64,000 nucleotides of DNA from Macrostomum lignano. Taxonomy: Eukaryota. The stretch is taken from the NCBI GenBank assembly GCA_002269645.1, contig NIVC01002971.1:62001-126000 (forward strand). The letters run 5' to 3'. This document shows, piece by piece, positions 1 through 64,000 of the stretch. Within the stretch, counting starts at the first letter, position 1, and each line of letters starts with the position of its first letter. Below the pieces are notes generated by a model. The model was not told the DNA's origin. It did no database searches and saw only the letters and a program-made list of their open reading frames with translations. Made by a program: the position numbers and the translations under genes.

Positions 1-133
1 AACAGTGGCGCCAAAGGTTGGAACAGTGGCGCCAAAAGGTTGAAACAGTGGCGCCAAAGGTTGGAACAGTGGCGCCAAAACGTTGGAACAGTGGCGCCAA
101 AAGGTTGGAACAGTGGCGCCAAAAGGTTGGAAC
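1..133. repeat. Tandem repeat, 21-22 bp unit AACAGTGGCGCCAAA(A)GGTTGG, ~6 copies (runs off window start)
   Basis: Directly visible; each unit contains the palindrome GGCGCC. Confidence 0.95.
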
Positions 134-549
134 ACTCCGTTTCATTTATTCGGAAAGTACATCTGGTCAAACCCACGCATAGTCCACATTCTCTTTTAGA
201 AGCAATGCTAGACTGCTAGAGACAAAATGCCCGGCTTCTGTCAACAAAGCGAGGCCGAAGTTGACTTGCAGATTTTCCAGTTTTTTTAGGCAGCCTCGGC
301 ATTTCATTCAGCACAAAATAGTCAGGCAGCGGAGAGAGCACGCCTACTCAGGCAGGCCTTCGGCCCCCACCTGTTCACGCAAGTTCAAACAATCAGTGCT
401 CATTATTGAAGAGAGAGAATGCATGACTTAGAGTCGCCATGACAATTTTATCTGGCCTGCGAGTCATTTTAGAATGCACCTGCTTGCTTTTGAGACTGTG
501 AAGAGTGTTTTTGGATCGAGCTGTGTCTCTAATGCAGGTTTTTGCTTTT

Positions 550-775
550 AAGTATGATAAAACTAAGTGCAATATAACCTAATCTACTCTCATCTAATCC
601 TTTCTGATCCAATCTAATCAAGTCTAGTTTAACCCAATATCATCTAATCTACTCTAATAGGACCAAATCTAATCTAATATAATTTACAAGTAATATAATA
701 TAATATGTTCTAATCTAATATAATTTACTCCTATCTAATCCTATCTGATCCGATCTAGTATAATCCAATCTAATC
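550..775. repeat. Degenerate (CTAAT)n simple repeat; resumes at ~2005-2200
   Basis: ctaatctaat-type runs on both sides of the piggyBac fragment. Confidence 0.85.
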
Positions 776-2005
776 AATACATACCTTCCAAGCGGAGTAG
801 GTACGGTATTAAGCTCTATACTGTCTTTGCGAATCAGTCAGTGGCTACCTGTGGAACCTAGCTGTGCATTCCTCATTGGAGAAGAATTTGAAGTTTGGTG
901 CCAACCTCGATTGCAATGGCCTCTCCTTTAGTGAAAAGGTTGTCGTTGAGCTGTCTCAAAACCTGCTTAACTTAGGCTATCACATCTTTTTGGACAGCTG
1001 GTTCAGCTCGAACCGTTTGGCCCTATGGCTTCTGGAGCGGAGCACGCTAGTCACAGGAACAGTCCGGAAGGATCGCGGAATTCCCATGCTTTTTCAACAT
1101 CCAGCCAACTTCTTCGAGATTCGCGAGGAACAGCAATGTTCTGGCGTGCAAGTTTGTTGACAAAAAGCAGAGCGGAACAAAGATTGTCTACGTGATTGAC
1201 ACTTCGGGCCAGGCGGGCTGTGTCAACGTTACTCGAATTCGCCGAGGCGGCGTGGAAGAAGTGATCCCAAAGCCGGTTTGCATCGCCAACTATTCGCCTT
1301 TTATGGGCGGCGTAGATCGCCTGGACAGTGGACTCCAGCCGTACCATCCGAACAGGAAGACGCAGAAATGGTTTCAGAAGCTCGGTTTTCACATCATCCT
1401 GCTTCTAGTTCGCAATGTTTGGATCGTTTATCAGAATGCTGGAGGAACAAAGAGCTTCCTCAGCTTCCTAGAAGTTGCGATCAAGAATTTGATTGAACAA
1501 TCTGGGCCAGGCAGACGTTGCGTTTCGGTTCGGGTCGGTCGGGCACCCGCCGCAGCCGGGCACATTCCAAGCAAGTCAGGCCAGGTTGTTGGGCAAAATC
1601 GACCGAGGCGTCGATGCCGACAGTGTCAAAAGAAGATAGTGTACGTCTGCTCGCAGTGTCCTGGCGTCCCGTCACTGTGTTTTGTGAACTGCTTTGGCAC
1701 GTGGCACAATAACTAAAGAACCATTGTCTAGCAATTTGACGATCATTATTCACATTTTTAATGCAGAACAATCCATTACTACAAGCAATGCATTGTCTGT
1801 AGGATCGTCAAATAGAAAAGCAATGCAAAGAATCAGCGGTCGCAGCACGTGACAACGATTTGTCTATGGCTTATAGAGTTCGACCCATAGCCGACTGAAA
1901 CGGTGGGTAGAGAACTTGTGCGCTGGCCATAGATACTCGTATTTTGAACCGACTGCGCTGCGGAGTTGTAAGTGGTCGAAAACGACCTTCCAGACTTCTT
2001 AAGGT
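775..2005 (+). mobile_element. 5'-truncated, frameshifted piggyBac (PGBD4-like) transposase remnant
   Basis: Pieces in three frames: QYIPSKRSRYGIKLY (775-825); GYHIFLDSWFSS...TGTVRKDRG (ORF 864-1160); MGGVDRLD...RKTQKWFQKL and a C-terminal Cys-rich domain CRQC...YVCSQC...LCFVNCFGTWH (ORF 1192-1716). Right end approximate; no clean TIR/TTAA found. Confidence 0.9.
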
Positions 2006-2217
2006 TACTAGATTAACCCAATCTCATCTAATATGACCAAATCTACTCTAATTTAATCTAATCTAGTTTAGTCTGATCCAATCTAATATAGTCTACTAAT
2101 CTTACGTCATCTAATCCAATTCAATCTATTGAAATCTAATATAATCTAATCTAATCTAATGTATTCTAATCTAATCTAATCTAATGAAACCTAATCTAAT
2201 CTACAAAACTGTCTCAC

Positions 2218-5200
2218 CTGCGGAGTCGTTCCTCCTCCTCCCTGCGCCGCCTCTCCTCCTCCTCTCGCCTTCGTCTCTCCTCATCTTCGGCTCTCCTGTC
2301 GAGAGGAAAACCGGGATTAGCCTCTATAATCATAATTTTCGATTTTATAATTACCATGGCTGCTATAAATTTGTTAAAGTATCAAGCTCAATTAAATAAT
2401 TGTAAATTTTTAGCGCAATTAAATCTCAGGTGATTATAACACAAAGGATGGCATTAGTGTATCACGTGATGATACAAAGGAGTTAATCTTCGGATTGTGT
2501 TAGTTGGTAATCGTGTTAAACTATTAGCTATTAAAACTGTCATCTCTGATTGCCTTCTCTCCAGCTCGGCAAGCCGCCTGGCCTCCTCAGCGAGTCGCCT
2601 CAGCCGCTCTCTGTGCGGGGATCAGCGGGGATTTTGTGATAAAGTGGCGTGGGCTGGAGCTGAAATTGTTTGTCTCATTGATGCGCGGCTTTGAGAAAAC
2701 ATCTGATGCCATGTTTATAGGAACGACTGGGGCTAAACAACGTAGTTAAAACAGTTTTAACTCGTAAAATATGAAATAAATAGGGCATTGAGAAAAGCCA
2801 TTTTGAAAGATATGTACACTCTACCCTCCCTCCACTGCTCTCCTCTCCTCTCCTCTCCTCTCCTCTCCTCTCCTCTCCTCTCCTTTCCTCTCCTCTCCTC
2901 TCCTCTCCTCTCCTCTCCTCTCCTCTCCTCTCTTCTCCTCTCCTCTCCTCTCCTCTCCTCTCCTCTCCTCTCCTCTCTTCTCCTCTCCTCTCCTCTCCTC
3001 TCCTCTCCTCTCTTCTCCTCTCTTCTCCTCTCCTCTCCTCTCCTCTCTTCTCCTCTCCTCTCTTCTCCTCTCTTCTCCTCTCTTCTCCTCTCCTCTCCTC
3101 TCCTCTCCTCTCCTCTCCTTTCCTCTCCTCTCCTCTCCTCTCTTCTCTTCTCCTCTCGTCTCTTCTCTCTTCACATCTCTTCTCCTCTCTTCTTCTTTCC
3201 TCTCCTCTTCTTCCCGATCTCCTCTCTTATTTTCTTTTCTCTTCTTCACTTCTCTCCTCACCTCCTCTCCTCTCTTCATCAGTATATTTTTAGAATTGTC
3301 ACCAATGCAAACAAAAGACAACCAGAAGTCATAGCATACAACAGCAACAGCAGCAGCAGTCACTGTGTGCTCAAGCACGCTGCTGCAGAGCTCAACAGCG
3401 CTGTGTCTCACCAGCGACCCAGCGATGTGGCCACAGCCTGAGGCCTCCACTGCGCCAGCCGCCAACTTGTCGGCGGTGCGTTACCGCGCAGTGCCGGCAA
3501 GTCGCTGTCAGTCAGCAAGCGCTGACGCGGCACCTGAGGCTGCCGCTGTCGCCGCCGCCAGCCAGACGCCAGCGATGGCAGTTGCGTCAAAGTCAACGAC
3601 TGAGCGCAGAGTCGCGCTGGGTCAGAGTAGGGCCCCGCCCTGTTTATTGCGCAAGCAGGTGTTAGCCGCATTGTTAGTATGAGCAAGTCAGTCATTCTCA
3701 TTCTGCTGACGCTCATTATCAGGCATGTGACACTCTGATCTGCGCCTTGGGGGGCCCAATCAATAATCTGATTATTGCTAAGAGTGGGGCTGGCCGCCAG
3801 CCAATCAGACACCCCCGTAGTCTAAAGCAATGTACATTCAATGTACTTAGTCAAGTCAACTCCACGGTGTGGCCGACTTATAAGCTTGATTAAGTAGTGC
3901 ATAGGCTTTTTAACCAATCAGAGACAAGTAGTATCTATACCATTAGTCAGTTATAATTGCTATCGATAGTCTAAATGCTAAAAGTTATAGAAGCTGTTTA
4001 ATATATGCAGTATTGCAAGCACAATGCAAGTAATCGTAGTGACTAAAAGGTAATCACCAACCTTTCGGACTCGTCATCGTCTAAGTCCAGACCTGAATCG
4101 TGTTGACCTTGGCCTAGAAAATAATTCGAGAGGAGGGCAAATTCATTATGAGTGGGACACAAGACAATCATTTTGACTAATATGTAATATGTGACAATTT
4201 GACAAATAGATATAGATGAATAATGATAAGAGTAGAGGGGATTAGAGGAGGTGAAAGGAGAGGAGAGGAGAGGAGAGAAGATGAGATTAAATAAGATGAG
4301 ATAAGATGAGATGAGATGAAAATAGATTAGAGATGAGATGAGATGAAAATAGATTAGAGATGAGATGAGATGAGATGAGATGCGATGAAATGAGATGAGA
4401 TGAGATGAGATGAAATGAGATAAGATGAGATGAGATGAGATGAGATGAGATTAGATGAGATGAGATGAGATCATGAGATGAGATGAGATGAGATGAGATC
4501 TCGAGATGAGATGGGATGAGATGAGATCATGAGATGAGATGAGATAAGATGAGATAAGATGAGATGAGATGAGATGAGATGAGATGAGATGAGATGAGAT
4601 GAGATGAGATGAGATGAGATGAGATGAGATGAGATCATGAGATGAAATGGAATGAGATGAGATCATGAGATGAGATGAGATAAGATGAGATAAGATGAGA
4701 TCTCGAGATGAGATGGGATGAGATGAGATCATGAGATGAGATGAGATCATGAGATGAAATGGAATGAGATGAGATCATGAGATGAGATGAGATAAGATGA
4801 GATAAGATGAGATGAGACGAGAACAGGGTCAGAGGCGCAGGAGACTTACTGCCGGCGGTGCCAGGCCGGGAGCTCAGTCCCGGGTAGCTCTGCATCGGGT
4901 AGGGCCCAATGTAAACTCCGGTGCCTCCCTTCTGCGTCACCTGCGGCACTTTTCCGTGATAGACGGCTGCAAAGAAGTTGATTTCTTTGTAAAAATAAAA
5001 ATGTAGGAAATTGATTCCAAAGACCACCAGCTGGGACGTCCTTGACCCCTCTTACTTGTCTGGTTCAGCCGCTTGTGGAAGCCTGAGCGACTGCCTGAAA
5101 AAAGTTCAACAGTCCGTGTGGTTAAATTTTCATTATTCGAGGAGACTCACTCTTATTGAAATGAAAATTCATTCAATTTGCTCATTACTGCTCTGTTCGG

Positions 5201-5443
5201 TGTTGTTGGACCTGTTGGAAGCCATGGAACCGTTTGAGCTGGTCTGGGATCGTCTGGCCACCTCGGAGTCAAGCACGAATATCTCAGGGCAGTAGGCCTA
5301 GGAAACAGTCGCAGTGAGAGCTCTGTAAGGCTAGTGGCTAACCAGAAATATGATTCCAGGAACTTTGGACTACTTTAGACAAAACTTACGTGAGGTGGCA
5401 GAAAGTGCTTTACTTTCATTTCTTGCTCCTGGTGACCCCGAAC
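2218..5443 (-). CDS. Partial multi-exon gene of unknown identity, with Ser-rich linker and ER-rich charged single-alpha-helix tract
   Basis: Hand-built phase-compatible exon chain: 5443-5390 (VRGHQEQEMKVKHFLPPH), 5297-5189 (AYCPEIFVLDSEV...), 5094-5056, 4966-4850 (VYHGKVPQVTQKGGTGVYIGPYPMQSYPG...), 4113-4062 (QGQHDSGLDLDDDESE), 2610-2554 (ERLRRLAEEARRLAELER), 2295-2218 (RAEDEERRRREEEERRRREEEERLR). All acceptors are AG; donors are GT except one GC. Start and stop not found. Confidence 0.65.
2830..3270. repeat. (CTCCT)n / (CTCTT)n microsatellite
   Basis: Directly visible; source of spurious ORFs 2788-3441 and 2821-3465. Confidence 0.97.
3625..3810. promoter_or_regulatory. Promoter-like cluster: GC box (GGCCCCGCCC ~3631) and CCAAT boxes (~3756, ~3801) beside a CpG-rich block
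   Basis: Motifs seen in sequence; no transcript evidence. Confidence 0.3.
4280..4815. repeat. (GAGAT)n microsatellite
   Basis: Directly visible. Confidence 0.97.
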
Positions 5444-5489
5444 CTGAAACAATGCGGGTTGAATCTGTTTTAAATGATACATATGTCAC

Positions 5490-5905
5490 AAAGCAATAGA
5501 CACTGTCACAAAGCACAGACACTGTCACAAAGCACAGACACTGTCACAAAGCAACAGACACTGCCACAAAGCACAGATACTGTCACAAAGCAACAGACAC
5601 TGTCACAAAGCAACAGACACTGTCACAAAGCAATAGACACTGTCACAAAGCAACAGACACTGTCACAAAGCAACAGACACTGTCACAAAGCAACAGACAC
5701 TGTCACAAAGCAATAGACACTGTCACAAAGCAACAGACACTGTCACAAAGCACAGATACTGTCACAAAGCAACAGACACTGTCACAAAGCAATAGACACT
5801 GTCACAAAGCAACAGACACTGTCACAAAGCACAGACACTGTCACAAAGCAATAGACACTGTCACAAAGCAATAGACACTGTCACAAAGCAATAGACACTG
5901 TCACA
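5490..5905. repeat. Minisatellite, 19-20 bp unit AGACACTGTCACAAAGCA(A)(T/C)
   Basis: About 20 visible tandem copies. Confidence 0.95.
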
Positions 5906-8900
5906 ACATACTGTTACGGGCTACAGGGTGTCCCATTTACAGCTCAAGAAATTGACTTCACACCTGAGTAAGGCACCGCCCCACGCTTTTGCAATAGACA
6001 AAACTTCTTGGCACAACTTCAAAGCCCAGCTGTTTTTCAATTTCGCTTCGCAAATGATCCAAATGAGTGTCTGGTGGGACTCTGCAATGAGAAAGAAAGT
6101 TTGGCGAGATTGAAGCAATATTTCAATGAATTAATTAAACGAAATTGGCAGAAATATTTCACTCACCTAACGAAACCCGCAGATACGCTCTCTCCAATCA
6201 CTTGGTTGAAGGCACTGCGAAGACGGTCGTGCCACAGGTAAGCCGGCACAACATAGATGTGAAGATCCACCAACTGCAAACGAAATTGCATCTTAATTTT
6301 TTGACATTCATATTAATTTAGTAAATATAAGTTTAACAGTGCAATCCATTGCATAAGATAAAACAAAAATTAAATTTCAGCTTGTGTTTTTAGTGAGGTG
6401 TTTTATTTATTGCTAAGTGTGTTTTGAATGCATTATGAATTACAACTTGTACTTATAAATATATTCAACATTTTATTATTATTTTGTAGCATTATTAATA
6501 ACTACACGAAAATTAATGAAGACAAAGAAACTAAGCAAAATATTTAATTTTCTAGGGTTGATTTTTTGTTTACAGCTTTTGTTAAGTCTGAATTTTCTGT
6601 TGGCTATTAAAAAACTAAAAGAAGCTTTTGAACGTTGATAAGTTTCGTTATAAAGGGAGACTTGAACTTTATTCAGAAAATAATTATATAGTCCCTGTCA
6701 TTTGAAATAATTTCTTTCACAGGGCATTTTATACGAAAGTAGTCGTAGATATTTTTTACTTCTACAGTAACTAATAAAAGCAGGCGGCATTTACCTAAAT
6801 AGTAAGTAATTATTTCGTGAAAAGTACATGCAAATTAAAAAAATGTGTTAAATGACAAGCCAAAAAGTACTCTTGATTCTGGTAATCTGGTATTGAGTGT
6901 TTGACTATTTCAACTATTACGACAAGTTAAATTACAGCTGGAAAGTCCAAATTAAATCCAAGAGAAAGTAGTCACCGAGCCTCCTGAAAATATTACGAGC
7001 GTAAAAAAGGCTTGATAGTTCATTCCATTCCATAAATTCAATATGCTTACTTGTTCGGATGGTGGCCGGTATGTAGGTCTGTCATAGTTCATTCTTTCTT
7101 TCGTTAAAGTTAAAAACACTAGTCTGCTCTTTTATACAGTAATAAATGGTCAGTCGAAAACTATCGTCGATTTTTGAACAAAATAAATTATTTATCGCAC
7201 TTCTGCATCGTAACGAGTATTTAATCCCTTATGCAAATTCAATAAAATTTGAATTTAATTTGTTTGTATATTTTTTGTTGAGAAAAGCTTCAGTTTTGAG
7301 CTTAGAATGACTATCCAGATAACTTTGTTTAAATTAAGGCCAACAGGCCACACCGTTAAACAGCAAGACGACTGACAATTGACATCCTTAGATTATAGCA
7401 AGCCCTGTTGTTATTTGAATAATAGGAAGGCTATAATTAGCAACAATAAGTTTCATAATTAGATTTTCGATTTAAAATGAATGCATATGCATGTTTTCTA
7501 TACTCATCTAAGGCTTGCTTGAGATGTAATTAAGATATGTGTGAGATATTCAGAGATTTGTCTGAATAACCCACAGAATATCACAAATTAAAGAGGTATT
7601 CTGTGAAATCGCTTAATTATTGCGAGATTTTTTTCTTTTATTCCAGAGCACAGTGTACAAAAATGACGAGTTTTTTACAGTTTTTATAGGACGTAGACTC
7701 TGCAAAGTTTGTGTGATTTTTGATACAACTTCCTGGGAAAAAAGACACCGCGGAGATTGGAAAAAACCATATTCTGTCATCCTTATAATCAATGATTGCA
7801 TTTAATCTGGGTTAGTAAAGATTACTGTTCCTGTAATTTAGCAATGCACAAACATATGTTACTCTCTGCTATCTTATATTATATAGGTAATGTACATGTA
7901 GTCGTGTATATAAGTACATGGTATCGGCATGTATGCAGAAACAATACTCATTAAAAATATACCTACAATAGTGGCTTGAATACCTAAATGCAAATTTAAC
8001 TTTTTTACTACAAATATGCTTAATATCAAAACATAAAGTTAAGCTATAGCCTTTTGTGAGTATTAACAGTGATTATGAATTAATAACTGCATGTTTAAGT
8101 ATATGTACATGTAGCTGTACTCGTTTATAATGTACTATATTAATATACATGTACATGTACACTTTTAAACGTATACATTTTACTTCTGATGCCATTTGAC
8201 GCATATGTACATGTACAGTACAGTAATAACAGTATGGATATGGAAATCAGCCAGAACAGTGGCTCACGCAAACAGCAATTATTGGCTTGGGTACACATGT
8301 AGATGTACATGTTTATACTGCTTGAGACTTCAGGGTAACCCGAACATATACAGTACATGTACATAATGCGCGATAAGGCGCTTTCACACGGGCTCAATCA
8401 TATCAGGTAACCTTGATACATGTACAGGTATTAAACACAAGAAATAAAACAAATTTGTATCTCATATCCTTAAATTTGCGTTAGCCGATTAGTAACTCAA
8501 AAAGCGATACAATTACAATATTTAGGGTACAATATATGTCCAGTTTGCAGTAGTGTGTATTTTTCTATTAACCAAAGTACATAACTGATTCGTTAACAGT
8601 ATAAATCGATCTCAGTTAAAACATCGAGTATAGATGTTTATAGCCAGACAGGTAAGAATTTCTCTTGGGGCCAAACTTAAGCCCAGAGTAAAAACACGCG
8701 CAAGAGACGGAGTGGGTTGATAATAATGATTGAAAAAATAAACTGAAGCACCTGAAGGACAGACAGTTTCATGGGGGCTGACAATATTACGGCTGGTTGG
8801 CTGGCACATCAGCGATTAATAACAGTTAACACCTGCCCCTTGACTAATACTAAGCCAGTTGTTAAAAGAAGTTAAGTCCGCACAGAAGCGGTTAGCAGTG

Positions 8901-9601
8901 AGGCAATAAGCGTTGTCTTTGTTGGAGTAAAGCGGGACAAAAAAGTTTTGATAACCCAAATCTACAATTATAAATTATTAAGGAATTGAAGCATTGATAC
9001 AAACAGCATATTTTCTATCCGGTACTACTAATAAGTAGACAAGCAGGAAATTTGCACTGAAATAAACATAAATTGACCAAAATCGAGCAGTTAAAGGAAA
9101 ACCACTGCCTCTGGAATTGGTGTTGCCTGAAGTATGAAACAGAACAAGCAACGGATTCACACTCGGGTGCGATAGATTATAAAGTTTGTACGACACTACT
9201 GCCAGTAAAGCAGTTAGGGACATAACCATCTACAGTCACAGCAAGGTATATAATGGAGAAAGGAACTAAAAGACAGAAAAGATTGTGTTCAGGTAATTGA
9301 GGGAGTGCGGGGGCTCAACAAGCAACAGAGGCGATGTTGAAAAAATCTATGCATTACACAAATTATATTCGTCATGCCCGTTACTCGCTACTAAACCGTG
9401 GCCTGAAGACAAACTACTGGTGAGCGAGGAGCGGTAAACTTATTAAGAAATATATTTATATAGGCTGTTCATTGAAAGCTGGAGCATCTGATAGTAGATT
9501 TTGCTTGTTTATTTTTGGTTGACAACGGAACTAAACATCTGCGGAGGGACTTGCAGCGGCTGAGACAGCGGCAGGATGAGTTTTATAAGCAAATTAATTC
9601 C

Positions 9602-11260
9602 TCACTGATTGAGCAGGTGCTCGGTCGCCCGCTCCAGGTTCCACACGTTGGAGGACAGCGCCACGCGGCAGTCGTGCTGCAATCAAATTTTTCCCAGGAA
9701 TTGTGTCGGGTGGGAAGTCGAAAGGTGAAATATCGTTGGGATGTTGAATTACTGTGCTAGGTTTTGGGGATCTTTTAGGATCTGACAACCTTTAATTGTG
9801 GGGGATTTTGGGATTTGACAACCCTGTGGAATACTTTGGGGATATTCTGGGATCTGACAACCCTGTGGGAGATTTTGGGACTAGACAACCCTATGGGAGA
9901 TTTTGGGGATATTTTGGGATCTGACAACTCAGTGCGATATTTTGGGGATATTTTGTGATCCCTGTGGGAGATTTTGGGGATAGATGGAACTTAACAAATC
10001 TGTGGGAGATTTCGGGATATTTTGGGATCTGACAACACTGGGAGATTTTGAGAAAATTTTGGGATTGGACAACCCTGTAAGAGAATTTGGGTATATTGGG
10101 GATAATTTGCGATCTGACAACCCTATGAGATTTTAGGGATATTTTGAGATCTGACAACCCTGCGGGGCATTTTGGGATCTGAAATTCCTAAGAGATTTCG
10201 AGGATATTTCAGGATCTGACAACACTGTGAGGGATCTGATCCAAACGGGCCCCGGCCATTTTGGGAGATTTAATTTCACCAGAGCCAGACGCAGTTCCTG
10301 CCTCACCTCGGGAAATCCCATCTGTTTGAGCGACTCCACCTTGGCCTTGAGGTCGGGCTCCCTGTCCGGGGCGCCAGCATAGGCGTGGGCCCAGTGCCTG
10401 GCCGTCTGCAGGAACACGGCATGCTGCTCCCTGTACTGCTTGGCAACCACCGCGTCCTGCGGGTCGTCGGGTTCTGGCGAGGCCAGCAGGGCCTGCAGGG
10501 ACAGCAGCACGGTGCGCAGGGTCATTGCGGCTGCCCACTGGTCTTTGAGGATGTCTAAACAGATGGCACCGGTCACGGAGCTGATGTTCGGGTGCCAGAT
10601 CCTGGTGATGAACTTCACTTTTGGCGGCGTGAACGGATACGTGTCCGGGATCACCACCTCCAGCTGGCCGAGGAAGAAAATGAGGGGGAAGTTGAGGCAG
10701 CGCTTGAAGCATAAATCAATCATTTATATTTGCTATATTGCAATGTACCATACTTGAGCTGGTAAGCAACTGACTACCGACTTAAACCTAACCCCAACAA
10801 ATCATAAACCTAAACCCAAACTCTTAACTAAACCCTAACCTAAACCTAAAACCTAAATCTAAATTGCCGGCAGTCAATTATCGTTCCTTCCTATTATTTT
10901 CACAATACGTGCGTAAACATGTTCTTCTCACTCTACTGTTAGTAAAAATATTAGTTTTTTCTTTTGTTTTATGAAAATATCGGAAGGCTGAATTGAGGTT
11001 TGTTATTAAGGATACTTTTAATACTTTTTATGGAACATTCATGATGTAGCAAAGTGAGACACTGTGAGTGAAAATCCGGCCCCGCAAACCTGGAATTTGC
11101 CGTGCTCATAGGGCGTATCGGGTGGACCGCAGATTTCTCCACGCAGTTTTCGCAAATTATCGGAGACTGGCTCCACCCGGATGTGATGGCTGGCAATCTC
11201 GTTACTCTTCATCACCTCTTTGAACTCTCGCCTGATGCGTTGGTCTGCAATGTTGCTCAT
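9602..11260 (-). CDS. UBE2K: Ubiquitin-conjugating enzyme E2 K (HIP2/E2-25K), 3 exons, 200 aa, UBC + UBA domains
   Basis: Exon 1 11260-11090 (MSNIADQRIRREFKEV...GPPDTPYEHGKFQ, donor GTTTGC). Exon 2 10663-10307 (LEVVIPDTYPFTPPKVKFITRIWHPNISSVTGAICLDILKDQWAAAMTLRTVLLSLQALL...MGFPE, donor GTGAGG). Exon 3 9676-9602 (HDCRVALSSNVWNLERATEHLLNQ*). All phase 0; catalytic HPN...C motif intact; 57+119+24=200 aa. Confidence 0.96.
9760..10260. repeat. Degenerate ~29-40 bp minisatellite (GGGATCTGACAACCCTGTGGGAGATTTTG) in UBE2K intron 2
   Basis: Directly visible. Confidence 0.85.
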
Positions 11261-11699
11261 CTGGATTGCTGGGATGCATGAACGGTATCAGTGATGGAGT
11301 GGTGAGGCTGTCACAGAGACAATTTGCAATGCTAGTGATCAAAACGGCCCTTTTAAGGGCAAAACGGTTGTAAATGAGTGAATGATAGCCAGGGTTGTCA
11401 GCTGAAACTTAGTACCTAGCAAGTTCTTTTTTGTCCAACGCATGTTAGTCATTTAGCTTCTAAGGTTAAAATGATGAACATTAGTAGACAAATAACCAAG
11501 ATGTAGCAATGCATGATAGAAGGTTATATCTTTTTTAAATAAGATGACTTTAATTAAAATTATATCATTAAAACATTCTAAAAGTTACTCTTTAATAGGA
11601 CTTAATAGTCATTTAACAATATTGCCATTTTGGTACAAACTGATTGAGTTTATTAATATTAAAAATAATAATAGCAATAATTTTAACAATTGATTACAC

Positions 11700-11967
11700 C
11701 TGCCCTAATGGCAATATATGCAACTAACAGCTCAGCCAAAGCTATTGTGCAGCATATCTGAAAGCTGCATATGGCTGTTCAGTCAGACTGGGGGTCGCCA
11801 CACACACCTTCAATTACCCCAGCTAATACTAGGACAGCTGGGTGAACTGCAGCAATGCAGAGTTAAGTGTCTTGCTCAAGGACGCAAATTTTTATAGTGA
11901 GATCAAGAATTGAATCCTTAACCTTCAAGTTGTGAGTCTGATGCCCTAACCACTAGGCTACAACCCT
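11700..11967 (-). mobile_element. tRNA-derived CORE-type SINE, copy 1
   Basis: Minus strand begins AGGGTTGTAGCCTAGTGGTTAGGGCATCAGACTCACAAC...GGATTCAATTC (A-box and degenerate B-box), then a CORE-like TTGAGCAAGACACTTAAC. Collinear similarity over ~260 bp with 49250-49527. Confidence 0.75.
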
Positions 11968-12194
11968 TTAATAATAAACAAAGTCTAAGATTATATAATC
12001 TAAAGCCAAAAACAAAACTGCATGATAGCCAATATCTAACAAAGTGGAACTCCTCCTTCGGAGGAGAAAGGGGAAGAACTCCCATCACCGGAATTCTATT
12101 CCCTGAAATATCCATCAACTGAAATTCCATGTCTTGAACCCTATCTTCCAAATCGTCTCCAAATTCTTTACAAAACCTTTCAAAGCCCATAGCT

Positions 12195-12620
12195 TAAAGA
12201 CTCTCACGTCTCTCATATCTCCTCTCCTCTCTTCGCTATTATCGTGACTCTCTTCTCTCTCCTCTCTCTCATCTCATCTCTACCCCTACTCCCTTATTTA
12301 TCTCTTCTCCCTCGTCTTTCGTCTGTACCCTCTCCTGTCTCTTGTCTCCTCTCTTCTCTCATATCTCTCCTCTTCACTTCTGTCTCCTGACTTCTCTTCT
12401 CTTCTCTCTCATATCTCATATCTACTCACTTATCTATCGTCTCTCCTTAACTCTCTCTCTCTCTCTCTCTCTTCTCTTTTCTCTCCTCTCTGCTCTTATT
12501 TCTCATATCTCATATACGCTCTCACTCTCTACTTTCTTATCTCCCATCTTTTTTTTCTCCTTTCCACTATCCTCTGTCTCTTCTCTTCTCTCTTTTCTAC
12601 CCTCTCCATTCTCTCTTCTC
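12195..12620. repeat. Degenerate CT-rich polypyrimidine low-complexity tract
   Basis: Directly visible. Confidence 0.9.
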
Positions 12621-12781
12621 TGTTGTGTTGCGACACAGAAGTCTTATGTTTCCAGATGCTTGTATGGATATAGAGCAGCTGTGTAGTTATAAGTGCTCTT
12701 TAACACTCGTTTATTAGTCGTGTCCATAGACATAAATCAAACACACAGAGAATGAGTCTATGAGTCTATCATAACATAACA
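12621..12781 (-). mobile_element. 3' LTR (~161 bp) of decayed Ty3/gypsy element
   Basis: Minus-strand polypurine tract GAAGAAGGGAGA (12793-12782) immediately precedes TGTTATGTTA; the other end is ...CAACACAACA (imperfect terminal inverted repeat). No partner LTR in the window. Confidence 0.7.
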
Positions 12782-13030
12782 TCTCCCTTCTTCAGAGGGA
12801 TTCCTATGTGTAAGTAAAATAAATCCTCTTTCCGGAAGTTCCGTTCTACACTGACACCTTTTCATTAGTCAATGTGCCTGAAATCGCACGACTGGCTTCA
12901 CCACACGTCCACTCCGTGTTGTATAGCCATTTGTCGTCCTAGGTGACTGACATAGTTGTGCATTAGGTGCTTGTGCTGATGGTTTGCTGCCTATATTTTC
13001 CTCCACTGCTTCGTGCTTATCCGGTTGACT

Positions 13031-14800
13031 TTAAGAAGCTTTCAGTGGTGCGGTAGTTTCCTTTCCGAATGCGTCTTCAAGGGTTTCTCTTTGTGGAACA
13101 GCGATTTCTTCTGCTGCTCCAGTCCGTTGAGTCAAAAACGATTTGTTCCGACGTAGTAGCTTTCCTTGTTCATCGCGAACTATATAAGAACGGTCATTCA
13201 CTCTCATGTGCACTTCTGCTGGCTGCCATCGTCGTGTTGATTCTTGCATCCAAACCTTTTCTCCACAACCAAATTCTCTCCTCTCCTTAGATCCACGGTT
13301 GTAATATTCTTCGGCCTTGTTCTGCTGGTCCTTTAGCTTCTGCAGTACTTTCCTGAACATGACCTGTCTAGGAATTAGATCTGCTTTTGGGATCGGCAAA
13401 TCATAGCGCAGTTTGTGTCCAAAGACTAGCTCAGCGGGTGATGGCATTCCATGCTCGATAGGAGTGTTCTTGTAATGCAGCAGTGCCATGTGCTCGCCTT
13501 CATTGCTCTTCAGAACCTTCTTTAAAATATTCTTGATCGTTTGAACGCCTCTTTCCGCTAATCCGTTGGACTGGCTGTACTTCGGCGATGATGTAGCATG
13601 CTTGAAGCCGTACTCTTTCGCGAAACGACCAAATTCTCTTCCCGAGAATGGAGGTCCATTGTCAGATCTTAAAATCTCGCAAACTCCATAGGTCTGGAAA
13701 TACTTCTTTAGTTGGGGAATCACAGAGGCAGCTGAAGTATTGTTGATCTTAGCGTATTCGATCATCCGACTGTATTTATCAACATATATCAAGAAATTCT
13801 TCCCGTCAATATGGAAAATATCCGTGCCACATTCCTGAAATGGGTAGTCCGGTAGGCACTGAGCCACCATCGGTTCCTTCTGTGGCTTTCTTTGGCTTTC
13901 CTGGCAGGCAATGCACGCTGAAGTCATTTCTTGAATATCACATGTAATTCCAGGCCAGTAGACGCTCTCTGACGCCTTTAAGCTTGCCTTCACAATTCCA
14001 GGGTGTCCAGTATGCAGCTTCTGTAGCACTTCCATTCTCATTGAGTTTGGAACGACTATTCGGTTCTTCATCCAGATCAGATTGCCATGCGCAGTCAGAT
14101 CATGTCTGACGTTCCAGAAACAACGAAGCTCAGTCACGAGCTGGCTTCTGTGGTGAGGCCAACCAACACCGATGATCTCAGCGAGTTGTTGCAGTGTTGA
14201 GTCCTTTGCCGTTTCATTTTCCAGTTTCTGCATCAGTTCTGGGAATCCAACCGACATTCTAACACCGAGCACGTGACCTTCGATGTCATCTTCGAGTTGT
14301 TTAGAGGCATGTACGTTCTTTAAGAAAGCGCGGCTTAGAGTGTCTGGAATGTGCAAGTCTTTACCGGGAACGTATATAATGTGCAGGTCGTACTTCTGAA
14401 CTAGTAGCATCAGTCTCTGCAATCTTGCTGTAAGAGTTGAAATTGGCTTCCGGAAGATGTTCTCTAGCGGCTTGTGGTCGCTCTCGACCGTTACCTTGTG
14501 TCCCCAGACGTACTGGTGGAATCGCTTGCAGCCAAACACAATAGCCAAAAGTTCCTTTTCGATCTGAGCATACTTCCGTTGGGATGGCGTCAGTGATGAC
14601 GAAGCGTATTCCAGCGGGTGTCCATCTTGCAGGATAGTTGCTCCGAGACCGTGTTGACTAGCATCGACTGACAGAGTAAGTGGTGCATTCGGGTTATAGC
14701 GAGCTAAGACTGGTGCGTCGCAAAGACTCTGCACAATTGATTCGTACGCTTTTTCGTGTTCATTTGTCCAGTTCCACTGAGCATTCTTCGTCAGCAATGT
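13031..14800 (-). pseudogene. gypsy pol: RT thumb/RNase H/integrase portion
   Basis: LSVDASQHGLG, YAQIEKELLAIVFG, ESDHKPL (RNase H); HHCC zinc finger (LHTGH...CIAC); DDE motifs GTDIF, RSDNGP, SNGLAERGVQ. Confidence 0.95.
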
Positions 14801-15624
14801 AACGATATATACCGATTTTTTTCGGCAGCAATTGCGTAAGCTGAAGCCGCGTAGCGGCTGAAGCTTAGTAGAGCAATTGCTGCCAAAAAAATCGGTACAT
14901 GTCATTATTGTACCCTTTTGACTTCCCTTGTCTATGGCCCAGACATAGTGCGGATGCTGAGTATGAAATGCGATTGTTGCCGGAATGCGCTTTGAAAGGG
15001 TTGTAGAGATAATCAATCGTCTATGGCAAATTTAGTTGCTCTCTAAATGAAAGGGTTGTAGAGATAATTAATCGTTTATGGCAAATTTAAAGGACAGTGA
15101 AGACAGCTAGCCTGGCTGCCATGAGTTAATTCTCAAGTTGATTTTGAGCTTGAATTAATTCTCCTATTCGGAGTGCAAATAGGAAAAGTAGCTATGATTC
15201 GCTACGCAAACATTCCTGGCGGAGAAATATGTGGACTCTCCACGGACGAGTTGGCTTTTGTCACCCGAGAGTCGAGCACGCGCTACGTTCTGGAGATGGA
15301 CAACCTGGATGCGTCGTCCAGTTCCAACGGGCTGCCTGAGCTAGGTAGCGAAGATCTGGAAATGTTGGACCGACTTGAGAGTGACTCAGTGCCGAAATCG
15401 ACCGAGACGCAACGGAAGCTTCACGTGGCAAGGTTCCGACAGTTCCTCAACGAGAAGGGGCTCTGCCAGGAGTTTGAGCGTGTTCCGGATCGATTTTTGA
15501 ACGATTATCCTTGTTTTGATAGCCAAATACATTCGTCTGAAATCCGGCAACAATCGAAAAAAGCCGACAAACAATTAAATTGTTACCGCAAGTATGAATG
15601 CCGGAAACCATAGACAAAAGGGAA
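14801..15624 (+). mobile_element. Non-autonomous, internally deleted Crypton-like (tyrosine recombinase) element inserted in gypsy pol
   Basis: Flanked by direct repeat CAATGT (14795-14800 and 15625-15630); removing the insert and one repeat restores PLRTLLTKNAQW. ORF 15173-15613 aligns by eye to the N-terminus of the YR at 53084 (NIPGGEICGLSTDELAF vs NLPCEDLGNITQDELNF; ARFRQFL...LNDY vs QRFRDFL...LNQY). Confidence 0.8.
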
Positions 15625-17390
15625 CAATGTGCGTAGCGGTGCTGCTTTAGATGACAGATCCGAAATGAATTTGGACAAAAAATTTGCACATCCTAGAAAT
15701 CGCATAAGTTGCTGCTTTCTCTCATTGCCGGATAGAGTATCTGGTTGGGGCATATCGCGCATTGCTTTTACTTTGTCTGGGTCGACTTTAATTCCGGTGT
15801 GCGAAAGTATGTTGCCGAGGAATTTCAACTCCTTCAATCCGACTTTCCGCTTTTTATAATTCAGGCGCAAATTCTTCGCACGGCACATTTCCATAAGCTG
15901 CTTCACAGCTTCATCGTGTTCTTCAACAGTCTTGCCCCAAACAATGAAGTCGTCAATAAAATTGTTGCAGTTTCTGATCTTGTCCAAGATCTCCTCCCGA
16001 ACTCGCTTCTGGTAGACTTCCGATGCGGAACAAATTCCATAGGGCATTCTCAGCCAACGATATCGTCCAAAAGGTGTGTGAAAGCACGTCATCAACGAAC
16101 TTTCATAATCCAATGCAATCTGGTGAAAACTCGCAGTCGCATCAAAAGTTGAGAACAGAGCAGCGTTTCTGATTTCTGCAATAATTTCGTCATAAGACGG
16201 TATCTGATACTGCTCTCTCATTATGTTGGCATTCAGATGCTGAGGGTCTAGGCAAAGACGTATAGTCTTGTCTGCCTTTTAGACGACGACCACATTTGAA
16301 ACGTACTTCGTGGGCTCATCACACTTGGTGATGAGTCCATCCGAAACCAGGCGATCTAATTCAGCCTTCAAAGGTTGCATTGCTGCAAATTCTTTGTCAT
16401 CGCGCAGGCTGATGTGATAACTCCCAGGTAAGCAACCTGTTCCTTCAAAGACATTGGGATACTCTCGAAGAAATCTTTCATCTGTCCACGTGGACTTAAA
16501 CCCTTCAGGTTGAACAGAAACTCCGAAGTTGAATTTCACCAGGCCTATCTCTTCTGCAGTTTTCCATCCGATGAGTGGAATGAGCCTCTCTTTAATCACA
16601 ATAAATTCATTTTCATGCTTGACTCCTTCATATTCCAGTTTCAATTGTACCTTCCCTGCGACTGTTAGGCGCGACCTTTTATAGCAAAAGAGTCTACAAG
16701 ACGTTGCTTGTATCGACGTGTTTGGTGCAATCTGCCTAAGCAGATGTTCAGGGAGTACATTTGCATCCGCTCCTGTGTCGCATTTGCAATTCACCAGCTG
16801 ACCTTCGATTTTGATACCAACAGTTGTTCTACTATCTCTGTCGTTGCCACCCGGTCGCAGAGATGCTGACATGACCCACGAATCTTGACGATCAGATTCT
16901 GAGCTTTCATTTGTATTTCGATCCAAGGCTCTTACGGTCTTATTCCGACAAACGTTGCTGAATTGGTTTTGCTTTCCGCAAGATTTGCACGTCTTGCCAT
17001 ATGCAGGGCATGAACCTTTCTTGTGTTTCTTACCACAGAATGAGCAACCCTCCAACTTTCCTACCATCGGCTTTCCATTGGACCCAAACCTTTTGTTCGG
17101 TCGTCTCTCCTTGTACTTGAGATCTGGTCTGCCTGTTGAGCGAGGCTTCACAACAGAATTGACTTCTTTCTGGATGTATTTCGAAATCTCTCCGGAGGTG
17201 TTTCCCGTCATGATCCGCACTTGGGTCTTTGATGATTCACTTGCACGGCAGATAGATATAGCCTTATCTAGCGTCAACTCCTGCTCACGTAGAAGCCGTT
17301 CTCGCAACTCTGTGTCTCTGATTCCGAGGACTATCTGATCTCTGATTATTGATTTGTTCACCGTCAATTCGTAGGCTGGCTTCTCGCTTG
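15625..17390 (-). pseudogene. gypsy gag C-terminus (zinc knuckles), protease and reverse transcriptase, with an in-frame TAA at 16279-16281
   Basis: IRDQIVLGI, CSFCG...H...CPAYGKTCKSCGKQNQF, protease CDTGAD; reading VVVV*KADKTIRLCLDP; FHTPFGRYRWLRMPYG, FIDD. Confidence 0.93.
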
Positions 17391-20109
17391 CAACACACAT
17401 ACACACAGACAAACATCGCGTCAGTTTTAGTGTTAGGAGATATATATATATATATATATATACAATATTATGATAATTAAAAAGTGCACACAAACCATTT
17501 TAGTATAATGGATTCAGTTAAATACTATTTAAATCTAAAACTTATATAGCATTTATTATAAAAGCAGCTTAATTTAACATGTTTAAAAGTTTTACATAAA
17601 TTATAGGTAAACAACTCAATTGGTTTTTGGAAAAATCTTATTTTACATACTTGTTTATATAGGGGAAAAAGTATTTAATTTAAGAATAATAATAGTCCTA
17701 TTAGTATTTTCAATATAAGAGAAACTATCATAAAAAAAGAGATCATTATTATAATTATGACTTGGTATAATTACAATACACATGTAAATATTTGTTAATC
17801 AAACTTGCAGTGCCAAATTTGATTTCTATATATGTTTTAAATTGTCATTATATATAATACTATATATTTAATATATATACGTTGTTATATAATATATATG
17901 TATAATTATAATGTATCTAGATGGCATATAAATAGAACATATTTTCTCAAAAAATATTGACTTTACAAGAAAATATAATAGAATATTGAGTTTATTTAGG
18001 ATAAAAAAACTTATATATACAGTTGTTTTGTTGTTTCATTAGAGGCCTTTAAAATTAAAGCCTTTTTGTCATAAATTCATTTTGTTATTAAGTTAAATAG
18101 TAGGAAAGCATAGAGTCTATATGATTTTTAAGTTTTAATTGAGTGAGATGAATATTCTAGGACAATAATTTGATTTCTTCCTGAATTAAGTCAAAATGTA
18201 TCAGTAAAGAAACTTTTTTTCTCAAGTTAAGTGTTCTAAAGAAAAACCATACTATATATATTATATATTAAAAAAGGATTAATGAGCTGTGTTATCATCT
18301 ACCTTAGGCCTACTTTGAACTTTTGAGTTTAAAGCTGAGTATAGTCAAAATTGTTTAATGATGATTTGATGACCAAATGTGCAAAACTTAAACATTTAAT
18401 GTGATGACTTCAACCAAAACTAAAAGCAAGGGCATCAATATTATAAGATCAATTTATAGCATACAAAACAAATCTGAATTAATTTTAGCGCCCTAGCCTA
18501 GCCTGGCAATAAAATATTTGAATTAGAATACAAGCTTTTTGTTTTAATTTCTCAGATTGTTGCAGCTATAGGCCTAACTCTCCAAGTTGCAGCTATAACT
18601 AGATACATTATTTATTATTATAATACATTGTTTTTTTAATAAAATAATCGCTCCTTTATAATCGCTCCTATAATATAGCTGAAGAATGACGTTATATAGC
18701 TCATATATAAAAACAAATTATGTAGGTGCAATTAACAGGGTAGTAGTTACCCATACTACGGCATATCTATAGTTAGTCAAGATGCAATACTTGAATCTAA
18801 GAAAGCCAATTACTTTTAATTTTCATTATTTTTTACTACCACGATATAACAATTACTTTAACTGTATTAAATAAAAAGCTTTAATTTAATGCTATTAGCT
18901 ATGTATTACGTTTTTAAAACAGTATAACTTTATATTACCAGTCTAAACTATCTCAAATTTACATTACTCTAGCTTGTGACTGCGGGCCCTTTTGATCGCT
19001 GGCCTGACACTTGGTGGCGCGTCCTCAGTGGGCGAAGCCAAAGTAGTAGAGAAGGACAGAATACACCCACACAGAAGCACCATTCGATCACTCGAAGCAG
19101 CTCAAAGCAATTTGGAAGGTCTTCTTTTTTGACTGGCCTAGGCTACAGTAATTACATGTAAGGCCGCAGACGCACGTGTGTACATGTACACACGTGCACC
19201 AAAATTTTTTTTGGAACATGCGGCTTACTCGTTAGTTTCAGAGTCAAGCAGCGGTGTAGAAGTTTTCGCTTTCTAGGATTTTGATGCTCCAGCTCTATAG
19301 CTATCTGAATCGACGTACGGACCATGCAGCTCCGATCCATGAGCTTACCCCGAACTGCAATATGGTACTGTAACATTAATTAATTGGTAGTAGTAAGAAG
19401 TAAAGGAAGGTGCGTGCATGTCCATGTACCGTGGACATGTACCGTCTGCTTCACGTAAAGCAGTATAAGAGAAACTTCTGTTGGTTCAACCCTAAACAAC
19501 AATTTGAGTCAACTTCTATAATTCCTCACCGATTCCACACTAGCGGCCCCAAATTATACTGATGAGGACGCACTTTTTTCCAAATCCCGCGCTAGCACAT
19601 GGGCTCTAAACTTATTTGCCTACTAACAGTGGGCAATGGGCATTTTTATCCTTTTTCTGCGAATTTTCATAGAATCTATACTAGATATAATGTCTGGCCA
19701 TACTACTAGTAGTCATAATAACATAGGCTCAGCTTTTTGGGTCATAAATCATCGCTTGCGAAGCTGGTCTGACAGCCACCTGCGCCTCACTCAGTGTTGA
19801 GGCGGGCGCCAGATGGTCTGAGAGGATGCGGGCGGTAGCTTTTTTTCAGAGCCTATTGTTCGTGTTCACTCAAGCGTGTGACAGCTTTGACAGCTATGCG
19901 TTTTACCCCTAAAAGTACCTTGGGATTAGCGATTAGCGATTTCTCTTCATTATCTTCACTTTCTATTTAATAAGAGCTTTCTAATGTATATTTTTTCATT
20001 AATTTCTGTCAATCCTACGCGAAAGGTCATAAATCATTTTGTTGCGATTTTGAGTGATTTATGGCCGCACCTGTCATCTTTTTACGACCCTGTGGGAACT
20101 GATAGGATC

Positions 20110-20260
20110 TCTCGGTCACGTGATTCTGGGTAGCAACAAGCTTAGCCAATCAGAAAATTCGGCGCTCATTTTAACAAAACGGCTCAGCCAATCAGAATCG
20201 ACGTGTTCCATTATAACAAACTGCGGTCCAGTTGGCGGCTATTTAAACCGGAGTTTTTGG
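20110..20260 (+). promoter_or_regulatory. Pol II promoter-like module: TCACGTGA, two AGCCAATCAGAA boxes 42 bp apart, CTATTTAAA TATA-like box (copy at ~28654-28804)
   Basis: Motifs at 20116-20123, 20144-20155, 20186-20197 and 20239-20247; no downstream gene recognised. Confidence 0.45.
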
Positions 20261-22509
20261 CCCGCTCGGACTCAACTTTGGCTCGGGCCCAGCGCGCAAC
20301 TTCTGGTTCCCAGAGCACGACCGTCGTTTCTTAATCCCCGGATTGCGACTTCCCCCATCATCATCAAGGACGAGTCCCCGGTCGACAGCAGCGAACATCA
20401 AGCAAAGATCATCACCTGCTAGCTAACAGCGAAGATTGTGACGGCATCATTCCGAATCTACAGCTGCAGAGCATCGAGCCGATTCGGTCGCTGTGGATTA
20501 CCTGGTCTCCGGCTGTTGAGTTTCTGATTGGTTGGGTGAGAGGCTACCTAGACTTGCTTGATTGGGTGATCCCTTGTCTGTCCCCTGTTGCAGTAGCTGA
20601 ATTAGGCGCACACTTTTGCTCATTTTGTTCAGTGGTGCTGTTACTGAGGCAGAAATCATTCAATAATACTGCCAGTAGTCTGAAACTCCAATTCGATCCG
20701 AAGTGTGAAGTGATCTAAGGAGAAGGTTAAATCTGACAGTTATTTTTATCGGTTTTAGTTCTTTGTTCGCCGATGGCTCAGATGAGTAGCTAAGCTAGTA
20801 GGCGCCGGTCACAGTGGACCAATGGCAAGGCGGTTCTCAGTCGATCAATCAATCAAATCAGTGAGCAAAACTGCCAGAAGTGCAGAATCGGCGCCAGAGA
20901 TGTACTTTGTGCACTCTAGGTTAGCCAAGCGGCTCGGGTAATGAATCATGCGGTCTCTGAAGTTCGAGTTAGTCTATCATCAGCGCTATGAGAGGCTAGT
21001 TGGCGCGTTGAAGGCCAAAAGTACATATCTTCGTATTTAGCAATGTAATAGTACATGTAGCTACCCCATAGACTCGCCACTGCAAGAATCCCCTGCACAA
21101 GTCCCCTCTGTACCTGCATGGCCAATGCGATCTAGTCCCAGCAGTGTCCCTTATCATCGGCTATGACTTCGAGATTGACAGCAAAAAGACACTAGTTGGC
21201 AGGTAAGTGCAAAGCCCCTTCTAGTCGGAAGCCCGATTTCGAGAGTCCCGGTGTGGTGAGCCAGGGCGTACGGGCTGGTGGCAGCAAGTTAGTTGATCTG
21301 CGGATTAGCTAATTTCTACTTTCAAAATTCTCCCTGCTCATCTCTCGCTGTCCCTCTCTTAGCTATAGGACCTAGACTGCTCGCCACACGATCAAGCTAC
21401 CATGGGGCTGACCATCTGACAGGAGTGGGGGCCAGGTCTCTAATTGATTTATTTCTGAGCCTGAGGCTCGAAGGCTTCCCTAACAAGGAGCCCGAAGGTC
21501 GAAACCCATCAATACATTTACATGTACATGTAGCACATAATTTATCAAATTGCGCAGTCATTGTGGGAGTCATTCAATATCAGTGTAGGTTTTGCAAGTG
21601 ACTTTTTCCAGCTTTGGAACAAATGAAATTCTCACCCAAATCCCGCAGCTGCCTTTGATATGATCCCGACTCCACAATCGTACATGTACATGTAAAAAAC
21701 CCATGCACTGTGCCCTTCTCACCTGTAGCTAGCCTTTTTATTAGAGCCAGGGGGCTGTGTGCACCCTGCCACACTAATTTAAGCGAGATTCAAATGGTAA
21801 TTCATCAAAACATTATAGTTAAGACACGTCAGTCCCGGCAGTTGCGGGGGACACATGAAGTTGCCCAAAAGTTCACCAAAGCAGTCACACATTGACGCAT
21901 ACATACGACAGCATGTGCAGTCGGCATTACATGTACACCAGAGCACAACACGGTAAAGCAACCTCCCAAGAAATTCTATCATAGAAATAGTACAAAATTA
22001 CCAAAATTAGCAATTGACGGGAAATTTATCAAAGCACAGCAATAATTCGAAAATTGTTTTACCTTTGTCTACAGCAAGACCATAGCTAAATTGCAACAGT
22101 ACTCAAAGTAGTATGTGGTCTACATGTATATACATTTGGAGAAAAACAACACGGCTTCACACTAAATAATTGCATGCATTTTCGAATTGCTTCCCCAAAC
22201 ACGATTAATGACGAATCTATGCATGAAAAATTGCAGAGCACCGCAAGCACGCGCATCCGTGATGACAGAGAGCACTTTCCTGGAGCTCCTTTCGGCAGAA
22301 AAAACAGTGCAAAACATTCTGTGGCCTTGGCCTTCAATTACAAGGAATTTGTTCGCATGAAGTGAAAACAGAAAAAAGTAGTGCCTGAAAATTTAAAAGG
22401 AGGACTAGCTTCATGACCTTAATGAGAATTGCTCTATTAAGCTGCATCTGACAACGGATCAATGGCGTCAAGACAGACAGACCGACACTAAGACACATAG
22501 ACAGGTAGT

Positions 22510-23400
<891 letters not shown>

Positions 23401-24168
23401 GCGGCTTCAGCTTACGCAATTGCTGCCAAAAAAAATCGGTACATGTCATTATTGTACCCTTTTGACTTCCCTTGTCTATGGCCCAGACATAGTGCGGATG
23501 CTGAGTATGAAATGCGATTGTTGCCGGAATGCGCTTTGAAAGGGTTGTAGAGATAATCAATCGTCTATGGCAAATTTAGTTGCTCTCTAAATGAAAGGGT
23601 TGTAGAGATAATTAATCGTTTATGGCAAATTTAAAGGACAGTGAAGACAGCTAGCCTGGCTGCCATGAGTTAATTCTCAAGTTGATTTTGAGCTTGAATT
23701 AATTCTCCTATTCGGAGTGCAAATAGGAAAAGTAGCTATGATTCGCTACGCAAACATTCCTGGCGGAGAAATATGTGGACTCTCCACGGACGAGTTGGCT
23801 TTTGTCACCCGAGAGTCGAGCACGCGCTACGTTCTGGAGATGGACAACCTGGATGCGTCGTCCAGTTCCAACGGGCTGCCTGAGCTAGGTAGCGAAGATC
23901 TGGAAATGTTGGACCGACTTGAGAGTGACTCAGTGCCGAAATCGACCGAGACGCAACGGAAGCTTCACGTGGCAAGGTTCCGACAGTTCCTCAACGAGAA
24001 GGGGCTCTGCCAGGAGTTTGAGCGTGTTCCGGATCGATTTTTGAACGATTATCCTTGTTTTGATAGCCAAATACATTCGTCTGAAATCCGGCAACAATCG
24101 AAAAAAGCCGACAAACAATTAAATTGTTACCGCAAGTATGAATGCCGGAAACCATAGACAAAAGGGAA
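23401..24168 (+). mobile_element. Duplicated copy of the Crypton-like derivative, lacking the left hairpin arm
   Basis: ORF 23717-24157 is identical to 15173-15613; same right junction (CAATGT at 24169-24174). Confidence 0.8.
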
Positions 24169-25934
24169 CAATGTGCGTAGCGGTGCTGCTTTAGATGACA
24201 GATCCGAAATGAATTTGGACAAAAAATTTGCACATCCTAGAAATCGCATAAGTTGCTGCTTTCTCTCATTGCCGGATAGAGTATCTGGTTGGGGCATATC
24301 GCGCATTGCTTTTACTTTGTCTGGGTCGACTTTAATTCCGGTGTGCGAAAGTATGTTGCCGAGGAATTTCAACTCCTTCAATCCGACTTTCCGCTTTTTA
24401 TAATTCAGGCGCAAATTCTTCGCACGGCACATTTCCATAAGCTGCTTCACAGCTTCATCGTGTTCTTCAACAGTCTTGCCCCAAACAATGAAGTCGTCAA
24501 TAAAATTGTTGCAGTTTCTGATCTTGTCCAAGATCTCCTCCCGAACTCGCTTCTGGTAGACTTCCGATGCGGAACAAATTCCATAGGGCATTCTCAGCCA
24601 ACGATATCGTCCAAAAGGTGTGTGAAAGCACGTCATCAACGAACTTTCATAATCCAATGCAATCTGGTGAAAACTCGCAGTCGCATCAAAAGTTGAGAAC
24701 AGAGCAGCGTTTCTGATTTCTGCAATAATTTCGTCATAAGACGGTATCTGATACTGCTCTCTCATTATGTTGGCATTCAGATGCTGAGGGTCTAGGCAAA
24801 GACGTATAGTCTTGTCTGCCTTTTAGACGACGACCACATTTGAAACGTACTTCGTGGGCTCATCACACTTGGTGATGAGTCCATCCGAAACCAGGCGATC
24901 TAATTCAGCCTTCAAAGGTTGCATTGCTGCAAATTCTTTGTCATCGCGCAGGCTGATGTGATAACTCCCAGGTAAGCAACCTGTTCCTTCAAAGACATTG
25001 GGATACTCTCGAAGAAATCTTTCATCTGTCCACGTGGACTTAAACCCTTCAGGTTGAACAGAAACTCCGAAGTTGAATTTCACCAGGCCTATCTCTTCTG
25101 CAGTTTTCCATCCGATGAGTGGAATGAGCCTCTCTTTAATCACAATAAATTCATTTTCATGCTTGACTCCTTCATATTCCAGTTTCAATTGTACCTTCCC
25201 TGCGACTGTTAGGCGCGACCTTTTATAGCAAAAGAGTCTACAAGACGTTGCTTGTATCGACGTGTTTGGTGCAATCTGCCTAAGCAGATGTTCAGGGAGT
25301 ACATTTGCATCCGCTCCTGTGTCGCATTTGCAATTCACCAGCTGACCTTCGATTTTGATACCAACAGTTGTTCTACTATCTCTGTCGTTGCCACCCGGTC
25401 GCAGAGATGCTGACATGACCCACGAATCTTGACGATCAGATTCTGAGCTTTCATTTGTATTTCGATCCAAGGCTCTTACGGTCTTATTCCGACAAACGTT
25501 GCTGAATTGGTTTTGCTTTCCGCAAGATTTGCACGTCTTGCCATATGCAGGGCATGAACCTTTCTTGTGTTTCTTACCACAGAATGAGCAACCCTCCAAC
25601 TTTCCTACCATCGGCTTTCCATTGGACCCAAACCTTTTGTTCGGTCGTCTCTCCTTGTACTTGAGATCTGGTCTGCCTGTTGAGCGAGGCTTCACAACAG
25701 AATTGACTTCTTTCTGGATGTATTTCGAAATCTCTCCGGAGGTGTTTCCCGTCATGATCCGCACTTGGGTCTTTGATGATTCACTTGCACGGCAGATAGA
25801 TATAGCCTTATCTAGCGTCAACTCCTGCTCACGTAGAAGCCGTTCTCGCAACTCTGTGTCTCTGATTCCGAGGACTATCTGATCTCTGATTATTGATTTG
25901 TTCACCGTCAATTCGTAGGCTGGCTTCTCGCTTG
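24169..25934 (-). pseudogene. Duplicated gypsy gag-PR-RT fragment
   Basis: ORFs 24127-24765 and 24823-26037 are identical to 15583-16221 and 16279-17493, including the premature stop. Confidence 0.93.
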
Positions 25935-28900
25935 CAACACACATACACACAGACAAACATCGCGTCAGTTTTAGTGTTAGGAGATATATATATATATATA
26001 TATATACAATATTATGATAATTAAAAAGTGCACACAAACCATTTTAGTATAATGGATTCAGTTAAATACTATTTAAATCTAAAACTTATATAGCATTTAT
26101 TATAAAAGCAGCTTAATTTAACATGTTTAAAAGTTTTACATAAATTATAGGTAAACAACTCAATTGGTTTTTGGAAAAATCTTATTTTACATACTTGTTT
26201 ATATAGGGGAAAAAGTATTTAATTTAAGAATAATAATAGTCCTATTAGTATTTTCAATATAAGAGAAACTATCATAAAAAAAGAGATCATTATTATAATT
26301 ATGACTTGGTATAATTACAATACACATGTAAATATTTGTTAATCAAACTTGCAGTGCCAAATTTGATTTCTATATATGTTTTAAATTGTCATTATATATA
26401 ATACTATATATTTAATATATATACGTTGTTATATAATATATATGTATAATTATAATGTATCTAGATGGCATATAAATAGAACATATTTTCTCAAAAAATA
26501 TTGACTTTACAAGAAAATATAATAGAATATTGAGTTTATTTAGGATAAAAAAACTTATATATACAGTTGTTTTGTTGTTTCATTAGAGGCCTTTAAAATT
26601 AAAGCCTTTTTGTCATAAATTCATTTTGTTATTAAGTTAAATAGTAGGAAAGCATAGAGTCTATATGATTTTTAAGTTTTAATTGAGTGAGATGAATATT
26701 CTAGGACAATAATTTGATTTCTTCCTGAATTAAGTCAAAATGTATCAGTAAAGAAACTTTTTTTCTCAAGTTAAGTGTTCTAAAGAAAAACCATACTATA
26801 TATATTATATATTAAAAAAGGATTAATGAGCTGTGTTATCATCTACCTTAGGCCTACTTTGAACTTTTGAGTTTAAAGCTGAGTATAGTCAAAATTGTTT
26901 AATGATGATTTGATGACCAAATGTGCAAAACTTAAACATTTAATGTGATGACTTCAACCAAAACTAAAAGCAAGGGCATCAATATTATAAGATCAATTTA
27001 TAGCATACAAAACAAATCTGAATTAATTTTAGCGCCCTAGCCTAGCCTGGCAATAAAATATTTGAATTAGAATACAAGCTTTTTGTTTTAATTTCTCAGA
27101 TTGTTGCAGCTATAGGCCTAACTCTCCAAGTTGCAGCTATAACTAGATACATTATTTATTATTATAATACATTGTTTTTTTAATAAAATAATCGCTCCTT
27201 TATAATCGCTCCTATAATATAGCTGAAGAATGACGTTATATAGCTCATATATAAAAACAAATTATGTAGGTGCAATTAACAGGGTAGTAGTTACCCATAC
27301 TACGGCATATCTATAGTTAGTCAAGATGCAATACTTGAATCTAAGAAAGCCAATTACTTTTAATTTTCATTATTTTTTACTACCACGATATAACAATTAC
27401 TTTAACTGTATTAAATAAAAAGCTTTAATTTAATGCTATTAGCTATGTATTACGTTTTTAAAACAGTATAACTTTATATTACCAGTCTAAACTATCTCAA
27501 ATTTACATTACTCTAGCTTGTGACTGCGGGCCCTTTTGATCGCTGGCCTGACACTTGGTGGCGCGTCCTCAGTGGGCGAAGCCAAAGTAGTAGAGAAGGA
27601 CAGAATACACCCACACAGAAGCACCATTCGATCACTCGAAGCAGCTCAAAGCAATTTGGAAGGTCTTCTTTTTTGACTGGCCTAGGCTACAGTAATTACA
27701 TGTAAGGCCGCAGACGCACGTGTGTACATGTACACACGTGCACCAAAATTTTTTTTGGAACATGCGGCTTACTCGTTAGTTTCAGAGTCAAGCAGCGGTG
27801 TAGAAGTTTTCGCTTTCTAGGATTTTGATGCTCCAGCTCTATAGCTATCTGAATCGACGTACGGACCATGCAGCTCCGATCCATGAGCTTACCCCGAACT
27901 GCAATATGGTACTGTAACATTAATTAATTGGTAGTAGTAAGAAGTAAAGGAAGGTGCGTGCATGTCCATGTACCGTGGACATGTACCGTCTGCTTCACGT
28001 AAAGCAGTATAAGAGAAACTTCTGTTGGTTCAACCCTAAACAACAATTTGAGTCAACTTCTATAATTCCTCACCGATTCCACACTAGCGGCCCCAAATTA
28101 TACTGATGAGGACGCACTTTTTTCCAAATCCCGCGCTAGCACATGGGCTCTAAACTTATTTGCCTACTAACAGTGGGCAATGGGCATTTTTATCCTTTTT
28201 CTGCGAATTTTCATAGAATCTATACTAGATATAATGTCTGGCCATACTACTAGTAGTCATAATAACATAGGCTCAGCTTTTTGGGTCATAAATCATCGCT
28301 TGCGAAGCTGGTCTGACAGCCACCTGCGCCTCACTCAGTGTTGAGGCGGGCGCCAGATGGTCTGAGAGGATGCGGGCGGTAGCTTTTTTTCAGAGCCTAT
28401 TGTTCGTGTTCACTCAAGCGTGTGACAGCTTTGACAGCTATGCGTTTTACCCCTAAAAGTACCTTGGGATTAGCGATTAGCGATTTCTCTTCATTATCTT
28501 CACTTTCTATTTAATAAGAGCTTTCTAATGTATATTTTTTCATTAATTTCTGTCAATCCTACGCGAAAGGTCATAAATCATTTTGTTGCGATTTTGAGTG
28601 ATTTATGGCCGCACCTGTCATCTTTTTACGACCCTGTGGGAACTGATAGGATCTCTCGGTCACGTGATTCTGGGTAGCAACAAGCTTAGCCAATCAGAAA
28701 ATTCGGCGCTCATTTTAACAAAACGGCTCAGCCAATCAGAATCGACGTGTTCCATTATAACAAACTGCGGTCCAGTTGGCGGCTATTTAAACCGGAGTTT
28801 TTGGCCCGCTCGGACTCAACTTTGGCTCGGGCCCAGCGCGCAACTTCTGGTTCCCAGAGCACGACCGTCGTTTCTTAATCCCCGGATTGCGACTTCCCCC

Positions 28901-31055
28901 ATCATCATCAAGGACGAGTCCCCCGGTCGACAGCAGCGAACATCAAGCAAAGATCATCACCTGCTAGCTAACAGCGAAGATTGTGACGGCATCATTCCGA
29001 ATCTACAGCTGCAGAGCATCGAGCCGATTCGGTCGCTGTGGATTACCTGGTCTCCGGCTGTTGAGTTTCTGATTGGTTGGGTGAGAGGCTACCTAGACTT
29101 GCTTGATTGGGTGATCCCTTGTCTGTCCCCTGTTGCAGTAGCTGAATTAGGCGCACACTTTTGCTCATTTTGTTCAGTGGTGCTGTTACTGAGGCAGAAA
29201 TCATTCAATAATACTGCCAGTAGTCTGAAACTCCAATTCGATCCGAAGTGTGAAGTGATCTAAGGAGAAGGTTAAATCTGACAGTTATTTTTATCGGTTT
29301 TAGTTCTTTGTTCGCCGATGGCTCAGATGAGTAGCTAAGCTAGTAGGCGCCGGTCACAGTGGACCAATGGCAAGGCGGTTCTCAGTCGATCAATCAATCA
29401 AATCAGTGAGCAAAACTGCCAGAAGTGCAGAATCGGCGCCAGAGATGTACTTTGTGCACTCTAGGTTAGCCAAGCGGCTCGGGTAATGAATCATGCGGTC
29501 TCTGAAGTTCGAGTTAGTCTATCATCAGCGCTATGAGAGGCTAGTTGGCGCGTTGAAGGCCAAAAGTACATATCTTCGTATTTAGCAATGTAATAGTACA
29601 TGTAGCTACCCCATAGACTCGCCACTGCAAGAATCCCCTGCACAAGTCCCCTCTGTACCTGCATGGCCAATGCGATCTAGTCCCAGCAGTGTCCCTTATC
29701 ATCGGCTATGACTTCGAGATTGACAGCAAAAAGACACTAGTTGGCAGGTAAGTGCAAAGCCCCTTCTAGTCGGAAGCCCGATTTCGAGAGTCCCGGTGTG
29801 GTGAGCCAGGGCGTACGGGCTGGTGGCAGCAAGTTAGTTGATCTGCGGATTAGCTAATTTCTACTTTCAAAATTCTCCCTGCTCATCTCTCGCTGTCCCT
29901 CTCTTAGCTATAGGACCTAGACTGCTCGCCACACGATCAAGCTACCATGGGGCTGACCATCTGACAGGAGTGGGGGGCCAGGTCTCTAATTGATTTATTT
30001 CTGAGCCTGAGGCTCGAAGGCTTCCCTAACAAGGAGCCCGAAGGTCGAAACCCATCAATACATTTACATGTACATGTAGCACATAATTTATCAAATTGCG
30101 CAGTCATTGTGGGAGTCATTCAATATCAGTGTAGGTTTTGCAAGTGACTTTTTCCAGCTTTGGAACAAATGAAATTCTCACCCAAATCCCGCAGCTGCCT
30201 TTGATATGATCCCGACTCCACAATCGTACATGTACATGTAAAAAACCCATGCACTGTGCCCTTCTCACCTGTAGCTAGCCTTTTTATTAGAGCCAGGGGG
30301 CTGTGTGCACCCTGCCACACTAATTTAAGCGAGATTCAAATGGTAATTCATCAAAACATTATAGTTAAGACACGTCAGTCCCGGCAGTTGCGGGGGACAC
30401 ATGAAGTTGCCCAAAAGTTCACCAAAGCAGTCACACATTGACGCATACATACGACAGCATGTGCAGTCGGCATTACATGTACACCAGAGCACAACACGGT
30501 AAAGCAACCTCCCAAGAAATTCTATCATAGAAATAGTACAAAATTACCAAAATTAGCAATTGACGGGAAATTTATCAAAGCACAGCAATAATTCGAAAAT
30601 TGTTTTACCTTTGTCTACAGCAAGACCATAGCTAAATTGCAACAGTACTCAAAGTAGTATGTGGTCTACATGTATATACATTTGGAGAAAAACAACACGG
30701 CTTCACACTAAATAATTGCATGCATTTTCGAATTGCTTCCCCAAACACGATTAATGACGAATCTATGCATGAAAAATTGCAGAGCACCGCAAGCACGCGC
30801 ATCCGTGATGACAGAGAGCACTTTCCTGGAGCTCCTTTCGGCAGAAAAAACAGTGCAAAACATTCTGTGGCCTTGGCCTTCAATTACAAGGAATTTGTTC
30901 GCATGAAGTGAAAACAGAAAAAAGTAGTGCCTGAAAATTTAAAAGGAGGACTAGCTTCATGACCTTAATGAGAATTGCTCTATTAAGCTGCATCTGACAA
31001 CGGATCAATGGCGTCAAGACAGACAGACCGACACTAAGACACATAGACAGGTAGT

Positions 31056-33660
<2,605 letters not shown>

Positions 33661-34399
33661 GGACGAACAGACAACAGACAGAGACTGACCTACATAGTCA
33701 GACACTAGCACAACAATTCCTAAAGTCTGCTTGTGCCCGACCATAAGTACATGCGTCGACATTGCGCATATCTATCTGATCTATGCATTTCACACCTGCG
33801 CGCAGAGAAGAGCTTCCTAATTGCTAATTTCATAGCCAGCCGCGGGCCACCTTCAAGACCAGCTGTTTGACAGAGCAGGCGCAGACTGTCGCACTGTTTT
33901 CCTGGGACTCGGGAATCAAAGCAATGCCATCACAAAGGCCAGCCGGTTTGCAGTTTTAAGCATTTATATCATCACAGACATCAAATTACTGCGCCTCCTG
34001 GGCTGGGTGATTCTCATTTCTGCTTTGAGCAAATTACCTAATTAACAGCGCTGATTTCCGATACCTGCTGCTTTCTACTTGAGTTCCGGCTTCAAGAATG
34101 TCCTAGCATTGAAGTAAAGTATCACTCGCGAAAGTGGGAATCGAGTAAGGGGTTGCTAATCGGGGGTTGCTAGTTCCTGGTTCCCGAGATCGAGGGAGGC
34201 TGCCAGAGCTTCTGCTGGCTGGGGTCCTGGCTGTGCTTGGCCTGGCGGGTCAGCCTCCTGCAGCAACAACCGCAGCGGGAGGGCAGCAGTGCAGGATGAG
34301 CATCTTTTTTGAGTGCTCAGTGGAAACACTAAGAGAAGCGATGCTTTGCTAAGAGCGGCTAAACTAGCGTCCGCTGTGGGGTGAGTTGAGGGTCATGGT

Positions 34400-34680
34400 A
34401 GCATCATCATCATCATCATCAACGACAACCTCATCTTCAACAACAAAAACATCATCAACAACAACAAAAGCAACAACAACAACATCCTCATCCACAACTA
34501 AAAAAACAACAACATCCTCATCTACAACTAAAACAACAACAACAACAACAACAACAATATCATCATTAACAACAACAACAACAAGATCATCATCATCAAC
34601 AACAACAACAACAACAACAACATCATCATTAACAACAACAACAACAACAACATCATCATCATTAACAACAACAACAACAG
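34400..34680. repeat. (CAA)n/(CAT)n mixed trinucleotide repeat; continues at 39380-39785 after the LTR element
   Basis: Directly visible on both sides of the insertion. Confidence 0.95.
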
Positions 34681-34947
34681 TGTTGTGGACAAGTTCTGCT
34701 ATTTGTACGCTTTGTACAAGTGCGAATTCACATGTGCTTATGCTACGCTTGTATGCAGCTGGGAAGCTGTCTATGGTGCTGACGGCGCCTTGGGTACAGG
34801 CCCTCGGATGTGATCTGAGGCAAACAGCCCATAGGAAATAAAAGGAATAAGAAATAGCCAGAACTAAGGCTGCAAGCAGACCAAAATCGGCTGCATTTTA
34901 TTTTCTATCAAACCTCCGCCTTTTATTTGTTGGTTAAAGACACAACA
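34681..34947 (+). repeat. 5' LTR
   Basis: TG...CA ends with 7-bp inverted termini; followed by the PBS. Confidence 0.97.
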
Positions 34948-34967
34948 ATTGGCGTCGCAAGCAGGAT

Positions 34968-37900
34968 ATGTCCAAGAACACAGGGAAACTCCCATTGGAC
35001 GATAAGTCACCCGCTAAGTTACCTGTGAAATCGCCTACCAAGTCACCTGCAAAGTCGCCCGCTAAGTCACCTGCAAAGTCGACCACCAAATCACCTAGAG
35101 CTACGTCAAAGATGCCATTGCTGGGATTCGGTTCGACATTTCAAAGTCGTGGATATCAGCCATTCGAAGGCTTGTCCAACTGCCGCTCAATGACCAACAT
35201 GGCTGAAATCGAGAAGCTTGAGGACGGCAAGATGTTCGAGCGTTGGCTAGACCGCTTCACCGTTGCTGCTCGCTTCTACCGTTGGTCAGATGAGGACATG
35301 GCTCAGGTTCTGCTAATGCGCTTGGCGCCATCACTATATGATGTATTAGCAGACCGCCTGTCGCCGGACGTCCCAAGCTCAAGGTCGTTCGAAGAACTGA
35401 AGACTGCGCTTCAGGAGATTCTTCTTCCGCAGACCTATGCGTTGGCTGAACGTTACACATTTCAGAATCTGAGGCGCGAGACGTCCGAGTCCGTCAGAGC
35501 GTTCGCGGAGCGGCTGCTTAAAGCATCGGACAAGTGTATGTTTGCTGATCGCGAAGAGCGTCTCCGAGACCAATTTATTTGTGGGTTAAACGACAAGGCG
35601 ACAATAGCTAAACTACTGGTAAGGGACCACAAGGCGCTGACTTTTAAAGTAGCTGTGGCGGAAGCGGAGGCAATGTCGGCATTGAAGGACACGCAAATCA
35701 TGCAGTCCGCAACAGGTCCGCGCACTGAAAGCGTCATGAAGGTGGGACGGAAGTTTCACACCAAGGCTCCGTCGAGACCGGCACGGCCGGCAGACAGGAA
35801 GCTTGGCATTCAGGCCAATTCCACAGCGAATATCAGATGCTCAAGATGTGGCGGAATGCACAAAAATAAGACCGAGTGTCCAGCAAAGGGAAAGACCTGT
35901 CGGAAATGTGGAAAGTCAAACCACTTCGAGAGGCAATGTAAGTCGAAAGGCGAAGGACAACACTTCGTGTCACAGACAAAAGATGCTCAATCGGATGACG
36001 TTCTGGCAGTTGTACACTCTACTTCGACCAGAAATGGATCTTTTCCGACTATCCCGTTGGAGTGCTTGGTCAACGGCCGAGATCAGATGATTGAATGCCA
36101 GCTTGACACTGGAGCCACAGTGTCGGTGATGTCCAGCAGGTTGTGGAAGCAGCTGGGAGAACCTCTACTGCAGCCCAGTACAGCAGTCTTGATCGGGTAT
36201 ACGGACAGCCACCGGTTTGACCTGTTGGGCCAGCTCAAGATCCAAGCTGTGTGGAACAACCAAAAGTTTGTTGTCTTATTTCATGTCGTGTCTTCAAACA
36301 GAATGTTTGCTCTGCTTGGAAGAGACGTGGTGCACGTGGATCTCGAAGCAATCTCCATTGGACACAACCAGGTGCGCCAAGTTGACCAAAAGTCACTAGT
36401 GGAAACAACGAGCAGATTTAAGGCACATCTAGAGCTAAAAATAGATGCCAGGCCAAAGTACATTAAAGCCCGTCCCGTGCCATTTGCGCTAAAAGAGAAG
36501 CTCAAGGCAGAGATCGATGAATTGCTAAAAGAAGGGATCATCGAGCCGGTCCAGTTCTCTAGTTGGGCATCGCCGATCGTACTCATCCAAAAGCCAGACA
36601 AAACTCTTCGGTTATGCGTAGACTATAAACAGACAGTTAATCCACAACTCGTCGATGACAGTTACCCGTCTCCAACGCCGGAGGAAGCATTCTCGGCTGT
36701 TTCAGGGTGCAAGCTGTATACGATTTTAGATCTTAAGAAGGCTTATAATCAAATAGAACTTGACGAACCGTCGAAAGAGTTAACGGTCATGGCTACTCCT
36801 TTGGGGAATTTTCGCTATAATCGGCTTGTCTTTGGCATCAAGACGGCACGAGCATTTTCCAACGCTTCATCAGCGACGTAATCCAGGGCATCACGGGCTC
36901 TGTCGCTTATGTTGACGACATACTCATCGGCGGCCGAACCAGAGACGAGCTCAGACAGCGAGAGGCAGCCGTTAGGGATAGGCTAACACGCCATCACCTC
37001 AAGATTAATGAAGCGAAGTGCCAGGTGGCAAAGAGCCGAGTCAGATTTCTTGGTTTCATTCTGGAGTCCGGGACGATCAAGCCGGACGCAGAGAAAGTAA
37101 GGGCAATTCAGGAGATGACGGCTCCCAAGAACATTGCCGAATTGGAGTCCTTTCTGGGGCTAGTGAACTTCTGTGGACGATTCATCAGGAATCTGGCCGA
37201 CCTGGTTGAACCGCTGTCGACTCTGAGGCGCAAGAATTGCGAGTTTGTGTGGACCAGCGTCCAAGAAGCAGCTTTTCAGAAGATCAAGGCGTCTCTAACT
37301 CAAAAGACGATGCTGATGTCCTACGATCCCGGCAAACCGCTCGAACTAGAGTGTGACGCTTCACAAGTTGCGATTGGGGGTGTCCTCAGCCAGGATGGAG
37401 TGCCAATCATCTTCATCAGCAAGATTTTGTCAGCGGCCGAAAGAAAGTACTCTCAAATTGAAAGAGAGGCATTGGCAATAGTTTGGTCAGTGCGGCGCTG
37501 CCACCGGTTCCTGTTTGGACGAGAGTTCACATTAGTCACAGATCATCGACCGCTTACCTATATATTTGGCCAAAACAGTAAACTACCTGAAAGGGTATCT
37601 GCGAGATTACAGAGATGGGCCATCACTCTCTCAGGGTACAGTTACGTCATCACGTACAGGAAGTCGGCCGAAATGAAATCTGATTCGCTGTCGAGATTAG
37701 TTGCTCCAACTGCAGCAGTGTCTACTCATCATGTCGGACGGGTCCCACTGAGTGAACGCGGTCTCTTGAGCCTGCAGGAGGTTATCGTTCACACTCAGGA
37801 GTGTCCTGAACTGAGGAAGCTCACACATGCCATTGGAACTGGGCAATTCAATGACTCCGACATCCGATCCTACAAGCCAATTGCGGATGAGTTGACAGTG

Positions 37901-39049
37901 CAGGACGGCGCGATCATTCGTGGAACCAAGTTGGTGGTTCCCATCACATTAAGGGAGAAGGCACTGGCCGCTGCCCATGGAGTGCACCTCGGGATTGCGC
38001 GCACGAAATCTCTGCTACGAGAATACTACTGGTGGCCTCGGATGGACAAGATGGTGGAGTCACGTGTGGGAACATGCCAAGTCTGCAGGAAATCAAAGCC
38101 ACGGAACAGAAACTTCTGCACGTCGTGGCCCAAGCCAGAGGGCCCATGGACCAGAGTCCACGTGGACTTTGCCGGTCCAATTGACGGGCACTACCTACTG
38201 GTGTTAGTGGACGCCTACTCCGGTTATCCAGAAGTGCACCTCACGAAAGACATGACATCAACTACCGTTGTCAACTGCTTCCGACGGACGTTTGCACAAC
38301 AAGGTGTCCCAAATCAGCTCGTGTCAGACAACGGCCCCAGCTTCGTGAGCGAGGAGACGCGCCAGTGGTTAACAAGGGTCGGCTGCAACCCGATCACTAC
38401 GCCCGCCTACCATCCCCAAAGCAACGGGCTAGCAGAGAGGTTCGTACGCACGATCAAGGAAGCGATCCGAGCGAACGGCCTGACACAAGCCGCCATTGAT
38501 CGATACTTGCTATTTTACCGAGCATCCGTTGGCGTAGGTGGAGCATCTCCAGCTGAACTACTGGTAGCCAGGAAGCTGCGAGCGCCGCTGCTGACAACAC
38601 AGGTTACCTGGAAACCCGGGGAGAACCTGGTCTACCGGGCGGGTCAGCGAGTACAAGAGGCTACGCTTGTCTGTCCGAAGGGGTCCAACGCAGCAATAAT
38701 AAAGGTTGGGCCAGAGAAATTTAAAAAAGCTCATTTGGATCAGCTGCAAAGGTTCTGCCCACGCAAAACATCGGAGGATCAGACAGAGAGGCTGGACAGT
38801 TCGGAAGGAAGCCACCCGGAAACTGCAGAGTGCACAATGAGAGGACTTGGACCAAGGCAAGACGAGCAAGCGCGGCCCTGCGAACCCGGAGGCGTGTCTG
38901 ATACTGAAGTTGAGCCAGAGACTACGACGCCTGAGGCTATAGCACCCAGTGTCACTAAGAATGTGGCTCGCCCACAGACAGCAGAGCAACCGGAAGTGCG
39001 GCGAAGCTCGCGGTTGCAAGCCAAACCAAGAATTGACTACAAGGAATGA
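34968..39049 (+). CDS. Gag-Pol polyprotein (Gag, zinc knuckles, PR, RT, RH, IN), broken by a single 1-bp deletion at ~36849
   Basis: ORF 34968-36881: LRDQFICG, CRKCGKSNHFERQC, LDTGA, ATPLGNFRYNRLVFG. The frame from 36851 reads SIFQRFISDVIQGITGSVAYVDDILIG into ORF 37025-39049 with no stop (ECDAS, YSQIEREALA, TDHRPL, HVDFAGP, SDNG, SNGLAERFV, RRSSRLQAKPRIDY). Confidence 0.93.
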
Positions 39050-39112
39050 ACTGCTAAGAGCCATGGAGTGCTTAAAGGGATTAGACAGTTCTTTTTTGTA
39101 AAAGGAGGGAGG

Positions 39113-39379
39113 TGTTGTGGACAAGTTCTGCTATTTGTACGCTTTGTACAAGTGCGAATTCACATGTGCTTATGCTACGCTTGTATGCAGCTGGGAAGCT
39201 GTCTATGGTGCTGACGGCGCCTTGGGTACAGGCCCTCGGATGTGATCTGAGGCAAACAGCCCATAGGAAATAAAAGGAATAAGAAATAGCCAGAACTAAG
39301 GCTACAAGCAGACCAAAATCGGCTGCATTTTATTTTCTATCAAACCTCCGCCTTTTATTTGTTGGTTAAAGACACAACA
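39113..39379 (+). repeat. 3' LTR
   Basis: Preceded by the PPT; 266/267 identical to the 5' LTR. Confidence 0.97.
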
Positions 39380-40084
39380 AACAGCATCATCATTGACAAC
39401 AACAGCAACAACATCATCATCAACAACAACAACATCATCATCATCAACAACAACAACAACAGCATCATCAACAACAACAACATCATAATCATCAACAACA
39501 ACAACATCAACATCATTATCAACAACAACAACATCATCATCATCAACAACAACAACAACAGCATCATCAACAACAACAACATCATAATCATCAACAACAA
39601 CAACATCAACATCATTATCAACAACAACAACATCATAATCATCAACAACAACAACATCAACATCATTATCAACAACAACAACATCATAATCATCAACAAC
39701 AACAACATCAACATCATCATCAACAACAGCAATCACATTTTCAACAAAAACAACAACAACAACAACAACAACAGAAACATCAGCAGCCGTGAATTTAGTA
39801 ATGCTGACAGTTTTTGGCACTAACTAGTTAAATAAAATTTACTGTTAATCTTCTTCATTGAAAACTTTTACAACTCATTTTCAGCGATTTCAGTGCTGTA
39901 CGGTAAGTTGCTGACTAAGTCAGATTTACAATTTACGATTTAGAATTTCCAAAAAGCTGTTTTTAAGGAATTAACCGACTCTTACATTTAGGGTTTCAAT
40001 TCTTTTTTGGTGTCGCAACAGTTGTAAACACCACACGCAAAGAGGCAAGAGCCACAAGGTGATCCCCTTAACTGCATGGGGATA

Positions 40085-42880
40085 GCATTGTAAATTCCCA
40101 TTCAGCATCATCCCCCTCTGCATCATCCCTCAGCATCATCCCCCCTCAGAATCATTATTTCCCCTCAGCAGCATCCCCCCTCTTAAATCATTAATTCCCC
40201 TCTGCATCACCCCCCTCAGAATCATCCCCCCTCAGAATCATTATTTTCCCTCAGCATCATCCCCCGCAGAATCATTATTTTCCCTCAGCATCATCCCCCC
40301 TCAGAATCATTATTTTCCCTCAGCATCATCCCCCCTCAGAATCATTATTTTCCCTCAGCATCATCCCCTCTCAGAATCATTATTTTCCCTCAGCATCATC
40401 CCCCCTCAGAATCATTATTTTACCTCAGAATCATCCCCCCTCAGAATCATTATTTTACCTCAGAATCATCCCCCCTCAGAATCATTATTTTCCTTCAGAA
40501 TCATCCCCCTCAGAATCATCCCCCCTCAGAATCATTATTTTCCCTCAGAATCATCCCCCTCAGAATCATTATTTTACCTCAGAATCATCCCCCCTCAGAA
40601 TCATTATTTTCCCTCAGAATCATCCCCCTCAGAATCATCCCCCCTCAGAATCATTATTTTCCCTCAGAATCATCCCCCTCAGAATCATTATTTTACCTAA
40701 GAATCATCCCCCCTCAGAATCATTATTTTCCCTCAGCATCATCCCCCCGCAGAATCATTATTTTCCCTCAGCATCATCCCCCCTCAGAATCATTATTTTC
40801 CCTCAGCATTTATTTTACCTCAGAATCATTATTTTACCTCAGAATCATTATTTTCCCTCAGCATCATCCCCCTCAGAATCATTATTTTACCTCAGAATCA
40901 CCCCCCTCAGAATCATTATTTTACCTCAGCATCATCCCCCCTCAGAATCATTATTTTCCTTCAGAATCATCCCCCTCAGAATCATCCCCCCTCAGAATCA
41001 TTATTTTCCCTCAGAATCATCCCCCTCAGAATCATTATTTTACCTCAGAATCATCCCCCTCAGAATCATTATTTTCCCTCAGAATCATCCCCCTCAGAAT
41101 CATCCCCCCTCAGAATCATTATTTTCCCTCAGAATCATCCCCCTCAGAATCATTATTTTACCTAAGAATCATCCCCCCTCAGAATCATTATTTTCCCTCA
41201 GCATCATCCCCCGCAGAATCATTATTTTCCCTCAGCATCATCCCCCCTCAGAATCATTATTTTCCCTCAGCATTTATTTTACCTCAGAATCATTATTTTA
41301 CCTCAGAATCATTATTTTCCCTCAGCATCATCCCCCTCAGAATCATTATTTTACCTCAGAATCACCCCCCTCAGAATCATTATTTTACCTCAGCATCATC
41401 CCCCCTCAGAATCATTATTTTCCCTCAGAATCATCCCCCCTCAGAATCATTATTTTCCCTCAGAATCATCCCCCCGCAGAATCATTATTTTCCCTCAGCA
41501 TCATCCCCCCTCAGAATCATTATTTTCCCTCAGAATCATCCCCCCTCAGAATCATTATTTTCCCTCAGCATCATCCCCTCTCAGAATCATTATTTTCCCT
41601 CAGAATCATCCCCCCTCAGAATCATTATTTTACCTCAGAATCATCCCCCCTCAGAATCATTATTTTCCCTCAGAATCATGCCCCTCAGAATCATCCCCCC
41701 TCAGAATCATTATTTTCCCTCAGAATCATCCCCCTCAGAATCATTATTTTACCTCAGAATCATCCCCCCTCAGAATCATTATTTTCCCTCAGAATCATCC
41801 CCCTCAGAATCATTATTTTACCTCAGAATCATCCCCCCTCAGAATCATTATTTTACCTCAGAATCATCCCCCCTCAGAATCATTATTTTCCCTCAGAATC
41901 ATCCCCCTCAGAATCATCCCCCTCAGAATCATTATTTTCCCTCAGAATCATCCCCCCTCAGAATCATTATTTTACCTCAGAATCATCCCCCCTCAAAATC
42001 ATTATTTTCCCTCAGAATCATCCCCCCTCAGAATCATTATTTTACCTCAGAATCATCCCCCCTCAGAATCATCCCCCCTCAGAATCATCCCCCCTCAGAA
42101 TCATCCCCCCTCAGAATCATCCCCCCTCAGAATCATCCCCCCTCAGAATCATTATTTTCCCTCAGAATCATCCCCCCTCAGAATCATTATTTTCCCTCAG
42201 AATCATTATTTTCCCTCAGAATCATCCCCCTCAGAATCATTATTTTACCTCAGAATCATTATTTTACCTCAGAATCATTATTTTACCTCAGAATCATTAT
42301 TTTACCTCAGAATCATCCCCCTCAGAATCATCCCCCCTCAGAATCATTATTTTCCCTCAGAATCATTATTTTCCCTCAGAATCATTATTTTACCTCAGAA
42401 TCATTATTTTACCTCAGAATCATTATTTTCCCTCAGCATCATCCCCCTCAGAATCATTATTTTACCTCAGAATCACCCCCCTCAGAATCATTATTTTACC
42501 TCAGAATCATCCCCCTCAGAATCATTATTTTACCTCAGCATCATCCCCCCTCAGAATCATTATTTTCCCTCAGAATCATCCCCCTCAGAATCATTATTTT
42601 ACCTCAGAATCACCCCCCTCAGAATCATTATTTTACCTCAGCATCATCCCCCCTCAGAATCATTATTTTTCCTCAGAATCATCCCCCTCAGAATCATTAT
42701 TTTACCTCAGAATCATCCCCCTCAGAATCATTATTTTACCTCGGAATCATCCCCCTCAGAATCATTATTTTACCTCAGCATCATCCCCCCTCAGAATCAA
42801 TTTTTTTCCTCAGAATCATCCCCCTCAGAATCATTATTTTACCTCGGAATCATCCCCCTCAGAATCATTATTTTCCCATA
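40085..42880. repeat. ~2.8-kb minisatellite mosaic of two monomers, CTCAGAATCATCCCCC(C) and CTCAGAATCATTATTTT(C/A)C
   Basis: Directly visible. Confidence 0.97.
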
Positions 42881-43109
42881 TAATGCCTTGAGACGCGCCC
42901 TGTGACACTAGAGACTATCCAGTGTACTTTGTTGTTGTTTCCCTCAGAATCATTATTCCCCTCAGCATGATTCCCTAAGGTACAACCTGCAGGTGCAGGT
43001 ATTTATTGGTGATCATCTTAAAGCGTCACACTCGTTCGTTCTTCGCTACGTAGAAGTTGAGCAGCTCGTCGGAAAAAAAGCTCTTTTTAGACCTAGACCT
43101 TAGACCTTT

Positions 43110-43512
43110 TAGTCTTTGGCCGGACCCAAGTGAAAAGGGAATTCGGTTCTGCAGTCTATGGCCGGACCCAAGTGGGAAAGATGCAGTCTATGGCCGGACC
43201 CAAGTGGGGAAAAACGGTTCTGCAGTCTATGGCCGGACCCAAGTGGGGAAAAACGGTTCTGCAGTCTATGGCCGGACCCAAGTGGGGAAAAACGGTTCTG
43301 CAGTCTATGACCGGACCCAAGTGGGGAAAAACGGTTCTGCAGTCTATGGCCGGACCCAAGTGGGGAAAAACGGTTCTGCAGTCTATGGCCGGACCCAAGT
43401 GGGGAAAAACGGTTCTGCAGTCTATGGCCGGACCCAAGTGGGGAAAAACGGTTCTGCAGTCTATGGCCGGACCCAAGTGGGGAAAATGCACACTCTATGG
43501 CCGGACCCAAGT
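43110..43512. repeat. 39-bp tandem repeat GGTTCTGCAGTCTATGGCCGGACCCAAGTGGGGAAAAAC, 11 core copies
   Basis: Directly visible; no spacers. Confidence 0.96.
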
Positions 43513-43924
43513 GAGAAAGAAATACCACCTAGAGCAAGCTGTACTTACAATGCCATAATTCGGTTAGCTTTAAAGTGCAAGCGAAATCTGTGACAAAAAG
43601 CGACAGCAATAGCAAAATCAAAGACAGAGAGAGAGAATGCAAAGCCGTGAATTATGTTTGGACGGTGCCCAAATTAGAGTCATTAACATGCAATGCCGCC
43701 TAAAAGCAGTGCGCCAGAGCAGCTTGAAAAGCTTTTAAATGTAAAAGCTTCATTCCTGATTAGAAGGCATGACGTCATGCAGGCTCAAACTGATTTCACA
43801 CGTGCCTTACTGGCTAATCTTGCGCATAGTTGTCGACCTTTGCTTAGCGACTCGGATCCTGAGCCTCCCGTCTTGAGTAAAGACAAATTTACTGTGTTCA
43901 AGCAAGACTATCCTCAGTTGCTGG

Positions 43925-44345
43925 TGCCCCCTCAAATAAAATGGCGCCCTCTAAAAATGAAATAGCGCCCTCTCAAAATAAAATGGCGCCCTCTAAAAAT
44001 GAAATAGCGCCCTCTAAAAATGGAATGGCGCCCTCTCAAAATAAAATGGCGCCCTCTAAAAATGAAATAGCGCCCTCTAAAAATGGAATGGCGCCCTCTC
44101 AAAATAAAATAGCGCCCTCTCAAAATGGGATGGTGCCCTCTCAAAATAAAATGGCACCCTCTAAAAATGAAATTGCGCCCTCTCAAAATAGAATGGCGCC
44201 CTCTCAAAATGAAATAGCGCACCTATAATGAAATAACGCCCTTAAAGTGAAATGGCGCCCCTCAAAAGAAATGGCGCCTCCCAAAAGTAAATGGTAGCCT
44301 CCTCGAATGAAATGGTGCCTCCCCTCAACAGAAATGGAGCCCCCT
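43925..44345. repeat. 21-bp tandem repeat AAATGGCGCCCTCTCAAAATA, degenerating rightwards
   Basis: Directly visible. Confidence 0.93.
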
Positions 44346-44914
44346 CAGATAAAAATCAACAGAAAAAGCGCTGCCTGCATAAATCTGCATAAAACCCATC
44401 CAAGTAATCTCCGCATTTTCGACAGCTGTAGCCCTTCTCTGTAGCTTTAGTGCCATTCGACCGCCGCAGGACAAAGATCTGGGCATAGAATTTATACAGC
44501 CTCTTTAAGCCGGAAACCCTCAATCAGGACCGAAGTCCCTGAAGACAAGATGCAACCCTATAATTAAATTTGAAGCAATTACGGGCACAAACAAAACTTT
44601 CATTGCGATGGCTGAGTCTTGCGCGCAAGTTATGCGACCCTCGAGTCCCAGGACCGCGTCTCTCGAAGTAGCAGCAGTTAATTGCCGAGCCGAAATCCGA
44701 ATTAGGAAACTTTTATTTTTGTGCCTGAAGAGCACTTTGCTCGGATGTCGTGACGTCTCGGCTTCGATGCCTGAAAGCGAATAAACGAATTGGATTCTCA
44801 GAACTGAACGCTGCCTTCTTCGTGCTGCGCTAGCCGGATTGTGAGTTAACGCATGGGCTGTCAAATGCATTTAGAGGCGAAAAAGTTTACTGGGCACACT
44901 CTAATTAGCGTTAC

Positions 44915-46835
<1,921 letters not shown>

Positions 46836-47154
46836 TTTGCAACAGGCGAAGCAAAAGAACTTGGCAGTTTTTTTGTTGCAAAAAACACATTTTTTATATT
46901 TGCGAATCGGGTGAAGAACTTTATCGGCGCGCTGCCATTGCAGTCGGGACAGTTTCTAAACCTACTGTAATTGTTATTTTAATTCGAATGAAAAAAACAG
47001 CTCTCCATTGCTATCTATTTATTTGAAGCGGTTAAAATGTAACAAAAATTATTTGACAAGGTACGCGTGTGTTACAAGCTATGAATACGGTTATTGTTTT
47101 TTTCTTATTTCAGTTCAATAAGGTCTCTAACCTTATTTTTTATCATAAATTTTG

Positions 47155-47545
47155 TAGTTCACTCCTGGAGCTGCAAGTGGTTCACTCCTACTGTTCTTGT
47201 CGTTCACTCTTACTATTATTGTAGTTCACTCCTACTAGTCTTGTAGTTCACTCTTACTATTCTTTAGTTCACTCCTACTGTTTTTGTAGTTCACTCCTAC
47301 TGTTCTTGTAGCTCACTCTTACTATTCTTGTAGTTCGCTCTTACTATTCTTGTAGTTCGCTCTTACTATTCTTGTAGTTCACTCTGACTATTCTTGTAGT
47401 TCACTCTTATTATTCTTGTAGTTCACTCTGACTATTCTTGTAGTGCACTCTTATTATTCTTGTAGTTCACTCTGACTATTCTTGTAGTTCACTCTTACTA
47501 TTCTTGTAGTTCACTCCTACTACTCTTTTAGTTCACTCCTTCTTG
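47155..47545. repeat. 22-bp minisatellite GTAGTTCACTCTTACTATTCTT immediately 3' of the GPCR
   Basis: Directly visible. Confidence 0.93.
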
Positions 47546-47573
47546 CAGTTCACTCCGCCAGTTATTAAGCAGT

Positions 47574-48854
47574 TCAATTTCCCCGCCAGGACTTCACTCT
47601 CTCGGTCGTGGCTGCTGCTGCATGCTGCTGCTGCTGCATTTCGTTCCGGCTGCTGAAGTTCCAGCTCTGCAGCGCCACCAGCTCGCCGCAGCTGCCCCGC
47701 CTCGACTGTCCAAGTCCGCCGCCGCCGCCGTTTCCGTTGCCTCCAGCGGTGCCACCAGCAGTGCCATCAGCCGCCGGGGAGCTGTTCAGCTTGCTGCAGC
47801 CGGCGCGCAGAGCCCTGCGGAAGCTCCTGCTGTACCGCGTCAGGATGAGGAAGTTCAGGCAGGAGTCCACGGGGACAAAGGCCAGGCCCAAGTTCGCCAG
47901 GCACTCCATCCACTCCAGGTCCACCTCCAGCTCGGGCAGCGGTCTCGAGGTGCACAGGATGTACACCACGGTGACGATGTGCATCACGGCGAACGGCAGC
48001 TCGCAGACGACGAAGCCGAGCGACAGCAGCAGGACGAGCTTGCAGGAGCGCCTGGCCGCGGCCCGGTTGAACGCCCGGCCCAGCAGCGCCGCGGCCATCC
48101 GAGCGCCCATGCCCGCGATGAAGGCGCCCGGCAGGATGCTGCCGAGGAACATCACGACGGCGTAGCGGATCAGCGTCGGCCGCAGCGCCTCACGAAGCGC
48201 TCGGCCCTCGGCGCGGCCGAAAGCGTCCGCCGGCTGAGACCGGTTGACGACTTGCTCAACAGCGGCGGCAGCGGCGGCGGTGGCGTCGGGAGCCAACTGG
48301 ATGACGCTCTGGTTGACCAGCTGCACCGGCATCTTTCCGGGGGCGGTGGCGGCGGCGCTCAGCCAGACAACGGCGGTAACCATGACAACGATGCCAATCA
48401 GGGTCTGTGCTTGGCGACGGGCGCCGAAGAATACGCCGGCCTGAGCGGCACGGAACGGCTGCACGATGACTATGAGGCGGCAGGCCGTGATGGCCAGCAG
48501 CCAATAGTTCCTGATGGCGTGCAGCGTGTGGAAGCCGGACTCCAGGTGCAGCCGGCCGGAGGCGCGGTACACGATGAGGAAGCAGACCAAGAAGAGGCTG
48601 AGGGCGATCTCGGAGCCGGTGAGCACCAGCAAGCTGTTCGTCTTGCCGTGCCGCGACGCCTGGCGCTTCTGCGTGAGCGCCCGCAGCAGGTAGGCGTTGA
48701 GCAACACGGCGAACAGGGCGAAGGCCAGGGTGAGGCTCCAGGTGACTTCTTCGAAGGGCGGAGTGGATGGCCGCGGGTCGAACAGACTCTGACCGGTCGA
48801 GTTGGCGAGTTGCTGTCCCATCGAGAGCAGCAGCTGCTCGGGTGCCTGCTGCAT
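47574..48854 (-). CDS. Intronless rhodopsin-like (class A) GPCR, peptide-receptor-like/orphan, 426 aa from the first ATG
   Basis: Seven hydrophobic segments; TM1 Asn (AVLLNAYLL), TM3 end ITACRLIVIVQPF (ERF/DRY position), TM5 ILPG, TM6 FVVCELPF, TM7 DSCLNFLIL, helix 8 SRSFRRAL. The ORF-track start at 48971 is TTG; the first ATG is at 48854. Confidence 0.88.
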   Translation of the reverse strand: MQQAPEQLLLSMGQQLANSTGQSLFDPRPSTPPFEEVTWSLTLAFALFAVLLNAYLLRALTQKRQASRHGKTNSLLVLTGSEIALSLFLVCFLIVYRASGRLHLESGFHTLHAIRNYWLLAITACRLIVIVQPFRAAQAGVFFGARRQAQTLIGIVVMVTAVVWLSAAATAPGKMPVQLVNQSVIQLAPDATAAAAAAVEQVVNRSQPADAFGRAEGRALREALRPTLIRYAVVMFLGSILPGAFIAGMGARMAAALLGRAFNRAAARRSCKLVLLLSLGFVVCELPFAVMHIVTVVYILCTSRPLPELEVDLEWMECLANLGLAFVPVDSCLNFLILTRYSRSFRRALRAGCSKLNSSPAADGTAGGTAGGNGNGGGGGLGQSRRGSCGELVALQSWNFSSRNEMQQQQHAAAATTERVKSWRGN

Positions 48855-49249
48855 AATCAGTTTTGCATCAGTACTTCCGGGATGCGAAGCTGAAGAGCGG
48901 CTTGAAGAGGGGACGGCGCAGCAGGTGACGACTTTTCCGTCTATATTTGGGCTTTTAAGGCTCAGAACCAATTCCTTCTGATTGGCTGCTCAAGCCCTTC
49001 TCCTTGTTCTCTGAGAAACCAGACAAGCAGACGTCAGGACAGAGAGTCTCTACGCCTCTACCGTTTGTTCTGTAATCAATCGTATTGACAGGTGGATACC
49101 TAGAGACAGCTCATTTTTTAGTTTATAGGATTTTATAGGATCTCTAAACTTCACAAATATTCCCCCAATGTAACTTTTCCAATCTTAGAAATAAAAAATT
49201 ATTTGGGTTTTGATGGCTGTGAAGTTTGGGGACGGTGACAGCACCGATA

Positions 49250-49527
49250 TAGTTATGGCAGACTTGCTACCGACAGCTCAGCCGCAGCTATTGAGCAGCG
49301 CAACCAAAGGCTGCGCACGGCTCTTCAGTCCAAGGACCAGGGAGTCGCCACACACCCTCAATTACCCCAGTTAATGCTGGTACCCTTTTACAGCTGGTTG
49401 AGCTGTAAAATGCAATGTGAGATTTAAATGTCTTGCTCAAAGAAACAAATTGTTCCGAATGGATCGAGAAACGAATCTCAGGCCTTTCTGTCATGAGTCC
49501 GACGCTCTGCCCACTTGGCTACAACCC
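49250..49527 (-). mobile_element. tRNA-derived CORE-type SINE, copy 2
   Basis: Minus-strand head GGGTTGTAGCCAAGTGGGCAGAGCGTCGGACTCATGAC...GAGATTCGTTTC, CORE-like TTGAGCAAGACATTTAAA; homologous to 11700-11967. Confidence 0.75.
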
Positions 49528-51475
49528 TCACTAGGCTACAACCCCACACTAGGCTACAGCTACAGCCCCTCACTAGGCTACAACCCCACACTAGGCTACA
49601 GCTACAGCCCCTCACTAGGCTACAACCCCACACTAGGCTACAGCTACAGCCCCTCACTAGGCTACAACCCCTAGGCTACTACCCCTCACTAGGCTACAAC
49701 CCCTCTAGGCTACTACAGGCTACCCCTCACTAGGCTACAACCCCACACTAGGCTACAGCTACAGCCCCTCACTAGGCTACAACCCCTCACTAGGCTACAG
49801 CTACAGCCCCTCACTAGGCTACAACCCCTCACTAGGCTACAACCCCACACTAGGCTACAGCTACAGCCCTCACTAGGCTACAACCCCTCACTAGGCTACA
49901 ACCCCTCACTAGGCTACAACCCCTCACTAGGCTACAACCCCTCACTAGGCTACAACCCCTCACTAGGCTACAACCCCTCACTAGGCTACAACCCCACACT
50001 AGGCTACAGCTACAGCCCCTCACTAGGCTACAACCCCTCACTAGGCTACAACCCCTCACTAGGCTACAATCCCACACTAGGCTACAACTCCCCCATTAGG
50101 CTACAACTCCCCCATTAGGCTACAACTCCCCCATTAGGCTAAAACTCCCCCATTAGGCTACAACCCCTCACTAGGCTACAATCCCACACTAGGCTACAAT
50201 CCCACACTAGGCTACAACCCCTCACTAGGCTACAACCCCACACTAGGCTAAAACCCCTCACTAGGCTAAAACCCCTCACTAGGCTACAACCCCTCACTAG
50301 GCTACAACCCCTCACTAGGCTACAACCCCTCACTAGGCTACAATCCCACACTAGGCTACAACTCCCCCATTAGGCTACAACTCCCCCATTAGGCTACAAC
50401 TCCCCCATTAGGCTACAACCCCTCACTAGGCTACAATCCCACACTAGGCTACAATCCCACACTAGGCTAAAACCCCTCACTAGGCTACAACCCCTCACTA
50501 GGCTACAACCCCTCACTAGGCTACAATCCCACACTAGGCTACAACTCCCCCATTAGGCTACAACTCCCCCATTAGGCTACAACTCCCCCATTAGACTACA
50601 ACTCCCCCATTAGGCTACAACCCCTCACTAGGCTACAACCCCTCACTAGGCTACAACCCCTCACTAGGCTACAACCCCTCACTAGGCTACAACCCCTCAC
50701 TAGGCTACAACCCCTCACTAGGCTACAACCCCACACTAGGCTACAGCTACAGCCCCTCACTAGGCTACAACCCCTCACTAGGCTACAACCCCTCACTAGG
50801 CTACAATCCCACACTAGGCTACAACTCCCCCATTAGGCTACAACTCCCCCATTAGGCTACAACCCCTCACTAGGCTACAATCCCACACTAGGCTACAATC
50901 CCACACTAGGCTACAACCCCTCACTAGGCTACAATCCCACACTAGGCTACAACCCCTCACTAGGCTACAACCCCACACTAGGCTAAAACCCCTCACTAGG
51001 CTAAAACCCCTCACTAGGCTACAACCCCTCACTAGGCTACAACCCCTCACTAGGCTACAACCCCTCACTAGGCTACAACCCCACACTAGGCTACAACTCC
51101 CCCATTAGGCTACAACTCCCCCATTAGGCTACAACTCCCCCATTAGGCTACAACCCCTCACTAGGCTACAATCCCACACTAGGCTACAATCCCACACTAG
51201 GCTACAACCCCTCACTAGGCTACAACCCCCCATTAGGCTACAACCCCTCACTAGGCTACAATCCCACACTAGGCTAAAACCCCTCACTAGGCTACAACCC
51301 CTCACTAGGCTACAACCCCTCACTAGGCTACAACCCCTCACTAGGCTACAATCCCACACTAGGCTACAACTCCCCCATTAGGCTACAACTCCCCCATTAG
51401 GCTACAACTCCCCCATTAGGCTACAACTCCCCCATTAGGCTACAACTCCCCCATTAGGCTACAACCCCTCACTAG
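49515..51475. repeat. ~2-kb minisatellite, 18-bp unit CACTAGGCTACAACCCCT with variants (~105-110 units)
   Basis: Directly visible; unit matches the SINE 5' end at 11951-11967. Confidence 0.97.
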
Positions 51476-52197
51476 TCACCCCTTAGCTACTGTATTAACG
51501 GACTGTCAGGATATTTTGAACAACCGCAAACTTTTTTCAAGCATGGGACACATGGGGCTGAATGAAGCCATGCTCAGAGTGGGTTACCGAGGAGCTTCTG
51601 GCTAAGAAATAAAAGTGAGAGAAAGCCTTTAAGACAAACAAGCATTTGACACAATAATTTCCTGTTGTTTGCGTGTTGACAACTCTTCTCCGCAATTCTA
51701 ATTACAAAGCAGAAGCCGCTTAGAATTCCTAGGAAATTTCCACAATAAATGGAAATTCTTTGAGTTTTCCTGACTGCCGTGCATCTCCTTTCAGCGCGCG
51801 GAAGCAAGGCTCAAAAATTGACACTTCTGTAGCTGTGTAGGCAACCTACCCTCCGCGCCGCCATGCTTAACGGCCAGTCCGATTCGAGGTCTCTCAAAAT
51901 ATCAGGAATCAGAACGTGACAAACAGCGATACTGCTTTTTTAAGCTGAATACAAAAAGCAGCGTTTTAAAATTCAAAATGAAACGAGGCTGCCCAAACAG
52001 AAGGACAAAGGGAGACAGGAGCGCCCAAAGTCCCTAAAGCTCCACCGCTGCCTTCCGCCAAACCGGATATGAATTTTCAATAATTCAGTGAAATTGCTTT
52101 CTCTGAATTGTGAAACATGATAACTGGCTGCTCCATGCCTCACTTCCATTGTTAATTAACATGCACATCTCATTCCAAGCGAAACAATGAAAATAAC

Positions 52198-52395
<198 letters not shown>

Positions 52396-52519
52396 ACTCT
52401 GTAACTCATCAGAACAGAAACTGTAAGCATGTGAAGTTTGTCTGCTTTTTCTGTTGTTTGTGCCACTCACTCACTCATTCCCCCCAGAGCCAGACCAAGG
52501 GTTAGCGATAGGGCTGAAT

Positions 52520-54800
52520 GTACATGGCAATGTACAGTGTTTTGGAAAAGCTTTATTTATAGCCTTCTCTGTAGCCCGTTTAGAGGCTACGCTTAGCCAT
52601 GACAGTTAAGTGAGAAATTCTAACCACTGTCCTCTGTATGGGCAAGCTCTGCAGCAGTTTAACAAAGAATTGCAATTTGCAAATCAAGGCAGCATGGTTT
52701 GTAAAAGCGAAATATTTATAAAAAAGCGATGCAATGGGGGGTTAACTGGAAGAGAGAACTCCAGGCAACGGCCAAAGCCACGAGCGGCGCTAGCCGCGAG
52801 TGGAAATTTGGCCGTTGCCTGGAGTTCTCTCTTCCAGTTAACTTCATTGCAGGAAATATCTATGGCACGAATCGAAGTGGCCCAGAAGGAGGAGGCACAA
52901 ACGTCTATGGCACGAAAGCCAAAAGGCGTGGAGAGTTCATGGCAATGACAATCCTATTGATTGAATGGAGGGTTGAAATGTCTATGGCAAAACTTTCAGT
53001 GGGGGTGAAGGGGTTTGTGTGAGGGATTCCCCGGCAGTAAGTAGTCTGTCCAAACCTGTTGATTCAAGAGTTTTCTGTCCATCATGAGCGACCCGATAAT
53101 ACATTATATTAATTGGGGTAACCTCCCGTGTGAGGACCTCGGCAACATCACGCAGGATGAACTGAACTTCCTCTCGGAATCCTCTGCCGTTGATCGGCAC
53201 GACGAAGATTTCGATGCGTTCCTGAAGTATGTCCAAAATGGTCCAGCTGATACTGGGCTGCCAATGATCGATGGAGATGAAAAGATAGACGTTTCCGAGA
53301 TGGACAGAATCGAGATCGAGAGTCTGCCTGAGGATACTCGGAAGCAGATGTACCAGCATGGCCAACGTTTTCGAGACTTCCTGGAAGGGGAGAATCTGCG
53401 CAACATTCAGCATGTCAAAAATCCTACATTGAACCAATATCTTCGGTACTTCTACTTCAAGCTGAAGAAACAGGATGGCTCGTTCTACTCGCCGGCCTCT
53501 CTCATCTGTATCCGGGCTGGAATTCAGCGTTTCCTACGCATGGTTCTGAAGCTGCCTGTCGATATAATCGGTGGTGAGGAATTCAATTCCTGCAACGAGA
53601 TGCTGCGTGTCAAGGTTCGTGATTTCCATCGAGATGGTGGCTGCACCAGGCAGTATGAACCAATTGAAGAAGGCGACATGCAGAAGTTGCGGTGCTACTT
53701 TGAAGGGACTACGGCTGAAATCGAGCAGGCTAAATTTCTGTTCTATGTTCTTTACTCCTTTGGAGAGCGTGGCCAGGAGCATCTGAAGTTCCTGAGACAA
53801 AGGGACTCGCTTGAATTGCACACGGATTCTGACGGCAAAGAGTACTACTGTCTTCCTGCTCTGCCAACGAAGAATAAGTCAGCCGATCCTGTGAAGGCGA
53901 AGGCCAGGCCGGACAACAAACAAGCTCGGATCTACGACACGGCCAAAGTGAGGAGATATCTACAACTGCTACCTCCAACAACCAAGGACAACCATCTGTT
54001 CCCGCGTCCACTATCCAACACGGATTCCAATGGACAGCCTATGTTCTCAACAAAGCAGAATCGCGGGGAGAACTACTTCCTGCGTTTCATGCGAAACTTG
54101 AGCGAGAAGGCCGGTTTGTCCAAGATGTACACGAATCATTGCATTCGGTAAGCCTTTTTCTTCATATTGCTTTAAACCAGTTGCATATTTTCTATGCAAT
54201 ACTTTATTTCTGTTGTAGAGTGAGCAGGATTGCTGATCTAGAGGCTGCTGGGTACAACCTGGCTGACATCATGTCGATAACCGGTCAGGTTTCTGAGAGG
54301 ACAACTCGCCGTTACCTGTCCAAGCGCCGTGATCGCTCGCTGCAGTCTACCAGTGAGGCTGTTTCTATGGCACTTGATTTGAATGGTTCTTCACAAGCTG
54401 TTGCGACTCCATTGCGTGAGAGTTCACCGGTGCCAGTACCTGTGTCGTCTTCCGTGCAGATCACCGGCATCAGTCATGACAATCCGTCGGTCAGGTACAG
54501 TTTCCACAACTGTTCATTCAATGGCTGCAAATTTGAGTAATGGACTCAACCGTCGTATTTTCTGGACTTTCTCCTGCTGTCGTGATGAGAACATGACCAT
54601 AGGTTAGACTTGCACTCAATTGACTAAGCAGTGTTATTGTTGGAACATTTTTTGTTGGACAAAAAAAAATATAAGAATTTCACGCTTCGTGTTACTTTTT
54701 TCGCCTATGGTATTGTTGTCCAGTCTTGTTTTTTTACCTCCAGAAAATGGCCGGTCATTGTCCGGAGGTCATTGCCATGAACAAATATTTCGGGCAATGC
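52520..54800 (+). mobile_element. Candidate autonomous Crypton-like element (ends not firmly defined)
   Basis: YR gene flanked by TCTATGGCA iterons upstream and a 15-bp inverted repeat (52935-52949 / 54768-54782). Confidence 0.55.
53084..54540 (+). CDS. Crypton-like tyrosine recombinase (DUF3504/CryptonA-KCTD1 type), 2 exons, 461 aa
   Basis: Exon 1 53084-54147, intron 54148-54218 (GTAAGC...TTGTAG, 71 bp), exon 2 54219-54540. Spliced sequence: LNQYLRYFYFKLKKQDGSFYSPASLICIRAGIQRFL ... FGERGQEH (R) ... TKNK (K) ... YTNHCIR|VSRIADL (HxxR) ... ITGQVSERTTRRY (Y) ... FHNCSFN. Confidence 0.9.
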
Positions 54801-55119
54801 AATACAACCCTACTAAATTAGTCACACCATGGAAATGGAAATTTTAACATTAAGTTTCACTCAAAGGTACTTTAAAATTTACATGGCCTTTTACGAAATG
54901 CGCATTTCCTTGGTTGTTAGACCGATGCAGACTGCAGTGGAGCTGGAGATACACAAATTTCTCCTTGGGCTGCAAATTGGCCAGAAAGATGACGTGATCA
55001 AAGCATGAGATTGAGAACAACCATGGAGTACTAAGTTTCACAAGCTGGCTTTCGTATCAGGGATGGGCAGAATTTTACCTCAAAGGCCAGATAAAGAATC
55101 CAACTCATGGCTGCGGGCC

Positions 55120-56640
55120 AGATGAGACTGGAAAGGAGACGAAAAAGACGATTCGAAAAGAGGAGAGGAGAGAGACGGGATATAAGAAAAGATAAAAGAC
55201 AGAGGGGAGAAGGGAGAGAGTGGTGATAAGAGAGTGGAGATACTCAGATGAGCGAGCAGAGAGGAGAGAAGAGATAAGACAGGAGAGAGGAGAAAGGATA
55301 AATGAGAGAGTAAATGGAAGAGGAGGAGAGAGAAGAGATAAGACAGGAGAGAGGAGAAAGGATAAATGAGAGAGTAAATGGAAGAGGAGGAGAGAGAAGA
55401 GATAATATTGTAGAGATGAGAGAGATGAAGGGAGAGATGAGAGAGTAGAGATGAGAGATGAAGGAAGGGAGAGGAGAGAGAAGAGAGGAGAAGGGGGAGA
55501 GTATAGAACAGGGAAGAGAAGAGAGAAGAGGAGAAAGGAAAGAGAAGAGTCAGAAGAGGGGAAAGAGAAGAGTACACATGAGAGAGGGGAGAAGAGAGAT
55601 GAGAGGAGAGAGAAGAGAGGAGGCATGAGAGAGGAGAGAGTAGAGAGAAGAGATAAGAGAGGAAAGATTAGAGAGCAGAGGGGTGAGAGGAGAGAGCAGA
55701 GACAAGAGAGGAAAGATGAGAGAGCACAGAGAGATAGAGAAGAGAGGAGAGACGAGAGACAAAGGGAGAGAGAAGTGGAGTGAGGACAGAGGAGAGGAGA
55801 GAAGAGAGAAGATGGGAGAGAGAATCGTGAGGACAAGGGAGAGGTGGAGGGAGAGAGAGGAAAGAGAAGAGGGGAGAGAGTAGAGGGGAGAAAAGAGAGA
55901 TGAGAGGACAGAGAGATAACATGATAGATGAGAGAGTAAGGAAGAGAAAGTAGAGAGAATAGAGAATAGAGAAGAGATGAGACAGGAAAGAGTAGAAAGG
56001 AGAGAGGCTCAAAACAAGAGTGGAGAGAGTAGAGAGATGGTAGGAGAGAAGAAAGAGGAGAGAGGAGAGAAGAGGGAAGTGTTGAGAGAAGAGAGAGTCA
56101 GGTGTGAGAAGAGGGGAGAGAGAAAAGAGAGGAGATAAGAGAGCAGAGATAAAAGAGGAGAAAGGAGAAATGAGAGAGCAGAGACGAGAGAGATGAGAGA
56201 GAAGAGGGGAGAGATGAAAGGAGAGAGGAGAGAGGAGAGAGGAGAGGAGAGAAGAGAGGAGAGAGAGAGAGAGAAGGGAGAAGAGAGGAGAGAAGAGGGG
56301 AGAGATGAGAGGAGAGAAGAGAGGAGAGAGAGAGAGAGAAGGGAGAAGAGAGGAGAGAAGAGGGGAGAGATGAGAGGAGAGAGAAGAGAGGAGAGAGGAG
56401 AGGAGAGAAGAGAGGAGAGAGAGAGAGAAGGGAGAAGAGAGGAGAGAAGAGGGGAGAGATGAGAGGAGAGAGAAGAGAGGAGGGGGAAAAGACGAGGGAA
56501 GAGGGGAGAGAGGAGAGAGAAAATATGAGAAAAGAGATAAGATGAGATGAGAGAGCAGAGACGAGAGGGAAGAGAGGAGAGAGAAGACATGAGAGACGAG
56601 AGGAGGGAGAAGAGAGGAAACAGAAGAAAAGATAGAAGTT
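55120..56640. repeat. Degenerate GA-rich polypurine low-complexity tract
   Basis: Directly visible. Confidence 0.95.
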
Positions 56641-57394
56641 TCAAAGGATCCAAGGGATATAGAGAGAGGCAGAGGCAGATGCCAGTTGCCAATGCACGTT
56701 TTAAACAGACATTGCCTGACATACTGCCAACAAGATCAATGCTTGTCTCAAAATTTAATTTTACACGAATTTACTCCATTTTATGTTTTCCTCTATCTTA
56801 ACTATTAACAGGTTTTTGTTTGAGTATGGCCTCAGATTTCAGAATACATGCAAAAATAGTTCCAGGGATTGGAATTCCGCCGGGTTCAAAATCCGCGTGT
56901 TTCAACAGCTTGTCTTACAACTAATAAAAGTGCACACGCATCCTATCACTGACCCAGTAATGCTCGACTATATTTTAGCGAATGTAGACTTTATAGTGTT
57001 GAATTGACTCTACCTGCGTTGACAGATGAGAAAGTTCGAGATCACGAAGCGCCATGGAAGGTAGAGTCTAATTTATTACCTGTAATTTGCAAAGGCTCAG
57101 AAACCTTAAGGTCAACCTATTTATTTTATCCACCAAAATAGACTGAATTCCAAGCAATGGTTGAAATCAGGGAAATACCAGAGAGCCTGCAGTTACTTAA
57201 TTATAACTGTTGCAAGTTGAGAGGCCACGTGCTACACACCTCGCAAAAGATTTGCAAGATTTTGTTTTCAAAGCTGCTATTTATGGCTCAAAACCATGTC
57301 TGATGTCTAATTAAGGACTGAAGATTGACACTTTATATCATAACTTGCCCTCAGCGCTCCCATTTCTCTTGCCATTCCTCCCATCCGCCCCTCT

Positions 57395-59455
57395 GCGTCC
57401 CAGCTATCAGCCCTCATTCCTCCCAGCTATCTGCCCCATTCCTCCTAGCTATCTGCCCCATTCCTCCAGCTATCAGCCCTCATTCCTCCCAGCTATCTGC
57501 CCCATTCCTCCTAGCTATCTGCCCCATTCCTCCCAGCTATCAGCCCTCATTCCTCCTAGCTATCTGCCCCATTCCTCCTAGCTATCTGCCCCATTCCTCC
57601 TAGCTATCCGCCCCCATTCCTCTCAGCTATCCGCCCCATTCCTCCCAGCTATCTACCCCATTCCTCCTAGCTATCCGCCCCCATTCCTCCCAGCTATCTG
57701 CCCCATTCCTCCTAGCTATCCGCCCCCATTCCTCCCAGCTATCTGCCCCATTCCTCCTAGCTATCCGCCCCCATTCCTCCCAGCTATCTGCCCCATTCCT
57801 CCTAGCTATCCGCCCCCATTCCTCTCAGCTATCCGCCCCATTCCTCTCAGCTATCCGCCCCATTCCTCTCAGCTATCCGCCCCCATTCCTCTCAGCTATC
57901 CGCCCCCATTCCTCTCAGCTATCCGCCCCCATTCCTCTCAGCTATCCGCCCCATTCCTCCCAACTATCTGCCCCATTCCTCCCAGCTATCCACCCCCATT
58001 CCTCCCAGCTATCTGCCCCATTCCTCCCAGCTATCTGCCCCATTCCTCCCAGCTATCTACCCCATTCCTCCTAGCTATCCGCCCCCATTCCTCCCAGCTA
58101 TCTGCCCCATTCCTCCTAGCTATCCGCCCCCATTCCTCCCAGCTATCTGCCCCATTCCTCCTAGCTATCCGCCCCCATTCCTCCCAGCTATCTGCCCCAT
58201 TCCTCCCAGCTATCTGCCCCATTCCTCCCAGCTATCTGCCCCATTCCTCCTAGCTATCTGCCCCATTCCTCCTAGCTATCTGCCCCATTCCTCCCAGCTA
58301 TCCGCCCCATTCCTCCCAGCTATCCGCCCCCATTCCTCCCAGCTATCTGCCCCATTCCTCTCAGCTATCCGCCCCCATTCCTCTCAGCTATCCGCCCCCA
58401 TTCCTCCCAGCTATCTGCCCCATTCCTCCTAGCTATCCGCCCCCATTCCTCTCAGCTATCCGCCCCATTCCTCCCAGCTATCTGCCCCATTCCTCCCAGC
58501 TATCCACCCCCATTCCTCCCAGCTATCTGCCCCATTCCTCCCAGCTATCTGCCCCATTCCTCCCAGCTATCTGCCCCATTCCTCCTAGCTATCTGCCCCA
58601 TTCCTCCTAGCTATCTGCCCCATTCCTCCCAGCTATCTGCCCCCTTCCTCCTAGCTATCTGCCACATTCCTCTCAGCTATCCGCCCCCATTCCTCCCAGC
58701 TATCCGCCCCCATTCCTCCTAGCTATCCGCCCCCATTCCTCCCAGCTATCTGCCCCCTTCCTCTCAGCTATCCGCCCATTCCTCTCAGCTATCCGCCCCA
58801 TTCCTCTCAGCTATCCGCCCCCATTCCTCTCAGCTATCCGCCCCCATTCCTCCCAGCTATCTGCCCCATTCCTCCTAGCTATCCGCCCCCATTCCTCTCA
58901 GCTATCCGCCCCATTCCTCCCAACTATCTGCCCCATTCCTCCCAGCTATCCACCCCCATTCCTCCCAGCTATCTGCCCCATTCCTCCCAGCTATCTGCCC
59001 CATTCCTCCTAGCTATCTGCCCCATTCCTCCCAGCTATCCGCCCCCATTCCTCCCAGCTATCTGCCCCATTCCTCCCAGCTATCTGCCCCATTTCTCCCA
59101 GCTATCCGCCCCCATTCCTCTCAGCTATCCGCCCCCATTTTTCTCAGCTATCCGCCCCCATTCCTCCCAGCTATCCACCCCCATTCCTCTCAGCTATCCG
59201 CCCCCATTCCTCTCAGCTATCTGCCCCATTCCTCCCAGCTATCTGCCCCATTCCTCCCAGCTATCTGCCCCATTCCTCCCAGCTATCTGCCCCATTTCTC
59301 CCAGCTATCCGCCCCCATTCCTCCCAGCTATCCACCCCCATTCCTCTCAGCTATCCGCCCCATTCCTCTCAGCTATCCGCCCCCATTCCTCTCAGCTATC
59401 CGCCCCCATTCCTCTCAGCTATCCGCCCCCATTCCTTCCAGCTATCCGCCCCATG
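57395..59455. repeat. ~2-kb minisatellite, 22-23 bp unit CAGCTATC(T/C)GCCCC(C)ATTCCTCC
   Basis: Directly visible. Confidence 0.97.
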
Positions 59456-60085
59456 CGCCCCAGCTTATTGTGTATACTTTAAGTAGAATAGAATTGAATA
59501 TCGGATTATTATATGAATATAATATTCCGACTCTATGACGTCAATACATGACTCGAAGCAAAGGTCACGGACAAAAAAATGAGGCAAGAGGAACAGAGGG
59601 TATTTGCACAGTACAAGATTCGCAAACAAGTGTGTTAGTAGAAGTTCATGAAGCAAAGAAGCCCCAACACACATCTGCTTCCGTAGCCGTGTGAGCAGTG
59701 AGAACAGTTTTAAAAACGTAGCTTTAGATGAAGCCGCATCTCACAGGTGAATTTCATGCATCCAGCGGGCAATGTTGCCTCCCCACCTCTCACTCGCCTG
59801 TCCTACAGAAATTCGCTATCTTTCAAAGCAAGAGGCGGCTGAGATTGTAGCGAAGGAAACCTCGGGTCGACTGCTCCGTTGCTCAATCTGCAAGTTGCGT
59901 GCGCGACAGACGGAAGCTTCTGGCAGCATGAAGATGGGCAGTTGCTGAAGACGTCACAGACAGCTAGCATTAGCTTTAACTAGATGCAACTGCTGTTCAT
60001 GTGTGCAATATGATGTTTTATTTATCATATTTTGCAAGACTTTATGACAACGCTCTATTTCATTTAAATTAAAAAATTAAAAAAC

Positions 60086-60402
<317 letters not shown>

Positions 60403-61388
60403 TAGGGCACGGTCACAATTCAGACATGCTCTGCGCATTTTTTGCAACAAAATCATTAAATTTGGAAGCGCAAAAGTGAACTGGAGATGCGACAAAATAT
60501 AAATAAGATAATTTTTCTTATCGAGATTATACGGTAGTCGGTTTCGCGGCATGCTACTCAAGCTACTTGGCAAAGTAGTCTAAATGGAATCGCTTATGAA
60601 ATATTTTTGAAAACATACTATTTATTTCACCATATTTAATCATGCCTTTAGTTTCAACTTAAAAAAATTGTTTTAATTCGTATGATTTCAATGGTCCTTG
60701 ACTTTCAGATTGAACGTCCTGTTTTATCTGACATGAGCTAATCATCAGTCTTCCCTGAGCACAGCGCTGAGTAGAGTTTCGCCATAGACAAAACTTTGGT
60801 CGGGAAAAAACTGCGACCGCGACTTCTGACTGTTCTGCCAGCTCAACGACGTCATCAGCCTCCTAATGCAACGCTATTCCCATTTTTTTGCTCTAAAATA
60901 TGTGAAAGACACAGTGCCGTGTCCAGGATTATCCATTGGGGGATCCATTCCATATCCATATCCATCCAAGGACCTTATTTGGGGTTGCAACAAAGTTCGC
61001 CTCTGCGAACGCCACTGAAAAGAAAAAACCCCCTCTCGTACACCCGTTGCTATACGGTTTGCGAAGCGGCCTGGGTTGTATTGCATTTTCTTTGTACATG
61101 TGCCTTAAGTTAGTGTAGTAGCGCTGAATGTGTTTGTACATTTAAAAAAGAGAACTTCAGTTTTTACGCTAGGGAGTGTACTGTGCCAAGTGTACACTTT
61201 ACTGTCCGACCGCATATACTACATGTACTTCTCTATTCCCGCTCTGCTCTCCCTTCCCCCCTCCCCCAGTTCGTGTGTACACTGCACAGTGCATAAAACC
61301 CGGCCCTTCATGGAATTGCCGCGGGTTTTCCTTCGTTTAATAAAACCGTAGCAAGAATTAAGCTTTAATATTATTAAAAACTGCTGAT

Positions 61389-62135
61389 ATGGCTTCGCCT
61401 CTGTCAGGCCATGAGATCCAAATGGACTATTCTCAATGGGAGAATCGGCTGCAGTCCATCGCAGCTCACTGGTACCCGCAGTACATTCAGCCATGTCAGC
61501 TGGCTGACAGCGGCTTCTATGCTCTTCCCAACAGCCAGGGCGAAGCCACTTGCTTCAGTTGCGGCTGCAGTATCAGCGACTGGTCCCGCCACACCAACGC
61601 CTGGCTGCCACACGCCCTGCGGTCTCCTCAGTGCCAGCATCTCCGCCTGCAGCTGGACCAACGGCCTGACATCCTGCTGGAGTTCATCGTGCGCCCGATG
61701 CTGCAGCAGCCCCGACAGGACCAGCTCATCTGGTCCCTGCTCACCGGTCTAAGCACCGAAACAGCTCAGACTCTGGCGGCGAACCCTCGGGCTGCCGAGC
61801 TGCTGCAGCTCCGTCAACAGCCCACAGAGGCTCAGCGGTTGCGAAGCCTCGGAGATGAGCAGCTGCCGCAGCAGGCCAGAGACCTAGCGGCGAAGTGCGC
61901 CGTCTTCAACCGGCCAGCCCAGTTTCCCGGCTTCGAAACCGCGGACGAAGTCAAGATGCCCGCCGGTCTGGAATGTCGGATCTGCTTCGCCCAGCCGCTG
62001 CAGGTTCTCCTGCTGCCGTGCGGGCATCTCTGCTGCTGCCGGAGCTGCTTCGGCCGGATCAGCATGGAACAGCGGGCCAGGTGTCCGATCTGCAGAGCTC
62101 ACCTGGATGCTCACCTGAGTGTCCGAATCACCTAG
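61389..62135 (+). CDS. Intronless inhibitor-of-apoptosis (IAP/BIRC-family) protein, one BIR + C-terminal RING, 248 aa
   Basis: BIR: NRLQSI...QLADSGFY...CFSC-x16-H-x6-C. IAP-type RING: CRIC-x11-CGH-x3-CRSC-x11-CPIC. ATG to TAG, no intron. Confidence 0.95.
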   Translation: MASPLSGHEIQMDYSQWENRLQSIAAHWYPQYIQPCQLADSGFYALPNSQGEATCFSCGCSISDWSRHTNAWLPHALRSPQCQHLRLQLDQRPDILLEFIVRPMLQQPRQDQLIWSLLTGLSTETAQTLAANPRAAELLQLRQQPTEAQRLRSLGDEQLPQQARDLAAKCAVFNRPAQFPGFETADEVKMPAGLECRICFAQPLQVLLLPCGHLCCCRSCFGRISMEQRARCPICRAHLDAHLSVRIT

Positions 62136-63107
62136 GAATTATATCTCTGTACACAAAACATTTTTGTGTTTTTTGCAAAGCATAAATATAAAGGTGCAGA
62201 TTTGTAAATACCGATTCAATTTTTACATAATGTTGTTGTTTTTAAAATTTTATTGAAAAAAAATGAAATGCAGACTATATTATATAAAATAATATTTGTA
62301 AAAGTTGAGTTGATAGGTCAATCTGAATTGCAGGCTGCAGGAAAGCAAGCTTCAAAACTTCTAGTACCTTGTAGACAGACGAAGCAATTCAAGCAGTGAA
62401 AGAAAGACAGGCAGCCCTGCAATGGCATAGAGAGAGAAAAACCTCAATTCGCATACATTGGGCTACGTTAGATCAACGTATATTGCAGCTAAACTATACC
62501 ACGCAAAAATAACAAAAAATAGAAGTCCCGAGACTTACCGCGTGACTCAGTTGGTAGGCAGAACCGGTTTAAACCGGTTTCGCTGTCTGAGTTTTCAGTT
62601 TGCCATGCAGACAAGAGCAGCTACAAGGTAGCACCGATTTAGAAAGTGCGTGAGCTCTCTGGGCATTTCAGCTGCCCTGCACCACTTCTGTCTTCTGGCC
62701 TGGCTCACAATTCCGCGGCAGGTTTTATGAATAGTTGTCTTAGCTGGCTTAGCCATGGAACTGCTCGGGAAAGCCTCCGGTTGCACGCTTCAACCCGTAC
62801 TAACCAAGGCTGATTTTCCGCGGCAATTCCATGGCAATTCCGGCACATAGCTCGTACAATTAATTACCTGGTATTACTGAAAAATATATAAACCTTCTTT
62901 CCAAAAGGGAACCCCGTGGAATTGCCTCGGGAATAACGTGACTCGTGCAAATGCATACGTTGGATGCAACTTTCTGCGCGAAAATACAATTTGCAGTTCA
63001 TTTCGAGCACTCCAGACCCCACGCTCCACATCAGATGATTTGCTAACCATCAAGCAAGAGCTTACCTTACAGCTTACCTGCTCACTTGCTCACAGATACT
63101 AAGGAAG

Positions 63108-63464
<357 letters not shown>

Positions 63465-63469
63465 CTCAC

Positions 63470-63771
63470 CAGTAGGCACGCAGGGCGAGCCGCCGGAACC
63501 CAGCGGCCGGGGAAGCCACCGCAGCCGGCCAGTCCCGGACTGTCCAGCCACCAGCCGCTGCTGCCGTTGCCGGAGCCCCGGCTGCAGTTCAGCGTCACCG
63601 CGGCGGACTCGCTGCCGCAGCCGGAGAACCGGAGTCCGGGCCGGCAGCCGAGCCGGTAGTGCCGGCCAGGCAGGGAGAATTCTGGGAACTCGGCCAGCTG
63701 CGGATTGTCGGACAGGTCCAGCCCTGCCGACAGCAGCCAGCTGGCCTGGGAGCCCCGGCAGGCGGAGGCCT
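63470..63771 (-). CDS. Probable internal coding exon, Cys/Gly/Trp-rich, sushi/CCP-like
   Basis: Acceptor CGCAG|, donor |GTGAG, 302 nt open: ASACRGSQ...[18 protein letters not shown]...VTLNC...GWW...[13 protein letters not shown]; GC-rich codon usage like the other exons. Domain call is by eye only. Confidence 0.55.
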
Positions 63772-63814
63772 CTGCGATTTGGGGAGCGAATTTGCTTTTG
63801 ATTGTGTTCCCACA

Positions 63815-63935
63815 CTATCAATCCACACTATCAATCCCACCCTACAATCCCACCCTATCAATCCACCCTATCAATCCACCCTATCAATCCCACCTATCAA
63901 TCCACACTAGCAATACCATCCTATAATCCCCCTAC
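63815..63935. repeat. Short tandem repeat, ~13-14 bp unit CCACCCTATCAAT
   Basis: Directly visible. Confidence 0.85.
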
Positions 63936-64000
63936 CTTACTAGGTTACTAGCATTCTGGTGCTAAAGCCATTTGGTGCTAAAGCCCCTTGGAGCCAAAGC

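Follow-up and report, generated by a model that had tools for sequence, protein, structure and literature searches.

What is the 824-bp insert that interrupts a gypsy pol gene in the 64-kb stretch of DNA analysed here (the window), and does the CAATGT on either side of it represent the crossover core of a recombinase or a target-site duplication? Our analysis favors the view that the insert is a defective Crypton-like tyrosine-recombinase (YR) element with a CAATG(T) crossover core. Animal Cryptons have been regarded as elements whose ends cannot be defined; here a broken reading frame fixes the ends of the insert to the base.

Exact ends in a gypsy pol frame

The host gypsy copy lies on the minus strand, with the C-terminal part of pol (RNase H and integrase) at 13031-14800 and a 5'-truncated gag, the protease and part of the RT at 15631-17493. 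Pfam recognises RVT_1 to one side of the insert, and RNase H and integrase to the other; the gag/protease/RT part contains one in-frame stop (16279-16281). The body of the insert (14801-15624, plus strand) is bounded by a left CAATGT at 14795-14800, a hybrid of target and element sequence, and a right CAATGT at 15625-15630, both on the plus strand and both placed by exact match and restoration of the frame. Excising 14801-15630 in silico (830 bp, the 824-bp body plus one core) yields a gapless pol frame on the minus strand in which ...SSKAAPLRTL is followed directly by LTKNAQWNWT..., and the pol of a second gypsy in the window (PLSTLRRKNCEFVWT) aligns gap-free across the junction of this rejoined frame. 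The target therefore carried exactly one CAATGT before insertion. For any given insert, the chance of being flanked by a 6-bp repeat is about 1 in 4096.

These results bear on an initial annotation that had proposed an 824-bp insert with CAATGT on both sides splitting gypsy between PLRTL and LTKNAQW, and had read it as an internally deleted Crypton-like derivative that integrated after the gypsy and left unambiguous junctions. Both claims held, now with exact coordinates and a restored frame. Its description of the insertion as datable failed: the host copy is 5'-truncated and a search around it for an LTR pair found none, so only a relative order can be given, in which the gypsy copy came first and the insert later.

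The truncated ORF and its full-length relative

The coding remnant of the insert is a truncated YR ORF (15194-15613, plus strand) whose homologous part spans 15194-15508 and is followed by out-of-context read-through to a stop. This part comprises 105 codons, close to the 100 or so initially annotated, and matches the N-terminus of the spliced YR encoded at 53084-54540 with 29% identity (E 7e-11), ending near 15508. It matches L015 (E 4e-26) and P0012 (E 4e-17), the latter bearing DUF3504, QRICH1 and Phage_integrase domains, and among homologues it is closest to DUF3504-positive members. The initial annotation had stated that a lack of similarity to DUF3504/YR proteins would refute its reading; that test was passed at the level of the family, through L015 and P0012, and not by the window YR itself. 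A protein-database homology search with the insert ORF alone returned zero matches, and an exact-protein look-up with this ORF and with exon 1 of the full YR returned no record.

What remains of such an element in the insert is about 708 bp from the 5' side (a hairpin, three GTCTATGGCA-type motifs, a leader and the 105 codons) and about 116 bp from the 3' side. As only 105 N-terminal YR codons remain, it is non-autonomous, and we consider it likely to belong, as an internally deleted copy, to a clade of CryptonA-like YR transposons whose full elements are small (about 1.7-2.1 kb). Two 42-nt matching segments on the plus strand (14993-15034 and 15048-15089, with 55-bp spacing), each containing a G-T-(C/T)-TATGGCA motif, are putative recombinase-binding sites. 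No second independent copy of the insert's exact family was present among the data examined.

A full-length relative, which we take as autonomous, occupies 52732-54799 on the plus strand (2.06 kb; a 2,063-bp element), with CAATG cores at 52732-52736 and 54795-54799, a hairpin at 52740-52842, an inverse core at 52845-52849 and two mutually complementary segments, T' at 52850-52866 and T at 54774-54794. Its sole ORF is a YR gene of 461 aa (53084-54540, plus strand), composed of exon 1 (53084-54147), a GT..AG intron (54148-54218) and exon 2 (54219-54540). The protein contains the catalytic set R229, K263, H352, R355, Q378 (H in relatives) and Y387, of which R229, K263, H352 and Y387 are invariant and R355 nearly invariant, and an alignment to XerA covers box II and the catalytic Tyr (E 3.5e-7). 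Its predicted AlphaFold model matches Cre over approximately 350 columns (E 1.7e-9), and the fold search ranked Cre above IntI4 and also recovered the Tn1549 integrase as a structural match. By sequence and model together, this is a Cre-like recombinase with all catalytic residues present.

The window YR falls below Pfam thresholds (Phage_integrase 19.2 bits vs 27.1; no DUF3504 match), whereas its ten homologues match Phage_integrase in nine cases, QRICH1 in eight and DUF3504 in four (best E 4e-13), and Pfam assigned only recombinase-type families to the homologue set. Homologues P0005 and P0006 are from Macrostomum lignano. Pfam gave no match to GCR1_C or another added C-terminal domain in the window YR or its homologues, the C-terminal tail having instead a short conserved F-x-N-C-x-F, and examination of ORFs and Pfam matches in the 2,063-bp element identified no RT, RNase H, methyltransferase or DDE transposase. 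The position and phase of the intron are common to the full YR and L001, a 71%-identical relative from a different sample, which argues for propagation at the DNA level. At E <= 1e-30 the YR family comprises 1,346 clusters (50% identity), and a scan of viral contigs and prokaryote genomes found no relatives.

The terminal core, the 5' hairpin and the inferred circle junction

Across the seven families for which both ends are defined, every one of the 14 junctions has CAAT, with G or A as the next base. The cores read CAATGT/CAATGT in the insert and in L010, CAATGG/CAATGC in the full element and CAATGT/CAATG(T/A) in family A (L004-L007, which have different flanks), and CAAT(A/T) was recorded for L012, L014 and L016. 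The initial annotation had left open whether CAATGT was a crossover core or a target duplication; because neither end departs from CAAT[G/A] in the seven related families, we favor a conserved recombination crossover core over a random target duplication as the more probable identity of the repeat. The six-base core proposed at first holds only in part, as the sixth base, T at both ends of the insert, varies elsewhere and the shared core is CAATG, a sequence that occurs only 65 times in the window. This support is not fully independent: ends of the metagenomic elements L010-L016 were set partly by the T/T' complementarity rule and partly by seeking CAAT, and only the insert, through its broken ORF, and family A, through its diverging flanks, have independently defined ends. 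No dyad-symmetric pair of binding sites was found around the core, unlike in classical loxP or FRT.

Roughly 10 nt inside its 5' end, the insert contains a hairpin of roughly 100 nt (14810-14897, plus strand; left arm 14810-14842, tip 14843-14861, right arm 14862-14897) with a DNA folding energy of -37.4 kcal/mol (z -10.7). The tip, GA-AGCCGC-gta-GCGGCT-GA on the plus strand, combines a tandem G.A mismatch, a GC clamp and a G-N-A loop, and conforms to a consensus in which GA stands on either side of a GC-rich stem closed by a G-N(1-2)-A loop. This consensus recurs in about 11 families, where the expectation is 0.36 hits per 36 kb. The motif is confined to the ORF strand, the GA/GA tandem mismatch is invariant and the flanking pairs covary. 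L013 has a variant tip (AA/GC), and the motif is absent from L008, L011, L017, L002 and L003, some of these contigs being incomplete. Rfam returned only sub-threshold look-alikes for the hairpins, and their identity as microRNA precursors was rejected. Within the window, a scan for further CAATG...CATTG hairpins recovered only the full element, and a third candidate element, at 43040-43695, lacks a matching post-hairpin segment and is a fragment at most.

The hairpin is conserved as part of a larger pattern, in which it is followed by an inverted core, CATTG, and the last 20-25 nt or so of the element pair with the post-hairpin segment. CAATG...CATTG stands at the hairpin base in the full element, family A, element B of L004 and L010. 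In the insert, the post-hairpin segment T' (14898-14937, plus strand) contains the first GTCTATGG motif together with an inverse core in degenerate form (CATTATTG), and forms an inverted match with the 3' terminal segment T, CCATAGACAAAAGGGAA (15608-15624, plus strand), which bears the inverted GTCTATGG motif. The claim that the element has no terminal inverted repeats thus held for the extreme ends, which are neither inverted nor direct repeats of each other, and overlooked the 5' hairpin and the T/T' complementarity. When circle junctions were built in silico, their folds were more stable by 3-12 kcal/mol than those of the integrated 5' junction or of a shuffled 3' end in all seven families (z -3.3 to -6.4). 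The stem runs about 20 bp past the core, and a mismatch or bulge lies directly 3' of CAATG. In a circularised element, the circle itself being inferred, a single long palindrome would therefore span the junction and hold the core within its stem. The literature searched, which did not extend to Repbase Reports, contained nothing relevant on a hairpin or palindrome in Cryptons, and the end hairpin is probably new for animal Cryptons within that literature, with a prior description not excluded. Because they recur in about 11 families from independent data sets, the core, 5' hairpin and junction palindrome offer an annotation signature for these elements and their short derivatives, and a defined substrate with which a eukaryotic YR transposase could be studied biochemically.

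We infer that the insert most likely moved as an excised circle, relying on the recombinase of an autonomous relative acting in trans, and the copy at 52.7-54.8 kb, in which the GTCTATGGCA motif of the insert is also present, is a candidate donor. Strand exchange would then take place between the circle-junction core CAATG(T), expected to read ...AAAAGGGAA-CAATGT-AACGATAT..., and the CAATGT in the gypsy RT/RNase H linker; as this would leave one hybrid core at each end, the 6-bp repeat would be the crossover core itself, with no fill-in duplication involved. A role of the hairpin in site recognition is likewise inferred. L006 starts ATAA-CAATGT-AGAG, in which ATAA equals the element's own 3' end; this 4-nt match is a possible hint of a circle and no more, and no circular junction was observed.

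Known systems and rival explanations

The elements satisfy these criteria for Cryptons (a YR catalytic set in the full element, short terminal direct repeats, no long terminal repeats and no RT, RNase H, methyltransferase or DDE transposase), the circular intermediate being inferred, and fail those for DIRS elements, as both RT and long inverted terminal repeats are missing. They resemble CryptonA in their size of about 2 kb, a single YR gene, the lack of a C-terminal DNA-binding domain and a YR whose homologues link it to DUF3504/QRICH1, and an affinity to CryptonA is likely, although they were not placed against reference CryptonA sequences. Kojima and Jurka (2011; PMC3212892) described CryptonA-1_OL (2073 bp), CryptonA-2_SP (2263 bp) and short non-autonomous derivatives with internal deletions, and reported animal Cryptons to be without direct or inverted terminal repeats (listed as 'n.d.'), none being found even among 50 copies; in contrast, CAAT[G/A] is constant at the ends of the clade studied here, a conserved hairpin lies near the 5' end, and the 3' end can pair with the segment that follows this hairpin. 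CryptonS and CryptonF have 5-6-bp terminal direct repeats that are likewise constant within groups (TATGG in most CryptonS) and act as recombination substrates in Goodwin's circle model, yet these elements of oomycetes, diatoms and fungi differ in protein group and core, carry an additional GCR1_C or C48 peptidase, and have no hairpin mentioned in the literature searched.

Outside Cryptons, the likeness to integron attC sites and IntI extends to an imperfect palindrome, a core with an inverse core, an unpaired spacer at the crossover box, strand-specific unpaired bases, arms that vary while structure is conserved, and head-to-tail arrays. Integrons are bacterial, their cassettes lack a recombinase and no stem comparable to the roughly 20 bp past the core seen here is found in them, and we regard the resemblance as an analogy of mechanism, not membership, with single-strand use unproven. 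By a similar analogy, attP(+) of CTX phage, the substrate of XerCD, is a YR site formed by single-strand folding with an unpaired centre, although that system relies on host recombinases and the ssDNA genome of a filamentous phage, and no ssDNA stage is known here. Tn916 and Tn1549 share a YR acting on a circular intermediate (inferred in our case), but are bacterial conjugative elements with variable coupling sequences, where the clade described here has a constant core.

Of the alternatives to our account, the most durable retains the same element and core and takes a folded single strand as the recombination substrate, with the ORF-strand hairpin presenting CAATG/CATTG paired beside an unpaired spacer; by analogy with attC and CTX attP(+), one strand exchange would be followed by replication. 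This is possible and untested. In its favor are the palindrome over the circle junction in 7/7 families, the mismatch or bulge adjoining CAATG in the stem, the missing duplex dyad symmetry around the core, and the GA/GA mismatch and G-N(1-2)-A loops, whose flanking pairs covary and which have no counterpart on the other strand; GA/GA and G-N-A motifs stabilise folded strands. In L004 and L013, elements also stand back to back, joined at their cores, much like cassette arrays. Against it, there is no direct evidence of single-stranded intermediates, covariation and asymmetry could equally serve a duplex site, a cruciform or orientation, the stem outruns that of attC, Cre outranks IntI4 in the fold search, and L008, L011 and L017 lack the motif. 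A bolder version, which is possible at best and also untested, envisions a widespread eukaryotic YR clade with a strand-specific hairpin site over the circle junction, used as a folded single strand, in which CAATG/CATTG would pair beside an unpaired spacer below a GA/GA-bulged, GC-clamped G-N-N-A tip. If true, it would be the first eukaryotic case of an attC/CTX attP(+)-type mechanism, and folded-strand recombination by a eukaryotic transposon is now open to test.

A true target-site duplication, made by a staggered cut with a preference for CAATG and by repair synthesis, is unlikely. The 6-bp direct repeat looks like one, the sixth base differs between the ends of other copies, and the cutter could be a non-YR transposase, the element merely carrying a captured YR fragment; however, the end architecture is homologous to that of autonomous YR-only elements, there are neither terminal inverted repeats nor a transposase gene, the core recurs in inverted form within the element, beside the hairpin, and CAAT is invariant at the junctions of all seven families. 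Less plausible still is a DIRS-like, RNA-mediated route in which the post-hairpin segment would play the part of the DIRS1 internal complementary region and bridge both ends while an RT provided in trans copies the element. Background in the Glomhopper paper gives complementarity between the joined termini and an internal segment as the hallmark of DIRS1, with DIRS elements using related YRs, but DIRS elements carry RT, RNase H, methyltransferase and long inverted terminal repeats, whereas the 2.06-kb element encodes none of these enzymes and lacks long inverted or split direct repeats, and two species retain the YR intron with its position and phase unchanged.

A partial second copy of the insert, from hairpin tip to right core (23400-24174, plus strand), is part of a tandem duplication and not a separate insertion: an 8.5-kb near-identical tandem repeat begins exactly at the hairpin tip, and the only differences between its copies are three indels in homopolymer length, as is typical of errors in long reads. 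The hairpin arm is changed at 23400. Whether the 8.5-kb repeat is itself a genuine duplication or an assembly artefact is undecided. The repeat is the one point in favor of regarding the insert as an artefact or chimera, a possibility all but excluded by the exactness of both junctions, the restored frame and the same architecture in independent elements from other data sets.

Insertion site and coding content

The 824-bp Crypton-like insert (14801-15624) lies between two plus-strand copies of CAATGT (14795-14800 and 15625-15630) within a gypsy-type element on the minus strand, whose Pfam domains comprise RVT_1 (15631-16221) and RNase H, integrase zinc finger and rve (13031-14800). The initial annotation had claimed that an insert with CAATGT on both sides splits the gypsy reverse transcriptase (RT) between PLRTL and LTKNAQW, and this held: deleting 14801-15630 in silico restored the gypsy frame, joining ...AAPLRTL directly to LTKNAQWNW.... 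Because the protein read from the restored frame aligns, gap-free over the junction, with the pol of an unrelated second gypsy at 34.7-39.4 kb (33% identity), the target had a single CAATGT, and the inserted DNA amounts to 824 bp plus one additional core copy. The accompanying claim that the insertion is datable failed. The host gypsy (13031-17493, minus) is truncated in gag at its 5' end, carries, between the protease and RT regions, a single in-frame stop (16279-16281), and yielded no LTR pair when one was searched for; therefore dating is limited to the order of events. The second gypsy (34680-39380, plus), of a different family, has 269-bp LTRs that are 99.6% identical and a pol reading frame split between 36881 and 37025.

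Within the insert, the first 105 codons of an ORF (15194-15613) align to the N-terminus of the tyrosine recombinase (YR) encoded at 53084-54540 (29%, E 7e-11), this likeness stops at ~15508, and the final ~116 bp of the insert are 3' non-coding sequence. This is the layout of a classic internal-deletion derivative, and the N-terminal homology supports the earlier proposal of an internally deleted, YR-related element. The closest relatives of the ORF are a metagenome element, L015 (42%, E 4e-26), and a protein homologue (P0012; 41%, E 4e-17) with DUF3504, QRICH1 and Phage_integrase domains. By itself the insertion is an ordinary Crypton event. In the literature we searched, an animal-type Crypton clade with defined ends and a conserved hairpin architecture is not described.

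Element ends, hairpin and palindrome of the in silico circle junction

Element ends were fixed independently only for the insert, by its broken ORF, and for family A (four contigs from different sequencing runs, L004-L007), by diverging flanks; those of the remaining families were set by a T/T'-type complementarity rule relating the 3' end to the post-hairpin segment. Family A begins with CAATGT followed by AGAGATG and ends with GACGATAA followed by CAATG(T/A), with flanks that differ among the four contigs. The full element is bounded by CAATGG (52732) and CAATGC (54795), the L010 element by CAATGT at both ends, and three others (L012, L014, L016) by CAAT(A/T). CAAT stands at 14/14 element junctions, which resolves the initial alternative of crossover core or target duplication in favour of a conserved core; CAATG occurs only 65 times in the 64-kb window. 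The reference survey of animal Cryptons reports no terminal repeats whatever (Kojima & Jurka 2011, PMC3212892). The constant CAAT ends resemble the TATGG termini of CryptonS, and the pattern is consistent with Goodwin's model of recombination between a short core of the element and a target of identical sequence.

Contig L006 starts (1-17) with ATAA, CAATGT and AGAG, where ATAA is the element's own 3' end; this hints only weakly at a junction with one core, either head-to-tail or circular. In L004 (1690-2121) and L013 (1906-2045) the 3' core of one element is immediately the start of a second element or palindrome; in L004 this second one, element B, differs from the family A element before it and has a hairpin and an ORF of its own. 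Such arrangements suggest insertion into resident cores, forming arrays.

The initial annotation missed a long hairpin ~10 nt inward of the 5' end and a palindrome spanning the junction. Folded as DNA, the hairpin reaches -37.4 kcal/mol (z -10.7) in the insert, -61.7 (z -15.1) in the full element, where the stem is a perfect 36 bp, -33.5 (z -11.1) in family A, -22.2 (z -8.6) in element B of L004 and -42.7 (z -10.6) in L009. Just past the hairpin, an inverted CATTG pairs with the 5' CAATG; the insert's inverse core is degenerate (CATTATTG). Upon in silico circularisation the stem extends into the 3' end, so that in the insert CCATAGACAAAAGGGAA-CAATG lies opposite CATT(ATT)G-...TTGTCTATGG, and in the full element GCCATGAACAAATATTTCGGG-CAATG lies opposite CATTG-CAGGAAATATCTATGGC. 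Compared with the integrated 5' junction or a shuffled 3' end, the fold of the circle junction is more stable by 3-12 kcal/mol in 7/7 families (z -3.3 to -6.4), and the stem position after CAATG is always a mismatch or bulge. The hairpin tip is itself conserved (GA, 5-7-bp GC-rich stem, G-N(1-2)-A loop, complementary stem, GA), recurring in 13 loci representing ~11 families, all upstream of the ORF and none on the opposite strand, against an expectation of 0.36 hits per 36 kb of shuffled sequence. Outside the constant GA/GA, 3-4 pairs covary across families. After the hairpin come three motifs of the GTCTATGGCA type, with a single inverted copy at the 3' end; they are plausible, though putative, recombinase-binding sites, and the motif is common to the insert and the full element.

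A proposed recombinase in trans and competing readings

The full element (52732-54799, plus; 2,063 bp) appears to be an intact autonomous Crypton-like element and, carrying the insert's GTCTATGGCA motifs, is a candidate trans source of recombinase. Its 461-aa YR is encoded by two plus-strand exons (53084-54147 and 54219-54540) separated by a 71-nt GT..AG intron. This intron is kept, in position and phase, in L001, a relative from another sample (71% identity), which argues for propagation at the DNA rather than the RNA level. An alignment of ten YR sequences shows no variation at R229, K263, H352 and Y387 and next to none at R355; the profile of this alignment matches XerA (E 3.5e-7), pairing NHCIR with PHVLR and TGQ...Y with LGH...Y. 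The AlphaFold model (mean pLDDT 66.7; core mostly >80) matches Cre in structure comparison (E 1.7e-9 across ~350 columns), as well as Tn1549 Int, IntI4, XerA and XerH. The YR itself scores under Pfam thresholds; its homologues match Phage_integrase (9/10), QRICH1 (8/10) and DUF3504 (4/10). The nearest named relatives of this YR, at ~50% identity, come from the flatworm Macrostomum lignano and are annotated as "Tyr recombinase domain-containing". The family is large, with 1,346 clusters at E <= 1e-30, and a search of viral and prokaryote collections found no relatives.

The best-supported explanation, which we consider likely, is that an excised circle would have integrated at CAATG(T) by site-specific YR recombination, with recombinase provided in trans. 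What the hairpin does is an inference rather than a demonstrated function, and we cannot exclude that it acts as a cruciform, in duplex, or at the RNA level. A more doubtful reading, by analogy with integron attC and CTX attP(+), holds that the working form would be the folded ORF-strand hairpin; in its favour are a palindrome present only in the joined form, a core-adjacent mismatch resembling an unpaired spacer, the strand-specific GA/GA mismatch and G-N-A loops, a core without a surrounding dyad-symmetric duplex site, and the back-to-back placement of elements at cores in L004 and L013.

Tandem repeat and neighbouring features

The segment 14873-23399 recurs at 23416-31945 as an 8.5-kb tandem repeat, 99.965% identical, whose copies differ only in three homopolymer-length indels. 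The left breakpoint falls exactly at the hairpin tip, which is joined to a (GACA)n tract, and the right breakpoint lies within a (GACA)n tract. The first 28 nt of the second-copy arm (23400-23427) are the reverse complement of the copy-1 left arm and not the copy-1 right arm, from which they differ by TC for GA and a missing 5-nt bulge. We cannot decide between a real palindrome-tip rearrangement and an assembly artefact; whichever its origin, the second insert copy is not an independent insertion.

Elsewhere, approximately ten 39-bp tandem repeats (43111-43513), each with GTCTATGGCC, are followed at 43679-43695 by GTCATTAACATG and CAATG, a Crypton-3'-end-like sequence with 12 nt identical to L001. 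Because neither a matching hairpin nor a post-hairpin segment was found at 43111-43695, the region could represent a fragment in which binding-site repeats have been amplified. At 1722-1933, a possible Crypton-related remnant has nested palindromes whose order is reversed (CATTG...CAATG; fold z -3.6); CAATGCATTG lies at their centre, and the inverted pair GTCTATGGC / GCCATAGA comes after them. The region is very repeat-rich, with several satellite and microsatellite arrays that include long (GACA)n tracts (5481-5906, 22350-23399, 31200-33700, 40095-42877, 49510-51475 and 57372-59465). An IAP-like ORF (BIR + RING; 61389-62135, plus), without close relatives in a database search, and a ubiquitin-conjugating enzyme exon (10133-10723, minus) indicate an animal-type host genome.
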